Of a DNA stretch of 64,000 nt, positions 1 through 64,000 are shown piece by piece (positions within the stretch are counted from its first letter, which is position 1; the number at the start of each line of letters is the position of its first letter). Below the pieces are notes generated by a model, which did no database searches, was not told the DNA's origin, and saw only the letters and a program-made list of their open reading frames with translations. The position numbers were made by a program, and so were the translations under genes. The DNA is from Burkholderiales bacterium (GTDB lineage Bacteria > Pseudomonadota > Gammaproteobacteria > Burkholderiales > JBBRTU01): assembly GCA_038244115.1 (NCBI GenBank), contig JBBRTU010000005.1, positions 866 through 64,865 of the forward strand, read 5' to 3'.

Positions 1-255
1 GGGGCGAGTTTGCACTTCGCCGGCAAGGAAGGTGCGTGGCTCGTATTCGTCCTCGAAGCGCTGCGGCTTGTCGTGTGGCGGAACGAAGCGGATTGGCTTT
101 CCCGCTTGATTGGCAACACCTGCCCGTTGCAAATCAGCCAGCGTTGGCCAGTCAGCGCATGCCGACAATTCACCCCCGGCCGGGCACAGCGGCTCAAATA
201 GCGGCGAGCGATGCAGGAATCCAGATTCCCAGGCAAGCGGTACAGAGGGGTTCAT
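1..255 (-). CDS. Conserved hypothetical, DUF3025-like, N-terminal 85 codons (gene runs off the left edge)
   Basis: ATG at 255-253 opens a frame with no stop down to base 1. Translation is MNPSVPLAWESGFLHRSPLFEPL...PIRFVPPHD...YEPRTFLAGEVQTRP. The family call is from memory of DUF3025 N-termini. Not in the ORF track because it has no stop inside the window. Confidence 0.4.
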   Translation of the reverse strand, partial: MNPSVPLAWESGFLHRSPLFEPLCPAGGELSACADWPTLADLQRAGVANQAGKPIRFVPPHDKPQRFEDEYEPRTFLAGEVQTRP

Positions 256-323
256 TACGGATTATTCACCAAGGGGATTGTCTTGCGCCCAGTATAATTC
301 TTCAGCAAGAGGAAAAATAACCA

Positions 324-509
324 ATGGGCGATGTTGTCAAATTCAAAATACCTAAGCCAGGCGAGAAACACCGTGGCAAAGGCCTGTGCCAGCAAGATTT
401 CCACAAGTGGGAAGTCGCGGGTGAAACACGCTTTGACGTCAAACAGGGAAAATTGCTCACGCTGCTGCGTTGCACCCGCTGCGGTGCAACCAAGTCGGAG
501 GCGCGCTGA
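324..509 (+). CDS. Small hypothetical protein (61 aa)
   Basis: ORF track. Its stop abuts the GTG start of the next gene, suggesting coupling. Contains a CTRCG pair. No recognisable family. Confidence 0.4.
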   Translation: MGDVVKFKIPKPGEKHRGKGLCQQDFHKWEVAGETRFDVKQGKLLTLLRCTRCGATKSEAR

Positions 510-776
510 GTGAAACCGCCAAGCAAAAAATTGTGGGTGGTTATCGCGTTGCTGCTGTGTGCAGGCTGCGCCTCGATCCCCCCTACCGAGAAAACGATCG
601 CTCGAAAAACAACTGCCAGCAAACCCGCGCCCGTCAACCTGGCTGGCTTTCCAGCCGGGTACAAGGAAGGCTATAACGACGCCTGTGCCAGCGTAAAGGA
701 TTACAAGCGCTACAAGGCTGACCAGCAATACAAACAGGGTTGGCAGGACGGCAGCTTTACCTGCAAGAAGAAGTAA
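510..776 (+). CDS. Putative lipoprotein (88 aa)
   Basis: GTG start. Signal peptide with lipobox LLCAGC near the N-terminus. Confidence 0.55.
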   Translation: MKPPSKKLWVVIALLLCAGCASIPPTEKTIARKTTASKPAPVNLAGFPAGYKEGYNDACASVKDYKRYKADQQYKQGWQDGSFTCKKK

Positions 777-783
777 ACCAGCG

Positions 784-1650
784 CTAAGTCAACGCCGCAT
801 AAAGCAACGGCCGGTATTGAGTAACCAAGACATGATCGTTGCCGAGCATATTGAAAATAGCCACCATGCCGCGTCGCCCCGCATCATTGTGAAATGTCCT
901 GTCGCGCCGCACGATCTCCATCAATTCTTCCAGCGCACCCGCGTAGTCGTCGTCAATCAGCTTCAACGCGCCTAGTTGGTAACGTGCCTGCAAGTCGTCC
1001 GGGTTCCCTGCCAACGTAGCCAATAGCACATCACGCTCCGGCGCATCAGCAGCCACGCGCAAGAAACCAAGATGCGCCAGCAGATTGGCTACATCGCCCG
1101 ATTCACGCGCCTCCTGCGGCAGGGCCAGGAGTAAGTCTTCGGCGCGGGCATAGTCTCCGTTCAGCAGCATGATCTTGGCCAAATCGAGTGGAAGGCGCAG
1201 ATTTCCTGGATCATCCAACGCGCCCTGTGCCATCAAGTTGTAGGCCCGCTCTGCATTGCCTTGCTGGTAGGCTATGACGCCGGCCGCATGCGCGCGGTCG
1301 GACTCGCGCGCAACAAATCGATCGATAGCCTGACGGAAGGATAGCTCGGACTCAGCGCCATGAATGGTATGCACCACTTTACCCTGGCGGAAAATCTTGA
1401 CGGTGGGAATGCTGGTCACGCCCTGGTCGCGTGCCATGCGCCCCAGCGTTTCCGTGTTGAGCAGGACTAACAGAAATTTGCCGCCATACTCCTCGGACAG
1501 TTTCATCAGACGCGGCATCAGCACCATGCACGGCCCCGCGCTGGGCGCCCAGTAATTCACCAGCACCGGGCCTCGGTCGGAATTTTGCAGCACCAGCGTA
1601 TTAAAATTATCTGCGGTGACTTCAAATACAAAACGGTAATTGTTCATCAC
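784..1650 (-). CDS. Thioredoxin-domain / TPR co-chaperone, YbbN(CnoX)-like
   Basis: N-terminal thioredoxin fold with an SAGPC (SxxC) site in place of CGPC. The C-terminal half is TPR-like and helical. Confidence 0.8.
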   Translation of the reverse strand: MMNNYRFVFEVTADNFNTLVLQNSDRGPVLVNYWAPSAGPCMVLMPRLMKLSEEYGGKFLLVLLNTETLGRMARDQGVTSIPTVKIFRQGKVVHTIHGAESELSFRQAIDRFVARESDRAHAAGVIAYQQGNAERAYNLMAQGALDDPGNLRLPLDLAKIMLLNGDYARAEDLLLALPQEARESGDVANLLAHLGFLRVAADAPERDVLLATLAGNPDDLQARYQLGALKLIDDDYAGALEELMEIVRRDRTFHNDAGRRGMVAIFNMLGNDHVLVTQYRPLLYAALT

Positions 1651-1688
1651 TAGACGTTACTCAAGTTCTTTCGAAAGCGAAAATAATT

Positions 1689-1816
1689 GGGACGCAGAGG
1701 GACGCAGATAAGCGCAGATAGAACAAAAAATATATCGCAAACGCCTTTGCTTGAAGGGGAACAACAACTCCTCAACGAATTAAACCATCTGCGGTAATCG
1801 GCTTTTATCTGCGTCC
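1689..1816. repeat. CGCAGAT-heptamer palindromic intergenic element (copy 1)
   Basis: Left arm is GGGACGCAGAGGGACGCAGATAAGCGCAGATAG. Right arm is CCATCTGCGGTAATCGGCTTTTATCTGCGTCC. The internal TGAAGGGGAAC...CTCAACGAATT segment resembles copy 4 in inverted orientation. Confidence 0.8.
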
Positions 1817-1831
1817 AACAGCCGTTTCAGG

Positions 1832-2215
1832 TTAATGCAAAACCCGTGGCATGCTGAGGGTGAACGGCTCAATCACCGCATCAAAATGCGCGCCATCTTC
1901 AGCCACCATCTGGTAGCTGCCGCGCATCACGCCCACCGGGGTAGCGATCACGGAACCGCTGGTGTATTCGAAGCTTTCGCCCGGTTTCAATAGCGGCTGT
2001 TCACCGACCACACCCAGACCGCGCACTTCCTGCACCGCGTTATTGGCATCGGTGATAATCCAGTGACGACTGATTAGCTGGGCAGGCACATTACCGGTAT
2101 TGGTGATGCTAATGGTATAGGCGAAGGTATATCGGTCGTTTTCCGCATCCGATTGATCGGGGATGAATATCGCGACCGGCTTCACCGTGATCTCGTATTT
2201 TTTACTTTCTGCCAT
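1832..2215 (-). CDS. apaG: ApaG (DUF525) protein
   Basis: 127 aa with typical ApaG sequence: YTISITNTGNVPAQLISRHWIITDANN...GEQPLLKPGESFEYTS. Confidence 0.9.
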   Translation of the reverse strand: MAESKKYEITVKPVAIFIPDQSDAENDRYTFAYTISITNTGNVPAQLISRHWIITDANNAVQEVRGLGVVGEQPLLKPGESFEYTSGSVIATPVGVMRGSYQMVAEDGAHFDAVIEPFTLSMPRVLH

Positions 2216-2346
2216 TTGGAGCCTATTGGTTATCGAGCGTACGTCGATTTGCGCTGTATTGCATCATGAATCCGGAGTGCGTGGCAAGCCGAATATTCGA
2301 TAGATTATGGTAGACTTTGGGTTTTGATTTTTTTGGAAAAATAACC

Positions 2347-3033
2347 ATGTCCAAATTTAGAATTGCCCCCAGCATCCTTTCCGCCAACTTCGCCAAGCTG
2401 GGCGAGGAAGTAGACAACGTTCTCGCTGCCGGCGCTGACATTGTCCACTTTGATGTGATGGATAACCATTACGTACCTAATCTGACCATCGGCCCGCTGG
2501 TATGCGAAGCCCTGCGCAAACATGGCGTGACCGCACCCATCGACGTGCATCTGATGGTCAAGCCGGTGGACCGCATCATTCCCGATTTCGCCAAGGCGGG
2601 CGCCACCTACATCACGTTCCACCCCGAGGCTTCCGAGCACATCGACCGCACTATCGGCCTGATCAAGGAATGCGGTTGCAAGGCTGGCCTGGTATTCAAC
2701 CCGGCCACGCCGTTGGATGCGCTGGAATACACGCTGGACAGGCTCGACATGGTGCTGTTGATGTCGGTGAACCCTGGCTTCGGCGGTCAAAAATTTATCC
2801 CCTATGTGCTGGAAAAAGCGCGCAAGGTGCGCCAGATGATCGATGCTTCTGGTCGCGACATCAGCCTGGAAATCGACGGTGGCGTGGGCACGGCCAATAT
2901 TCTTGAAGTGGCCAAGGCCGGTGTGGATACATTCGTGGCGGGTTCTGCGGTATTCGGTGCGGCCAAGGCTAGCGACCCGCACCATTACGACACGATCATC
3001 GGCGCATTGCGTGCCGAGTTGGCGAAAGCGTAA
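2347..3033 (+). CDS. rpe: Ribulose-phosphate 3-epimerase
   Basis: [22 protein letters not shown]...[14 protein letters not shown]...[10 protein letters not shown]...IDGGV. Start trimmed to the ATG at 2347. Confidence 0.93.
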
Positions 3034-3037
3034 CTTC

Positions 3038-3727
3038 ATGATGAAGACATCTTTTCCGCTTGCCATCAAGGCCGTAGTTATCGACCTTGATGGCACGCTG
3101 TTGCATACCGCGCCGGATCTGGCTGACGCTGCCAAACGCATGGCCGAGGAACTCGGCTTGCCGGAAATCTCCGAGGATACGGTCAAGACCTACATCGGCA
3201 ACGGCGTATCACGTCTGGTCAAGCGCGTACTCACCCGCGACATGAACGCGGAGCCGGATGCGGCTTTATTCGAGAAAGCCCTGCCGATTTACGAGAAGCA
3301 TTACCTGGCAGGCGTCAGCCGGCAAAGCCGGCCCTTTCACGGTGTGCCAGAAGGTCTGACGGCGCTGCGCGCAGCAGGTTTCAAGCTGGCATGTATCACC
3401 AACAAGGCAGAGAAATTCACCCTGCCGCTGTTGAAAGATACCGGCTTGATTGGCTTTTTCGAGTTGATCCTGTCGGGCGATTCGCTGCCAAAAAGAAAAC
3501 CTGATCCGCTGCCGTTGCTGCATGCCTGCGAAGTATTCGGCGTCCGGCCGGACGAACTGCTGCTGATCGGCGATTCGCTCAACGATACGCAGGCAGCACG
3601 GGCTGCACACTGTCATGTATTTTGCGTGCCTTACGGCTACAATCGCGGCAAGAGCGTAGCTGAACTGGATACCGATGCGGTAGTGGAATCCTTACTGGAT
3701 GCAGTGAAATTGATCAGAAAAGTTTGA
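3038..3727 (+). CDS. gph: Phosphoglycolate phosphatase (HAD family)
   Basis: HAD motif I is VIDLDGTLLHT and the C-terminal motif is IGDSLNDTQAARAA. Follows rpe, as is common in proteobacteria. Start trimmed to the ATG at 3038. Confidence 0.85.
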   Translation: MMKTSFPLAIKAVVIDLDGTLLHTAPDLADAAKRMAEELGLPEISEDTVKTYIGNGVSRLVKRVLTRDMNAEPDAALFEKALPIYEKHYLAGVSRQSRPFHGVPEGLTALRAAGFKLACITNKAEKFTLPLLKDTGLIGFFELILSGDSLPKRKPDPLPLLHACEVFGVRPDELLLIGDSLNDTQAARAAHCHVFCVPYGYNRGKSVAELDTDAVVESLLDAVKLIRKV

Positions 3728-3732
3728 ATATG

Positions 3733-3856
3733 AACCGCAGAGACGCAGAGTCGCCGAGAAAATCTCAATTTATTTATTGGCGATGATAGGGCTAGCAGCA
3801 GCATTAAATGCAAAAATATTTGCTTGTTTTTCTCTGTGTCTCTGCGTCTCTGCGGT
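3733..3856. repeat. Palindromic intergenic element, CGCAGAG variant (copy 2)
   Basis: AACCGCAGAGACGCAGAGTCGCCGAGAAAATCTC ... TTTTCTCTGTGTCTCTGCGTCTCTGCGGT. Lies between gph and trpE and ends 6 nt before the trpE ATG. Confidence 0.75.
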
Positions 3857-3862
3857 GAAAAA

Positions 3863-5338
3863 ATGACTGAACAGGAATTTTACGAACTCGCCAAACAAGG
3901 CTACAACCGCATTCCACTGGTAAAGGAATTGCTGGCGGATCTGGACACGCCGCTGTCCGTTTATCTCAAGCTCGCCAACCAGCCGTTCTCTTATCTGCTG
4001 GAATCGGTGGTAGGCGGTGAGCGTTTCGGACGCTACTCGTTTATCGGCCTGCCTGCCAAGACCCGCATCCGCGTGCATGGCCATCTGGTCACGCTGGAAA
4101 ACGGCGTCGATATTGTCGAGCAACGCGAAGTTGCCGATCCGCTGACCTATATCAACGACTATCTGAACACTTTCAAAGCTGCACCGCGCAAAGGCCTGCC
4201 GCGCTTCTGCGGCGGACTGGTCGGTTACTTCGGCTACGACACGGTACGCTACATCGAGAAAAAACTCGCGCATAACACCAAGCCGGATAATCTGCACCTG
4301 CCCGATATTTTGCTGTTGCTTTCGGAAGAACTGGCGGTAGTGGACAACCTGTCGGGCAAACTGTATCTAATCGTCTACGCCGATCCCTTCACGCCGGACG
4401 CATATTTCATCGCACAGAACCGGCTGGGCGAACTGGCGAAGGAACTGCGCAAACCGGCCAACGCGCCGCTCACCAGCAAGGTGGAAGCTGCTATCCCCGT
4501 CTCGGAATTTGGCGAGGACGCTTTCAAGGCGGCTGTGGAAAAAGCCAAGCGTTATATCTTCGACGGCGACATCATGCAGGTGGTGCTGTCGCAGCGTATG
4601 AGTCAACCGTTCCACGCTTCGCCACTGTCGCTATACCGCACGCTGCGCACACTGAATCCCTCGCCCTACATGTTCTATTACGACATGGGCGGCTTCCATG
4701 TAGTGGGGGCATCGCCGGAAATTCTGGTGCGCAAGGAACATGACACCGTCACCGTGCGTCCCATTGCCGGTACACGCCCGCGCGGCATCACACGCGAGGA
4801 CGACGAAGCGCTGGCCAAGGAACTTCTGGCCGATCCAAAAGAACTGGCCGAGCATCTGATGCTGATGGATCTGGGCCGTAATGATATCGGTCGCGTGGCG
4901 GAAACCGGCTCGGTAAAAGTCACCGAGAACATGTTGATCGAGCGTTACTCGCACGTCATGCACATTGTTTCCAACGTCGATGGAAAATTAAAACCTGGGC
5001 TGGACGCCATGGATGTGCTGCGCGCTACCTTCCCTGCCGGTACCGTGTCCGGCGCGCCAAAAGTGCGCGCAATGGAAATCATCGATGAGTTGGAACCCAC
5101 CAAACGCGGCGTGTACGCAGGAGCCGTCGGCTACCTCAGTTTCAATGGCGACATGGATGTCGCCATTGCCATCCGTACCGCCGTGATCAAAGATAACACG
5201 CTGTATGTGCAGGCCGGCGCCGGCATCGTAGCCGACTCGGTAGCGCAAAGTGAATGGACTGAAACTCAGAACAAGGCGCGCGCCGTGCTGCGCGCAGCGG
5301 AAATCGCCCAGTTCGGCCTGAATGCCGAAAATCAATGA
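3863..5338 (+). CDS. trpE: Anthranilate synthase component I
   Basis: Typical TrpE sequence: [17 protein letters not shown] ... GTRPRG ... [14 protein letters not shown] ... [15 protein letters not shown]. Start trimmed to MTEQEF. Confidence 0.93.
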
Positions 5339-5339
5339 C

Positions 5340-5555
5340 ATGCAACAACTCGAATTTCATCTCACCGCTGAGTTTGTCGAACTCAACAATTTGCTCAAAC
5401 TGACTGGCGTGTGCGACAGCGGCGGCGCCGGAAAAATGCTGGTCGCTGCCGGCGAGGTATCGGTGGATGGGAGAGTGGAATTACGCAAGACCTGCAAAAT
5501 CCGCGCTGGCCAAGTGATCAGCCTGCGCAACGTACGCATCCGTGTCATCAGTTAA
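5340..5555 (+). CDS. S4-domain RNA-binding protein, YbcJ-like
   Basis: 71 aa. Contains LNNLLKLTGVCDSGGAGKMLVAAGEVSVDGRVELRKTCKIRAG, typical of the YbcJ family. The ATG lies 2 nt after the trpE stop. Confidence 0.7.
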   Translation: MQQLEFHLTAEFVELNNLLKLTGVCDSGGAGKMLVAAGEVSVDGRVELRKTCKIRAGQVISLRNVRIRVIS

Positions 5556-6067
5556 TTTCTTCAGGCCTTGCGGGATAGCGCCGTGGATTTCACCCTATGA
5601 GATGCATCTATCTGCTGGCTTGGTGTGAATGTTGGCGCTATACTTCAAGCGGTGCTAAAGAAGCTTTGCTGGATGCCGTCTACCCATGGATTATCGCGAA
5701 TATCTCAGGCCCCAGAAGATCAAGCAATCCACCAACAATGGTATTGTGTAGGTGTTCAGCCAACGTAATGTAAGAAGCTATCTTAAATAATATCGCGGGT
5801 GCGACTATGGCATGTGTTCTTCCGGCACGAAGCGGCGCAGCGCCGTTTGGTCATTCCAAACAAGCAAGGCGCGACACAGCCGGAGGGACACATGCCGACG
5901 TCCCGAAGGGTTGCAACCATCAAGCCTTGCAGCGTCGTTGCGCTCCTTGGCATCGTAGAATAACTACGACCGTCGTCGCGCGCCTAGCTGCCAGCCTTGC
6001 TGGTTGCAACGCATCCCACGATATTACTTAAGACAGCTTCTAATAGGCCCCTCTTTGACCGAGCAAT

Positions 6068-9000
6068 ATGGAAAATCGCGCTTTTAAGCGTCATGTCATT
6101 AACCTGGCAGGCAGGTGCAGCATTCCCGGCGGAGGGAATCGCGCTGTCATGATCAGAGATTTCTGCCCCGGTGGCATGCTTTTGTCCTGCGAGCAAGCCG
6201 ACGAGGATGGGAAACCGCAAACATATACTCCCTCGTGTGGCGATATCATCGAAATCCACTGTTCCATTCCCGCACCCGCAGGCGGTACACCCCTGTTTTT
6301 TCAAGGCCGCGTTGTACATATCGATGCCGCTAGTGCCGGTATCGTTTTTATCAACCCGGATTTTGATGCGCTACACGAACTATACAATTTTGCCAAAACC
6401 CACCCGTCCGATACGGCTAAGGAAAAGGTTCAGCAATTTGTCAATCAGGCGGCCCAAACCGGCGCAAAAAAGTCTGCTTATCCATCAGCGAAAACCCTGC
6501 TTCTTGCCTGTAATAAAATGGCGGAGGAACTGGTTCAGCCAATCTCACAGGCCTTTCTGGAAAAAGCCGCTGACCGCTTGTTTACGGTGGCCGGCGAAGT
6601 TCAGGGCATTAGCGACAAAAACGCCTGTTACGACGCACTAAAAATCTTAAAAGACCATGCTGACGCCTTCTCTCGCGAATTTGAAGCGCAAATGCATGAC
6701 CGTCTTGGCAACGCTATTCGGCAAGTTAATACCGGTTTCGATAAGCCCGAGCCGGATTTTTCCGAATTTACGCTCTCCCTTGTCGAAAAGGATGAACTCG
6801 AAGATTGGCTTATTTTCTCGGATACGGCGCGTAAAGTAGAAGCGGAATTCCAAGAGTCCCTGTCCAATCTGGAACAGCGCCTCAGCGTCCTGTGCAAGGC
6901 GCCGATCGATAAGGAAAACAACCCGTTTGGCCCGGCATCTTTCAGCCAGGCCTTTCAAAACGCGCTCAATGCGCTCCCGCTGGAACGCAAAGCCGTGCAA
7001 GTAAGCTATGCGGTTTTCAAGGATGTGCTGCTTGCCACGGTGGGCGGCCTTTATGACAAACTCAACCGCCACCTGATTGAAAATGGCGTACTGCCGGATT
7101 TAGCTCGCACCTATAAGGTAAAAGTTTCCAAGACTTCACCGGTGACTTCACCCTCCATGGAGAGTCCCGCCAGACTGCCAACGGGTGGTTCATCACATCA
7201 ACCGCAGCCGGCGCCGGACTGGTATCAACTCGTGCAGCAACTGAGTAATTTCAGCCAACATGCAGTTCGTCGACCGGACAATGGCGCCCCAACAGCTACG
7301 ACACTACAATTTTCCCCGCCGCCAATAGCAGACGCCACTGCGGCAATGCCATCAGAGCCCGCATATTATTCGTCTGAAGAGTTGCTATTTGCCCTGTCCC
7401 ATATTGGCCGCGGCGGGATAGCACAAACTGCCTTGCCGCAGGATCAGCGGCAGGATGTTAAATCCATGCTGCTTTCGACACTTGAAGCTAACACGGCCGG
7501 CGAAGGGCACAAGCAAATTCCGGGACGCGAAGCGAAAGCCCTGGAGGTTGCGGAAATTTTGTTCGACTCCGTGCTTGCAGACAAATTGGTTGCAAACAAT
7601 GTCCGGCCCTGGCTCCAGCAGTTATCCGTTCCGCTATACAAAATGGCTATCCGCGACGATTCGGTGTTCTCCGACAAGTCTCACGTAGCGCGCCAGTTAA
7701 TAAACAATATTTCCCAGCTGGAGCTCTACGGTGAAGAAGGCGCCGAGAAAGGGACCAATGCCATCAGGAACAAGATTGACAGTCTCATCAGCGAAATAAC
7801 CATGTCTGACGATGTCACGCCAGAACTGTTTGGCAAAGCGCTGCAACAGGTGAATGCGCTCATCATCCTCCAGCGGAAGGCCTTCAAGGAAAACCTGCTG
7901 GATCTTGCCGCCAAATGTGAAAAAGACGAAGCCCTGCAGAAGATCCCCGCACCATCCGCATCGAAATTGCCTCCGGAGGGGCCTGGCGATGAAAATCTGC
8001 TGGCGTGGAAAGCAAAAGCTGGCCGGCTAAAGGTAGGCAACTGGCTATTGCTTGACGTTGACTCAAGCCCGCAGCGCCTTAGACTGGGTTGGATCGCCAA
8101 GAATTTCGACAGATATGTCTTCGTGAATGTAAAGGGCCAGAAAGCCGCCACGCTGAACCATGAGCAGCTTGCGCAGCAACTGCTTACCGGCACGGCGGTT
8201 GTCCTGGACGATGGTGGCGAACCGTTGATCGACCGTGCGCAATATTCCATGCTGCAAAATATTCATCGCCAGCTCCTGCATGAAACCACGCACGATCATC
8301 TTACGGGGCTCATCAACCGCCGCGAGTTCGAGCGTCACCTCGTCGAAGCCCTGGAAAGCGCTCACCGACTGGGTATTCACCATGCAGTATGCCATCTGAA
8401 TTTGAATCAGTTCGGCCTGGTAAATAGCACCTTCGGATACAGCGGCGGAGACCGCTTGCTCGTGGAGATCAGCCAACTTCTGCAGAAAGTGCTGGGTGAT
8501 CGCGGCCTCCTGGCACGCATAGGCGGTAATGAATTCGGCATATTGTTGGAAAACTGCGCGGTGGAAGAAGCGGTAAAAGTTGTCACCCAGCAGAAAAACG
8601 CCATTCAGGATTATCGTTTTACTGACGCCGACAAGAGCCTTTCGATATCATTTAGCGCGGGCCTGATTTCCATTACCCCGGATAGCGAGAGTGCCGCCAC
8701 GCTATTGCAGGCCGCCGAGGTGAGCTGCCGCATGGCGCGTGGGAAAGGCACCAACTACATACAGGTGTACCACGCAGACGATAGCGAACTGTCTCGTCGG
8801 ATGCGAGTCGTGAAATGGGTGGCAAAAATTGACGAGGCATTGGATAGCGATAGCCTGGTATTGCGCTACCAACCGATCGTGAAAATCACTGGCGAAGGCA
8901 CCGCCATTCACCATTCCGAGATATTGCTGGGCGTACCAGACGAGGACGGAAAACTCATTTCCCCGCAGGACTTTATATTAGCGGCGGAACACTATCGCCG

Positions 9001-9583
9001 CATGCCAGCAGTTGACCGCTGGGTGATCGAGCGGACTTTCCGCTGGATGGTGGAGCAAAGCGCAAGACTGACGGAAATTGGCGGACTGGCAATCAACCTG
9101 TCTGGAGCCTCGCTGAATGAAGAGGGATTGATCGACTTCATCCTCGAACAAGCAATAAAGACGCAGGTGCCAATGGACAAGCTATGCTTCGAAATCACCG
9201 AAACGGCCGGCGTGACCAATCTTTCCAGTGCGGCGGAATTCATTCTGACGCTCAAGAAAACAGGCTGCATGTTTTCTCTGGACGATTTTGGCAGCGGGAT
9301 GTCATCGTATGCCTACTTGAAAAATCTGCCAGTCGATTTCTTGAAAATAGACGGTACATTTGTGAAAAATATGGATGAAAATCCCTATGACTACGCTGTC
9401 GTAAAATCCATTGCCGAGATCGGTCATTTCATGGGGAAAAAGATCATCGCCGAGTACGTTGAGACACCACGCATACTTGATATGCTGCGCGAAATCGGCG
9501 TGGATTATGCGCAGGGCTATGCCATTGCAAGGCCGCGCAATCTGATAGATTCAGATGTGCTTGCGCATAGCCCTGCCGCATAG
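6068..9583 (+). CDS. Multidomain c-di-GMP protein: PilZ - DUF1631-like - degenerate GGDEF (GGNEF) - EAL
   Basis: N-terminal RAFKR (RxxxR), then 22 aa later DFCPGG (DxSxxG with S to C). Long helical region plus a GNWLLLD...LRLGWIAKNF segment, as in DUF1631. GGDEF site reads RIGGNEF. EAL domain keeps EIL, EITE, DDFGSG, KIDGTF, AEYVET and QGY. Confidence 0.85.
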   Translation: MENRAFKRHVINLAGRCSIPGGGNRAVMIRDFCPGGMLLSCEQADEDGKPQTYTPSCGDIIEIHCSIPAPAGGTPLFFQGRVVHIDAASAGIVFINPDFDALHELYNFAKTHPSDTAKEKVQQFVNQAAQTGAKKSAYPSAKTLLLACNKMAEELVQPISQAFLEKAADRLFTVAGEVQGISDKNACYDALKILKDHADAFSREFEAQMHDRLGNAIRQVNTGFDKPEPDFSEFTLSLVEKDELEDWLIFSDTARKVEAEFQESLSNLEQRLSVLCKAPIDKENNPFGPASFSQAFQNALNALPLERKAVQVSYAVFKDVLLATVGGLYDKLNRHLIENGVLPDLARTYKVKVSKTSPVTSPSMESPARLPTGGSSHQPQPAPDWYQLVQQLSNFSQHAVRRPDNGAPTATTLQFSPPPIADATAAMPSEPAYYSSEELLFALSHIGRGGIAQTALPQDQRQDVKSMLLSTLEANTAGEGHKQIPGREAKALEVAEILFDSVLADKLVANNVRPWLQQLSVPLYKMAIRDDSVFSDKSHVARQLINNISQLELYGEEGAEKGTNAIRNKIDSLISEITMSDDVTPELFGKALQQVNALIILQRKAFKENLLDLAAKCEKDEALQKIPAPSASKLPPEGPGDENLLAWKAKAGRLKVGNWLLLDVDSSPQRLRLGWIAKNFDRYVFVNVKGQKAATLNHEQLAQQLLTGTAVVLDDGGEPLIDRAQYSMLQNIHRQLLHETTHDHLTGLINRREFERHLVEALESAHRLGIHHAVCHLNLNQFGLVNSTFGYSGGDRLLVEISQLLQKVLGDRGLLARIGGNEFGILLENCAVEEAVKVVTQQKNAIQDYRFTDADKSLSISFSAGLISITPDSESAATLLQAAEVSCRMARGKGTNYIQVYHADDSELSRRMRVVKWVAKIDEALDSDSLVLRYQPIVKITGEGTAIHHSEILLGVPDEDGKLISPQDFILAAEHYRRMPAVDRWVIERTFRWMVEQSARLTEIGGLAINLSGASLNEEGLIDFILEQAIKTQVPMDKLCFEITETAGVTNLSSAAEFILTLKKTGCMFSLDDFGSGMSSYAYLKNLPVDFLKIDGTFVKNMDENPYDYAVVKSIAEIGHFMGKKIIAEYVETPRILDMLREIGVDYAQGYAIARPRNLIDSDVLAHSPAA

Positions 9584-9644
9584 CCAAGCACTCAAGGGCA
9601 CCAAAAAATATTTTTACGCATTGGAATAAAATCTCTACACCCCC

Positions 9645-10214
9645 ATGAACCATCAAACAGTTTACTTCGTCCGCCACGGCGAAGCAGATTACAACTTGCT
9701 TGATCGGGTCAATGCCCACCCTGATGTGCGCAACAACCTCACCGTCACCGGCAAAGCGCAGGCTGCTTGCTGCTGCAAGGCACTGGCGGATGTGCCCATC
9801 GAATTGATTTATTGCTCCGAGTTTCCCCGAGCACGCCAGACAGCCGAGATCGTCAATGAGCATTTCGGCGTGCCGTTGGTGGTTGATCCGCTGATCAACG
9901 AAACCGGCGCATTTGCCTTTGAAGGAAAGCCGGCACGCTTATGGCATCAGGCGCAAGTGCCGGACAGACCAAGCGCGTTGGTGCCGGGTTGTGAGCCGTT
10001 TATGCACATGAAGCAACGGCTATCTGCCTTTCTCGAAAAACTGCGGGAAGTGCCCCAGCAGCATATCGTGGTGGTTTCGCATGAGGAACCTATCCAGGTC
10101 ATGCTGGGCATCCTTGAGAAAACCCCTGATGCAGTGGCCAGGAAACGGCCAATCAGTCACTGCTTGCCGATTCACATCCAACTTGCGCCTGCGCAATGCC
10201 CGCCCATTCACTGA
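9645..10214 (+). CDS. Histidine phosphatase family protein (phosphoglycerate mutase-like)
   Basis: VRHGEADYN (RHG motif) and a later VVSHEEP histidine. Confidence 0.75.
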   Translation: MNHQTVYFVRHGEADYNLLDRVNAHPDVRNNLTVTGKAQAACCCKALADVPIELIYCSEFPRARQTAEIVNEHFGVPLVVDPLINETGAFAFEGKPARLWHQAQVPDRPSALVPGCEPFMHMKQRLSAFLEKLREVPQQHIVVVSHEEPIQVMLGILEKTPDAVARKRPISHCLPIHIQLAPAQCPPIH

Positions 10215-10429
10215 CGAGGGCATTTATTCTTCGATAGCCTCAGCAATACCCATACAGCTCAGCCTGGCAGCCCCCTGGCTGGCCCACCGCATACTATGCG
10301 CAAAGGTTAAACTGTGGCAGAATTACCCCAAATATTGTACAAACATCCATAGACAGCCCGGTTACCCGGTTGGACAAGCTGTCAGTCCCAATTGTTAGAA
10401 ATACTAGCCAGCACTAACCAAAACAAGTT

Positions 10430-10798
10430 ATGCCTACTCCGATTCTTGTAGTTGACGACTCCGCGATGGCGCGCAAAATGCTAATCCGGGCGCTGCCTCC
10501 AACCTGGGACGTTGAAATTACTCAGGCTGGCAATGGTGTTGAAGCGATTGAAGCTTATCGCGCTGGCAAAGCGGATGTCATGTTCCTGGATCTCACCATG
10601 CCCGTAATGGATGGTTATCAGGTACTGGAATGTTTGCAAAATGAAGACCTGAATAGCTTTGTCATCGTCGTCTCGGCGGATATCCAGCCTGTTGCCCAGG
10701 AACGGGTGCTCAAACTTGGGGCGATCGCCTTCGTCAAAAAACCAGTTACCGCTGAAGTCATGGAAACCGTACTCAAGCAATACGGAGTGGCGCTGTGA
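10430..10798 (+). CDS. Single-domain response regulator (CheY-like receiver)
   Basis: ILVVDDSAMARKM ... VMFLDLTMPVMDG ... VSADIQ ... FVKKP. Acidic pocket and phospho-acceptor Asp are present. Confidence 0.85.
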   Translation: MPTPILVVDDSAMARKMLIRALPPTWDVEITQAGNGVEAIEAYRAGKADVMFLDLTMPVMDGYQVLECLQNEDLNSFVIVVSADIQPVAQERVLKLGAIAFVKKPVTAEVMETVLKQYGVAL

Positions 10799-11433
10799 GT
10801 GTTGTCGTCCCGCTGAGTGAAGACCAGCGCGATGCGTTACAGGAAATCACCAATATCGCCATGGGCCAGGCGGCATCATCGTTAGCCAATCTTCTCGATA
10901 CTTTCGTCAATCTTTCCGTGCCGCGTATTAATGTTGTCGGTGTGGAAAAACTGCCCAGCGCTATCAGCCAACTTGTCGGACGCGAAACGGATGTTACTGC
11001 CGTGCGGCAATCTTTTCAGGGCTACCTGCGCGGCGAGGCCATTGTCATTTACGGCAATGATGGTTGCAAGGAACTGGGTGACCTGATGGGCTACGATGAA
11101 GAGCTGGATCGTTCGGCTGAGCTCGAACTCCTGCTCGACGTTAGCAACGTCCTGGTAGGAGCCTGCCTTGGCGGCATGATAGAACAGCTAAAGGGTGTGG
11201 GTGAAAACAATTCCGGCGAACTGAGTTTCTCCGCTCCTTCCATGATGGCTGAAAACGTGCCGGCAGACGCCGTCATCAACGCCAGCAAATTAACTTGGAC
11301 CCACGCCCTGTTGATGGAAGTGAACTTCTCTTTGGAAAGCCACGATTTTATCTCCCATCTCATCATGCTGATGCCAGAACAAGCCATCGACAAGATGCGC
11401 GGCATCCTCGACGAATTCATCGCATCGTTTTAA
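10795..11433 (+). CDS. CheC/CheX-family CheY-P phosphatase-like protein
   Basis: DALQEITN, then exactly 22 residues, then P. This fits the CheC active-site consensus (D/S)xxxExxN-x22-P. The second site is degenerate. Overlaps the receiver gene by 4 nt. Confidence 0.7.
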   Translation: MSVVVPLSEDQRDALQEITNIAMGQAASSLANLLDTFVNLSVPRINVVGVEKLPSAISQLVGRETDVTAVRQSFQGYLRGEAIVIYGNDGCKELGDLMGYDEELDRSAELELLLDVSNVLVGACLGGMIEQLKGVGENNSGELSFSAPSMMAENVPADAVINASKLTWTHALLMEVNFSLESHDFISHLIMLMPEQAIDKMRGILDEFIASF

Positions 11434-11447
11434 GTTCATCTTCTGCT

Positions 11448-12410
11448 TTGACCGAATCCGCACAAAACGTCAATTTGCCAGACTTCATTGTGAAGTGGGT
11501 CGACGTCGGGGTTTTCGTAATCGATTGTGAAATGAAAATTACGCTATGGAATAATTTCATGGCGAACCACAGCGGCCATACCGCAGATAAGGTAATCGGT
11601 CGCGACCTGTTTGAATGCTTTCCAGAGCTGCCAAAAACCTGGCTTTCCAAAAAAATCAAGAGCGTTTTTATTCTCAAGAACTTTGCTTTTACTTCTTGGG
11701 AACAAAGACCCTACCTGTTCCGCTTCCCTCATAATCGGCCCATCACCGGGGGAGTGGATCACATGTACCAAAACTGCACCTTCCTGCCGGTAAAAAATGA
11801 GCATGGGGAAGTCGATTCCATATGCGTCACCCTGTTTGATGCCACCGACATCGGCATGGCGCAAACGCTATTGAAAGAAGCGCTCGATTCGTTGAGCGAG
11901 AGCAACAATCGGGATGGCCTCACCGGCATTTTCAACCGGCGTTACCTGGAGCAGCGCCTGTCGACAGAATTCGATCGCGTCAAACGGTACGGCGGCGAGT
12001 TTTCATTCGTTCTGTTTGACCTCGACCATTTCAAGCATGTCAACGATACCTATGGGCACTTAGGAGGAGATGAGGTTTTATGCGAAGTCACCAAGCAGGC
12101 CAGCAGCCTGTTACGTACCAGTGATATCTTGGGCCGCTACGGTGGCGAAGAGTTTGGCATTATCCTCCCTTCGACCGGCATGGAGGGTGCGTATATATTT
12201 GCTGAACGGGTACGGGAGATCATCGCCAAGTCTCCCATTCTCTTCAAAGATGCATCCATTCCTGTCACCATCAGCATTGGCATCGCTACATTCGAACCGG
12301 ACACACCAAACTACGAACACCTCATCAATTGCTCAGACATTGCTCTCTATGCTTCCAAAGAAGGGGGCCGCAACCGGGTCACCCGCTACGCGCCTGATAC
12401 AGCAACCTAA
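11448..12410 (+). CDS. PAS-GGDEF diguanylate cyclase
   Basis: PAS-like N-terminus (GVFVIDCEMKITLWNNFMANHSG). Canonical GGEEF with an RTSD I-site five residues upstream. Start is uncertain: TTG at 11448 or GTG at 11490. The ORF-track ATG at 11295 overlaps the CheC-like gene. Confidence 0.8.
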   Translation: MTESAQNVNLPDFIVKWVDVGVFVIDCEMKITLWNNFMANHSGHTADKVIGRDLFECFPELPKTWLSKKIKSVFILKNFAFTSWEQRPYLFRFPHNRPITGGVDHMYQNCTFLPVKNEHGEVDSICVTLFDATDIGMAQTLLKEALDSLSESNNRDGLTGIFNRRYLEQRLSTEFDRVKRYGGEFSFVLFDLDHFKHVNDTYGHLGGDEVLCEVTKQASSLLRTSDILGRYGGEEFGIILPSTGMEGAYIFAERVREIIAKSPILFKDASIPVTISIGIATFEPDTPNYEHLINCSDIALYASKEGGRNRVTRYAPDTAT

Positions 12411-12512
12411 AAAAACAGATAATTAGTTGATTGGCGCGTGTTTTCCAATATGGACAACGTTACAATTGTCAGGTAGTTTGACTTATCCCCCTGGATAAAA
12501 TTCAACAAAAGT

Positions 12513-13736
12513 ATGCGAAAAAAAGTAAAGGTAGTCGACTTGCAGCTAGGTATGTTCGTTGACGAACTCTGCGGGAGCTGGATGGATCATCCCTTTTGGA
12601 AGACCGCATTCAAGCTGGCCAATCAAAAAGATCTGCAAACGCTTCGCGAATCCAATGTCATGGAAGTCTGGATCGACACCAGTAAAGGCCTGGATATCCA
12701 AACGAAGGCCAAAGTCGTTACCGAAAATGAAGAAAAACTAAAAACCGATGCGCTGCTACAGCAGGCTGCAAACAAGGAATCGGTAGCGGAAGCACGCATA
12801 TCTCTGAATCAAGAAATAAATCGCGCCCGGCAAATCCATGCCAAGGCCCGAACAGCCGTCATGTCGATGTTCCAGGAAGCCCGCATGGGCCATGCCATTG
12901 AGGTAGCCGAGGTTACCACGCTGGTAGACGACATCAATCAATCAGTCGCACGCAACCCTGGGGCTCTGATCAGTCTGGCGCGGTTAAAAACCAAGGATGA
13001 CTACACCTATCTGCACTCAGTCGCCGTCTGCGCCCTGATGATAGGCCTGGGCAGAACCCTTGGGCTAACAGGGGACGCGCTGAAGTCAGCAGGGATGGCT
13101 GGATTGCTGCATGATGTGGGAAAAATGATGATTCCGAACGCGGTACTGAACAAACCTGGGAAGCTGACGGACGACGAGTTCACCACGATCAAATCACATC
13201 CATTAAGAGGTTGGGAAATACTCAAGGAATCCTATGGGGTGGACGCCATAGCCCTCGATGTCTGCCTGCACCACCACGAGCGTGTTGATGGCAAGGGTTA
13301 CCCCAACAATATCTCCGGCGATGACCTCACGCTGTTTGCCCGCATGGGGGCGGTTTGTGATGTGTACGATGCGATCACCTCGGACCGTTGCTATAAAAAT
13401 GCTTGGGCGCCTGGAGAAGCCATCCGCAAGATGGCGGAATGGAAGGATGGCCATTTTGACGAAATTATTTTCCAGTCTTTCGTCAAAACCGTCGGCATAT
13501 ATCCCATTGGTTCGTTGGTCAAGTTGCGTTCTGGCCGTCTCGGCGTAGTCACCGACCAGTCGGAAAGAAGCTTGCTACTGCCCAAAGTTAAAGTTTTTTT
13601 CTCCACCAAATCCCAAATCCACATTCCGCCTGAGATCATTGACCTGGCGCTCGCGCAGGACAGCATCGTGGAGACAGAAGACCCCGCAAAATGGGGATTC
13701 GATATGAAAAAAATAACCGGGCTATGGCAATCATAA
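12513..13736 (+). CDS. HD-GYP domain c-di-GMP phosphodiesterase (DUF3391-type N-terminus)
   Basis: HDVGKMMIP ... HHHERVDGKGYPN. N-terminal VDLQLGMFVDEL is typical of DUF3391. Confidence 0.9.
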   Translation: MRKKVKVVDLQLGMFVDELCGSWMDHPFWKTAFKLANQKDLQTLRESNVMEVWIDTSKGLDIQTKAKVVTENEEKLKTDALLQQAANKESVAEARISLNQEINRARQIHAKARTAVMSMFQEARMGHAIEVAEVTTLVDDINQSVARNPGALISLARLKTKDDYTYLHSVAVCALMIGLGRTLGLTGDALKSAGMAGLLHDVGKMMIPNAVLNKPGKLTDDEFTTIKSHPLRGWEILKESYGVDAIALDVCLHHHERVDGKGYPNNISGDDLTLFARMGAVCDVYDAITSDRCYKNAWAPGEAIRKMAEWKDGHFDEIIFQSFVKTVGIYPIGSLVKLRSGRLGVVTDQSERSLLLPKVKVFFSTKSQIHIPPEIIDLALAQDSIVETEDPAKWGFDMKKITGLWQS

Positions 13737-13813
13737 CAGCCTCAATATGCACTTGCGCTATACTTTCATGCAAGCTCTTCAAGCTGGAAATTTGGTCTTG
13801 CTAACGGGAAACA

Positions 13814-15472
13814 ATGTTCGATTTTAAGGGATTGATCAAAGCGATCATGCGCAAGGAAAGCGATGATCCAGTTGGCAGCTTGAAATCCGCCACCATCTGG
13901 GTTCAAGAGCTTCCCCATAGCGATATTCATCATGCCTTGCAGGAAATACTCAAGGCCCTGGACAAACTCAACAAGAACCAGGTCATCTCCCTCAAAGAAC
14001 GCTCGCGTGTGCTTTTTTACCTGGACGAAAAAGCACGTCCACTACAGGAAAATTTATGCCGCGATTACCTGGCTGGTATCGACGCACCGACGCCTGCCCC
14101 GCACCAGAAAATTAGTACAATTCTCCTCTTCTGGGACTTGATGTCGGTCGCATATTATAATTTTCTCCGCGCTTACGCCGAGTACCCGCAAGGAAAAATT
14201 CAGCCACAATTGCCGTTATTGACCGCCAAGGCACTGCATTATCACGCCATGCAGGCAAAGTGGCGTTACCTGCGTTATCTTCCGGTCGAAGCCCAGACAT
14301 GGCGTCATCTTAGCCGTCTTTATTCTTTTGCCGAGAGTGCGGGGTTTCTGCACACTCCCGTCAACCTTTATCCCAACCAGCCGCAAACCACCTGCGCTCA
14401 GGAATATCTACAGCCCATGATGCTGCACCTGGCAAACCCGGCCAGCCTCTTGCCCGCCCAGATTGAGATGGTGGATTTATGGCTCGATTCGTGGTCATCA
14501 AGCCTGGAAATTGAAAAGGAGTTCCGCCCGCATCGCCAACTTTATGCAATTAATCTATCCGACATGAATCCGGCCAGAAAATTGCGCCGCAATATGGTGG
14601 GCGAGAAATACCGCTATTGGGGCATCGGCCTGCTCTTGGTCGCGATCAATCAGGTTACTGCCAGGCTCAAGGAAGGAGAATTACCGATGCGGCTGAAACT
14701 GGGTGAGGAATGCCGCTTGCCGGCGTGCCTGAACCTGATCGAGGACATTGCCAAACGCTGGTCCGGTGAATCCACCAAACGCAAGCACGTGCGTATAGCG
14801 TCAAATAAGCCACTGTTAGTCGTGGAAGGAGTGAGCAGTATTTTTTCCCAACTGCAAGGCGGGAAAAAACCTCTTCTGGCCGAAACAAAACACAATGTCG
14901 ACCTTCATCAGCACACCACCCCACCCCAGGAAAAATCAGACATCTTGTCTGCATCCGCTGAACCTGAGTTATTCAAACCGACGCTGCAGAAATGGTTGAT
15001 GCGTGATGAATCCGCAGAAGGCCTTAGCGCGAGTTTCGCCAACGAATCCGGCAATCGGCTGGTTATCGGCACATTGCTCGGCATAAAAAAACCCGGTGGC
15101 AAGCATTTCGCCGTTGGCATAGTGCGCCGTATCAGCATGGAAAATTCGCATGATATACACGTCGGGGTACAGATATGGAGCCAGACGCCATTGCCAGTAG
15201 AACTTTCCGAGATACCACGGGACGCTAATACGCTCCCTGTGGCTGCCATCTATTTACCCGAATCGGCCAAACTCGAGATTGGGCGCAGCCTGTTGATGCC
15301 AAGCCACGCCTATGGCCAGGGCAAACAGATGCGGATTGAAGCACAAGGGAAGTCCTATACCATACGCTGGCAAGAAGCCGTAGAATATTCGCAGGAAAAC
15401 ACCCGTGCCAGGTTTAGCGTCGTCACCAAGGATCGTGATGCCCCTGCCGTGGCTAACCGTATCGCACCATGA
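13814..15472 (+). CDS. Hypothetical protein (552 aa), possible degenerate PilZ-like C-terminus
   Basis: Long ORF, co-directional, 4 nt overlap with the next gene. Contains RKHVR (RxxxR) and, about 75 aa later, DESAEG (DxSxxG). That spacing is non-canonical. Confidence 0.6.
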   Translation: MFDFKGLIKAIMRKESDDPVGSLKSATIWVQELPHSDIHHALQEILKALDKLNKNQVISLKERSRVLFYLDEKARPLQENLCRDYLAGIDAPTPAPHQKISTILLFWDLMSVAYYNFLRAYAEYPQGKIQPQLPLLTAKALHYHAMQAKWRYLRYLPVEAQTWRHLSRLYSFAESAGFLHTPVNLYPNQPQTTCAQEYLQPMMLHLANPASLLPAQIEMVDLWLDSWSSSLEIEKEFRPHRQLYAINLSDMNPARKLRRNMVGEKYRYWGIGLLLVAINQVTARLKEGELPMRLKLGEECRLPACLNLIEDIAKRWSGESTKRKHVRIASNKPLLVVEGVSSIFSQLQGGKKPLLAETKHNVDLHQHTTPPQEKSDILSASAEPELFKPTLQKWLMRDESAEGLSASFANESGNRLVIGTLLGIKKPGGKHFAVGIVRRISMENSHDIHVGVQIWSQTPLPVELSEIPRDANTLPVAAIYLPESAKLEIGRSLLMPSHAYGQGKQMRIEAQGKSYTIRWQEAVEYSQENTRARFSVVTKDRDAPAVANRIAP

Positions 15473-16638
15473 CTTTCATTGCCCGTATTAAGGAAAATCA
15501 ATCCCGCCTCGCCACACTGCGGCGGGATATCCATGCGCATCCTGAGACCGCATTTGAAGAGCAGCGTACCAGCGATGTGATCGCGCAATTTCTAACTGCT
15601 GCCGGTGTTGAAGTGCACCGCGGCTTGGCCGGCACAGGCGTGGTGGGGGTGGTGCGCGCAGGCCTGAGCGACCGCGCCATAGGGCTGCGTGCCGACATGG
15701 ATGCGTTGCCCATACATGAACAAAACCAGTTTCCGCATCGCTCAAAATTTGATGGCCGCATGCATGCCTGCGGTCACGATGGCCACACCGCCATGCTGCT
15801 GGGCGCCGCTGAATATCTTGCCGCCACGCGCAATTTCGACGGCACAGTGGTATTTATTTTTCAGCCAGCGGAAGAAGGTGAAGGCGGCGCACGTGTCATG
15901 ATCGAACAAGGACTATTCGAACGTTTTCCAATGCAAAGCGTGTTTGGTATGCACAACTGGCCGGGCCTGCCCGCGGGGCAATTTGCCATCATGCCGGGGC
16001 CGATGATGGCTTCAACCGATCAAATCGAAATCACCGTGCGCGGACACGGCGCCCATGCCGCCATGCCGCACCAGGGTGCCGACCCGGTCATCGCTGGCAG
16101 TGCGCTGGTGCTTGCATTGCAAAGCATCGTCAGCCGCACGCTCGACCCGCTGGATGCAGCAGTGGTCAGCATCACGCGCTTCCATGCCGGAGAAGCCTAC
16201 AACGTCATCCCCGACCACACCGTGCTGGGCGGCACAGCACGTGCCTTTAGACCCGAAGTACAAGACCAGATAGAAACGAGCATCCAGCGCATCTGCAACG
16301 GCATTGCCACTGCCTATGGCGTTCAGGTGAACCTGGAGTACCGCCGCGGCTATCCGGCCACCATCAATTCCGCGGCAGAAACAGCCGTGTGCCGCGCAGT
16401 GGCCGCCGAACTCGTCGGCGCTGAAAACGTGCGCAGCGATCTGCGGCCTTCCATGGGTGCCGAGGATTTCGCCTTCATGCTGCAAGCCAAGCCTGGTTGC
16501 TACGTGTGGCTGGGCAATGGAATGGGCGAAGGCGGCTGCATGTTGCACAACCCATACTACGATTTCAACGATGAAGTGCTGCCCATCGGCGCGAGTTATT
16601 GGGTCAAGCTAGCGGAGCACCTTCTGGCACCGGCATAA
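15469..16638 (+). CDS. M20D family amidohydrolase (hippurate hydrolase / N-acyl-amino-acid amidohydrolase-like)
   Basis: RRDIHAHPE...MHACGHDGH...FQPAEEG. Typical M20D metal ligands. Confidence 0.85.
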   Translation: MTFIARIKENQSRLATLRRDIHAHPETAFEEQRTSDVIAQFLTAAGVEVHRGLAGTGVVGVVRAGLSDRAIGLRADMDALPIHEQNQFPHRSKFDGRMHACGHDGHTAMLLGAAEYLAATRNFDGTVVFIFQPAEEGEGGARVMIEQGLFERFPMQSVFGMHNWPGLPAGQFAIMPGPMMASTDQIEITVRGHGAHAAMPHQGADPVIAGSALVLALQSIVSRTLDPLDAAVVSITRFHAGEAYNVIPDHTVLGGTARAFRPEVQDQIETSIQRICNGIATAYGVQVNLEYRRGYPATINSAAETAVCRAVAAELVGAENVRSDLRPSMGAEDFAFMLQAKPGCYVWLGNGMGEGGCMLHNPYYDFNDEVLPIGASYWVKLAEHLLAPA

Positions 16639-16642
16639 TTAA

Positions 16643-17305
16643 TTAGACATGCTTGATGATACGACAGGTACCGTAATAGACCAACGCGCCGATGTAAGCC
16701 CCCGCAATCACATCGCTCAGGAAATGGTAGTTCGTCGTGATGAGTGCGATGCCGAGTCCTGACAATGCCACCGCGTAGAAAAAGCGAAAGCGTGGATAGA
16801 AATGCCATAAGGCCACAAACAAGGGTGTGAACACAAGCATATGGCCAGACGGAAAACCATTAAAACCTTCACCGCCATTAAACCAGTGGAATCCGTACAA
16901 AGTTGGGTCGGACAACCACTTTCGAGTTTCCATTCTGCCAACCCCCAACTTCAAGACCGTCTTCGCCAAAAATGAGAAGGGAAGCACAGTTCCGGTCAGT
17001 GCGAAAAAATGTGTCCGCTTATCTCGAATGCCTCGCCGCGTCAGATAAAAATACGCCGCCCAACTCAGGCCAGACAACAACACAACAGTCATAAGCAGGA
17101 AGTCAGGCAAGTCGGATTTGAAGGATTTCAACAGTGCATGGCGCCACAGTGTTTCTGCAACCCAGCCAGCCAAGGGCAAATCCACATACAGCATGGCAAA
17201 GACAGTAAAAATAAGCACTGCCGGTGCAATTAAAATAATTTTTCTTGGATTCATTTCTCTCTTTGTACGGTGATTTATTTCCGGCCCAAGTTCTTGTGCA
17301 GACAT
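16643..17305 (-). CDS. PAP2 family membrane phosphatase
   Basis: Multiple TM segments. PSGH and NYHFLSDVIAG match PAP2 motifs C2 and C3. The start may instead be the ATG at 17254. Confidence 0.75.
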   Translation of the reverse strand: MSAQELGPEINHRTKREMNPRKIILIAPAVLIFTVFAMLYVDLPLAGWVAETLWRHALLKSFKSDLPDFLLMTVVLLSGLSWAAYFYLTRRGIRDKRTHFFALTGTVLPFSFLAKTVLKLGVGRMETRKWLSDPTLYGFHWFNGGEGFNGFPSGHMLVFTPLFVALWHFYPRFRFFYAVALSGLGIALITTNYHFLSDVIAGAYIGALVYYGTCRIIKHV

Positions 17306-17557
17306 CTATAGCAGGGCGAAACATAAATTTACATGCCTTGACCAGGTTTGCACAATGCGATGCACACCGAAACCTGGCTCCCGCTAATTCGGATACGGCC
17401 TCAGGAAAGAAAATGGCCACGGATTTCCCCGTGGCCATTAACGTATATCTACTACTTTTAAAAATCCCGTATGCCGCGTATTTACTCACTCATGCGCTGA
17501 TTAGCATATATTTTATGCGGCATCACATCTGGGGACAGGCCTTGCTTTGAACCGTTT

Positions 17558-19606
17558 CTACAGCAGCGGAACGATCAGCAATGCGACGATATTTATAATT
17601 TTGATTAACGGGTTCACCGCCGGGCCGGCGGTGTCCTTGTAGGGATCGCCCACGGTGTCGCCGGTTACTGCGGCTTTGTGAGCCTCTGAACCTTTGCCGC
17701 CGAAATGACCTTCTTCGATATATTTCTTGGCATTATCCCAGGCGCCACCACCGGTGGTCATGGAGATAGCCACAAAAATACCGGTGACGATGGTACCCAC
17801 CAGCACGCCACCCAGTGCTTGCGCGCCAAGCGTCAGACCGACGATTACCGGCACCGCAACAGGCAACAGCGAGGGAACGATCATTTCCTTGATAGCCGCC
17901 TTGGTCAGCATGTCCACACAGGTGCCGTATTCCGGCTTGGCCGTGCCTTCCATGATGCCGGGGATTTCCTTGAACTGGCGGCGCACTTCCACCACTACAG
18001 AACCGGCTGCACGACCGACCGCTTCCATGCCCATGGCAGCGAACAGGTAGGGCACCATACCGCCGATGAACAGGCCGATGATCACCATGTGATTGGACAA
18101 GTCAAAGGTCAATCCAGGGTGATTAACGGAAAGCGCATGGGTGTAATCAGCGAACAATACTAGAGCGGCCAGACCGGCAGAGCCAATGGCGTAGCCTTTG
18201 GTCACTGCCTTGGTGGTGTTGCCCACCGCATCCAGCGGATCGGTGATGTTGCGGATGCTGTCCGGCAAGCCGGCCATTTCGGCGATGCCACCAGCATTGT
18301 CGGTGATTGGGCCGTAAGCGTCGAGCGCTACGATGATCCCGGTCATGGACAGCATGGAAGTAGCTGCAATGGCGATGCCATACAGACCCGCCAGGTAATA
18401 AGCAGCACCGATGGAGGCGCACACCGCCAGCACCGGCAACGCCGTGGATTTCATCGACACGCCCAGGCCGGCAATCACGTTGGTGCCGTGGCCAGTGGTG
18501 GATGCCTGCGCGATATGACGCACCGGACCGTACTCAGTGGCGGTGTAGTACTCGGTGATCACCACCATCGCCGCGGTCAGCGCCAGGCCGATCAGCGTCG
18601 TCAGGTACAGATTCGTGGCGCTGATAAATTTGCCGTCAGCCGTGATGCCATCACCCATCAGCCAGGTGGTGATCGGATAGAAAGCCACCACTGCCAGCAC
18701 GCCGGACACCATCAGACCGCGATACAGTGCGTTCATGATCTTGCCGCCTTCGCGCGCCTTGACGAAGAAGGTACCAATGATGGAAGCGATGATGGAGAAG
18801 CCGCCCAGCACCAGCGGATAAACCACGGCCTTGGCCGCGACTTCTGAACTTGCACCGGTCATCATCATGCCACCCAGCAACATGGTAGCGATAATGGTCA
18901 CGGCATAAGTCTCGAACAGGTCGGCTGCCATACCTGCGCAATCGCCCACGTTGTCGCCCACGTTGTCGGCAATCACGGCAGGATTGCGCGGATCATCTTC
19001 CGGGATACCGGCTTCCACTTTACCCACCAGGTCAGCGCCCACGTCCGCACCCTTGGTAAAAATACCGCCACCAAGACGCGCAAAGATGGAAATTAGCGAA
19101 CCGCCGAAACCCAGACCAATCAACGGTTCCAGCACTTCCTTGCCGGTATTCACGCCGCCGTTTGAGAGGTAAGCGTAGTAACCCGCCACACCCAGCAAGC
19201 CCAGACCAACCACCAGCATGCCGGTGATGGCACCGCCTTTGAAGGCCACGTTCAGCGCTGCGTTGAGTCCGTCTTTGGCGGCTTCAGCAGTGCGCACATT
19301 GGAACGCACAGAGATATTCATGCCGATGTATCCGGCGGCACCAGACAACAATGCGCCGATGGCAAAGCCAATCGCCGTGGCATGATTAAGCGCTACCCAA
19401 ATCACCGCGAACAGGATAACTCCGACGATGCCGATGGTGGTGTATTGGCGGTTGAGGTAGGCAGAAGCGCCTTCCTGAACTGCCGCTGCGATTTCACGCA
19501 TGCGATCATTGCCAGTCGGTTTCGACAAAATCCAACGGGTTGAAATCAGTCCGTACAGGATTGCGATTACGGCACAGCCCAGCGCTATAACAAGACCTTG
19601 AGACAT
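17558..19606 (-). CDS. hppA: Membrane-bound proton-translocating pyrophosphatase
   Basis: 682 aa polytopic protein with [18 protein letters not shown] and [21 protein letters not shown] signatures. Confidence 0.95.
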
Positions 19607-19724
19607 GAATATCCTCCTTTAAGATGAAACAAACCAAAAATCTGCTTTAATATCAGCCGCGCTTCCTGCTCTGCGGTCCCTTATTCTTGCTAATACAACT
19701 AGAATGGGTCGGGCGTTTTTCACT

Positions 19725-19931
19725 TTACAGTGCCAGTCCGCCCTCAAACCGGGTGCCGGGTTTGAATCCAAAAATCTCAGTCAGATTGAGTTCGCGGATC
19801 AAGCGATCCACTGCTTCCTGACCATGTTCCTTATTCACTTCGGACAAGATCAGCTTGGCCGAATTGCCGTTATAAAACCCGCCAAAATCAGCTTGTACTC
19901 TTAACAATTCACGCGCCCGGTCCAAAGTCAT
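19725..19931 (-). CDS. Small hypothetical protein (68 aa) between pfp and hppA
   Basis: ORF track. Same strand as both neighbours and fills the gap. No family recognised. Confidence 0.45.
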   Translation of the reverse strand: MTLDRARELLRVQADFGGFYNGNSAKLILSEVNKEHGQEAVDRLIRELNLTEIFGFKPGTRFEGGLAL

Positions 19932-19987
19932 ACTTACTCTTTACCTTTGCAAAGCGGGGACGCAGCGCGCCCCCGCACGCGACTCAA

Positions 19988-21241
19988 TTACAGCTTAAAT
20001 TCTTTCAGCTTCTTCGGCACTGCAATGTTTTTCAACGTCACATATTGCGGCAGGCCATCCACGTACTTGGGATAATCCTCGCCCTGAATCAGCGGGGTCA
20101 GGTAGCGCTTGCACTTTGCGGTAATACCGAAGCCGTCGCTGCTGATAAAGTCCTTGGGCATGAATTTTTCCACGTTGGCCACTTTGGACAACGGCGCCAT
20201 GCCGATCTTGTACTTGTAGGGCGAATCAGAAATACGATCCACCGTTGGCATAACCGAGTTGTGACCCTTGAGCGCCAGCTGCACTGCTGCCTTGCCCAGC
20301 TCATAAGCCTGCTTGACGTCGGTCTTGGATGCAATATGACGCGCAGCACGTTGCAGGTAATCTGCCACAGCCCAGTGGAACTTGTAGCCCAGTGCATCCT
20401 TGATCATGTTGGCCACCACCGGTGCGGCACCACCCAACTGGGCATGACCGAAAGCATCGCGCGTACCCTGCTCCGCCAGGAATTTTCCGTCCGGATAGTG
20501 ACAACCCTCGGAAACCACGATCGTGCAGTAGCCGAATTTCTTGACGTTCTCGGCCACCTTGGCGAGGAATTTTTTCTGATTGAATTCTACTTCGGGGAAC
20601 AGTATCACCACTGGAACATTATGGTCCACCAGCAATCCACCAGCCGCCGCAATCCACCCGGCATGACGTCCCATCACCTCGATTACGAAAATTTTGGTGG
20701 AGGTCTTGGCCATCGATTTCACATCGAAGGAAGCCTCCAGAGTAGACACGGCCACGTATTTGGCCACAGAGCCAAAACCGGGGCAGCAGTCGGTAATGGG
20801 CAGATCGTTATCTACGGTCTTGGGTACGTGAATGGCCTGCACTGGATAACCCATGGTTTCGGACAACTGGGAGACCTTGAAGCAGGTATCGGCGGAGTCG
20901 CCGCCGCCGTTGTAAAAGAAATAACCGATGTTGTGCGCCTTGAAGACTTCGATCAGGCGTGCGTATTCGCGCTTGTTTTGTTCCAGTGATTTGAGTTTGA
21001 AACGGCAGGAACCGAAAGCGCCGGAAGGCGTCGAGCGCAATGCGGCTATGTCTGCATCGGATTCTTTGCTGGTATCGATCAGCTCTTCGGTCAGCGCACC
21101 GATAATGCCGTTGCGTCCGGCATATACCTTGCCAATCTTGTCCTTGTGCTTGCGTGCGGTTTGAATCACGCCACAGGCAGATGCATTGATAACAGCGGTG
21201 ACACCACCGGATTGGGCGTAGAAAGCGTTTTTCTTTGCCAT
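19988..21241 (-). CDS. pfp: 6-phosphofructokinase, probably pyrophosphate-dependent
   Basis: PFK family: FYAQSGGVTAVINAS, NGGGDSAD, PKTVDNDL, MGRHAGW. The 417 aa type resembles methanotroph and nitrifier PPi-PFKs. PPi dependence is inferred from that resemblance and from hppA linkage. Confidence 0.8.
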   Translation of the reverse strand: MAKKNAFYAQSGGVTAVINASACGVIQTARKHKDKIGKVYAGRNGIIGALTEELIDTSKESDADIAALRSTPSGAFGSCRFKLKSLEQNKREYARLIEVFKAHNIGYFFYNGGGDSADTCFKVSQLSETMGYPVQAIHVPKTVDNDLPITDCCPGFGSVAKYVAVSTLEASFDVKSMAKTSTKIFVIEVMGRHAGWIAAAGGLLVDHNVPVVILFPEVEFNQKKFLAKVAENVKKFGYCTIVVSEGCHYPDGKFLAEQGTRDAFGHAQLGGAAPVVANMIKDALGYKFHWAVADYLQRAARHIASKTDVKQAYELGKAAVQLALKGHNSVMPTVDRISDSPYKYKIGMAPLSKVANVEKFMPKDFISSDGFGITAKCKRYLTPLIQGEDYPKYVDGLPQYVTLKNIAVPKKLKEFKL

Positions 21242-21266
21242 GTCGTAGCTCCCTTGTATTTAAAAT

Positions 21267-21614
21267 CTAAATTTTTGCCTGGCGCTGTGCTTCATGATCC
21301 GCCTGTAGTTTTAACAGTGCAGTCACACATTCAGCCAGGTCGTCATATTCTTCGTGCCCGGTGCCATATTGCTCGAGTACCGAGTAGTAAAACTGGCAGC
21401 GAAAGCGTCCATCTCCGGTCTTGGTAAGCACAAAAGCCGCTTCACGCTCAGCCCAGAATAACGCGGGACACAAAGTCAACTCGCGATCTGCCGGACTTAA
21501 CCGCAACTCCACATCAGCTGCCTTTACCTCAATCGCCTTGCCGTAACGCTCCTTCAAAGTGGTATCAACCACCCAGCGTTCTGTTTCAGTAAAATCCGAA
21601 ATTGCTTTTTTCAT
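21267..21614 (-). CDS. Hypothetical protein (115 aa)
   Basis: ORF track. Co-directional between adk and pfp. No family recognised. Confidence 0.55.
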   Translation of the reverse strand: MKKAISDFTETERWVVDTTLKERYGKAIEVKAADVELRLSPADRELTLCPALFWAEREAAFVLTKTGDGRFRCQFYYSVLEQYGTGHEEYDDLAECVTALLKLQADHEAQRQAKI

Positions 21615-21659
21615 ATCTGCACAAAGTAATAAAGGCGGAATTATCCGCCTTTATTTAAC

Positions 21660-22379
<720 letters not shown>

Positions 22380-22458
22380 TTAAATTACTGCTTGGTGCAC
22401 ATTTAATTTTTTTTATCCACTCATAAAACCAGCTTTCACGTGCCGCCACATACCGTGC

Positions 22459-23235
22459 CTATCCGGCTCCCAATTCGAATATGCGGCGCACGGCCCGCAA
22501 GTCATCCTCGGTATCCACACCGCTAGCAGGCGCGTGGTCGGTAACTGCAACACTGATTCGATATCCGTGCCACATGGCGCGTAACTGCTCGAGCGATTCG
22601 AACTGTTCTATGAGCGCCGGTTCGAGCCGCGAGAATGTTTTAAGAAAACGCGCACGATAGGCATAGAGACCGATATGACGATAGACTGGCAAGCGCTCAG
22701 GGATCGAGGAGTGAGGGGGTGAGGAATTCGCCCAGGCATCGCGCGCATAGGGAATCGGTGCGCGGCTGAAATACAGCGCATAGCCCTCGGCATCCAGCAC
22801 CACCTTGACTACGTTGGGATTAAACATGGCGTCCAGGTCATGCAATGCATGACATGCGGTTGACATGACCGCAGTGGAATGTGTCGACAAATGTTCCGCC
22901 ACTTTTCGGATCAGTGCCGGCTCAATAAGCGGCTCGTCGCCCTGCACATTAACCACAACATCGTCAGCGGCAAACCCCAATTGTGCTGCCGCATCCGCCA
23001 ACCGATCCGTACCGGACACATGTTCAGCGCCTGTCATACACGCTTTGAAGCCGTGCCTTTCCACTGCTTCGAACACGCCTGCGTGATCGGTCGCCACCCA
23101 CACCTCGGCAGCACCGCTTTGTACAGCACGCTCGGCCACATGCACGACCATCGGACGACCATCAATATCTAATAACGGCTTGCCGGGGAGTCGGGTGGAT
23201 GCGTAGCGGGCGGGGATGATAACTTTGAAATTCAT
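22459..23235 (-). CDS. kdsB: 3-deoxy-manno-octulosonate cytidylyltransferase
   Basis: [24 protein letters not shown]...NVQGDEPLI. Start trimmed to the ATG at 23235. Confidence 0.9.
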
Positions 23236-23266
23236 AGGGGTTAACAGGGTTGCCCCATCCACAGAC

Positions 23267-23446
23267 TTATACTTCCTCTTCTGCCGGTAACTTGCGCGCC
23301 TCTTCTTCAAGCATCACCGGAATGTCGTCCTTGATCGGGTAGGCAAGCCTGTCAGCCTTGCAGATCAATTCCTGCTCATTTTTTTTGTACAGCAGCGGCC
23401 CCTTGCACAGGGGGCACACGAGAATCTCAAGCAGCTTGCTATCCAT
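23267..23446 (-). CDS. Trm112/YcaR-family small protein (UPF0434), 59 aa
   Basis: My own translation: [59 protein letters not shown]. Sits in the conserved lpxK-ycaR-kdsB position. Its ATG overlaps the lpxK stop (ATGGATAG). One residue below the 60 aa cut-off of the ORF track. Confidence 0.8.
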
Positions 23447-24470
23447 TTCTGTTCCTCACTTTTTCTGCAACCAGCCTGGCGAGATCTTCGCCAACTTCAG
23501 CCTCTACCGCCAGAACCCAAAAATTATCTTTGGCAAACTTTGCGCATTTTACTCCATCCTTCTCCGTCATCAGTATTTGGCCTGGGAAATCAAGATCTCC
23601 TGGATTAAAAACGTGGTGATCCGGAAAGGGGTGTTCGCTCACCGTCAGACCCAAGCTACGCAGATGGTCAAAAAAACGAAGCGGGTTGCCAATCCCCGCA
23701 GCTGCATGCAAAGCTTGGCCAACAAAATCTTGTGGTTTAGCACGCTTTACCGGGTCAGCAAGATTATAAAACTCAGACCCTACAAGGGACATAAAAAACC
23801 CAGCCTTGGCATTGGCTGGCACTGCACCACCACCATTCACCACCACTGCATCGAAACTGACTAGCCGAGTTACCGGCTCGCGCAGCGGCCCTGCCGGCAG
23901 CAGAAACCCATTGCCAAACCTTCGCTCGCCATCCACCACAACAATCTCTACATCACGCGCCAGACGGTAATGCTGTAAGCCATCGTCACTAATAATCAGG
24001 TTGCAAGCTGGATGAGCTTTCAGCAGCGAACGTCCGGTTTCTGCCCGATTTCTTCCAACCCATACCGGGCAAGCAGACTTTCTGGCTAACAATACCGGCT
24101 CGTCGCCCACCAGCAACGGGTCAGAGTCCGGCATTACTTCCCGCTGCGATCGGTTTTCACCTCTGTAACCGCGGCTGATAATGCCGGGCTGCCAACCCAA
24201 ACTCCGTAATTTTGCAGCCAGCCATAAAACCAGAGGTGTCTTGCCGCTGCCGCCTACGGTGATATTACCCACCACAATCACAGGCACAGGCAGTCGCTCG
24301 ACGGGAAGCAAGTGAAAGCGATACAACAGGAAGCGGAGGAAAACGACCAGCCGAAACAAAAAACTTATGGGTATCAGGAGTAAGTGCCAAGGGCCGAAGC
24401 AGTACCACTGCCGCTCCAGCCCGGACGCAGCGAAACGAGAATTACTTGCCGGACTGACTTTGGGTGGCAA
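23439..24470 (-). CDS. lpxK: Tetraacyldisaccharide 4'-kinase
   Basis: P-loop [13 protein letters not shown]. Length and context (kdsB downstream) fit LpxK. Confidence 0.9.
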
Positions 24471-24864
24471 AGGTAATATGGCTCAAACCAGCCAGCCGTG
24501 CCGCTTCCATCACATTGACTACAGCCTGGTGGGTAGTATTGGCATCCGCGTTAATAATCACCGGTGGCTCAGGGTTATTGCCTGCTGCGCGCTTAAGTTC
24601 AGCGCTCAAGCCATCCACTCCACTAAAAGAAACTGGCGCATTGTTGATGGAATAGTGCCCCTGTGCATCCACCGCCACATTGACAGAAACCGGACGATCA
24701 GGCTGTTTATCAGCCGTCGCGCTGGGAAGGTTAATCTGCAGTTCGGAGAAGCGCGAATAGGTCGTGGTGACCATGAGAAAAATCAGAATCACCAGCAACA
24801 CATCGATCATCGGAATCAGGTTGATTTCCGGCTCCTCACGCTGCCTGCCCCGCATAAAATTCAT
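24442..24864 (-). CDS. exbD: Biopolymer transport protein ExbD/TolR family
   Basis: 140 aa. EPEINLIPMIDVLLVILIFLMV is the typical N-terminal TM region. Confidence 0.85.
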   Translation of the reverse strand: MNFMRGRQREEPEINLIPMIDVLLVILIFLMVTTTYSRFSELQINLPSATADKQPDRPVSVNVAVDAQGHYSINNAPVSFSGVDGLSAELKRAAGNNPEPPVIINADANTTHQAVVNVMEAARLAGLSHITFATQSQSGK

Positions 24865-25484
24865 TACTGGCGCTCCCCATGCACCACTTCCACCAATTTG
24901 ACGGCCTGCTGCTCCATTTCAATCACCAGCGTTTCTACCCGGGTGCGAAAAAACCGGTAAAAAATCATGCTGGGAATAGCGACGATCAGGCCGAAAGCCG
25001 TGTTGTAGAGTGCCACTGAAATACCGTGGGCCAATACCGCCGGACTGGTGCCGCCGGCTGTTTGCGCACCAAATATTTCCACCATGCCGATCACGGTACC
25101 CAGCAAGCCGAGCAGTGGGCTAACGGAAGCAATAGTTCCCAGGGTAGTAAGAAATCGCTCCAGCTCGACCGTCGCAGCACGTCCGGACTCCTCGATTGCC
25201 TCTTTCATTACCTCACGCGAACTTTTAGCATTTTTCAATCCTGCCGCGAACACTTGGCCAAGCGGCGAACCTTGAGCAAGACGGTTTAACATGTCCGCAC
25301 TCACCCCTTTTTGCTTATACTCCTGAACCACGACCGGCAGCAAAGTCGGCGGCACCACTTGATCCCGGCGCAAAGACCACAGCCGCTCGCCAATAACACC
25401 CAAAGCCACTATGGAGGCAAAAATGATCGGCCAGATAGGCCAGCCTGCCGCTTCAATAATCGTTAACACACCTTGTCTCCCCAC
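24864..25484 (-). CDS. exbB: MotA/TolQ/ExbB proton channel family protein
   Basis: 206 aa, three TM segments, with SPLLGLLGTVIGMVEIF and ALYNTAFGLIVAIP signatures. Confidence 0.85.
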   Translation of the reverse strand: MGRQGVLTIIEAAGWPIWPIIFASIVALGVIGERLWSLRRDQVVPPTLLPVVVQEYKQKGVSADMLNRLAQGSPLGQVFAAGLKNAKSSREVMKEAIEESGRAATVELERFLTTLGTIASVSPLLGLLGTVIGMVEIFGAQTAGGTSPAVLAHGISVALYNTAFGLIVAIPSMIFYRFFRTRVETLVIEMEQQAVKLVEVVHGERQ

Positions 25485-25544
25485 AAAAAAATCTTCGTAA
25501 CTTTAGCCTGCTGGCAGCGTTTCGGCAAGCAGGCTAGCAATAAC

Positions 25545-25685
25545 GGGGGCAATTGAAAGTGCTGGCGCGGGAGGGCAGCCCTCGGTTCGATTTTGAATAT
25601 CGCGGCTGGGGCGCCGCTACAGGGGTATATCGCGTCGAGCCAGACTTGCAGAACAAAGGAACAGCCAGTACTTTCAATTGCACCC
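25545..25685. repeat. 141 bp MITE-like element, copy A
   Basis: 22 nt terminal inverted repeats, GGGGGCAATTGAAAGTGCTGGC and GCCAGTACTTTCAATTGCACCC, matching at 20 of 22 positions. The core is about 85 percent identical to 40963-41096. Confidence 0.8.
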
Positions 25686-26067
25686 AGCAATAGCAGGTCT
25701 AGCAATAACCAGCGATCTGAGTCCGGTCGTCGCCCAGCACAGTCCATCAAACTAACTTATCGATTAAAAAGTGTTTTTTAAGTTCTCCACAATATCTGTG
25801 GATAACATTGTGCGCAGTTTACAAAAAGGATGCCCAAACAACCTTCTCACAAGGAAACCCCCTTGACGACTATTTTTTAGACAGTTAATTTATACATAAA
25901 TATCAATTAGTTAATAAATTATTGTGGCACTTCAAGTCATTATCGGAACGACTATGAAGGTTTTATGACATCTGTGGATGATTACGCCAACAAATTCAGG
26001 TTTGTCAAGCGATGGAGGGGGAATGGGTGTCTGTTTCGATAGGCTGTTGGTGCTAGAATCCGTAGCC

Positions 26068-27423
26068 ATGTACGCTCCTCCCGAACTCATTCCTAGCTCT
26101 CCAGTCGTTTCCGTGGGCGATCTGGTTCGCAGAGCGCGTGAGTTATTGGAACACAACTTACCTTTGCTTTGGGTAAGCGGAGAAATATCTAATTTCACCC
26201 GCGCTACTTCAGGTCACTGGTATTTTTCCCTCAAGGATAACAGCGCCCAAGTGCGTTGCGTCCTGTTCCGTAACAAGAGCCAATATCTGGATTGGGTGCC
26301 TGAAAACGGCATGCAGGTTGAGGTGCGTGCCTTGGCAACTCTTTACGAGGCGCGCGGAGAATTCCAGCTCAACATCGAAACCATGCGGCGTGCGGGCTTG
26401 GGCGCGCTGTACGCGGCATTTGAAAAGCTCAAAATAAAATTAGGCCAGGAAGGTTTATTCGATTCGAAGCGCAAACGCCCCCTGCCCGCTTACTCGCGCC
26501 AAATCGGAATTATCACCTCACCGGCTGCCGCCGCACTGAAGGATGTTCTCAACACGCTAAACAGGCGCATGCCTGCCATCCCAGTCGTTCTTTACCCGGC
26601 ACCGGTACAAGGCGAAGGCGCCGCAGAGAAAATCGCCACGGCCATCCAGATAGCCGGGAATCGGGCCGAATGCGATGTATTAATTCTCTGCCGGGGCGGC
26701 GGCAGCATAGAAGATCTATGGCCGTTCAATGAGGAGGTTGTGGCGCGAGCGATACATGCTTCCCCCATCCCGGTTATATCTGGCATCGGCCACGAAACGG
26801 ATTTCACCATTGCCGATTTCGTCTCTGATCAACGTGCTCCTACACCAACTGCGGCAGCCGAACTCATTACACCTGACCGGGAAAATCTGTTGCATCAACT
26901 CGCCGTCCTGGCCAAACGCCTGCATGGCAACACTCAGCGCAGACTGGAGGATCGCGTACAACATGTGGACTACCTATCGCGCCGGCTTATCCATCCTGGC
27001 GAAAAACTGCTCCAACAGTGGCGACAACTATCGCACCTGCGAGGAAGACTGCAACAGACATGCAATCGCGCATTGGACGACCGAAACTGGCAAGTACAAT
27101 TTCTAGTCAGACAACTTACGGGTTCACGGCCGGATTTTGCCCGGCGCGAAGAAAAATTGCTGGAATTGGCACGCCGTATGCAGCTAGCGTCAGATCATCG
27201 CCTGGCAAAACATGCCACTCAACTAGAAAATCTTGCTCTCAATTTGGAGCATCTAAATCCACTCACCATTCTGGCGCGTGGATTTAGCATTGTAGAAAAC
27301 GAATCGGGTGAACTGCTAAGAGATAGCGCTCAAGCCACACCGGGCACCGGCCTAAAAATCACCCTGGCGCGCGGCTGGCTTAAGGCTGAAGTAACAAAAA
27401 ACGAGGCGGGAGAATCGCCTTAG
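26068..27423 (+). CDS. xseA: Exodeoxyribonuclease VII large subunit
   Basis: VSVGDLVRRARELLEHNLPLLWVSGEISNF..SGHWYFSLKD (OB fold) ... RGGGSIEDLWPFN. Start trimmed to the ATG at 26068. Confidence 0.9.
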   Translation: MYAPPELIPSSPVVSVGDLVRRARELLEHNLPLLWVSGEISNFTRATSGHWYFSLKDNSAQVRCVLFRNKSQYLDWVPENGMQVEVRALATLYEARGEFQLNIETMRRAGLGALYAAFEKLKIKLGQEGLFDSKRKRPLPAYSRQIGIITSPAAAALKDVLNTLNRRMPAIPVVLYPAPVQGEGAAEKIATAIQIAGNRAECDVLILCRGGGSIEDLWPFNEEVVARAIHASPIPVISGIGHETDFTIADFVSDQRAPTPTAAAELITPDRENLLHQLAVLAKRLHGNTQRRLEDRVQHVDYLSRRLIHPGEKLLQQWRQLSHLRGRLQQTCNRALDDRNWQVQFLVRQLTGSRPDFARREEKLLELARRMQLASDHRLAKHATQLENLALNLEHLNPLTILARGFSIVENESGELLRDSAQATPGTGLKITLARGWLKAEVTKNEAGESP

Positions 27424-27433
27424 AGCCTCGCTA

Positions 27434-27988
27434 CTAGCCCGCTTTGTAGCGCGCTTTTTTGCAACTCTTTACCCAGTGAAATTCCTTGGCTGTAGCGCTG
27501 CTGGAGCGGGCGGCCGGATTGCGTTGATATAGTTCACAAGTGCACTCCGACTCAGCTACGGCGCCATAGTTGTAATCGCCGCGCGCCACACCGTTTGCAC
27601 GACATGCCTCAGGCGCTTCGGAATTGATAGCCAATTGGCCGCTCATACCGGTAGCATCGACAGCCGTCGCGATCTCGTCGTCGAGTGGAAATTCCGTCGT
27701 AGACACCACAGACGCGGTACGTAGCGCGGCAACAATATTGGCAGGCGCATCCGCCTCATCAAGCAATTCCAGACGATCAAGCAATTCGCCGAAGTTCTTC
27801 AAGCTGGAACTGATTTGGATGGGCTCGGCCCGGGGTAAATCCGACAAAGAGAAAGTGAAAGATACAGAACCAACAGAGGATAATTCATTGAAACTTGCAG
27901 CTTGCGCACGTGGCAAACATACAATCATCAGCAGAGCGCCAAACGCCCAGAGACTAAACGAGACGCGCCAATCAAAAGACTTGGTCAT
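27434..27988 (-). CDS. Hypothetical secreted protein (184 aa)
   Basis: N-terminal signal peptide (LMIVCLPRAQAASF). Cys-rich C-terminus. No family recognised. Confidence 0.5.
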   Translation of the reverse strand: MTKSFDWRVSFSLWAFGALLMIVCLPRAQAASFNELSSVGSVSFTFSLSDLPRAEPIQISSSLKNFGELLDRLELLDEADAPANIVAALRTASVVSTTEFPLDDEIATAVDATGMSGQLAINSEAPEACRANGVARGDYNYGAVAESECTCELYQRNPAARSSSATAKEFHWVKSCKKARYKAG

Positions 27989-28392
27989 GGGTCAAACTCC
28001 CAATCATGTGCAGATTGCCTCTAGGCAATCCAGATACCTCCATTTATGTGTAATTTCGAAATATGTGCCGCACTATCACAAACTGGCGACACAGCCTTTG
28101 TGCAATAACCTAAGCAAGTCCCATGCCAGGAATTTGGATATCAATGCGGATATAGATGAACAAACGTTAATTCGTGAGGTTTAACGCGAATTGGCAGGGA
28201 TTGGAACTGCCGCTCAACGTCACATTTAGACTGCGAGCAGCCAAGAGGGAATGTCGAACTTACATCCAATTTGTCGACGCAATAGCAACAACTATTGAAC
28301 TACGGCATAGGGTTGGGCATCGAGAAAAACAACCTGAACATTGAAGGGGAACCTCGCAGGTCGGGTTAGCATAGCTTCGCCCGACGATTGGC

Positions 28393-28878
28393 CTAGCTAT
28401 TTACCTCAGCACACCAATGCCCCGATTTACCACCCATTTTTTCCATCAAGTGTATTTCCTCGATACGCATGCCGCGATCTACCGCCTTGCACATATCGTA
28501 AATTGTGAGCAGGCCGACAGTCACTGCTGTCAGCGCTTCCATCTCAACCCCGGTTCTACCCAGTGTTTCAGCCGTTACTATGCAGTTTACGGTATTGCGG
28601 ATCTCATCGACTTCGAACGCAACGGCAACGCTGGTTAATGCCAAAGGGTGACATAAAGGGATCAGTTCAGCGGTGCGTTTGGAAGCCTGAATCGCAGCGA
28701 TTCGCGCTACTCCCAAAACATCGCCCTTTTTGCTGGAACCCGACTGGATCATGCGCAATGTTTCCGGTTGCATGACGATACGTCCGCCAGCCCGGGCGAA
28801 TCGACGCGTCTCGGTTTTTTCACCCACGTCAACCATATGCGCGCGTCCTTGAGCATCGAAATGGGTTAATTCACTCAT
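28393..28878 (-). CDS. moaC: Cyclic pyranopterin monophosphate synthase accessory protein
   Basis: [21 protein letters not shown]...[26 protein letters not shown]. Start trimmed to the ATG at 28878. Confidence 0.92.
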
Positions 28879-28944
28879 GTATGGCCTTCCTGAAATAGTA
28901 TTAAGGAGGAACTTATCTGACAACCGGGCTATCATACCAGCCCT

Positions 28945-30390
28945 ATGAGGCTCTCTTATTTCCTAGCGCTCCTTTCCGCCAAAATAATAACGATACTGTT
29001 CGTTCCGGCGGTGTTAGCTGACAATCTACCCGACCTGGGCGAAGCGTCCCAAGCTGTTTTTTCTCCCCAACAAGAACGACGCATCGGGGAAGAAATTATG
29101 CAGGAAATACGTGCCAGCCGCAGCAATCTGGATGACGCCGAGCTTACCGAATATATTAATGATCTCGGCTACCGGTTGGTTGCTAATAGCCCGGATAACC
29201 GTCACAGCATCGAGTTTTTTTTGGTACAGGATGACACCCTAAACGCTTTCGCCTTGCCTGGTGGCTATATCGGGGTACATACGGGACTTATTCTGGCAAC
29301 GCAAAACGAATCCGAATTGGCCAGCGTAATGGCGCACGAGATTGCGCACATCGAGCAAAAGCACCTATCACGCATGATCGCCAGCACCCAGCAAAATTCT
29401 CTCTCCACGCTCGCTGCTGTTGCGGTAGCCATTCTTGCGGCCCGTTCCAATCCGCAGGTAGCCAATGCTGCGCTGGTTTCTGCCCAAGCAGCAAGCATCC
29501 AGACGCAACTTAATTTCACCCGTGACCACGAACGCGAGGCTGATCGCATCGGCCTGCAAATCCTCGAACATGCGGATTTCGACACGCATGCTATGCCGGC
29601 TTTTTTCGAGCGCTTGCAGAAATATGGTCGGGCGTACGATAACAACGCTCCAGCCTACTTGCGCACCCACCCGCTGACGACTGAGCGCATTGCTGATGTG
29701 GAAAACCGCGTGGCATCGCTTCCCTATAAGCAGGTAAAAAGTAGTCTGGAGTTTCAGCTGCTGCGTGCAAAGCTGCGTGCCATGCAGGGTGATGCGGAAC
29801 TGACTGTTGCTGATTTTTCCGAAAGTTTGAAAGATAAAAAATACGAAAGCGAGCCGGCCGCGCGTTATGGTTACACCTATGCGCTCATACGCACACGGCA
29901 ATATGGGCGCGCCGAACAAGAGATTACCAAACTGCGTGGCTTGGTCAAATCCAGCGCCATTGTTGAAACTCTGGCAGCGGAAATCAAGGTGGCGAGCGGC
30001 CAGTTTTCCGCCGCACTGGATATTTACCATACCGCCCTGAAACGCTTTCCACAGCACCGCGCATTAATTTACGGCTATGCGGAAATGTTGCTGGAAAACA
30101 AGCAAGCCAAAACGGCTGAGAAGTTTCTGGCTAATCAGATTGAGACAGCACCGAATGATTTTCGACTCTATGGGCTGCTTGCCAGAAGCCATGCTGCTCA
30201 AGGAAGAGTGTTCCTTCAGCACCAGGCGCAGGCGGAAGCCTACGCCCGTTCCGGCAACGTTCCCGCCGCTATCGAACAATTGCAAATCGCGATCAAGAGC
30301 GGAGACAGCAATTTCTATTTGCTCTCCAGTGCGGAATCCCGCTTGAAAGAACTGCATGCCATCGTGGCTGAAAACCAGAAGAAACCTTGA
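28945..30390 (+). CDS. M48 family metallopeptidase with TPR domain (BepA/YfgC-like)
   Basis: Signal peptide, [10 protein letters not shown] (HExxH), TPR-like C-terminal half. Confidence 0.85.
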
Positions 30391-30673
30391 ATCTTCAAAT
30401 TGCTGCAATACAAATTATTCAAATGGCATATAATATTAGCATATAATAATTTTTTTCTATAGCTAGTCCTATAATACCAACCATCAGAAAATAAACAAAA
30501 AAATCTGAAAATAGTTTGAAGCTTCCGAAAATATTTTGATATGCTTTCATTACGGTTTGCAGTTGGCGTTACTTGGCAATAGCTTGTAGCATCAGCAGCG
30601 ACACGTGGGTTCTTGCGGGAGCAAGGAACAACGATTCAATAAGATTAATAAGACATTCCAAAGGAGGATTACG

Positions 30674-31024
30674 ATGCGTCTAAGCGCTGCACTGCCATTA
30701 GCCAGCTTGCTTGCTATCCTATCGACAAATCTGGCATGGGCTGCGGACGAACCCACAGGCCAGGATTTGGCTTTTGACAATAAAAAAGGCAATTGCCTCG
30801 CCTGCCATTCCATTCCAGGCGATCCCAAAGCGGTCACCATGGCGAATATCGCCCCCCCTTTGGTTACCATGAAAGCCCGCTTCCCTGACCGCGCAAAATT
30901 ACGTGCTCAGATTTGGGATTCTACCAAGGCCAACCCGCGAACTTCCATGCCACCATTCGGTAAGCATAAAATCTTGACCGAACAGGAACTCGACAAGATT
31001 GTAGATTATGTTCATACCCTTTGA
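30674..31024 (+). CDS. soxX: Sulfur-oxidation c-type cytochrome SoxX
   Basis: Signal peptide, single heme site GNCLACH, about 116 aa, immediately upstream of soxYZ. AAGGAGGA RBS at 30661-30668. Confidence 0.8.
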   Translation: MRLSAALPLASLLAILSTNLAWAADEPTGQDLAFDNKKGNCLACHSIPGDPKAVTMANIAPPLVTMKARFPDRAKLRAQIWDSTKANPRTSMPPFGKHKILTEQELDKIVDYVHTL

Positions 31025-31045
31025 ACCCATCAGGAGAACCAATAG

Positions 31046-31498
31046 ATGAACCCGCTTCGCAGAACCACTCTTAAATCCACTATTGCTCTGGCCGCCTTGG
31101 CCGGCCTTCTTCCAGCACGCGTATTTGCCGCCGAGTGGAACAAAGCCGCCTTCGAGGCCAAGAATGTTGCAGAAGCTTTAAAAGGACTGGGGCTCGGTGC
31201 AACCGCCGACAGCAAGGACATTATCATTAAAGCGCCAGAAATCGCAGAGAGCGGCAGCAATGTCCAAATCGAAGTAACCAGCAATATTCCTGGTACGCAA
31301 TCCATCACGATCCTGGCGGAAAAAAACCCAAGCCCACTGACAGCCGTCTTTGAGCTATCCAATGGTGCCGAAGGTTATATCTCTACTCGTATCAAGATGA
31401 GCCAGACATCAAACGTTCGCGCGATAGTCAAAGCAGGTGGCAAGCTGTACACCGCAGCGAGAGAGGTAAAAGTGACTATCGGTGGATGCGGCGGTTAA
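31046..31498 (+). CDS. soxY: Sulfur carrier protein SoxY
   Basis: Signal peptide and the diagnostic C-terminal motif VKVTIGGCGG. Confidence 0.92.
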   Translation: MNPLRRTTLKSTIALAALAGLLPARVFAAEWNKAAFEAKNVAEALKGLGLGATADSKDIIIKAPEIAESGSNVQIEVTSNIPGTQSITILAEKNPSPLTAVFELSNGAEGYISTRIKMSQTSNVRAIVKAGGKLYTAAREVKVTIGGCGG

Positions 31499-31555
31499 TT
31501 ACCCCGGCAATATTGAGCGAACAACCCTTAAACTGAATATTTAGAGGATACAAGC

Positions 31556-31870
31556 ATGGCAGAACTCACAAAAATTCGCGCCAAGATGGACGGCAATACC
31601 GCTGACATCAAGGTGCTCATCACTCACATTATGGAAACCGGACAGCGCAAGGATGCCAAAACAGGCCAGATCATTCCCGCGCACTTTATCCAGAACGTCA
31701 CTGCCGCACTGAATGGCAAAACCGTCCTGTCTGCAGAGTGGAGCGTCGCCATCGCGAAGAATCCCTTCTTGGGTTTCAAAGCCAAAGGCGCCAAAACCGG
31801 TGACAAGATTGTCATCAGTTGGGAAGACAATAAAGGCAATAAAGACACTGCTGAAGAAACGATCAAATAA
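31556..31870 (+). CDS. soxZ: SoxZ
   Basis: 104 aa directly after soxY. Typical IKVLITHIMETG...FIQNV sequence. Confidence 0.85.
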   Translation: MAELTKIRAKMDGNTADIKVLITHIMETGQRKDAKTGQIIPAHFIQNVTAALNGKTVLSAEWSVAIAKNPFLGFKAKGAKTGDKIVISWEDNKGNKDTAEETIK

Positions 31871-31955
31871 GAACCAATGCTGTCGACCAGCCATGGTTGG
31901 CAACATGCCTCAAGCATGTCCTAGACTAACAGGAAAGGTTCACTTGGAGGATCAT

Positions 31956-32786
31956 ATGAAAAAAACAGTATTAGCATTGCTTGGAAGCGTTTTTCTGACT
32001 TCTGCGGTTCCCGCTCACGCGACACCGGAACAAGACCGCAAGGGGATTATCGAGTTTTACAAAAAGCGCCTTCCCAAACTCCAGTTCAAGGATTATGTTT
32101 ACGGTGCACTGGCATTGAGTACTGACTCGATGAATCAATACAAAGCCATCATGGATTTCCCGCCTTTCGGGAACGTGATCGAGGCTGGCAGTAAAATGTG
32201 GGCAACGCCGTTCAAGAACGGCAAAACCTACGCAAGCTGTTTCCCTAACGGCGGAAAAAATGTGGCCGGAAACTATCCCTATTTCGATGACAAACTGGGT
32301 AAGGTCGTTACTTTAGAGATGACGATCAACCAATGCCGCAAGGACAACGGCGAGGCGGAGTACAAGTATGGCGATGGCGCTACGATGGACACACTGACTG
32401 CCTACGCGCGCACCTTGTCGGATGGCATGCCGATGAACATCAAGGTGGAAAGTCCTGCTGCCGTGGCAGCATATGAAGCAGGCAAAACGCATTACTATAC
32501 CCGCCGCGGCCAGCTGAATTTTGCTTGCGCCACCTGCCATGTCGACAATGCCGGCAACATCATACGCACTGAAATTCTCTCGCCTTCACTAGGTGCAGCC
32601 ACGCACTGGCCGGTATTCAGAGGAGGAGACAATCTGGTAACGTTGCAGGAGCGATTTGTCGGCTGTAACAAACTGGTGCGTGCAGTTCCATTTGCTGTAG
32701 GTAGCGAAGAATACAACAATCTGGAGTATTTCTTCTCCTACATGAGCAATGGCCTGCCAATGAAGGCTTCAGTCTTCCGGAAATAA
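31956..32786 (+). CDS. soxA: Sulfur-oxidation c-type cytochrome SoxA (single CxxCH)
   Basis: Signal peptide, one heme motif CATCH, and a conserved downstream Cys (FVGCNKL). Start trimmed to the ATG at 31956, preceded by GGAGG. Confidence 0.85.
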   Translation: MKKTVLALLGSVFLTSAVPAHATPEQDRKGIIEFYKKRLPKLQFKDYVYGALALSTDSMNQYKAIMDFPPFGNVIEAGSKMWATPFKNGKTYASCFPNGGKNVAGNYPYFDDKLGKVVTLEMTINQCRKDNGEAEYKYGDGATMDTLTAYARTLSDGMPMNIKVESPAAVAAYEAGKTHYYTRRGQLNFACATCHVDNAGNIIRTEILSPSLGAATHWPVFRGGDNLVTLQERFVGCNKLVRAVPFAVGSEEYNNLEYFFSYMSNGLPMKASVFRK

Positions 32787-32933
32787 CCCTTGTTAATAGC
32801 CCGGGTGGCCTCATGCAGCCACCCGGGCTATTGAATTCCCCCATAAATTTTGAATTACATTGGCTGCCACTCGATTCATTGCGGCACGTGCTGTCGCGCG
32901 CTTTGGCGCCTGAAAAATTAGGAGCGCTTTAAG

Positions 32934-34649
32934 ATGATGAACCGTCGTGAATTCTTGCAGATCTTGGCGGCTGCGGCTGCTTCCGGCCTGGTGCTTGATA
33001 GCCGCAACGCGATGGCAGCCGGGAATCCGGGTGGTTACTATGATATGCCAAAATTCGGCAACGTCAGCCTGCTCCATTTCACCGATTGCCACGCCCAGTT
33101 GCTGCCCATTTATTTCCGCGAGCCTAACGTCAACCTGGGCATCGCTGCAAGCAGTGGGCACGCGCCCCACCTGGTGGGTGAAAAACTGCTTAAAGCGTTC
33201 GGCATTCGCCCTGGCACGCCAGAAGCGCACGCTTTCACTTACCTGGATTTTGAGAAGGCCGCGCGTACCTACGGAAGAGTTGGCGGCTTCGCCCATCTCG
33301 CCACGCTGGTAAAAATGCTGCGCGCCAACCGTCCCGGCGCGCTTTTGCTGGATGGCGGCGACACCTGGCAAGGTTCCGCCACCGCGCTATGGACCAAAGG
33401 CCAGGACATGGTCGACGCCGGCAAACTACTCGGCGTCAACATCATGACGGGCCACTGGGAATTCACCCTGGGCGCAGACCGGGTGAAGCAAATTGTCGAC
33501 AACGACTTCAAGGGCAACCTAGACTTTATCGCCCAGAACATCAAAACCAAAGACTTTGGCGACCAGGTTTTTTCGCCCTACGTCATCAAGGAAATGAACG
33601 GCGTGCCGGTCGCCATTATCGGTCAGGCCTTCCCCTACACACCCATCGCCAACCCGGGTTACATGGTGCCTGACTGGAGCTTCGGCATCCAGGACGACCA
33701 CATGCAACAGATGGTGGATGAAGCCCGTGCCAAAGGCGCCCAGGTAGTCGTCTTGCTATCGCATAACGGCATGGATGTGGATCTTAAAATGGCCTCCCGC
33801 GTCACCGGCATCGATGCCATTTTGGGCGGCCACACGCATGATGGCGTTCCGCTGCCAACCATGGTCAAAAATAGCAAGGGACAAACCCTGGTAAGCAACG
33901 CAGGCTCCAACGGAAAGTTTCTGGCCGTGCTCGATTTCGATGTAAGAAACGGCAAGATAGTCGGCCATCAGTACAAACTATTACCCATATTCTCCAACCT
34001 GCTCGAACCCGACCGCGCCATGAGCGAGCTGATCGAAAAAGCGCGCGCACCCTATGCGGACAAGCTGAACGAGAAACTGGCCGTCACTGAAGATCTGCTC
34101 TATCGCCGTGGCAACTTCAACGGCACCTTCGACCAACTCATCCTGGATGCCCTGATCGCGGTAAAAGGTGCGGATCTGGCCTTCTCCCCCGGCTTCCGCT
34201 GGGGCACCACGCTGCTGCCGGGCGAAGCCATCACCATGGAACGGCTGATGGATCAGACAGCCATCACCTACCCCTCCACTACACTCACGGAAATGACCGG
34301 CGAAACCATCAAGCTGATCCTGGAAGACGTGTGCGACAACCTGTTCAACGCCGACCCCTACTACCAGCAAGGCGGCGACATGGTACGCGTAGGCGCCATG
34401 ACGTACACCTGCAACCCGGGCCAGAAGATCGGCAAGCGCATCAGCGAAATGCGCCTCAAAGGCAAACTGATCGACCCGCAGAAAAAGTATAAGGTAGCTG
34501 GATGGGCACCCGTTTCCGAAAACGCGGCAGGCGGCGAGCCAATCTGGGATGTCGTCGCAACCTATCTGCGCGACATCAAAGTAGTCAAACCACACACACT
34601 CAATTTGCCCAAGCTGATTGGTGTTTCGGGCAACCCCGGCATTGCCTGA
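32934..34649 (+). CDS. soxB: Thiosulfohydrolase SoxB
   Basis: Tat-type signal (NRREFLQILAAAAA). Metallophosphoesterase / 5'-nucleotidase architecture (HFTDCH...GGDTWQGS...GHWEF...SHNG...GGHTH). Confidence 0.92.
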   Translation: MMNRREFLQILAAAAASGLVLDSRNAMAAGNPGGYYDMPKFGNVSLLHFTDCHAQLLPIYFREPNVNLGIAASSGHAPHLVGEKLLKAFGIRPGTPEAHAFTYLDFEKAARTYGRVGGFAHLATLVKMLRANRPGALLLDGGDTWQGSATALWTKGQDMVDAGKLLGVNIMTGHWEFTLGADRVKQIVDNDFKGNLDFIAQNIKTKDFGDQVFSPYVIKEMNGVPVAIIGQAFPYTPIANPGYMVPDWSFGIQDDHMQQMVDEARAKGAQVVVLLSHNGMDVDLKMASRVTGIDAILGGHTHDGVPLPTMVKNSKGQTLVSNAGSNGKFLAVLDFDVRNGKIVGHQYKLLPIFSNLLEPDRAMSELIEKARAPYADKLNEKLAVTEDLLYRRGNFNGTFDQLILDALIAVKGADLAFSPGFRWGTTLLPGEAITMERLMDQTAITYPSTTLTEMTGETIKLILEDVCDNLFNADPYYQQGGDMVRVGAMTYTCNPGQKIGKRISEMRLKGKLIDPQKKYKVAGWAPVSENAAGGEPIWDVVATYLRDIKVVKPHTLNLPKLIGVSGNPGIA

Positions 34650-34659
34650 TTAAACATGC

Positions 34660-34701
34660 ACCGGCTGAAGCCGGTAGGCTTGAGTGCGGACTGAAAGTCC
34701 G
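34660..34701 (+). terminator. Two tandem stem-loops after soxB (possible terminator or REP-like)
   Basis: ACCGGC-tgaa-GCCGGT and CGGACT-gaa-AGTCCG. Neither has a U-tract, so function is uncertain. Confidence 0.3.
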
Positions 34702-34782
34702 GTCACGCCTCGATAACTGCATCGTATACCAATCATCGTCGCTGCCCGAAGATTTTTTCGACAGTACACAGGCCAATGTGCG

Positions 34783-35145
34783 CTATGCGGCTAAGTCGAT
34801 TTCTGCTTCCATGCTGATTTTATCGAAGGGTACTGACACGCCCTTATCACCCTGCTCAATCAAACCAAACCGCTTGAGCAGCTTCACATCGTCATACACA
34901 TTTTTGTAGTCACGACCGAGTGCACGGGCAAGCGCAGCAATCCGCAGAGCTCCATGATGCCTCAACACAGACAACAGGTGCAGCCGGGTATTGGAGAGCG
35001 TCCGAAACATGGTCACAGCATCCTCGAAGTAGAGACGCTCCGTCGGCACCTTCGGCGATTTCCCTTTTTCGGCCCGCTCCCAAGTGTCACCGAATTCACG
35101 GAAAAACTGATCGTCCGAAGCGATAGCAATTTTAAGCGTTTTCAT
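34783..35145 (-). CDS. Winged-helix DNA-binding protein (MarR/antitoxin-like), no partner gene
   Basis: 120 aa. LHLLSVLRHHGALRIAALARALGRDYKNVYDDVKLLKRFGLIE looks like a wHTH. Start trimmed to the ATG at 35145, with an AAGGAGA RBS. Confidence 0.6.
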   Translation of the reverse strand: MKTLKIAIASDDQFFREFGDTWERAEKGKSPKVPTERLYFEDAVTMFRTLSNTRLHLLSVLRHHGALRIAALARALGRDYKNVYDDVKLLKRFGLIEQGDKGVSVPFDKISMEAEIDLAA

Positions 35146-35166
35146 TTTTTGATCTCCTTTCTCACA

Positions 35167-36120
35167 AAACGAAGGGGTCACACAAAACGAAGGGGTCAGG
35201 TCTAGACATTCCACTTCTCATCGCTCCCCACTAATCACCTTACTCACCATCGAATAGTGTATCTCCGACTGGCGCGCAATGGCCGCCATCGTGTAGCCGT
35301 ATTCGAGATAGGCGCGCCGGATTGTCTCATCGCGCGTTTGCTTGTCCTCCCGCACCCTCGCCGGAAACAGCGCCTTCAAGCTGGGCCGGTGCGCCAGGCG
35401 CTGAGCGCGCGGTATCTCCTTGAGGTCACTCTTTCCCTCAAGCAGCGGCTGCATCCGCTCCACAAATTGTTCCGAGCCGAGCAATACCTGCCCTTTCAAC
35501 TCCAGCCAAGGCGAGGGCAAGTTCTTTCCCTGCGCCACAAACGCCACATACTTGCGCCGGGCCACGGCGCGGCTGCGGCCAAACTGGCTTAACACCCAGT
35601 CTGTGGTCAACCACTCCGGTGCTGGCTGACTCCCGGCGGTTGCCAGGTAGTTGCTCCAAGGGTAGCGGTTGATATTTTTTACCATCTTGGCTCGAATGGG
35701 GTTGAGCACCACGTAGCGGCAAAGTTCTAGAAGATAACTATCCCGATCCACCATAATAGCTTTGAAGCGACCCTGGAATAGATGGCCAACACGGACGTGG
35801 CGGCGGTTGAAACGTTGGGTATACACGCCATTGAGCTGGCGCATGCCCAGCGAGAGATTGCTATCCGGCGTCTCAATCAGCAGATGATAGTGGTTGTCCA
35901 TCAGGCAGTAGGCGTGGCACAACCAGCCAAAGCGCGTAACCGCTTCCTCCAGCACGGCAAGAAACAGCAGCCTGTCTTCATCATCGGTAAAGATAGCCCC
36001 CTGCGCATTGCCACGAGAGGTCACGTGATAGATTGCACCAGGGAATTCGAGACGGAGGGGACGGGACATAAGCGAAGCTTACGCCAGCAAGGCTGAAATG
36101 TCTAGACCTGACCCTTTCGT
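35167..36120 (-). mobile_element. RAYT unit: tyrosine transposase gene bracketed by inverted REPs
   Basis: REP at 35185-35209 (AAACGAAGGGGTCAGGTCTAGACAT) and its inverted copy at 36098-36120 (ATGTCTAGACCTGACCCTTTCGT) flank the gene. Confidence 0.75.
35218..36069 (-). CDS. REP-associated tyrosine transposase (RAYT, IS200/IS605-like Y1 HUH), with DnaA-C-like HTH tail
   Basis: IYHVTSRGN, HUH motif NHYHLL, catalytic region RYVVLNPIRA. The C-terminal tail YTMAAIARQSEIHYSMVSKV is HTH-like. Confidence 0.85.
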   Translation of the reverse strand: MSRPLRLEFPGAIYHVTSRGNAQGAIFTDDEDRLLFLAVLEEAVTRFGWLCHAYCLMDNHYHLLIETPDSNLSLGMRQLNGVYTQRFNRRHVRVGHLFQGRFKAIMVDRDSYLLELCRYVVLNPIRAKMVKNINRYPWSNYLATAGSQPAPEWLTTDWVLSQFGRSRAVARRKYVAFVAQGKNLPSPWLELKGQVLLGSEQFVERMQPLLEGKSDLKEIPRAQRLAHRPSLKALFPARVREDKQTRDETIRRAYLEYGYTMAAIARQSEIHYSMVSKVISGER

Positions 36121-36232
36121 ATTCTTTTGTACTGTTTTCGAATCTGCCATAGCGCTTGCGTTTTTGAAAAAGTGATACTAACATCTACCTAACAATCACA
36201 TCTAGATACACATCCATTTTCAGGAGCAAGCC

Positions 36233-36481
36233 ATGCAAACCCTACTGGCACACAAGACCGTATCAATGACCGAATTGCGCGAACCTGCCAAAGTCTTCAG
36301 CCAGGCTGGTGGCAAAGCCGTTGCCATCATGAATCGCAATCAGGTAGTTGGTTACTTTGTCCCGACGGCTGCCGTTGAGAAAATCCAGTTTGAGGCGGCA
36401 ACTTTGGCAGATGTTGAAGCAACGCTCACGCAACGACGACCCTTTATCGGTGGGGTTCTCAAATATCTGGAAGATAAGTGA
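36233..36481 (+). CDS. Phd/YefM-family antitoxin
   Basis: 82 aa. KTVSMTELREPAKVF...AVAIMNRNQVVGYFVP. Its stop overlaps the GTG of doc (GTGA). Confidence 0.85.
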   Translation: MQTLLAHKTVSMTELREPAKVFSQAGGKAVAIMNRNQVVGYFVPTAAVEKIQFEAATLADVEATLTQRRPFIGGVLKYLEDK

Positions 36482-36849
36482 AATTCCTGACATCTGAACA
36501 TGTCGTCATTATCCACAATCACGTAATCAACCCGGGTGATCTCCAGGGAGAAGCATTACAGAAGTCCATTGAGGCTGTCGTGGCTCGCGTGGAGAATCGA
36601 TTGACCTACGGTCTGATTGACGATGTTTTTGATCTGGCCGCCTGCTATGCAGCATACATCGCCGTGGCCCACGCCTTTAATGATGCTAATAAACGCACAG
36701 CCTTTGCATCCATGGATGCCGTGCTGGCGCTTAACGGTATCGAACTTTCCTACGAATCCGAAGAGGCTGGCGACATGGTTCGCAAGATCGTATTGGGGCA
36801 TGCGGATGAACGTGACTTGGCGGAATGGCTCCGGGTGCTTGCACGATAG
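36478..36849 (+). CDS. doc: Doc (death-on-curing) Fic-family toxin
   Basis: Fic/Doc motif HAFNDANKRTA. 123 aa. Confidence 0.9.
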   Translation: MKFLTSEHVVIIHNHVINPGDLQGEALQKSIEAVVARVENRLTYGLIDDVFDLAACYAAYIAVAHAFNDANKRTAFASMDAVLALNGIELSYESEEAGDMVRKIVLGHADERDLAEWLRVLAR

Positions 36850-36893
36850 ACTTGCCAATATATGGCATTTGCATAACCCGGCTTTCCGTTCGT

Positions 36894-36935
36894 TTGCTAC
36901 TCAGACCACAATGTCTAGACTTGACCCCTTTGTTG
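36894..36935 (+). repeat. REP copy (GTCTAGAC core)
   Basis: TTGCTACTCAGACCACAATGTCTAGACTTGACCCCTTTGTTG. Nearly identical to 37761-37800. Confidence 0.8.
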
Positions 36936-36974
36936 TGCTTTTGTTTACGGACGATGTTGCGAGTTGAAAGAGGG

Positions 36975-37262
36975 TCAGGCTGCTTCAAGTTCGACGTGAA
37001 CGCGGCAGCCGAGCGCAGCAGCGATGTTCACCAAGGCGTCAAGCGAGAAGCGTGAAATTCGACCACGCAGCAAATCGTTAACACGCGGTTGAGTCACACC
37101 GCAATGACCAGCGGCCTCAAGCTGCGTCCATCCTTTTTCTTCAATAACGACAGTAATCTTGTCCATTAGTTCTGAGCGCAACCGCAGATTGACCGCTTCC
37201 TCGGGCGTGTCAGTAATAGCATCCCACACACTGGCGTAACTTTCGATCTTCGGTTTGCTCAT
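36975..37262 (-). CDS. XRE-family HTH antitoxin (HigA-like)
   Basis: 95 aa. GWTQLEAAGHCGVTQPRVNDLLRGRISRFSLDALVNIAAALG. ATGA overlap with the upstream toxin gene. Confidence 0.8.
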   Translation of the reverse strand: MSKPKIESYASVWDAITDTPEEAVNLRLRSELMDKITVVIEEKGWTQLEAAGHCGVTQPRVNDLLRGRISRFSLDALVNIAAALGCRVHVELEAA

Positions 37263-37585
37263 TTTTCACCTCTCATCAGTTGTGCAAAGCGTGCCTTCGC
37301 AGTCTCTATGTCTCGTTTCGACGTGGCCTGTGTTTTCTTCTGGAAAGCATGAAGAACGTAAACCGCATCAACCAGACGAGCTGTGTAGATCACTCGGAAG
37401 GTACCTGCGTCATCCCACACCCGAATTTCTTCAACGCCTTTGCCAATTGATGGCATAGACTTAAAGTCATCGGGCTGCTTGCCGTTCTGCACCTTGTCAA
37501 GTTGGCGTCCCGCATCTTGCCGCGCATCGATCGGGAACTCACGCAAGCACTTGAGCGAGTCGCCGAGGAATCGTACTGGTTTCAT
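37259..37585 (-). CDS. RelE/HigB-type toxin (Gp49-like, DUF891)
   Basis: GVEEIRVWDDAGTFRVIYTARLVDAVYVLHAFQKKTQ. Start trimmed to the ATG at 37585. Confidence 0.8.
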   Translation of the reverse strand: MKPVRFLGDSLKCLREFPIDARQDAGRQLDKVQNGKQPDDFKSMPSIGKGVEEIRVWDDAGTFRVIYTARLVDAVYVLHAFQKKTQATSKRDIETAKARFAQLMRGEK

Positions 37586-37651
37586 ATTGAAATGATATCC
37601 GTTTGGATATAGGAAAGCAAGCAAGGGCTATCGTACGATTATTCTGATTTC

Positions 37652-37707
37652 CGAGAGGTCACGTGATAGATTGCGCTAGAGAATTCTAGCCGTAGGGGAC
37701 GGGACAT
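37652..37707 (-). pseudogene. 5' remnant of a second RAYT gene (first ~18 codons only)
   Basis: 37652-37760 aligns with 36014-36120, which is the RAYT N-terminus, its leader and the REP. Reads MSRPLRLEFSSAIYHVTS, then homology ends abruptly. Confidence 0.75.
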
Positions 37708-37735
37708 GAACAAAGCTTACGCCTGCAAAACAGTT

Positions 37736-37823
37736 ATGTCTAGACCTGACCCCTTTGTGTTTCTACTCAGACTACAATGTCTAGACTTGACCCCTTTGTT
37801 GCCTGTGACCCCTTTGTTGCCTG
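37736..37823 (+). repeat. Two REP copies, the second with a duplicated GACCCCTTTGTTGCCTG tail
   Basis: ATGTCTAGACCTGACCCCTTTGTG at 37736-37759. ATGTCTAGACTTGACCCCTTTGTTGCCTGTGACCCCTTTGTTGCCTG at 37777-37823. Confidence 0.8.
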
Positions 37824-37829
37824 TTGGAT

Positions 37830-37857
37830 AAAAAAAGCCCCTCACGAGGAGGGGCTT
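37830..37857 (-). terminator. Rho-independent terminator of pilA
   Basis: On the minus strand: AGCCCCTC-ctcgt-GAGGGGCT followed by TTTTTTT. Confidence 0.75.
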
Positions 37858-37909
37858 CTGGATTCGATGGGTATCGCTACGCTCTACCCATCCTACACTT
37901 GCTATACAA

Positions 37910-38380
37910 CTACTTGCACAACCCGGCGGCTAAACAGGTGGAAGCTGCCCCTGTGGCCCAGGTGACGTTGGCTGACCCGCCCGCGCCCGCAGCACCGAGA
38001 GTTGGAACAAGAACAAATGTCTCGCCCGTAAGTCCATTAGCGGTAGCAGCTGTTGCTGTAATCGTCCCAGTGGCGGAGACTGTCATGCTGGCCAAGTTGC
38101 CAGATGCAAGAGGCATAGCGGGCATGCCTTTCGCGCTAGCAGCGATACCTGCGATAGCACCAGCTACAATACAGGTACCATCTGTAACACACTCTTCCAC
38201 AGCCAGTTTAATTGGGGACGTGGCCTGTACTATTTCAGTAAACCTGGCCTTCCTTGTGTAGTTCTGGTAACTCGGAATCGCAACCGCAGCCAAAATACCG
38301 ATAATCGCCACCACGATCATCAGCTCGATCAGGGTAAAACCTTGCTGGCCTTTATTAATTCGAATGTCAGACATGTTCAT
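37910..38380 (-). CDS. pilA: Type IV pilin
   Basis: Prepilin cleavage and methylation site [31 protein letters not shown]-terminal Cys pair. The leader (12-14 aa) is somewhat long. Confidence 0.88.
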
Positions 38381-38439
38381 GATGTCACTCCTTCTGCTAG
38401 TTGAAAAGAAAACACATAACGTGTTTGTTCAAAGACAGC

Positions 38440-38455
38440 AGCAAGCACCGTGCCA
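38440..38455 (-). promoter_or_regulatory. Sigma54 (-24/-12) promoter upstream of pilA
   Basis: The minus strand reads TGGCACGGTGCTTGCT, an exact fit to TGGCAC-N5-TTGCW, about 60 nt upstream of the pilA ATG. AGGAG RBS at 38388-38392. Confidence 0.65.
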
Positions 38456-38823
38456 GGGTTTGCGACGTGGCCAGTTTGCGCAACAAATTTTGACCGTTGC
38501 GACGCGGCGACACAGCCGGACAAGGCTGGAATGCCTTATGTTTAAAGGCGCTTTGCGGGCCAGCGTGCGGCGGCCCCATTTATCCGAATTAACTGTTGAA
38601 GTATTAATCACCCTCTACAACGAAAAAATTCTCGCCCACTCAGCATTGCCCATGCCGTCTAAAACTGACGCGCTGCGTCACTTGTTTTCTTGGTGGTAAA
38701 TTTCTGCAAGGGTGAGGAAACACAACGCCATGTGCGTATTTCAACCCCAACCATCCACGGGGGCGAACAGATATCGCAGGACGTGAGTGTTGCGATTTAT
38801 ACCTGTTCATATATAATCAACTC

Positions 38824-39204
38824 ATGTCCCCCGCCCAAGAAAAGCCGCTTGAATGGATCGGCAGTAGCCACAAAGATTTAATGGTGTTGCCAATTGATAT
38901 ACGCCGGTTCTTCGGCTATGCCCTCTCACTGGCCCAGAGCGAGGATAAACACGATGCCGCAAAAGTGCTCAAGGGCTTTGGTGGTGCCGGAGTCCTTGAG
39001 GTGGTCGAAGACGATGCGGGTGGCACGTATCGCGCCGTCTACACCGTGAAATTCGAGGAAGCCGTGTTCGTCCCGCACTGCTTCCAGAAGAAGAGCAAAC
39101 GCGGAATTGCCACGCTAAAAGAGGACTTGGACATCATTCGCGCAAGGCTCAAGGTGGCCGAAGCGTTAGCAAAGGAGCTACGGAATGAAAAAACGGATCA
39201 TTGA
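38824..39204 (+). CDS. RelE/HigB-type toxin (Gp49-like), second paralog
   Basis: GVLEVVEDDAGGTYRAVYTVKFEEAVFVPHCFQKKSK. Same architecture as 37259-37585. Confidence 0.75.
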   Translation: MSPAQEKPLEWIGSSHKDLMVLPIDIRRFFGYALSLAQSEDKHDAAKVLKGFGGAGVLEVVEDDAGGTYRAVYTVKFEEAVFVPHCFQKKSKRGIATLKEDLDIIRARLKVAEALAKELRNEKTDH

Positions 39205-39520
39205 CGGAATCGAAGTGCAGCGCAGTTCCGGCAACGTGTACGCCGATCTTGGCCTGCATGACGCGGAAAAGCTCAAGATCAAAACCGGCTTGGTCATCGA
39301 AATTCGGAAGGCTATGCGCCGTCTTGGGCTGACCCAACAAGCGGCAGCAAAGCGCATGGGCATCACCCAGCCCAAGGTGTCCGACATGATGCGCGGGGAT
39401 TTCACGAACCTGTCCGAGCGCAAACTGATGGACTGCTTGAATCGGCTTGGCTATGACATCGAAATCAAGGTGAAACCCGCCGCTGAACCGATTGGTCACT
39501 TGATGATCGCCGTCGCCTGA
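39185..39520 (+). CDS. XRE-family HTH antitoxin (HigA-like), second paralog
   Basis: LGLTQQAAAKRMGITQPKVSDMMRGDFTNLSERKLMDCLNRLG. Overlaps the toxin gene by 20 nt. Confidence 0.8.
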   Translation: MKKRIIDGIEVQRSSGNVYADLGLHDAEKLKIKTGLVIEIRKAMRRLGLTQQAAAKRMGITQPKVSDMMRGDFTNLSERKLMDCLNRLGYDIEIKVKPAAEPIGHLMIAVA

Positions 39521-39624
39521 GCATAATGGGTACCCGCTACGGCCAGCAGATGGGGTCGTTGGACTTCGTGAGTTCAGCTTTTAGGTAGCGCAGGGGCCGG
39601 AGCTGGTAATAATTTTCGAGCGCC

Positions 39625-39900
39625 CTATCGATCTTCTCGCGTGTGCCAGAGCCGCAGTACGTAGAGCGTCGACTCCCGAATCTCGTAACGCATCTCATAG
39701 CGACCCACCAGAATGCGGCGCACCTCGCGCGGTGCAAACTCGTCCAACTTCTCTCCAATGCGCGGATTCGCCAGCAAGTTTGTCGGTGCAGCGATCAACG
39801 ATTGTACGGTGTGCGCCGCCGCCAACCTGTTCACCGAAGCTAAAAACTCATACAGTCGCGCCAAGTCGGACAACCCCTTGGTTGTCCATTTCAAATCCAT
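39625..39900 (-). CDS. ParE/RelE-family toxin
   Basis: 91 aa. ...REVRRILVGRYEMRYEIRESTLYVLRLWHTRE. Start trimmed to the ATG at 39900, which overlaps the antitoxin stop by 1 nt (TAATG). Confidence 0.8.
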   Translation of the reverse strand: MDLKWTTKGLSDLARLYEFLASVNRLAAAHTVQSLIAAPTNLLANPRIGEKLDEFAPREVRRILVGRYEMRYEIRESTLYVLRLWHTREDR

Positions 39901-40160
39901 TAACGCGGCACCGGCAACGGTTTGTCGGTGCTGAGGCTGTCTGCCCATGCCTGCACGGCTTGATGGTCGATCACTCGCCCGGCATCAACATCTGCCAACG
40001 CTTCTTGTGTCAGGCGACTGCGTTCTTCCTCCTGGTCGATCCAGGCGGACAGCGCTTGTTTCATAATCCAGCCACGCGAGCGCTCCAAGCGAGCGGCCAT
40101 TTGATCGACCCTTTCGGCTAATGGTAGCGGGACGTGGGCAGTCAACACTTTTGTGTTCAT
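39900..40160 (-). CDS. Ribbon-helix-helix (CopG/ParD-like) antitoxin
   Basis: MNTKVLTAHVPLPLAERVDQMAARLERSRGWIMKQAL. GGAGG RBS upstream. Start trimmed to the ATG at 40160. Confidence 0.75.
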   Translation of the reverse strand: MNTKVLTAHVPLPLAERVDQMAARLERSRGWIMKQALSAWIDQEEERSRLTQEALADVDAGRVIDHQAVQAWADSLSTDKPLPVPR

Positions 40161-40463
40161 GAGGCACCTCCTTTTAATCAAAATTAATCATAATGATTTG
40201 CCGTGATTAAAGCAAGATGAGGCTGGTTGGCAATAGTGTAGTCCAACGGGTTACGCTACAATCCGCTTTGCATAATATTGTTGTATAAATGCGCGGGTGA
40301 CAAGTAGCCAAAGCGTGCCGGAAACCCCGTGCATACGTCTGGATACCCATCTGCGCGGGTATGACGCAGTCTTTTCTAATTCGTGCCGAAGCAATAGCCA
40401 CCCTAACAATTAACAATTAGCCCGGTCTTAGCTAATGTGTGAGTTCATTACCGGAGATTTGCC

Positions 40464-40844
40464 GTGAAAGTCATATCAATGCATAAAGCAAAAAGCACAC
40501 TTTCGCAGCTAGTGCAGCGCGCTGCGGTCGGCGAAACCATCCTGATCGGGGCATATGGAAAAGTTGATGCAAAGCTGGTTGCTGCCACGCTGCCAACCGT
40601 GCGACAAAAGCGTATTGGGCAGTTGAACGCAGATGTACAAGTTCTACGCGTGGCCACCGCGGAAAGCGGGTTCATCGAACTGCCGGTTTTAGGGATACAT
40701 ACAGAGACGCTTGCTAAACTGCCGATGCTGCACCGCGACCCGTTCGACCGGTTGATTGTTTCCCAAGCCATCACGGAGCCGATGAGGTTACTGACTAGCG
40801 ATAGCGAGCTGGAAGCATATAGTGATCTAGTCCAAAGAATCTAG
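40464..40844 (+). pseudogene. In-frame fusion of a Phd/YefM-type antitoxin N-terminus to the C-terminal third of a PIN (VapC) toxin; probable deletion derivative
   Basis: Residues 1-60 (MKVISMHKAKSTLSQLVQRAAVGETILIGAYGKVDAKLV...KRIGQL) look like the antitoxin. The tail (LPMLHRDPFDRLIVSQAI..MRLLTSD) is a PIN C-terminus. The N-terminal acidic PIN residues are missing. Confidence 0.55.
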
Positions 40845-40954
40845 CGCTGAACATACCGCAGGGAACCGGTAGCGGAGGCGCCCTTGCCTGCACTATTTGC
40901 AGATCGTCACTCTATTCAGCGAATATTTCTCGCAGTGTATCGGATGTTTTCATG

Positions 40955-41096
40955 CGGCATCCAGTGCTGGCGTAGGAGGGCCGCCCTCGGCCCGATTTTG
41001 AATATCGCGGCGAGGGCGCCGCTCCTACTACAAAAACATGTCGCGTCGAGCCAGGCTCGCAGAACAAAGGAGCAGCCCACACCTTCAATTGCACCC
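40955..41096. repeat. MITE-like element, copy B (left terminus degraded)
   Basis: 40963-41096 aligns with 25558-25685 at about 85 percent identity. The right terminus CCTTCAATTGCACCC is retained. Confidence 0.75.
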
Positions 41097-41147
41097 GTTA
41101 ACAGGTGGCCGCCACGGTAAATTTTCCAGCTCTGGTAGAATTCTGGC

Positions 41148-42242
41148 ATGAATATAAACGGCATCCCCTATCGCACCATTTGGCCCCAATCGAACATCCG
41201 CTCAGTCGAGATCATCGACCAGACGCGTCTGCCGCATGAATTTGCCATTACGCAGCTAACCACGCTCGACGATGCAGCGCACGCTATCCGCTCCATGCAG
41301 GTGCGCGGCGCGCCGTTGATCGGCGCTACGGCGGCTTATGGCGTGGCTTTGGCAATGTTGCGCGACACTTCCGATACGGCGCTAGCTGACGCATGCCAGA
41401 CCTTGCTGGCCACGCGCCCTACTGCGATTAATCTGCGCTGGGCGCTTGAACGGGTCAGCGCGAAACTGTTGCCTCTTGCCCCTGCGGATCGCGCTGCTGC
41501 AGCCTGGCACGAAGCGGCTGCCATCTGCGATGAAGATGTGGCTTTCAATCGCGCCATCGGCAAGCATGGCTTTCCGCTCATCCAGGCCATTCACCAGCGT
41601 ACTAACTGCACAGTAAATATCCTCACGCACTGCAACGCTGGCTGGCTGGCTACGGTGGATTGGGGCACGGCTCTGGCCCCTATCTATACGGCTTTCGATG
41701 CTGGCATTCCGCTGCACGTGTGGGTGGACGAAACGCGTCCGCGCAATCAGGGTGCGAGTTTGACCGCATGGGAACTCGGGCAGCATGGCGTGCCGCACAC
41801 GGTGATTGTCGACAACGCCGGCGGGCACCTCATGCAGCATGGCAAAGTAGACATGGTGATCGTCGGCACCGACCGCACCACGGCGTGCGGTGATGTGTGC
41901 AACAAGATCGGCACTTATTTGAAGGCGCTGGCCGCGCATGACAACGGCGTACCTTTCTATGTAGCACTGCCCGGGCCAACTATCGATTGGCGCATCGAAG
42001 ATGGGGTACGCGATATTCCGATTGAACAACGCAACGGTCGGGAGGTTTCCCATATTACAGGCCGCACCAGCGCCGGCGAAATTGTGGAAGTAGCGCTCAC
42101 GCCAATGGATAGCCCTATCGCCAATTACGCCTTTGATGTGACCCCCGCGCGACTGGTGACGGGGTTGATTACCGAGCGCGGCGTGTGTGCGGCATCAAAG
42201 AATGGACTGCTGCAACTTTATCCGGAGCAACACCATGAGTGA
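41148..42242 (+). CDS. mtnA: S-methyl-5-thioribose-1-phosphate isomerase
   Basis: eIF-2B alpha/beta/delta-like fold: [10 protein letters not shown]...[10 protein letters not shown]...THCNAG...VIVGTDR...[10 protein letters not shown]. Confidence 0.9.
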
Positions 42243-42882
42243 AATCAAGCTACGCCGCCAGATGGTGAATGCTTCTCTGGAGCTGGTGGCGCGCGGCTTG
42301 AACCGCGGCGCTTCCGGTAATTTGAGCGTGCGTTGCGGCGCTGGCTTTCTGATCACGCCAACCGGCCTGTCACCGGAGGAAACCGCGCCGATTGATATTG
42401 TTACGATGGACCTGGCCGGCAATTGGCAGGGCAGGTGCAAACCGTCCAGCGAATGGCGCTTTCATCGCGACATCTTTGCGGCCCGCCCGGAGGTCAACGT
42501 GGTCGTGCACACGCACTCGATGTTTGCCACCACGCTTGCCTGTGTGGGGCTGGATATACCGGCCTTCCACTACATGATTGCGGTGGCGGGCGGCAAGGAT
42601 ATTCGCTGCGCGCCCTATGCCACTTTCGGCGGTCAGACATTATCCGATTACGCCGTCAAGGCACTGCAAGACCGCAAAGCCTGTTTACTGGGCAACCACG
42701 GCATGATTGTGCTGGGCAACACGCTGGCCGGTACCCTTGCCTTGACGGAGGAGGTGGAAGCCTTGTGTGAGCAGTATTGGCGAACGCTACAAATAGGCAA
42801 ACCGAATCTGCTAGCGGACGCGGAAATGGAGGTGGTGTTGGAGAAATTTAAAAGCTACGGTAAACCGCAGAAAAGCAATTGA
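42235..42882 (+). CDS. Class II aldolase/adducin family protein (MtnB dehydratase or Ald2-type aldolase)
   Basis: SGNLSVR, VVHTHS and GNHGMIVLG motifs. 8 nt overlap with mtnA. Start trimmed to the ATG at 42235. Confidence 0.8.
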
Positions 42883-42898
42883 ATGCATAACGGCAATT

Positions 42899-43021
42899 GG
42901 ACGCAGATAAAAGCCGATCAATACTGATATTCCATGGATACTCGACGGGTGCTGAGGTAGCCTCATACATTCCTGTCTAAACTAATAAATAATCTGCGTA
43001 AATCTGCTTTTATCCGCGTCC
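42899..43021. repeat. CGCAGAT-heptamer palindromic element (copy 3)
   Basis: GGACGCAGATAAAAGCCGATC ... AATCTGCGTAAATCTGCTTTTATCCGCGTCC. Confidence 0.8.
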
Positions 43022-43040
43022 AACTGTTTCGCAAAGAAAA

Positions 43041-43310
43041 TCAATCCACCCGCTCCCAGCTATTTTCATTGCGCACTACCTCATAGCGCATCCAGCGCAT
43101 AAACTCCCCGCGCGTACAACTCAGTTTGGAACGCCGGCCATGCCCCACCAGCACCTTGAAAGTAATATGGTCCAGCTCGTCAGCAGCGGTCGAAGCCTCA
43201 ATGAGCAGAACTTGTCGCACCACCCAGTGTTTGCCAAAGTCACCGTTGCTATAGGCGGCGCCCAGCTTTATTTCAGGCTTTTTCACAATCAACCTTCGGG
43301 GAATATCCAT
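43041..43310 (-). CDS. Hypothetical protein (89 aa)
   Basis: ORF track only. No family recognised. Confidence 0.4.
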   Translation of the reverse strand: MDIPRRLIVKKPEIKLGAAYSNGDFGKHWVVRQVLLIEASTAADELDHITFKVLVGHGRRSKLSCTRGEFMRWMRYEVVRNENSWERVD

Positions 43311-43369
43311 CTCAAAATCGAATGACGCGTTATTTTAATATGGCATTTGCGCCGCGTGGAAGCAGCAAG

Positions 43370-43397
43370 AAAAAAGCCCCGCGAACGGGGCTTTTTT
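43370..43397 (-). terminator. Rho-independent (bidirectional-looking) terminator
   Basis: AAAAAAGCCCCG-cgaa-CGGGGCTTTTTT, 20 nt after the stop of 43417-44334. Confidence 0.8.
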
Positions 43398-43416
43398 ACT
43401 GGGATGATCCTAGCTA

Positions 43417-44334
43417 TTAGAACGCGCTGGATTTCTCATAGACACCACCGGCCACACCGGTCAGGGTTTCAAGAATGTCATCAGGCGCATCGCTGATGCC
43501 CATGAAGGTTCCCATGCCAAGCGAAGGCCAGGCCATGGCGATGCGGTAACGCCCATACAGTGCATTGACCTTGTTGTTGACGATATAAATTTCATACGGC
43601 ATCGCCGCAATGTGGTCAGCGCCAACCTTTTTCAGCCACGAACCTTCGCCGGTTTTCGGATCGTTCATCGCCACGCCGAATACTGCTATTTTCTTGTCAG
43701 CCATGACAACCTCGTACACCTTGGACGTGCTGTTCACTTTCTTGGCCAGGTTATCTTGCACCGCTTTCACTGCGGCATCAAAACTGCCGTAACTCTTCAA
43801 CTCGTTTTTGTCGCAGTCGAAACGCTCCATGCCTGCCATGTAATGGTAGCGTGCCAAATCGTCGGCCTTTTCATCACCGCCGAAACCTTTGCCACTACCA
43901 CCCAGCGCCTTCTTGAGCTTGCCCTCTACCACCTTGACGGCACCCTCAGCGCTTTTATACTGGGTGCGAAACAATGCACGTCCCCAGTATTCAGGATTGA
44001 TATAGGAAACCGTGCCGTCGGATTTCACCCCTACCCGAATGGTCGCACCCGCAATGTTGGAACCACCCATGGAACGCACCGCATCCAACCACCCCTTCTC
44101 AGTGGTAATGATGACGCCATACTGCGGCAAACCCTTAGGGGAATGGTTTGCAAGAACGGTAAATCCCTCTGCCGCCAATTTTTTCTCGACTTGCGCCATA
44201 ACCGCCGACACATCACCGCCTGCTACCTTGTCACCCAAAAGATAAGGGCTAAGCGCAAAGGCTAGCGGCGCCCACAACATCAACAGTACCAATCCAATCA
44301 GTTTTTTGGCTTGCGCCGAAACTAGCGTTTTCAT
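43417..44334 (-). CDS. Hypothetical secreted protein (305 aa)
   Basis: Signal peptide LLMLWAPLAFALSP. No confident family assignment. Confidence 0.6.
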   Translation of the reverse strand: MKTLVSAQAKKLIGLVLLMLWAPLAFALSPYLLGDKVAGGDVSAVMAQVEKKLAAEGFTVLANHSPKGLPQYGVIITTEKGWLDAVRSMGGSNIAGATIRVGVKSDGTVSYINPEYWGRALFRTQYKSAEGAVKVVEGKLKKALGGSGKGFGGDEKADDLARYHYMAGMERFDCDKNELKSYGSFDAAVKAVQDNLAKKVNSTSKVYEVVMADKKIAVFGVAMNDPKTGEGSWLKKVGADHIAAMPYEIYIVNNKVNALYGRYRIAMAWPSLGMGTFMGISDAPDDILETLTGVAGGVYEKSSAF

Positions 44335-44392
44335 GACTATCCTCCGTTATGCGAATGTTTGTATAATTTCTTTCCGATTGCGTTAGCCGAAT

Positions 44393-44423
44393 GAAAAAGG
44401 GCCGAAAGCAAGCCTTCAGCCCT
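44393..44423 (-). terminator. Rho-independent terminator after the FadL-family gene
   Basis: On the minus strand: GGGCTGAAGGC..GCTTTCGGCCC followed by TTTTTCATT. Confidence 0.6.
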
Positions 44424-44442
44424 TTTATTTCCTAGACTACTC

Positions 44443-45744
44443 TTAGAACTTCATGCCGTAGGCAATGCCCAGGGAATTTTCGTACATCTCGATTTTCTCA
44501 GTACCCGTATTGCCAGCACCCAACGCAGTAAACAACGAATTACCACTGACAGAATTCTTAGCCGCATGCATGTATGCCATGGTCAGCTCGGAACCTTTGT
44601 CCAACGCATATGTGAAGCCCGCAGTGTAGTGATCCTTCACAACAGCCGGCGCAAGGATATTGAAAGTCACGTCTCGCGATTGGATTGGATTATCAGTTGT
44701 GCCAAAACCTGCCCGAATTGTTAAATTACTGGTGTACTTGTACTCAACACCAATTTTCCAGACATCCACATCTGACCAACCAAAACCACGGCCATCACTG
44801 TTGCCTAGCGCGCTATTATTAGTGCTGGGGTTACCAACGGATTTGGTCTTGGCATAATTAATACGCTGATAATCAACCGCCACTGTCCAATCTTTGGCCG
44901 GAACGAACGCAATACCAAAGTTGTAGTTCTCGGGAATATCCATGTCACCCAGTTCGGCGAACAAACCCTTGTACTTATCAAATTTTTGCAAATTAACCTT
45001 CGTTGCATAAGCAGCACCAACACTAAAGGTGTCGGATATTTTGCCATAATAGCCAACGCGCAGACCCCAGCCGGTTGCGGTATCATTACCATTGTTGGTC
45101 AGGTTTGCACTATCGCCGGACAGCCCCGCAAAACCTTGCAGGCCCTCGGCTTTAAATTTTGCATAGCCAAGCAATGGGGACACACCGATCGAGTTAGTGG
45201 CATTTACTTTGTAAGCCCAGGTCGGCGCAATGATCAAATGTTCGAGGTTAACGCCTAATCTCGTGTTGCCACACAGCACGTTCTGACCAGTTCCGGCCAC
45301 GCCAAACGCTCCGCAAACGCCAGAACCAGCGCCTGTAATTTGACCAGCGGGGTAATCGGTATTCATGCCACCATTGCCAAAGACGCTTACGCCTAACGAC
45401 ATATTGGGATCTATCATCCGGTTATAGCCAAATTCTGGGATATAGAAGTTATTTTTTTCACTGTCGACTTGTGCATCCAAGCCATTAGCCGAGCCAGTAC
45501 GCTGCATTTTCCGCTTTGGGCTGAACCAATCCAAACCGATATCCATGCGATCACCAGCCCAAACCATGCTGGCAGGATTGTTGGCTCCACCAAAAGTATC
45601 ACCAGTCACTGCAGTTGACGCACCGGCCATCCCTTTGGCCTTCATGCCATAGCCATGAGAAAAGAAACCATAAGTTGCATGCGCCATGCCAGGCAGCGCA
45701 AAACCAGCAACCGCCATCACACCGATCAGTTTTTTGAGTTTCAT
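44443..45744 (-). CDS. FadL/OmpP1/TodX-family outer-membrane channel for hydrophobic compounds
   Basis: Signal peptide. N-terminal HGYGMKAKGMAGASTAV..D.FGGANNPASM hatch region. Alternating beta-strand pattern. C-terminal ...YGMKF. Confidence 0.85.
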   Translation of the reverse strand: MKLKKLIGVMAVAGFALPGMAHATYGFFSHGYGMKAKGMAGASTAVTGDTFGGANNPASMVWAGDRMDIGLDWFSPKRKMQRTGSANGLDAQVDSEKNNFYIPEFGYNRMIDPNMSLGVSVFGNGGMNTDYPAGQITGAGSGVCGAFGVAGTGQNVLCGNTRLGVNLEHLIIAPTWAYKVNATNSIGVSPLLGYAKFKAEGLQGFAGLSGDSANLTNNGNDTATGWGLRVGYYGKISDTFSVGAAYATKVNLQKFDKYKGLFAELGDMDIPENYNFGIAFVPAKDWTVAVDYQRINYAKTKSVGNPSTNNSALGNSDGRGFGWSDVDVWKIGVEYKYTSNLTIRAGFGTTDNPIQSRDVTFNILAPAVVKDHYTAGFTYALDKGSELTMAYMHAAKNSVSGNSLFTALGAGNTGTEKIEMYENSLGIAYGMKF

Positions 45745-45901
45745 TTAACTTCCTCCGTCGAAAATATTTTTGAGTGAAAACGTAAATTGATTCAGGATTT
45801 TTATTTTTATTGGATGCTATGGCGAATAATAGCCCCATTACTAGGGTTGGCAAGCATTTTGGTAGCAATCTACCAAAAACAAACGTAACAGTGTTGTAAA
45901 T

Positions 45902-47041
45902 TTACAACAAATCGCTCGAATCGCTTGTCCGAACGGACTCTCCGGCCATTTGCCGTTTAATAAGCTGCACGTCGTTGGCATTCAAGGCAAAGGGAAACGA
46001 AAGAATATCGCCCGGCGGCGAGTCACCGTAAGGGCGGTTGCAAGCGGAGATTTCTTCGTCGTCCGAACCGGGACAGCCTGAGGTCTGGAAGGGCTTGCCT
46101 GATTTAATCAGATCCTCAAGCAGGTCTTGCGGCAAACCGAAATCCGTCACCCGCCCTGCGGCGTTGAAGCGCATATTGCGTACACTACCGCCGGCATAGT
46201 CAATGATGAAACGCGCCAGTTGCACGCGCCGCCATTGGGCGCGGTCCACTGCGGGCCAATCTTCCATCATTGAGCCACGCTCCGGAAAGAATGCAAACAT
46301 GTGGTTGTGGCCGCCCATGTCCTTGATGCGCTGGCAGACCGTCAGTATCTCCTGCTCGGTCTCGCCCATACCGCCAATAAGATGCGCGCCGAATTTTTCC
46401 GGGCCGAAAATTTCTGCCGCCCACTCGATTGCCTGCCAGTATTTTTCCCAGCGGTGGGGACTATCCACGGTCTTGCCCCGCGTGCGTTCAAAAATTTCCG
46501 GTGTAACTGCGTCCAGCGCCACGGTGAAAATTTCTGCGCCGAGCGCCTTCAGTTCGACCAGGTCTTCACGCTCCATGCTGGTGGGATTGGAAAGAATGGA
46601 GACCGGGATATGCGGCAAGGCCGCCACCCATTTTTTTAGCAGGATGGGCGTTGCCGCATCCGAGGCCGGATGGGTGATCATGGAAATGCACATGCGCTGG
46701 AACTGCCCTTTGTCACCGCCCGCTTTAACGCGCTCGATCACTTCATCGTAGCTGGCGGTTGGCCAATCCACGCGAATAAAATTGCGGTCGGCATAGTCGC
46801 GCGCTTCCTCGCGGTGACGCGCCAGGCCGCAGTAGGAACAATTGGCGCGGCAGCCCTCGGGGAAGGTCACCAGCAGATTGAGGCAGTGCGTACACGCAGT
46901 ACGATGCATGACGCCTTGCACCAGACCCAAGGTAATCGCCGCAGCGGTGCTCATCTGCACATACTCGGGCGAACGCATCTCTGGTGTCTTGATGTGATGG
47001 TCGGGCCGGTAGAAATTGATTGGCTGCAATGCTTCGTTCAT
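45902..47041 (-). CDS. Radical SAM protein, LipS1/LipS2-type (lipoyl synthase of the sLpl pathway)
   Basis: CRANCSYC (CxxxCxxC). Same operon as sLpl ligase, LbpA and a second radical SAM gene. Confidence 0.7.
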   Translation of the reverse strand: MNEALQPINFYRPDHHIKTPEMRSPEYVQMSTAAAITLGLVQGVMHRTACTHCLNLLVTFPEGCRANCSYCGLARHREEARDYADRNFIRVDWPTASYDEVIERVKAGGDKGQFQRMCISMITHPASDAATPILLKKWVAALPHIPVSILSNPTSMEREDLVELKALGAEIFTVALDAVTPEIFERTRGKTVDSPHRWEKYWQAIEWAAEIFGPEKFGAHLIGGMGETEQEILTVCQRIKDMGGHNHMFAFFPERGSMMEDWPAVDRAQWRRVQLARFIIDYAGGSVRNMRFNAAGRVTDFGLPQDLLEDLIKSGKPFQTSGCPGSDDEEISACNRPYGDSPPGDILSFPFALNANDVQLIKRQMAGESVRTSDSSDLL

Positions 47042-47059
47042 TTTTTCTCCACAACCTAT

Positions 47060-47190
47060 GGGACGCAGATAAAATCCGATTACCGCAGATTCAATTCATT
47101 GAAGAGATATGCCCCCTTCACCCCTATCGTGCGCTAGGCTTTTTAATGAATTTCTGGTCTATCTGCGCTAATCCGCGTTTATCTGCGTCC
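47060..47190. repeat. CGCAGAT-heptamer palindromic element (copy 4)
   Basis: GGGACGCAGATAAAATCCGATTACCGCAGATTC ... CTATCTGCGCTAATCCGCGTTTATCTGCGTCC. Confidence 0.85.
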
Positions 47191-47229
47191 AAGCAATTCT
47201 TCCAGGGTTAACATCTCCACAATCTATGT

Positions 47230-47647
47230 GGACGCAGATAAAATCACTTTCTTGCATTGTTGAAAGCCTTGCGTCTGACTTCCGCCTTTGGGCCAAAGTT
47301 AACCAAAATCCCCAATTCAATTTTGGTTGCCTTCAAATAATTTAGCAACTGAGCATCATGTTCTGACAGCAAGGATTTTGCGGCCTTGATTTCTATGATC
47401 ACTTTATCATCTACCAAAATATCCGCCACATATTCACCAACGAGAATGCCTTTGTAACTTACCGTGATCGGCATTTGCGCTACAACATGCAGGCCAAGCT
47501 TGCGTAACTCGATCACCAGTGCATTCTCATAGACTCTCTCCAGAAACCCATAACCAAGGCTATTATAGACTTCATAGAATGCACCAATTATCTGTTCGGT
47601 AAGCTCGACATGTTTGAAATCCTGCAAATCTGCGTTCATCTGCGTCC
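47230..47647 (-). mobile_element. Gene-bearing member of the CGCAGAT element family (copy 5)
   Basis: GGACGCAGATAAAATC at 47230-47245 and ATCTGCGTTCATCTGCGTCC at 47628-47647 are inverted. They bracket exactly one ORF, the GxxExxY nuclease. Confidence 0.65.
47244..47639 (-). CDS. GxxExxY-family PD-(D/E)XK nuclease-like protein
   Basis: ELTEQIIGAFYEVYNSLGYGFLERVYENAL (GxxExxY) ... VDDKVIIEIKA (D..ExK). Start trimmed to the ATG at 47639, giving MNADLQDF. That ATG lies inside the repeat arm. Confidence 0.8.
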   Translation of the reverse strand: MNADLQDFKHVELTEQIIGAFYEVYNSLGYGFLERVYENALVIELRKLGLHVVAQMPITVSYKGILVGEYVADILVDDKVIIEIKAAKSLLSEHDAQLLNYLKATKIELGILVNFGPKAEVRRKAFNNARK

Positions 47648-47650
47648 CCA

Positions 47651-48718
47651 CTAAACAAAATATTCGGGAAAGGCGATCCAACCTTGCCGATGCACATCAT
47701 CATCCTGTGCATGCCGCATATTCCACAACGACTTCATCCACTGCCGCTTGGCCACCGCGCGCGCTAGCGTTGTGCCAAATTGATCGCGCAGGTCTTCTTC
47801 ATATTCTGCCAGCGCTGCATGATCACCCGCCAACCATGCCGCAGCCGCCTCACCGGCACACTCGCCCGACACTACCGCAGCGGCAATGCCGGCACCGGTG
47901 ATGGGATGAGTCAAGCCCGCCGCATCGCCCACGAATAATACATTACCCACTACCAAGCGCTCACGCATGCCACTGACCGGAATCGCGCCACCGGTACGCG
48001 CTAGAATTTCGCTGCCCACCAAACCTTCATCTACCAGTTGCCGGTGCAATCTATCCAGCGGAACTTTCAGATCATCGGTGAACTGTTTGTCCAGGCCAAG
48101 TCCAAGATTGGCCACCTGCCCTTTCGGGAACAACCAGGCATAACCACCAGGGTAAGCATCCGACAACCAGATGTCCGTATCGGTATGGGGCCGCTCAAGC
48201 GGTACCGTGTACTGCCGCGTGTGCACCACCTCCAACGCGGGCAAGCTTAACGCTGCTGCCACAAAGGAATGCGGGCCGTCGGCAGCCACTAGCACACGAT
48301 AACAAATATTCCGCTCACCTTCGGGCGTTTCGATTGCCGCCTGTTTGTTTTCCGCATCCAGCCGTCGCAAACGACTACCAAGCAACAGGCGCGCGCCATG
48401 CGCTTGCGCCTCTCGCGCCAGCGCCTGATCAAATGCAGCGCGATCTATCATCAGACCTGCGAACTTCGACTGCTCCGCGACGCCTGACGGCAACATAGTG
48501 TTCATCGCTAAAATGCGCTGCACCAAAATGCCTTCAGCTTGCGCGTAGGCGGAAAGCGGCAGCGGAATAAACTCGGCACATTGCACTGGTATGCCAATTT
48601 CATTCTTGCGCTCCACAACAAGCACACTGGCCCCGGCCTTGGCGGCTGCGGCTGCCGCCGAACCCCCGGCTGGGCCGAGGCCGATTACTAGCACATCGAT
48701 CTGCTCCATCGCGCTCAA
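47651..48718 (-). CDS. Geranylgeranyl-reductase-family FAD-dependent oxidoreductase
   Basis: N-terminal dinucleotide fold VLVIGLGPAGGSAAAAAAKAG. Also GDAAG. Operon context with sLpl and LipS. Confidence 0.8.
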   Translation of the reverse strand: MSAMEQIDVLVIGLGPAGGSAAAAAAKAGASVLVVERKNEIGIPVQCAEFIPLPLSAYAQAEGILVQRILAMNTMLPSGVAEQSKFAGLMIDRAAFDQALAREAQAHGARLLLGSRLRRLDAENKQAAIETPEGERNICYRVLVAADGPHSFVAAALSLPALEVVHTRQYTVPLERPHTDTDIWLSDAYPGGYAWLFPKGQVANLGLGLDKQFTDDLKVPLDRLHRQLVDEGLVGSEILARTGGAIPVSGMRERLVVGNVLFVGDAAGLTHPITGAGIAAAVVSGECAGEAAAAWLAGDHAALAEYEEDLRDQFGTTLARAVAKRQWMKSLWNMRHAQDDDVHRQGWIAFPEYFV

Positions 48719-49782
48719 GCCGTCACTGTTGCCTGCATCAGCGCATCGTGCAGCACCAACGCAAAATCGCCTGCTGTCAGCATCAACATATCCGCATCAC
48801 ATCCGGCAAAAAAATCTGCGATGCACTTATCGGCGCTAGGCACCGGCACATCCTTCAGCGCGGATTCCAGGTCAGCGATGGTGCGGCGCGGGCTGATAAA
48901 AAAATCGCCGGTAAACCATACCTGCTTTATGCGTTGCGTCGTTGCATCGAATGCGACTGTTGCGCTTAACAGTCCGCCAGGAAATTTGCGCGATGCTGTC
49001 AACAGGGGCGCATCGGATTGGGGACGGCTTAACAGATTGATCCAATCCGGGTGATCGATTTCCGCAAGCGCCAGGTGATAGCGTTGCTGCTCGGATTCGC
49101 TGAGCGCCCCCGGCTCGAAGCGCACACCAAATTCGTCGGCAAAGGCTTGCACCAGGCACGACTGCACGGCATCCAATGCGGGCGTGGTGCCCAACAGATC
49201 GCGCAAATTGCTTACCCGCTCACGCGCCGAGGCGATGGCTTTGTCCGATAATTTTTCTGCCGGAATGCGCAGCACGCGCAGCATTTTTTCCACATCAAAT
49301 TCGATCAGCAGCGTGCCTTGATACATCAGTGCGTCGCCATCAAAGGCGCCGCCAGTACCGGAAATTTTCCGGCCATCAACTTCGATATCGTTGCGCGGCC
49401 GAAAGCGCGCATCCACGCCAAGCTTGGAAATGCCCCGCGCTGCCGCCTCGCAAATACGGCGGGAGAAGCCTTGCATATCCGGCGTACCCAGTTCATGTTT
49501 ATGCAGATACAGCTCCCAACCGAGCTGGGTTGCATCGAAATAAATCGCACCGCCACCGGTAATGCGTCGCTGAATGTCGATGCCGTTTTCACGGCAATAA
49601 TCCAGATTCAGTTCCTGTTCTGCGCTCTGGTGATAGCCCAGCAAGGCACAGGGCGTAAAGCGCAGGAAACGCAGGGTACTGGGCGACTCGCCCTGCTGAC
49701 GTGCTTCCAGCAAGGCGCGGTTAAGTGCGATATTTTCTGCCGCGCGGCGCAAGCCAGTATCGAGAATGCGCCAGGTCGCCAT
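48715..49782 (-). CDS. Lipoate-protein ligase (sLpl(AB)-type)
   Basis: LplA-like: LRFLRFTPCALLGYHQ...RRITGGGAIY...RKISGTGG. 355 aa including the C-terminal accessory domain. Confidence 0.85.
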   Translation of the reverse strand: MATWRILDTGLRRAAENIALNRALLEARQQGESPSTLRFLRFTPCALLGYHQSAEQELNLDYCRENGIDIQRRITGGGAIYFDATQLGWELYLHKHELGTPDMQGFSRRICEAAARGISKLGVDARFRPRNDIEVDGRKISGTGGAFDGDALMYQGTLLIEFDVEKMLRVLRIPAEKLSDKAIASARERVSNLRDLLGTTPALDAVQSCLVQAFADEFGVRFEPGALSESEQQRYHLALAEIDHPDWINLLSRPQSDAPLLTASRKFPGGLLSATVAFDATTQRIKQVWFTGDFFISPRRTIADLESALKDVPVPSADKCIADFFAGCDADMLMLTAGDFALVLHDALMQATVTA

Positions 49783-49784
49783 GT

Positions 49785-50912
49785 TTATGCCGCGACCACC
49801 TGAATGCCGGCCAGCCGATGATCGACAGATTTGCGCGCGCGTTCACGCTCGACAAGATGCCGCATGTCCAGTTGCAAACCGGCGTCGCTTTGCATGCCCA
49901 TGACTTCATCGCCCACGGCAATAGAACAGCAGGCTGGCGTCACGCGTACTTCTCGTCCGAGCCGAATGGCCAGTTCCACCGCGCCGTCGGCGGGATGAGC
50001 GATGCCGTTCAAGCCCGCCATCACCGCGTAGGCATCGACTTGCAACTTGGCCAAGCCCGGCGGGCGGGCGCAACCCAGCAGCAGAGGCATAGCTGGCAGC
50101 GCTGCTCTGGCGTCCATGAAGAACTGCCCTGTTTCGACGCTGTCCGGTACAACGAAAGGTCGATCAGCGGGTGCGTAGAAGGGCATGGCCACCACCAGTA
50201 CCAACGCGTCCGGCTGGTGGCGCTGAATGATCTCCAAAGCTTGCCATTCGCCCAAAAAACGGCCGTAATGCAAGCCCAGCACGATGTGGGGCACGACCTT
50301 CATTGCTGTCGCAACCAGGCTTTCCAGCGTGCGCTCGAAGTCATCGACAGATCGCTTCAGATGATAGACCTGAGCGATCGTGTCCTGCGCGCCGATCACG
50401 TCCATCATCGCTACATCGATGCCAGCATCAGCCATATGCTGCGCACTGGCACTGTCCGCCAGCGCGGTGTGCACGGCTATTTTGAAAGTGGGGAATGCGT
50501 CCTTGATGCGCCGGATAACCGGGTAGAAAGCATCGTACTCGACCTCGTTGCGATGATTCGATCCGCCGGTGAGCAACATGCCTGCGGCGCCGCTGCCAAT
50601 CTGTTCATTCACCACGCGCCATAGGGCTTCCGGCGTCGTGGCAGGCAACATCGGTTCGAGTACTTTCGCCTTGCAATGGTCGCATTGCAACTTGCACTTG
50701 TTGCCCGTAATAGAGACTGCCGGCCAGGCACTTTTGCCACAACCGGAGATTTCGGAAGACGTATAAGATTTGAACGTGGGCGTATGAAAATTGATTCGAG
50801 ATGCTGCAATATTTCTTGAGGCGCGACGCTCCAACTCGGCAACCAGGTCGGCATCAAGCGCCAGATCTTCGAGAGGTTCCACTTGCCGCACAATTTCCAG
50901 CCAGGTGTTCAT
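49785..50912 (-). CDS. Radical SAM protein, LipS1/LipS2-type (second copy)
   Basis: CKLQCDHC (CxxxCxxC). Sits between lbpA and the ligase gene. Confidence 0.7.
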   Translation of the reverse strand: MNTWLEIVRQVEPLEDLALDADLVAELERRASRNIAASRINFHTPTFKSYTSSEISGCGKSAWPAVSITGNKCKLQCDHCKAKVLEPMLPATTPEALWRVVNEQIGSGAAGMLLTGGSNHRNEVEYDAFYPVIRRIKDAFPTFKIAVHTALADSASAQHMADAGIDVAMMDVIGAQDTIAQVYHLKRSVDDFERTLESLVATAMKVVPHIVLGLHYGRFLGEWQALEIIQRHQPDALVLVVAMPFYAPADRPFVVPDSVETGQFFMDARAALPAMPLLLGCARPPGLAKLQVDAYAVMAGLNGIAHPADGAVELAIRLGREVRVTPACCSIAVGDEVMGMQSDAGLQLDMRHLVERERARKSVDHRLAGIQVVAA

Positions 50913-50918
50913 TTCTGA

Positions 50919-51356
50919 CTAGCCGCCACCAAAACCTTCGGCACTCATCTTGGCTTCAAACTCGCTGGCAACCGATACGCCCGTTATCAACACGCCAGCC
51001 TCTGCGTCCCAATTGCGCGGCTTCATTTTGACCAGCCAACCGTCGCCATAAGGATCGGCGTTCACAATACTTGGATTGCTAGCGACAGCGTCGTTAATTG
51101 CGACAACTTCGCCAGCTACAGGCGCCTTGATCGGCCCGACCCATTTACCGGATTCGACAGTGCACACAGACTTGTTTTGCTCGACTTCCTTACCCGGTTT
51201 CTTGGGAATATACGAAACAATGACCCCTGCCATGGAGCAGGCGTAACTGGTCATCCCAAGGGTGATTGTGCCATCGCTTTCACGGCGGACCCATACGTTA
51301 TTTTCTACGTTGTAATACAGATCATCGGGCAGGTTGCAGCCACGTACACTTGCCAT
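50919..51356 (-). CDS. lbpA: GcvH-like lipoate-binding protein LbpA
   Basis: 145 aa GcvH fold: YYNVENNVWVR...TVESGKWVGPIKAPVAGEV, with a candidate lipoyl-lysine in ESGKW. Confidence 0.85.
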   Translation of the reverse strand: MASVRGCNLPDDLYYNVENNVWVRRESDGTITLGMTSYACSMAGVIVSYIPKKPGKEVEQNKSVCTVESGKWVGPIKAPVAGEVVAINDAVASNPSIVNADPYGDGWLVKMKPRNWDAEAGVLITGVSVASEFEAKMSAEGFGGG

Positions 51357-51506
51357 TCAGTTCTCCTTGCCGGAAGTTGCCATCAGCATTGATCCTAAAA
51401 AAAGCAGTTAGCCACAGAATCTCTGTGATCTCTTGTCTTGAACTGAGGTTTTAAGATTGATCGCACATGGCGCGAGCTGGCCGTGGCAATTAAAAAACAG
51501 TGTGCA

Positions 51507-51549
51507 TAAAAGCAATGAGCCGAACCGCTTTGGCGGATCGGCTCATTGC
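51507..51549 (-). terminator. Strong stem-loop terminator between dsrE-like gene and lbpA
   Basis: 12 bp perfect stem GCAATGAGCCGA/TCGGCTCATTGC with an inner CCGC/GCGG pair, followed on the minus strand by TTTTATG. Confidence 0.7.
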
Positions 51550-51570
51550 CGGGTATGACTGAAAAGCTGC

Positions 51571-52080
51571 TTAAATATACAAGCAGATATCGGTTTCGCC
51601 AGCGAACTCGAAGAACGAAGCCGCACCGACAAAGTCGACACCGTCGATAAAGTGGTCATGTTCGAAACCGAACAGTTCCACAGTCATCTGGCAAGCCAGA
51701 AATTTCACCTCTGCTTCGATGCAAAGACCGCGTAAATCTGCGATAGTAGCCACGCCGCAATTCTTGATGGTCATCTTCATCAGCGTGGTTGCCAGCGATT
51801 CATAACCTGGCACCAGCGCTTGAACTGCGTTCGGAATGTTCCAGTTGATGCCCTTGAACCATTTCGGTCCAAACGGCATTTTCATTGGCATGCCGGGATT
51901 ACCCAACGGGCTGACCTTGAGCCCGCTCACATCCTTGGCAAGCAGCTGCAAACCGTAGAACGTACAAAACACCTGCACTTCATAACCCAGCGCCGCCGCC
52001 GTAGAGGCCAGGATTAGAGGTGGATAGGCCCAATCCAAGGTGCCCTTGGTGGCGATAATTGCTAATTTCTTTGGTTCCAT
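51571..52080 (-). CDS. DsrE/DsrF-like sulfur relay protein (DsrE2/DsrE3 type, COG2210-like)
   Basis: 169 aa. KLAIIATKGTLDWAYPPLILASTAAALG. Conserved Cys in KFLACQMT. Follows rhd-tusA. Confidence 0.8.
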   Translation of the reverse strand: MEPKKLAIIATKGTLDWAYPPLILASTAAALGYEVQVFCTFYGLQLLAKDVSGLKVSPLGNPGMPMKMPFGPKWFKGINWNIPNAVQALVPGYESLATTLMKMTIKNCGVATIADLRGLCIEAEVKFLACQMTVELFGFEHDHFIDGVDFVGAASFFEFAGETDICLYI

Positions 52081-52182
52081 TTCATTTCTCCCGACATTGA
52101 GTGGATCAGCGGATGCCCGTTTCCGTTATATTTATATATATTGTTGCCAACCCCCAGCTTAATAAATTGGCCATGCCGGAAA

Positions 52183-52410
52183 TTATTTTTTCTTCATCAA
52201 GAAAACATAGTCGCCGCCGACTTCCGCAGTGGAAATCAGTTCATTACCGGTCTGTTTGGCAAAAGCAGCCATATCTTTTACCGAACCGGGATCAGTCGCA
52301 ATCACTTTCAACACTTGCCCAGCAGTTAATTCGCCCAATGACTTCTTGGTGCGCAGGATTGGCAACGGGCAGTTTAATCCACGGGCATCCAGTTCTTTAT
52401 CGAAATTCAT
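52183..52410 (-). CDS. tusA: TusA-family sulfurtransferase
   Basis: LDARGLNCPLPILRTKKSL (CPxP motif). 75 aa. Start trimmed to the ATG at 52410. Confidence 0.88.
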   Translation of the reverse strand: MNFDKELDARGLNCPLPILRTKKSLGELTAGQVLKVIATDPGSVKDMAAFAKQTGNELISTAEVGGDYVFLMKKK

Positions 52411-52586
52411 GGTTCTTCCTCTCCTTGGTGTCTGTAAAGAAAATAAGTTAAAAAAACAAAGCAAGTCGCTTTGGTAAAAACATTGATTACTGTGTCTTTA
52501 TATAGATAAAATGGTTAAGCTTTACAAAGATTAGCATTTATAATCCAGCTCCCCGCAGATTGCAACCACTTTTCTACCTGCCAGCG

Positions 52587-52910
52587 TTACGCCGTTAGTG
52601 CAAAACCGGCATTCAACCAAGCCATAATGCCACCTTGCAGGTTCAACACATTGCCGATCCCTTGTGCGTTCAGGAAAGCGCAGGCCTGAGCAGAACGTGC
52701 ACCGCTGCGGCAATACAGCACTGCTGGCACGTCGCCATGGAGTTCGGTAAGGCGCAGAGGAATAAGGTGCAGCGGGATATGGAGCGCGCCCTCAATCTTG
52801 CCATGCACCAGTTCGCCCTCCGTGCGCACATCGATCACCCGCACCTGCCCCTGATCCTGCATGGCCTTAAGACCAAAAATATCGACTTCCTTGACGTTAA
52901 AATTAAGCAT
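52587..52910 (-). CDS. Single-domain rhodanese sulfurtransferase
   Basis: 107 aa. Active-site loop YCRSGARS. Confidence 0.88.
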   Translation of the reverse strand: MLNFNVKEVDIFGLKAMQDQGQVRVIDVRTEGELVHGKIEGALHIPLHLIPLRLTELHGDVPAVLYCRSGARSAQACAFLNAQGIGNVLNLQGGIMAWLNAGFALTA

Positions 52911-52972
52911 ATTTAGAATTCCATTAAATATTAGAATGTAATTATATAATATTTAACATCCGCCCAGCACAA

Positions 52973-53896
52973 CTAGCACCGAGGAGCGCCGTGGTACAGA
53001 TTGACAACATGCCGTGCCTCTGCAAAAAACAGCCAACGCTCTGCGAGCACGCCTAAAATTGCGCTGGCGCTCACCAGGCCAGCCATCAGCTGATTGACCT
53101 CACCAAGCAAACCCGACAGCCCCAAAAGTGGAAATCCAAAACCGGCAACGAATACAAAGACTTTCAGGGCTAGTGCATGCCGCCGCGCCAGTTGAAAACC
53201 GAATTCCTGCGTAAGAAAAGTGCCGTGGGTATGCCCAGCATCAAGCAGCTTCACCTGGGCTCTGGTAAATCCCGTTGCGGTTTGAATAGTCGAGGCACCT
53301 GGCACACTCTTGATCCAGAAGTAGTACACGCCTTTCAGCAAGGCCGCAAAAATCAGCAGCACCAGCACGTAAACCGGAAAGTTCTTCATCGGTGCAACCA
53401 CCAGCAACAACAACGCGCCGGAAAAATGCCCCAGCGCCAGATAATTGAGCGGCACCAGGGGGGTGTTCCATTGACGGATGGTCTTCAGGCAGGCGTAAAT
53501 CATTCCGGTAGCGAATACGGTCACCCACGCCAGCAGCGTGGCCAGGGCGCCCACAACGAGACGCAACCAATCCAGGCTATGCGCGTCCAGCCAGGTCAAC
53601 CCCAAGTAGGCCATGGCGATCGGAAAAAAAGCAATGGCGAACACGCCCTCCCGCGATAGCCAGGAGGTGCGAAAACGTGACACTGCGCGCCATGCATTTT
53701 TAGGATTAGCCAGATGGAAAGTCGAAGAAATCAGGCCTGCGGCAATCAGCAGCAGCGCCAGAATACCGATAAACAAAATCTGGTTAGCGGCAAGACCACC
53801 CAGTTTGAGAGCATCCGCCAGATACAACAGCGCGAACAGGCCGAAGCCGGCGCCGGAGCTAACTGTAAAAAAAATAACGCTAAACGCTGGATGCAT
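52973..53896 (-). CDS. soeC: DmsC/NrfD-like membrane anchor, SoeC
   Basis: 307 aa with about 8 TM helices, downstream of the Mo-enzyme and FeS subunits. N-terminus MHPAFSVIFFT is typical of the DmsC family. Confidence 0.75.
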   Translation of the reverse strand: MHPAFSVIFFTVSSGAGFGLFALLYLADALKLGGLAANQILFIGILALLLIAAGLISSTFHLANPKNAWRAVSRFRTSWLSREGVFAIAFFPIAMAYLGLTWLDAHSLDWLRLVVGALATLLAWVTVFATGMIYACLKTIRQWNTPLVPLNYLALGHFSGALLLLVVAPMKNFPVYVLVLLIFAALLKGVYYFWIKSVPGASTIQTATGFTRAQVKLLDAGHTHGTFLTQEFGFQLARRHALALKVFVFVAGFGFPLLGLSGLLGEVNQLMAGLVSASAILGVLAERWLFFAEARHVVNLYHGAPRC

Positions 53897-53914
53897 ATTT
53901 TACCTTCAAAGCTA

Positions 53915-53975
53915 GGACGCAGATTTCGCAGATATTCGCAGATCAAATCCTGCCAATCGGCTTTGATCTGCGTCC
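53915..53975. repeat. Short CGCAGAT-heptamer palindromic element (copy 6) in the soeB-soeC spacer
   Basis: GGACGCAGATTTCGCAGATATTCGCAGATCAAA...TTTGATCTGCGTCC. Three direct heptamers oppose one inverted heptamer. Confidence 0.85.
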
Positions 53976-53980
53976 GGAAA

Positions 53981-54676
53981 TTACCGTTTCACAACCCTAT
54001 TAACCAAGCCCTTCAGTCTTTCCTTGAACCCCGGTTTCCCCAGCCCTTCGATTGGGATGGGTTTGGCCTTGCGCGGTGGCAGGTACATATTGGTCGGGTT
54101 GTAACCCAATTCAGGCATGAGCGGGTAACCGCTGCGCTCGCGCACCACTTGGCTAACCGCCGAATCCGGGTCGTCAAAATCACCAAACATCCGTGCATGC
54201 GACGGACAGGTCAGCACACAAGCCGGTTGCCGTTCTTCCACAGGAATTTCCAGATCGTAAATGCGATCCACGCACAGGGTGCACTTCTTCATGGTGCCGC
54301 TTTCACGATCCAGTTCACGCGCGCCGTAAGGACAAGCCCATGAGCAGTAATTGCAACCCATGCACTTATCCTGGTCGATTAGTACAATGCCATCCTCGGC
54401 GCGCTTGTAGGAAGCGCCGGTGGGACACACTGTAACGCAGGCCGCGTCCTCGCAGTGCATGCACGACATGGGAAAATTGATGGTCTTGTTGTGCGGGTAC
54501 TCGCCCACCTCGTAGTGGCGCACGCGGTTAAACCACACGCCAGACGGCTCCGCGCCATAGGGTTGATAGTCTGTGAGCGGCCCCGTGGTACCAGAGGCAT
54601 TCCACTGCTTGCACGACACCACACATGCGTGACAGCCGACGCAGACGTCAATATCGATGACCAAACCTAATCTCAT
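53981..54676 (-). CDS. soeB: 4Fe-4S subunit of sulfite dehydrogenase (quinone), SoeB
   Basis: Four Cys clusters (CVGCHACVVSC, CMHCEDAAC, CMGCNYCSWAC, CTLC...). 231 aa. 4 nt overlap with soeA. Confidence 0.85.
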   Translation of the reverse strand: MRLGLVIDIDVCVGCHACVVSCKQWNASGTTGPLTDYQPYGAEPSGVWFNRVRHYEVGEYPHNKTINFPMSCMHCEDAACVTVCPTGASYKRAEDGIVLIDQDKCMGCNYCSWACPYGARELDRESGTMKKCTLCVDRIYDLEIPVEERQPACVLTCPSHARMFGDFDDPDSAVSQVVRERSGYPLMPELGYNPTNMYLPPRKAKPIPIEGLGKPGFKERLKGLVNRVVKR

Positions 54677-57555
54677 GATTTACCCTGCTTCTCGTCGCTA
54701 CGCGCACTGTAGCGCAGCACCTCAGGCCGTGGCTTATCATCGCCGGGCAAGCGCTTCAGTTCTGGGAACTCGGGCCAACAACCGGTTTCGCCAACCGCTG
54801 CCTTGGAAATTTTCACACGCAGATCGAACCACGCGGCCTGGCCAGTGACCGGATCGGAATTGGTGATGCGCCGCTCGCCATGCTTTTCCGGCAGCAATTC
54901 GGAGATCAAATGATTCAGCAGGAAACCCTTGGTGGCTTCAGATGCATCAGCCTTCAGCCCCCAGGCGCCCTTCTGTTTGCCAATGGCATTCCAGGTCCAT
55001 ACCGTGTTTTCCTCGCATCCTTCCATGGTTTTCAACTGGCAACGAATCTTGCCGTTGTGCGATTCGACCCAGATCCAGTCGTCATCTTTCAAGCCCATGC
55101 GCGCCGCCTGCCCAGCATTCATATACATGTAGTTTTGCGCAAGAATCTGGCGCAGCCAGGCGTTCTGTGAATCCCACGAGTGATACATCACCATCGGACG
55201 CTGGGTGATCGCATGGAACGGGTATTCGGCGTGATCAACGCGTTGCGATTCAAGTGGCTCGTACCACATCGGCAGCGGATCAAAATATTTTGCCAGGCGC
55301 TCACGGTCAGCTGGATTGTTGGGCTGCGGGCCATCGTACAAGCCTTGCCCGGCCAGACGGAATTTCTGCAGCGGCTCGGAATACAGTTGCATCACAATCG
55401 GTTCAGCCTTGCCGATGAAACCCACGTCCGCCGCCAGCTCCAAATAATCTTTGTTGGCAAAGCGGTTGTACTTCATGTGATCAGGCCAGTGGTAGGCGAA
55501 GAACGACTGGTTCTCGATGTATGCTTCCCACTGTTTGGGATTGGGTTCGCCCTTAAGGGACTTGTCACCATCCTTACCCCGCCAGCCGGCAAGAAATCCT
55601 ACGCCGGGCGAACGTTCGTAGTTGACGATGAAGTCCGTATAGCCCTTAAATTTGCGCGTGCCGTCAGGCTTGGTGAAGGCCGGAAAACGCAAGCGCGAAG
55701 CCAGATCCACCAACACTTCCTGCCATGGCCGCACGTCGCGATCAAGCGGAATTAGCGGGTAACGAATAGCATCCGCCGCTGTGTCCGGTTCGGAAATTGG
55801 ACGATCTAATAAGGAAATCGTATCGTGCCGTTCCAGATAGGTGGTGTCCGGCAACACCAGGTCGGCGAAATTCACCATCTCGGAATGGAAGGCATCCACC
55901 ACTACCAGGAACGGAATCTTGTACTGGTCGTATTCTTCCTCGTCCTTCTCGCGCAGCATGTCCTGAATGTTCTTGGTGTTCATGGTGGAATTCCACGCCA
56001 TGTTGGACATGAACAGCATCAGCGTATCCAGCGCATAAGGATCGTGATTGGTGGCATTGGTGATCACCATGTGCATCAAGCCGTGCGATGAAAACGGACT
56101 CTCCCACGAGTACGCCTTGTCGATGCGCAGCGGGTTGCCCGCTTTATCAATCACCAAATCTTCCGGGCGCGTGGGGAAGCCTAATGGCGGACGTGACAAC
56201 GGCGTATTCGGCGCATAAATCACATCGAGATTATTTTCCGGTAATTGGTGCGGCGGGATAGGCTTGGGATACGGTGCACGGGCGCGGAAATTGCCGGGGC
56301 CATCCAGCGCACCGAGCAACATCTGGATCAGGTGAATAGCGCGACAGGCATGAAAGCCATTGGAGTGTGCAGCAATGCCGCGCATGGCGTACATGGCCAC
56401 CGGGCGGCCAACGATTTTGTCGTGCTTGCGCCCGTAAATATCCGTCCACTCGATATCCAGTTCCACCGCTTCCTTGAATGCCACATGCGCCATTTCCAGA
56501 GCAACGCGTTCGATCGTTTCCGCCGGCACGCCGCATTCCTTGGCGACGTTCTCCGGCGCGTAGCGCTCATCCAGATAACGTTCTGCAAGCTGGCTCATCA
56601 CCGTCTTCACTGGCCTTCCATCGGGCGCAACGAACTCGCCGAACATGGCGGGTGTGGTCTCGACTTCCGCGCCGCTAACCAGCGCCTGCTTCTCTAAATC
56701 CCACACCAATGGATGGCCTGCATCATTGCGCAGAAAGAGTCCATCGCCCTTCTGACCCGGGGTGTTTACTACCAGCCATGGGGCATTGGTATAGCGCACC
56801 AGAAATTCCCAATCGAACAATTCCCGGCTGAGTAGAACATGTACGATAGATAAGGCAAACAGCCCGTCCATGCCGGGGCGGATGGGCACCCAGTCATCCG
56901 CAATGGCCGAATAACCGGTGCGTACCGGATTGACCGAAACAAACTTGCCGCCGTGGCGCTTGAGCTTTTCCAGGCCGATCTTGATCGGGTTGGAAGAGTG
57001 ATCCTCGGCCACGCCCCACATGATGAAATATTTGGCGTAATCCCAATCCGGCGCGCCAAATTCCCAGAAGGAAAAACCGATTGAGTACAGGCCAGCTGCG
57101 GCCATATTGACCGAACAAAATCCGCCATGCGCCGCCCAGTTGGGTGTGCCGAATTGCTGCGCCCACAAACCAGTGAGCGCCTGCATCTGATCGCGTCCGG
57201 TGAAAAAGCCCAGCTTGGAGGGATTGGTCGCGCGGATTTCTTCCAAACGTTCGGTGAGCAAGTTGAGCGCTTCCTCCCACTCGATTTCCTCGAACTCGCC
57301 CGAGCCGCGTTCAGCGCCGGGCTTGCGGATCAGCGGCTTTCTTAGCTTGGCGGGAGAATATTGCTTCATGATGCCCGCCGAGCCTTTGGCGCACAGCACA
57401 CCCTGGTTGGTAGGATGATTGCGGTTGCCCTGGATGAAACGCACCTTGCCCTCTTCCAGCGTTACCTTGATGCCGCAACGACAGGCGCACATGTAGCAGG
57501 TGGAATATTTAATTTCCTGCTTATCGTGATTTTCCAGTTTTAACACGGCATTCAT
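54673..57555 (-). CDS. soeA: Molybdopterin oxidoreductase catalytic subunit, SoeA (no Tat signal, so cytoplasmic)
   Basis: 960 aa. N-terminal FeS motif CYMCACRCG. No twin-arginine leader. SoeABC-like three-gene order beside sulfur relay genes. Confidence 0.8.
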   Translation of the reverse strand: MNAVLKLENHDKQEIKYSTCYMCACRCGIKVTLEEGKVRFIQGNRNHPTNQGVLCAKGSAGIMKQYSPAKLRKPLIRKPGAERGSGEFEEIEWEEALNLLTERLEEIRATNPSKLGFFTGRDQMQALTGLWAQQFGTPNWAAHGGFCSVNMAAAGLYSIGFSFWEFGAPDWDYAKYFIMWGVAEDHSSNPIKIGLEKLKRHGGKFVSVNPVRTGYSAIADDWVPIRPGMDGLFALSIVHVLLSRELFDWEFLVRYTNAPWLVVNTPGQKGDGLFLRNDAGHPLVWDLEKQALVSGAEVETTPAMFGEFVAPDGRPVKTVMSQLAERYLDERYAPENVAKECGVPAETIERVALEMAHVAFKEAVELDIEWTDIYGRKHDKIVGRPVAMYAMRGIAAHSNGFHACRAIHLIQMLLGALDGPGNFRARAPYPKPIPPHQLPENNLDVIYAPNTPLSRPPLGFPTRPEDLVIDKAGNPLRIDKAYSWESPFSSHGLMHMVITNATNHDPYALDTLMLFMSNMAWNSTMNTKNIQDMLREKDEEEYDQYKIPFLVVVDAFHSEMVNFADLVLPDTTYLERHDTISLLDRPISEPDTAADAIRYPLIPLDRDVRPWQEVLVDLASRLRFPAFTKPDGTRKFKGYTDFIVNYERSPGVGFLAGWRGKDGDKSLKGEPNPKQWEAYIENQSFFAYHWPDHMKYNRFANKDYLELAADVGFIGKAEPIVMQLYSEPLQKFRLAGQGLYDGPQPNNPADRERLAKYFDPLPMWYEPLESQRVDHAEYPFHAITQRPMVMYHSWDSQNAWLRQILAQNYMYMNAGQAARMGLKDDDWIWVESHNGKIRCQLKTMEGCEENTVWTWNAIGKQKGAWGLKADASEATKGFLLNHLISELLPEKHGERRITNSDPVTGQAAWFDLRVKISKAAVGETGCWPEFPELKRLPGDDKPRPEVLRYSARSDEKQGKS

Positions 57556-57700
57556 AACCCAACCATCCGAAGATTAAGACAATACTTTTAGAGACAGTTT
57601 AATCAGGCTCTTACACAATAATCTAACAGCGAACGACGCTGCGGCGCATATTTTTTTTGTTTAAACCGAAGGAAGCAATTGCGCCTAGATTTACGCTAGC

Positions 57701-57730
57701 AAAAAATAAAGCCGGCTTTTAGCCGGCTTT
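57701..57730 (-). terminator. Rho-independent terminator downstream of the ArsR-rhodanese gene
   Basis: On the minus strand: AAGCCGGCT-aaa-AGCCGGCTT followed by TATTTTTTG. Confidence 0.7.
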
Positions 57731-57859
57731 ATATCAACACTTCCTAATATTCTGCTAGATTTAACTGCTTGTTGCAAAAAGAGATTACTAATCGGGCAAT
57801 AGATTGTTCTGATATGGTTGAGAAATATCAAGCTTTCATTCGAATTAACTTTGTCCGGA

Positions 57860-58525
57860 CTAAGCAGCCATCGCTACCGCGCGCTGTTCGGCTTTCCACT
57901 CGGGATAGCCGTCCTGCAACCGCCGCGCTTGCAAACCGCGTTTGCGCAATTGCTCCACTGCATAAAATGCCATCATGCAATACGGACCACGGCAATAAGC
58001 AATAATTTCCCGATCCCTCGGCAACTCCTTCAAGCGCTTGAACAAATCGTCAACGGGCATATTGATCGCCCCCGCGATATGGCCAGCGGCGTATTCGGAC
58101 TCAGGACGAACATCCAGCAATAGGGCATCCCCTCGCTTGAGCAGGGTGATCAACTCGTCGCGCTTTACCGGTTTAAGTTTATCCCGATTATTAAAGCTCT
58201 CGCGCACGATGCGTTCGACTTCTACAAGCTGAGCCTCGGCAACACCACGGATAGCCACCAGCAGATCGGTAACCGCATCATCGGCTAAGCGATAAAACAC
58301 GCGCAATCCCTCCTTGCGGGAATGTGCCAGGCCGCTAACGCGGAGCACTTGCAAATGATGCGAGGTGTTGGCAACAGACATGCCGCTGGACTTGGCCAGC
58401 TCATCCACACTCCGTTCACCCTGACCGAGCGTTTCCAGAAGCTCGAGACGGTTAGGGCTACCCATTGCCTTGGCAACGCGGGCAAAGTGTTCAAACAATC
58501 GCTTTCTAGGCGAAATATTAGTCAT
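57860..58525 (-). CDS. ArsR/SmtB-family HTH regulator fused to a C-terminal rhodanese domain
   Basis: N-terminal NRLELLETLGQGERSVDELAKSSGMSVANTSHHLQVLR. C-terminal LLLDVRPESEYAAGHIAGA...AYCRGPYC (rhodanese active-site Cys). Confidence 0.85.
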   Translation of the reverse strand: MTNISPRKRLFEHFARVAKAMGSPNRLELLETLGQGERSVDELAKSSGMSVANTSHHLQVLRVSGLAHSRKEGLRVFYRLADDAVTDLLVAIRGVAEAQLVEVERIVRESFNNRDKLKPVKRDELITLLKRGDALLLDVRPESEYAAGHIAGAINMPVDDLFKRLKELPRDREIIAYCRGPYCMMAFYAVEQLRKRGLQARRLQDGYPEWKAEQRAVAMAA

Positions 58526-58573
58526 TTCCAGTACCCCAATTAAGATTAAGACAGATTCTAAAATCCCGCACGA

Positions 58574-59584
58574 TTATAAGATTACTCCGCCCTCCTTGGC
58601 AACGATGTTGTCATGGAGTTGATCACCAACCAGTTGCGCGAGGCCGGCTTCCAGACAATCGAACCGTTCCACATCCGCCATGGATCGCAGCCAGGTAAGT
58701 TGGCGTTTGGCAAGCTGGCGCGTCGCGGCGATGGCTTTTTCCCGCAGTACCGCAAGATCGAATTCCCCGTCCAGATACTGCCACACCTGTCGATAGCCGA
58801 CGCAGCGCATGGATGGCATGGACGGCGATAACTGGTATCGCTCACGCAAATTTTTCACTTCTTCGATCAGGCCTTGGGCCAGCATGGTATCGAAACGCTG
58901 CGCAATGCGCTGGTGCAGAACCGCCCGCTCGCCCGGTATCAGCGCCAGAGCGGTAATGTCATAAGGCACGCCTCCCTGACCGGCCTCGGCCAACCATGCC
59001 GACATGGGCCGTCCGCTAAGCCGGAATATTTCCAGCGCGCGTTGAATACGCTGCGAGTCTGCGGGCTTTAAACGCGCTGCCGTTTCCGGATCAACGCGCC
59101 CCAATTCCTCATGCATAGCCTGCCAGCCGCGCTCGGCGGCCTCCGCATCAAGTGCGGCGCGCACGCTCGGGTCGGCCTGCGGAAGATCATGCAAGCCCTC
59201 GCGCAATGCCTTGAAATACAGCATGGTGCCGCCCACCAGCAAGGGCACTTTGCCGCGCGCGGTAATTTCCGCCATTAGACTTAATGCATCGGCGCAGAAC
59301 TGCGCGGCAGAATAAGCTTCGATCGGATCGATAATGTCAATTAGATAATGTGGCGCTCTGGCCAGCGTCGCCGCATCCGGCTTGGCCGTGCCGATATCCA
59401 TATGACGGTACACCAGCGCGGAATCGACACTGATGATTTCCAACGGAAAGCGTTCAACCAGATCCACCGCAACATCAGTCTTGCCGCTGGCAGTGGGGCC
59501 CATGAGAAAAATTGCCGGGGGCAATTTTTCTCCGTTTCGGGTTACGGGTTTCGGGTTTCGGGTTAATTGTAAAGGCGCCATCAT
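58574..59584 (-). CDS. miaA: tRNA dimethylallyltransferase
   Basis: [14 protein letters not shown]-loop and typical MiaA body. Start is either the ATG at 59584 or the TTG at 59524. The ORF-track start at 59743 overlaps mutL. Confidence 0.9.
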
Positions 59585-59620
59585 CTCAACTCGAAACCCG
59601 TAACTCGAAACGAGTAACCC
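59532..59620. repeat. Imperfect inverted repeat with GGGTTTC heptads at the mutL-miaA junction
   Basis: Left arm CCGTTTCGGGTTACGGGTTTCGGGTTTCGGGTT. Right arm AACTCGAAACCCGTAACTCGAAACGAGTAACCC. The loop contains the miaA ATG-ATG. Confidence 0.7.
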
Positions 59621-59624
59621 TGTT

Positions 59625-61412
59625 TCATTTGCCGCGCATGAAAAACTTGTCCAACTCAGCCATGGAAAACTGAAACCATGTTGGCCGGCCATGATTGCAT
59701 TGACCGGAACGCTCGGTCGCTTCCATATCACGCAGCAGCGCATTCATCTCCGGCAGAGCGAGACGACGGTTGGCGCGCACTGCCCCGTGGCATGCCAGTG
59801 TCGCTAGCAGTTCATTACGCCGCTCGGTAAGCAACCGGCTTGCGCCGACTTCGCGCATGTCCTTCAACACGTCACGCGCAAGCTGCGCTGCGTCGGCGTC
59901 TTTGAGCATGGCCGGTACAGCACGCACCGCCAGCGCGGTGGGTGACAACGGTGCCATTTCGAAACCCAGTTCGCGCAACGCATCGGCATGCTCTTCCACC
60001 GTGGCCACATCCAGCGCGTCGGCTTGAAAAGTCACCGGAATCAGTAGCGGTTGCATGGCCAGCGTATGACTATCTAGCGCCGTTTTAAGCCGTTCGTAGA
60101 CGATGCGCTCGTGGGCAGCATGCATATCCACCACGACCAAGCCATGTTCATTCTGCGCCAGCACATACACACCATGTAGTTGTGCAATGGCAAAACCCAG
60201 TGGGGGAATTTCCTGCCCAGCTTGCGGCATTGCTTCCCGGGCTGCGCTCACCTCCTGGCCAAACAAAGTGTCATAAAAAGCCAGTGGCTGCGCTGCACCG
60301 AATGCCATGCGGCTCTGTGTCGGCGCAGAATACGTAGGGTGTATATACGATCTTTCGGTGGATGTAGAGTGCGCCGTGTGCGGGAGTTCATTGGTGCGCA
60401 CAGCGCCTACCACTCCTGAATCCTGCCCGCCGGCCAGCGCTTTATTCAGCGCATGAAACACAAACTGATGCACCGCGCGTGAATCGCGGAAACGCACTTC
60501 GATTTTGGTCGGGTGCACATTGACATCCACGCCCAGCGGATCAATTTCCAGGAACAGCGCGAAAGCCGGATGACGCTCGTGATGCAACACATCGCGATAG
60601 GCTTCGCGGATGGCGTGCGCCAACAGTTTGTCGCGTACAAAACGGCCATTCACATACACATACTGCGCGTCGCGCGAACCACGTGAATAGGTGGGTGAGC
60701 CGGCCATGCCCCACATACGCAGGTCACCCGATTGTTCGTCGAAAAGAATGCCGGACTGCGCAAACTCATCGCCCAGCACCGCGCCAATGCGCGCTGCCGT
60801 GTCTGCAGACGCAGGCAGATGACGTTGAACGCGGCCATTGTGTTGCAGAGTGAAGCCAATATCCGGACGGGATAATGCCACGCGTCGAAAAATTTCGTCG
60901 CAGTGGGCAAATTCCGTCGCCTCGGTTTTGAGAAATTTGCGCCGTGCTGGCGTGTTGTAATACAGGTCGCGCACTTCAATGCTGGTACCGGCCCCAAGCG
61001 CTGCCGGTTGCGCTTCTGACAAGCTGCCGCTTTCCGCTTCCACTTGCCATGCATGGCGTTCGTCAGGCGTGCGGCTGAGCAATGTTATGCGCGCCACAGC
61101 AGCGATACTGGCCAACGCCTCACCGCGAAAACCCAGGCTCGCCACCCGCTCCAAATCCTCTAGCGTGCCGATTTTGCTGGTTGCGTGGCGCGCCAAAGCC
61201 AATGCCAGCTCGTCACGTCCGATGCCGCCGCCGTTGTCCACCACGCGCAATTGCTTCACCCCGCCCTGCGCCAGATGCACGGTAATATCGCTCGCCCCTG
61301 CATCCACGCTGTTTTCCAGCAACTCCTTCAGCGCCGAAGCCGGGCGCTCAACCACCTCGCCGGCAGCGATCTGGTTGATAAGCAAATCAGGAAGAAGTTG
61401 AATGCGTGACAT
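59625..61412 (-). CDS. mutL: DNA mismatch repair protein MutL
   Basis: [27 protein letters not shown] (GHKL ATPase) ... C-terminal QCNHGRPT. Confidence 0.95.
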
Positions 61413-61481
61413 GGAAACTGACCAAATTTGAATTGGCCATTATACTGGCCTCATCACTTTTCAACACGGATGGAGTTAAAG

Positions 61482-62045
61482 ATGGGCCTGCGGCTTAACC
61501 TTGGATGCGGCAACCACAAACTGGACGGGTTCGTGAACGTCGATTCCCAGCCGCATTGCAAGCCTGACCAGGTAATCAATTTAGAATCTTTTCCCTGGCC
61601 ATGGCCCGACAACAGCGTGGAAGAAATTTTCATGAGCCATGTACTGGAACACCTGGGCGCCACCACCGAACTCTATTTTGGCGTGATCAAGGAAATGTAC
61701 CGGGTGTGCGCACCGAATGCCAAAATCACCATCATTGTGCCCCACCCGCGCAGCGACAATTATCTTGCCGACCCAACCCACGTGCGGCCCATCACCGGCA
61801 TTGGTCTCAGCATGTTCGACCAGGCTTTGAACCAGCAGTCGATTGACGCTGGGCACTCCACCACTCCGCTCGGTATCTACATCGGCGTTAATTTCAAGCT
61901 GGAGTCTACCGATGCCAAATTCATTGAGCCTTGGGGTACACGCTTCAGCAGCGGCCAGGTAACGGATGAAGACGTGCGGATGGCCGTGCAAAATTTCTAC
62001 AACGTGATTGGTGATACGGCGTTTGTGTTGCGTGCGGTGAAATAA
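61482..62045 (+). CDS. Class I SAM-dependent methyltransferase
   Basis: LNLGCGNHKLDGFVNVD (motif I). Start trimmed to the ATG at 61482, preceded by GGAG. Confidence 0.7.
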   Translation: MGLRLNLGCGNHKLDGFVNVDSQPHCKPDQVINLESFPWPWPDNSVEEIFMSHVLEHLGATTELYFGVIKEMYRVCAPNAKITIIVPHPRSDNYLADPTHVRPITGIGLSMFDQALNQQSIDAGHSTTPLGIYIGVNFKLESTDAKFIEPWGTRFSSGQVTDEDVRMAVQNFYNVIGDTAFVLRAVK

Positions 62046-62065
62046 TTACCCTGATAAAGCAGTTG

Positions 62066-62083
62066 AACCGCAGAGTCGCAGAG
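62066..62083. repeat. Half-site of the CGCAGAG-variant element (copy 7)
   Basis: AACCGCAGAGTCGCAGAG matches the left arm of 3733-3856. No opposing arm was seen. Confidence 0.5.
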
Positions 62084-62228
62084 AAAGAAGTCATGAATAT
62101 TCCACTGTTGCTGATTCCGGCCATGCTGACCATCTGTGTACCGTATGAATTGAACAATTTGCAACCTGCGCGCAGAATGTCGCCTTGAAAGCCGACATTT
62201 CGGTCAGCCAATATGCATTAGATATCCC

Positions 62229-63014
62229 ATGACTTTGCAAAACGAACCCACAGCTTCCGCCCACACCGCCACCAATACCTTCCGTGCCCAAAATGGTGAA
62301 GATCGCTGGTTGGATACGTACTTCGGGCACAATCGTAATGGCTTCTTCGTCGATATCGGCGCCTATAACGGTGTCGACCTCAGCAACAGTTATCACTTCG
62401 AGCAAATCGGCTGGACTGGTGTACTGGTCGAGCCCGATCCAGAGCATGCCGCCCATTGTCACGCAGCCCGCCCGCGCTCGCATAGCTTCCATTGTGCGGC
62501 CGTCAGTTCATCTGAGATCAATGAAATCACCTTTCACAGGGTACAATCGGCTGGTGTGTATTCGACGACGAATCTCACGCCTGAACATGCACAGCGTCTC
62601 TCCGGTATGGGCTGTGCACTCAAACCGATTACCGTACCGGCGCGCACGCTCGATTCGATACTTGAGGAAATCCGCACCACGATGGTCGACTTCGTCAGCA
62701 TTGATGTGGAAGGCGCGGAGCTTGATGTACTGCAAGGGTTCGACATCGAACGCTGGAAACCAACCATCGTTGTCATTGAGTCGAACAGCAAATCACGCCC
62801 AAGCGCCATTCGTGATTATTTCGTGCGCTATGGCTATGCATACCAGCACTCTATCGATGTAAATGACTTCTACCTGCGTGTGGGCGAAGGCGCGGCAACC
62901 GCCACTCGAGATGCGCTGAATTACTCGCGGCACCAGATCAGACGCCGATTCACCCGTTTGGGCCAGAATCTCCGCCGAGCCTGGTACAAACATGTTAGCG
63001 GCTGGAAGAATTAG
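62229..63014 (+). CDS. FkbM-family methyltransferase
   Basis: NGFFVDIGAYNGVDLSNS ... VDFVSIDVEGAELDVLQG. Confidence 0.8.
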   Translation: MTLQNEPTASAHTATNTFRAQNGEDRWLDTYFGHNRNGFFVDIGAYNGVDLSNSYHFEQIGWTGVLVEPDPEHAAHCHAARPRSHSFHCAAVSSSEINEITFHRVQSAGVYSTTNLTPEHAQRLSGMGCALKPITVPARTLDSILEEIRTTMVDFVSIDVEGAELDVLQGFDIERWKPTIVVIESNSKSRPSAIRDYFVRYGYAYQHSIDVNDFYLRVGEGAATATRDALNYSRHQIRRRFTRLGQNLRRAWYKHVSGWKN

Positions 63015-63119
63015 AGGAATTAGGGACAGACCATGATTTTCGGTTCAATCGAAAATCGTCCAACAAGACCATCATGAAGATGCGCAAAAAGACGAGAGCC
63101 TCTGGTATTTATTCGGCAA

Positions 63120-64000
63120 TTAAAGACTGCGTGCCAGCTTAGACCTAGCCAGCGGGGGGTTCTTCGCAAAATAACCTCTAATGCCCGTCACGATAGCGGC
63201 GGCCATTTTGTCCTGGTAGTCACTATCGGTAAGTCTTTTCTCTTCTTCCGGGTTGGAGATGAAGGCCGTTTCCACCAGGATGGAGGGAATATCCGGCGCC
63301 TTCAGCACAGCAAAGCCTGCCTGTTCCACTGAACCCTTGTGCAGGTCATTGATCTCGCCCAGTTCTGACAGCACCGATTTACCCAGCTTGAGACTGTCGT
63401 TGATGGTCGCCGTTTGTGATAGATCGATCAATGTCTGTTTGAGGTAAACATCCTTCACGTCGATGTTCACGCCGCCGATCAGATCGGCATCATTTTCCTT
63501 CTTCGCCAGCCAGCGCGCTGCCGCACTGGTGGCGCCGTGCTCAGACAAGGCAAACACCGATGATCCGCGTGCATCAGATTTAATAAATGCATCGGCATGG
63601 ATCGACACAAACAAATCGGCATTCACCTTGCGCGCTTTCACCACACGATTTTGCAAGGGAATAAAAAAATCGCCATCGCGGGTCAGCACGGCACGCATAT
63701 TGGGTTGCTGATCAATTTGTGCCTTGAGCTTGCGCGCAATCGCCAAGGTTACATCTTTCTCGTTGGCGCCACCTTTGCCGTGTGCGCCGGGATCTTCGCC
63801 ACCGTGACCGGCATCAATGGCCACCGTCACCAACCGGGTTACTTCGTCATTTTTCTTGCTGCGCGGAGCTGTTTTGGCAAGCTTTTCCTCAGCGCCTTTG
63901 CTGGTCTGCTGCGGTGCGTCTTTACTCACTTCCTCCGCTGGTTTCAGGCTCACTGCTTCAATTTTTGCTTTGCCCTCATCGTCAGATTTTTCAGTCATTT
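63120..64000 (-). CDS. N-acetylmuramoyl-L-alanine amidase (AmiB/AmiC-like), C-terminal part; gene continues past the right edge
   Basis: Amidase_3 domain: VAIDAGHGGEDPGA ... FVSIHADA ... ILVETAFISNPEEE. The low-complexity linker upstream implies the N-terminus lies outside the window. Confidence 0.88.
   Translation of the reverse strand, partial: MTEKSDDEGKAKIEAVSLKPAEEVSKDAPQQTSKGAEEKLAKTAPRSKKNDEVTRLVTVAIDAGHGGEDPGAHGKGGANEKDVTLAIARKLKAQIDQQPNMRAVLTRDGDFFIPLQNRVVKARKVNADLFVSIHADAFIKSDARGSSVFALSEHGATSAAARWLAKKENDADLIGGVNIDVKDVYLKQTLIDLSQTATINDSLKLGKSVLSELGEINDLHKGSVEQAGFAVLKAPDIPSILVETAFISNPEEEKRLTDSDYQDKMAAAIVTGIRGYFAKNPPLARSKLARSL

Follow-up and report, generated by a model that had tools for sequence, protein, structure and literature searches.

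An operon-embedded GxxExxY PD-(D/E)XK nuclease gene bracketed by inverted heptamer arrays, a putative compact selfish cassette with gene-less relatives

We analyzed a 64,000-nt stretch of DNA from a Burkholderiales bacterium (the window) and found that a small gene for a GxxExxY-family PD-(D/E)XK nuclease, located in a lipoate-assembly operon, is enclosed exactly by inverted arrays of a short repeat. The unit at 47230-47647 is best explained, with a probability of about 55%, as one copy of a compact, domain-wide selfish cassette that encodes a PD-(D/E)XK nuclease and is accompanied by MITE- or REPIN-like derivatives; the role of the nuclease as the enzyme of this cassette is inferred.

The nuclease ORF (47244-47639, minus strand) encodes 131 amino acids from an ATG and is closed by a TGA stop. 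It matched the TIGR04256 GxxExxY profile with an E value of 1.2e-41 (141.8 bits; curated cut-off, 35) and the PF13366 PDDEXK_3 profile with an E value of 7.7e-43 (146 bits; cut-off, 22). Both the GxxExxY motif and the active-site residues expected of PD-(D/E)XK enzymes (a helix-1 E, a D, and E-x-K) are present in the protein, and in a 30-sequence alignment G31, E34, Y37, D73, and E83 were invariant and K85 nearly so (at least 90% conserved). An AlphaFold2 model (pLDDT 90.9; residues 1-6 below 50 and predicted to be disordered) combined with Foldseek predicted a restriction-endonuclease-like alpha/beta fold, with Cas4 SSO0001, lambda exonuclease, and Hjc among the matches (probability approximately 1, TM 0.45-0.57). 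A sequence search of the PDB returned no solved homologue, and the structural search gave only generic PD-(D/E)XK folds. On this evidence, both the PD-(D/E)XK site and the fold of the protein are intact, and its nuclease activity is only inferred. A survey of the PD-(D/E)XK superfamily gives the function of PF13366/TIGR04256 as 'Unknown' (PMC3424549). The family is large, with 23,783 cluster representatives at E <= 1e-3 and 8,607 at E <= 1e-10 in a 50%-identity library, and a tblastn search of the window found this single GxxExxY gene and no second copy. An assignment as an anti-phage defence protein was rejected: PADLOC gave only marginal similarity to the Cas4 core (E = 0.002-0.035), and PHROGs one weak match to a phage endonuclease family. 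Carriage by phages was likewise set aside: 2.9 million viral contigs contained two GxxExxY loci, of which one lacked arms altogether and the other had no more than a 5' array.

The earlier note on this DNA had claimed that the gene is bracketed by inverted termini within the lipoate operon, and that the arm starts 3 nt past the upstream stop codon and encodes the start of the nuclease; the profile matches and arm positions confirm both claims. The inverted arms are of the GGACGCAGAT type and bracket the ORF exactly. The 5' arm (47619-47647, minus strand) consists of three units in a 10-nt phase, GGACGCAGAT, GAACGCAGAT, and TTGCAGGAT, and its outer stretch on the gene's strand reads GGACGCAGATGAACGCAGAT (47647->47628). 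It begins at 47647, 3 nt past the TAG stop of the upstream flavoprotein gene. The ATG (47639-47637) lies within it, as does a Shine-Dalgarno-like GGA(C) motif, and residues 1-7 of the nuclease (MNADLQD) are encoded by its repeat units. A probable ribosome-binding site, the ATG, and the residues MNAD all come from the 5' arm. The 3' arm (47245->47230, minus strand; GATTTTATCTGCGTCC) has one unit left and overlaps the TGA stop, and the 3' arm in the allele of a close relative, L091, has three units, ATCTGCGcttATCTGCGtaaATCTGCGTCC. The heptamer CGCAGAT occurs 33 times in the window, against 12.0 +/- 3.9 expected, with 0 of 100 shuffles reaching 33, and GGACGCAGAT with at most one mismatch occurs in 19 copies against 4.3 expected. 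All nine exact copies of GGACGCAGAT fall in five elements, at 1690-1816, 42899-43021, 47061-47190, 47230-47647, and 53915-53975. The enrichment of the heptamer and of GGACGCAGAT in the window exceeds chance.

The upstream host gene (47651-48718, minus strand) encodes a flavoprotein of the GGR (geranylgeranyl-reductase) family (206.8 bits; cut-off, 158.8), and the downstream host gene (45902-47041, minus strand) encodes a LipS2-like radical SAM lipoyl synthase, for which LipS2 was the best profile match at 190 bits, under the curated cut-off of 270. Genes for LplA-like and LipS1-like proteins lie further upstream of the flavoprotein gene. The earlier note had proposed looking for empty sites and target-site duplications at orthologous junctions, and the comparison came out in its favor, with one empty junction and a single putative duplication. 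Three alleles of the GGR-LipS2 junction were found among relatives that are 94-98% identical at the nucleotide level: the cassette only, without the 130-bp palindrome described below (L091-L093); arm remnants from which the ORF has been lost (L082-L087); and, in the window, the cassette together with a 153-nt gene-less element and a 15-nt duplication. The samples with these alleles are the JGI metagenome samples of L082-L087, L092, and L093, together with SRR19962014 and SRR35813473. A more distant relative, L090 (68-78% identity), has an empty junction with no element at all. The last codon and stop of the flavoprotein gene vary between alleles with and without the cassette. A cassette occupies this junction in L091-L093 too and, therefore, the gene is largely vertically inherited once inserted. 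Turnover was seen at a second locus as well, a Tad pilus operon in which L106 has an intact cassette and L094 a decayed one reduced to 72 nt of its 5' part and 42 nt of its 3' part; at the neighboring junction, a different subfamily is present in L104 and neither cassette nor arm is present in L106. As the aligned alleles read, gain, loss, and replacement at orthologous junctions do occur. Recent transposition was also sought as one protein recurring in several contexts, and this was rejected: the exact protein P0009 was found on 24 contigs, all at the same junction.

The gene-less palindrome that the earlier note had placed at 47060-47190 with a length of 131 bp is present, although it measures 130 bp and spans 47061-47190 (minus strand). 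Its 30-nt arms (47061-47090 and 47161-47190) are 87% complementary and enclose 70 nt, and the DNA hairpin has a z-score of -5.9. A 23-nt leader adjoins it (47191-47213, minus strand; TGTTAACCCTGGAAGAATTGCTT on that strand), and each of the four gene-less copies of the window has a related leader external to its palindrome (alignment A4). The resulting 153-nt element is flanked by 15-nt direct repeats that are 93% identical, TCTCCACAATCTATG at 47214-47228 and TCTCCACAACCTATG at 47046-47060, the latter containing on the minus strand the GGAG Shine-Dalgarno motif of LipS2. The chance of a comparable 15-nt match between random 50-mers is 0.0015, the 15-nt sequence is single-copy in L091, L082, and L088, and the palindrome is absent from the orthologous junction in L091/L092 and L082. 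On this comparison of alleles, the 153-nt element is a recent insertion specific to the window.

The other gene-less members are at 1690-1836 (minus strand; palindrome 1690-1816, leader 1817-1836), between two minus-strand ORFs; at 42880-43021 (plus strand; leader 42880-42898, palindrome 42899-43021), 3' of a plus-strand gene; and at 53915-53995 (minus strand), a minimal member consisting of a palindrome at 53915-53975 plus the leader. This minimal member resembles a 5' arm, including the CAGGATTT unit, fused directly to a three-unit 3' arm, and it fills the gap separating two genes in a molybdopterin oxidoreductase operon (operon content read from L082). With four copies of 61-130 bp in 64 kb, no ORF, and arms of up to 30 nt, these elements have MITE-like traits. 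Their ends are common to the GxxExxY cassette, and that GxxExxY is the enzyme that mobilizes them is no more than an inference. Because the gene-less copies share the leader and, partly, the loop, they seem to have multiplied as units. As for target-site duplications elsewhere, none was convincing: a weak 11-mer candidate was seen at 42899 and none flanks the elements at 1690 and 53915, which leaves the pair at 47046-47060 and 47214-47228 as the one putative case. The palindromes at 42899 and 53915 lie in stretches that align to L082 at 89-97% with small gaps only; they are apparently at the same positions in L082, and recent mobility is therefore low. All four gene-less copies are co-oriented with transcription, which a purely DNA-level model does not predict.

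We surveyed 80 unrelated genome loci with GxxExxY genes from many phyla (1.06 Mb fetched). In the bracket found there, heptamers with an RCNGAT core are arrayed directly on the 5' side and in inverted form on the 3' side, in a 9-10-nt phase, and the arms start with GGAC or GAAC. By a crude pattern, the 5' array was detected at 50 of the 80 loci and the 3' inverted array at 53; most of the loci missed by this pattern bear, by eye, lineage-specific variant arms. Not every family member has both arms: in L103 and L102 one or both are missing. Array-like sites numbered 315 in the 1.06 Mb, against 21 in shuffles, and the spacing between units was most often 10 nt (196 cases) or 9 nt (124 cases), distances that shuffles gave only 2-3 times. 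Convergent array pairs lying 150-2500 nt apart enclosed the central GxxExxY gene in 35 of 44 cases. No other recurrent cargo was seen between convergent arrays in approximately 1 Mb of flanks, and a few ordinary genes lay between separate palindromes. As far as sequences alone can tell, the association of the gene with the arms is real. The earlier note had held that its reading would fail if GxxExxY genes elsewhere showed no association with such repeats, or if relatives carried the gene at this junction without flanking repeats; neither was the case.

The arms also appear to be cognate to the gene that they enclose. The dominant arm variant was identical at the 5' and 3' ends at 27 of 51 loci, against 9.3 expected. 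Two paralogs in L005 differ, one having CGCAGAT arms and the other CACAGAC arms, and in L011 one paralog has CGCAGAT arms and the other CACGGAT/CACAGAA; a subfamily that is 37-40% identical has CGCNGAG arms. These comparisons establish cognate arm specificity at the level of sequence. A constraint was also found at the protein start. GGAC[GA]CNG immediately precedes the start codon at 15 of 15 MNAD-type loci from several phyla. The Asn2 codon was AAC in all 14 genes, versus 24 of 108 Asn codons elsewhere in those genes, and Asp4 and Asp7 were encoded by GAT in 28 of 28 cases, versus 52 of 70 elsewhere. Changed units (ACACAGAT, ACACGGAT) give a changed peptide (MNTD, INTD), and a start of the form M[NDST][AT]D was found in 105 of the 120 closest homologues and in 19 of 150 cluster representatives. 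As the codons used there show, the N-terminus of the nuclease is dictated by the DNA repeat, and the constraint on this region acts on nucleotides.

From these results we propose the following plan. Two to four direct units would lie 5' and the same units, inverted, 3', cognate to their own nuclease gene; the unit would be a heptamer [AC][GA]CNGAT (here CGCAGAT) in a 9-10-nt phase, with an outermost unit G[GA]AC[GA]CNGAT. Lying in the sense orientation in a host operon, without its own promoter or terminator, the cassette would be expressed by read-through, the 5' arm would provide a portable translation start (GGA...ATG), and the MNAD residues would be a by-product of the DNA repeat. The 130-bp palindrome and the three others would be gene-less relatives that have multiplied as a unit of their own, made up of a leader and two arms with a loop. 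Probably acting as a dimer or higher oligomer, the nuclease is inferred to bind the phased heptamers on DNA and to cut at or near the arrays, after which host repair or recombination may copy or move the unit by transposition or by a homing-like conversion of gene-less arrays. To our knowledge, a PD-(D/E)XK nuclease alone cannot rejoin DNA. Both the action of the protein on the arms and the chemistry of the reaction are inferred, there being no cleavage or binding data.

The orientation of the cassettes bears on a different explanation, which we consider unlikely, namely that the arms are RNA cis-elements. Pairing of the arms within a polycistronic transcript would mask the ribosome-binding site and the AUG of a nuclease that may be toxic, perhaps forming a processing site, for example for RNase III, as in ORF-bearing intervening sequences (IVS) of 23S rRNA. 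Copies without the gene would then represent REP-like mRNA elements or cassettes that have decayed, and the cell would use GxxExxY for something other than moving the repeats, such as defence, repair, or addiction. Of the genes next to the cassettes, 56 of 64 on the upstream side (median gap 64 nt) and 57 of 62 on the downstream side (median gap 92 nt) run in the direction of the cassette, and the operon-embedded orientation is, on these counts, established. This co-orientation of approximately 90% of cassettes fits RNA cis-elements, as does the transcription direction followed by the four gene-less copies of the window. In 46900-47800, no promoter-like site was found on the gene's strand and no terminator-like site was found, and two weak antisense promoter-like matches were at chance level. 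For the 427-nt transcript, both the minimum-free-energy and the centroid structure are closed by a stem that pairs the two arms and covers the AUG (z = -3.67), and the downstream gene of L094 and L104 now takes its start from the 3' arm. These findings speak for arms acting in RNA. However, the mismatches in the arms carry no sign of RNA-level compensation: G.U-compatible changes on the sense strand were not preferred (27 vs 29), and 57 of 113 changes were transversions. A heptamer in a 9-10-nt phase with variable 2-3-nt spacers suits a protein on one face of the duplex better than a continuous helix. The explanation is further weakened by the shared leader and partly shared loop, which point to multiplication as units, and by the recent insertion of one gene-less copy with its 15-nt duplication. 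Rfam, searched over the whole window at the gathering threshold and near the locus at a cut-off of E <= 5, gave no match either; a known RNA family was rejected on this null result, and an intrinsic terminator on the absence of a terminator-like site in 46900-47800. A function in RNA is compatible with mobility and could be superimposed on it as a second layer, in which case the two explanations would not compete.

It is also conceivable, though improbable, that GxxExxY is a passenger, in which case the palindromes would be non-autonomous and moved in trans by another enzyme (a RAYT/IS200-type or unidentified transposase), and a small toxin or defence nuclease would perhaps have been captured repeatedly between arms. 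PD-(D/E)XK enzymes are not known as stand-alone transposases, gene-less copies exceed gene-bearing ones by 4 to 1 in the window, with 57 gene-less array pairs in the fetched loci, and a RAYT-like Y1 transposase (Y1_Tnp) is encoded in the window at 35218-36069. This gene, the sole one of its kind in the window, is however flanked by an unrelated inverted repeat, GGGGTCAGGTCTAGACAT, and was rejected as the mobilizer. The lack of any transposase or other recurrent gene between convergent arrays in approximately 1 Mb of flanks also counts against a passenger, a single trans-acting enzyme fails to explain why paralogs in one genome differ in their arms, and the arm is merged with the start codon in many subfamilies. 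Mere coincidence of an ancestral small gene with unrelated intergenic repeats can be dismissed: repeats of the family do occur in several other intergenic regions of the window, but the same bracket recurs over 80 loci in many phyla with covarying arms, the arm encodes the protein start, and the ORF is missing from close relatives, with the whole element missing from a more distant one.

The proposed selfish cassette resembles REP/REPIN-RAYT systems in that dispersed short intergenic palindromes accompany a small nuclease-type gene flanked by inverted copies and that a genome may have several such cognate gene/repeat pairs; the resemblance is functional only. The association of RAYTs with REPs was likewise inferred from the flanking arrangement (PMC3116915, PMC3337134, PMC8266576). 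The RAYT is an HUH Y1 (IS200-like) transposase, whereas the cassette enzyme is a PD-(D/E)XK nuclease, and a REP is a 20-40-bp hairpin with a GTAG/CGTC head (PMC3733652), whereas the cassette arms are heptamer arrays in a 9-10-nt phase. Unlike the RAYT gene, the cassette gene fills the space between the arms exactly and receives its start codon from the arm, and GxxExxY proteins that are 60-70% identical occur across phyla, in contrast to RAYTs, which reportedly are mostly vertically inherited and typically present in one copy per genome. Terminal inverted repeats, short gene-less derivatives, insertion polymorphism, and one flanking duplication are shared with IS elements and MITEs. In contrast to an IS, the cassette has no DDE, HUH, serine, or tyrosine transposase, its sole ORF being a 131-aa nuclease domain, and the family differs from IS/MITE systems in its single (15-nt) duplication, its strong bias with host transcription, and its multi-unit array ends.

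The PD-(D/E)XK fold has a precedent among homing enzymes in I-Ssp6803I. Free-standing homing endonuclease genes are also small, promoterless, co-oriented nuclease ORFs between conserved genes, with the presence/absence polymorphism at one junction that was seen here; they are not known to have terminal inverted arrays or multicopy gene-less derivatives, and their target is an uninterrupted homologous site. In ORF-bearing 23S rRNA IVS, for example that of Coxiella with S23p (PMC4990558), a small ORF likewise lies between inverted repeats whose transcripts base-pair, and such sequences are regarded as selfish elements residing in a host transcription unit. The cassette differs from them in residing in mRNA operons rather than rRNA helices, in its protein family, and in its phased arrays, and processing has not been shown. 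Integron cassettes are promoterless single-ORF sense units that are tightly packed and have an imperfect palindromic site; the present cassette is not arrayed by an integrase, has arms on both sides, and lacks an attC core consensus.

More broadly, and only tentatively, since we would put it somewhat short of an even chance, GxxExxY proteins may be the enzymes of an unrecognized, domain-wide class of mobile DNA, a PD-(D/E)XK counterpart of RAYT/REPIN, that recognize lineage-specific arrays and spread themselves and palindromes into operon spacers, the translation signals in the arms keeping the insertion harmless. A more radical version of this reading, likewise not ruled out, would have the nuclease excise or process its own unit in RNA. 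We found no account of an association between GxxExxY and arrays in the literature; subscription journals were thinly covered, and an earlier description is not excluded. The cognate motif makes this orphan family testable, as a candidate substrate can be read from each protein's own flanks. If the nuclease does move the arrays, it would represent a new enzymatic solution to the REP/MITE problem, and the cassettes would be among the most widespread small selfish elements of bacteria. Regardless of mobility, the arrays yield spurious N-terminal extensions and hypothetical ORFs (MNAD..., MNADERR..., SENQRP...), break assemblies, and put translation signals inside operons, where they can alter the C-terminus or start of a host gene; a simple model would let annotation pipelines recognize them. 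The closest named LipS2 homologues, at approximately 81-82% identity, are from Azospira, Pelomicrobium, and Burkholderiales MAGs, from which a betaproteobacterial host was inferred as probable, and the host context in the window is the lipoate-assembly cluster of a sulfur-oxidation locus.

The 131-aa ORF at 47244-47639 (minus strand) is, by its profile matches, clearly a GxxExxY/PDDEXK_3 protein (TIGR04256, E=1.2e-41; PF13366, E=7.7e-43). It stands in a series of minus-strand genes for a LipS1-like radical SAM protein (49785-50912), an LplA-like ligase (48715-49782), a geranylgeranyl-reductase-family flavoprotein (GGR, 47651-48718) and, downstream, a LipS2-like radical SAM protein (45902-47041). 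On the gene strand, the flavoprotein stop TAG is followed by TGG and then by GGACGCAGATGAACGCAGATTTGCAGGAT...AAGTGATTTTATCTGCGTCC, so the 5' arm, an array of direct heptamer units, starts 3 nt past that stop; it carries ATG and codons 2-7 of the nuclease ORF, and the 3' arm, with inverted units, overlaps the TGA stop. The earlier note had claimed that inverted repeat termini bracket the ORF, that the arm starts 3 nt past the stop of the preceding gene and encodes the start codon and first residues, and that a gene-less palindrome of the same family adjoins the gene. All of this was borne out, the palindrome being 130 bp long (47061-47190) with 30-nt arms of 87% complementarity. The repeats are much more abundant in the window than chance would give: there are 33 occurrences of CGCAGAT versus 12 expected, and the exact copies of GGACGCAGAT, nine in total, are confined to five elements, namely the cassette of gene plus arms (47230-47647) and gene-less copies at 1690-1816, 42899-43021, 47061-47190 and 53915-53975. 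These four gene-less copies all run with local transcription and have in common a ~20-nt leader outside the palindrome. At 53915-53995, a minimal palindrome plus leader occupies the entire 84-nt spacer between the Fe-S subunit and membrane subunit genes of a molybdopterin oxidoreductase operon, and retains a CAGGATTT unit that equals the Q-D-F codons in the nuclease gene.

The bracketing proved to be systematic among GxxExxY genes. We sampled 80 loci from assemblies with one genome per species, including Desulfobacteraceae and other Thermodesulfobacteriota, Nitrospirota, anammox Planctomycetota (Scalindua and Brocadia), Chloroflexota, Bacteroidota, Ignavibacteria, Acidobacteriota, and unclassified Proteobacteria. 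Nearly all GxxExxY genes had a direct array ahead of them and an inverted one behind, with units of ~10 nt, the core [AC][GA]CNGAT and the outermost unit G[GA]AC[GA]CNGAT. A deliberately crude pattern detected 315 arrays in 1.06 Mb versus 21 in shuffled sequence; it recovered the 5' array in 50/80 genes, the 3' array in 53/80 and both in 38/80, and on inspection the missed loci had lineage-specific variants or whole palindromes flanking the gene on both sides. Unit spacing showed sharp peaks at 9 nt (n = 124) and 10 nt (n = 196) with a harmonic at 19-20 nt, compared with 2-3 in the shuffles. Convergent array pairs less than 150 nt apart (n = 57) were all gene-less palindromes, and 35 of the 44 pairs 150-2500 nt apart enclosed a GxxExxY gene; no other recurrent cargo was found among these 44. 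At E<=1e-3, the PF13366/TIGR04256 family numbers 23,783 cluster representatives; it is nearly absent from viral contigs. Two tandem GxxExxY domains (~260 aa) were present in 15 of the best 150 cluster representatives (proteins P0241-P0245 and others), which hints that the functional unit may be a dimer, and one locus (L003) has two separate GxxExxY genes in tandem.

Among the 120 closest homologues (64-92% identity; named sources Elusimicrobiota, Planctomycetota, Thermodesulfobacteriota and WOR-3), 105 have an M[NDST][AT]D start, which in nearly every case is MNAD, and several longer gene calls read ...GTQMNAD, the translation of GGnACnCAG-ATG-AAC-GCA-GAT. Codon choice was examined for 15 genes of MNAD type drawn from several phyla. 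In all 15, GGAC[GA]CNG lies just before the start codon; Asn2 is AAC in 14/14 (24/108 for the remaining Asn codons), Asp4 and Asp7 are GAT in 28/28 (52/70 for the remaining Asp codons), and Ala3 is GCA in 11/12. With ACACAGAT or ACACGGAT as the unit, the peptide changes to MNTD or INTD. As judged by codon choice, the nuclease N-terminus is dictated by the DNA repeat. In a structure model of the window protein (pLDDT 90.9), residues 1-6 score below 50, and the GxxExxY motif and D...ExK triad are conserved in the remainder. The fold matched Cas4, lambda exonuclease and Hjc, and more weakly tRNA-splicing endonucleases, and these matches gave no pointer to the substrate; the active site looks intact.

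The arms also correspond to the gene that they enclose. In 27 of 51 loci (9.3 expected), the 5' and 3' arms shared the dominant variant at variable core positions. More telling are the differing arms on paralogs of one genome: in locus L005, the arms are CGCAGAT around an MNAD-type gene (9996-10424) and CACAGAC around a paralog (5320-5783) that is 53% identical and lies 4.6 kb away, and the second paralog in locus L011 (42% identical) has CACGGAT/CACAGAA arms. CGCNGAG units accompany another GxxExxY subfamily of 37-40% identity. Neither a host factor nor a single trans-acting transposase accounts for this pattern.

Comparison of orthologous GGR-LipS2 junctions on metagenome contigs revealed differing alleles. 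L090 (nucleotide identity of 68% in GGR and 78% in LipS2) has a 20-nt spacer without any element. L091-L093 (94% and 98%) have the cassette, with a gene 88.6% identical in nucleotides and a protein (P0002) 92% identical; its three-unit 3' arm directly abuts the LipS2 ribosome-binding region, and the 130-bp palindrome is absent from this junction. L082-L087 (95-97%) have no ORF and an 83-nt spacer ending ...GCGTAAATCTGCGTCC, and in L088 (80-84%) a degenerate 5' arm (GTAAATGAAC...TTTTTAGG) is joined to a two-unit 3' arm. The flavoprotein gene of the window ends V-TAG, that of L091 G-TAG and that of L082 AA-TGA; since last codon and stop vary in this way, the element extends to the very end of that gene. 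The window exceeds L091 by 153 nt, which comprise the 130-bp palindrome and a 23-nt leader; on either side of this insert stands a 15-nt direct repeat, CATAG(A/G)TTGTGGAGA, that is single-copy in relatives (chance of such a match, 0.0015). This looks like a recent insertion with target duplication, and arm-mediated recombination is an alternative. Ahead of the spacer end in the ORF-less junction lies a different, REP-type hairpin, AGGTCGGGTTACGCTACGCTAACCCGACCT (L082:9936-9970), so the GGR-LipS2 spacer draws several repeat families. Just downstream of LipS2, a FadL/TodX-type outer-membrane channel gene (44443-45744) is only 66% identical in nucleotides to its L082/L091 counterpart, next to a LipS2 of 97-98% identity, which resembles either a replaced allele or hypervariability of a surface protein. 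Beyond the aldolase/IF-2B-like genes, 38700-40960 is rearranged relative to L082:16078-16885, though L082 is 95-97% identical; the place of the PemK toxin pair of L082 is taken in the window by ~2.2 kb of unlike sequence.

A Tad pilus operon, compared among relatives with 81-83% identical secretin proteins, shows turnover like that at the GGR-LipS2 junction. GxxExxY cassettes of two subfamilies occupy two neighbouring junctions and are intact, decayed or absent depending on the relative. In the RcpC-secretin spacer, the cassette is intact in L106 (1085-1600), and L094 retains no more of it than 72 nt at the start and 42 nt at the end (1295-1535). In the secretin-TadG spacer, L094 has an MNAD-type cassette (2990-3430), L104 a 37%-identical cassette plus the old 3' arm (1540-2080), and L106 neither cassette nor arm. 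The called start of the next, TadG-like gene in L094 (MRISENQRP...) lies in the 3' arm, from which its first codons (SENQRP) derive.

We favor a selfish cassette whose nuclease would act on the arrays of its own cassette, the gene-less copies being its putative non-autonomous relatives, because the nuclease is the sole protein consistently encoded between arrays; its action is inferred, without binding or cleavage data. This reading shares its logic with RAYT/REPIN. The arrays would act at the DNA level, bound by protein, as argued, in the absence of binding data, by heptamers that recur once per helical turn across variable spacers, by paralog-cognate arms and by the lack of G.U-type compensation in the arms (27 sense-compatible versus 29 antisense-compatible mismatches; 57 transversions). 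An RNA-level role of the arms, against which this lack of compensation counts, remains possible, perhaps alongside mobility: an arm-arm stem would cover the AUG (z=-3.67), and the orientation bias of the cassettes fits. Same-strand neighbours lie upstream in 56/64 cases and downstream in 57/62 (median gaps, 64 and 92 nt), and the window cassette lacks both a terminator-like site and, on the gene's strand, a promoter-like one, so the cassette is embedded in operons and expressed by read-through; the 5' arm supplies GGA...ATG. Frequent movement of the selfish cassette and its relatives is argued against by some of the comparative data: the other window palindromes apparently hold the same positions in an 89-97%-identical relative, the cassette is common to lineages 94-98% identical, and one exact nuclease protein was found in a single genomic context only.

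A superfamily survey lists the PF13366/TIGR04256 family with function 'Unknown' and 'multiple transfers' (PMC3424549). One paper that mentions GxxExxY uses the name only as a domain label, and among the papers listed with the term no title or abstract deals with repeats; the association with arrays was not found in REP/RAYT and MITE surveys, and the palindromes match no Rfam model. A repeat family flanking its cognate nuclease gene is a known general type, of which we rate the GxxExxY version as new, and there is a substantial chance that the unit represents a distinct class of mobile element. That the GxxExxY gene is a mere passenger is weakened by the absence of any other recurrent gene between the arrays and by the unrelated repeats flanking the sole RAYT-like gene in the window. 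That RAYT-like unit (35172-36122) also occurs in L082; its gene, on the minus strand at 35218-36069, encodes an IS200-like Y1 transposase of 283 aa (PF01797, E=4e-11) and has an inverted repeat of its own, GGGGTCAGGTCTAGACAT / ATGTCTAGACCTGACCC, on either side.
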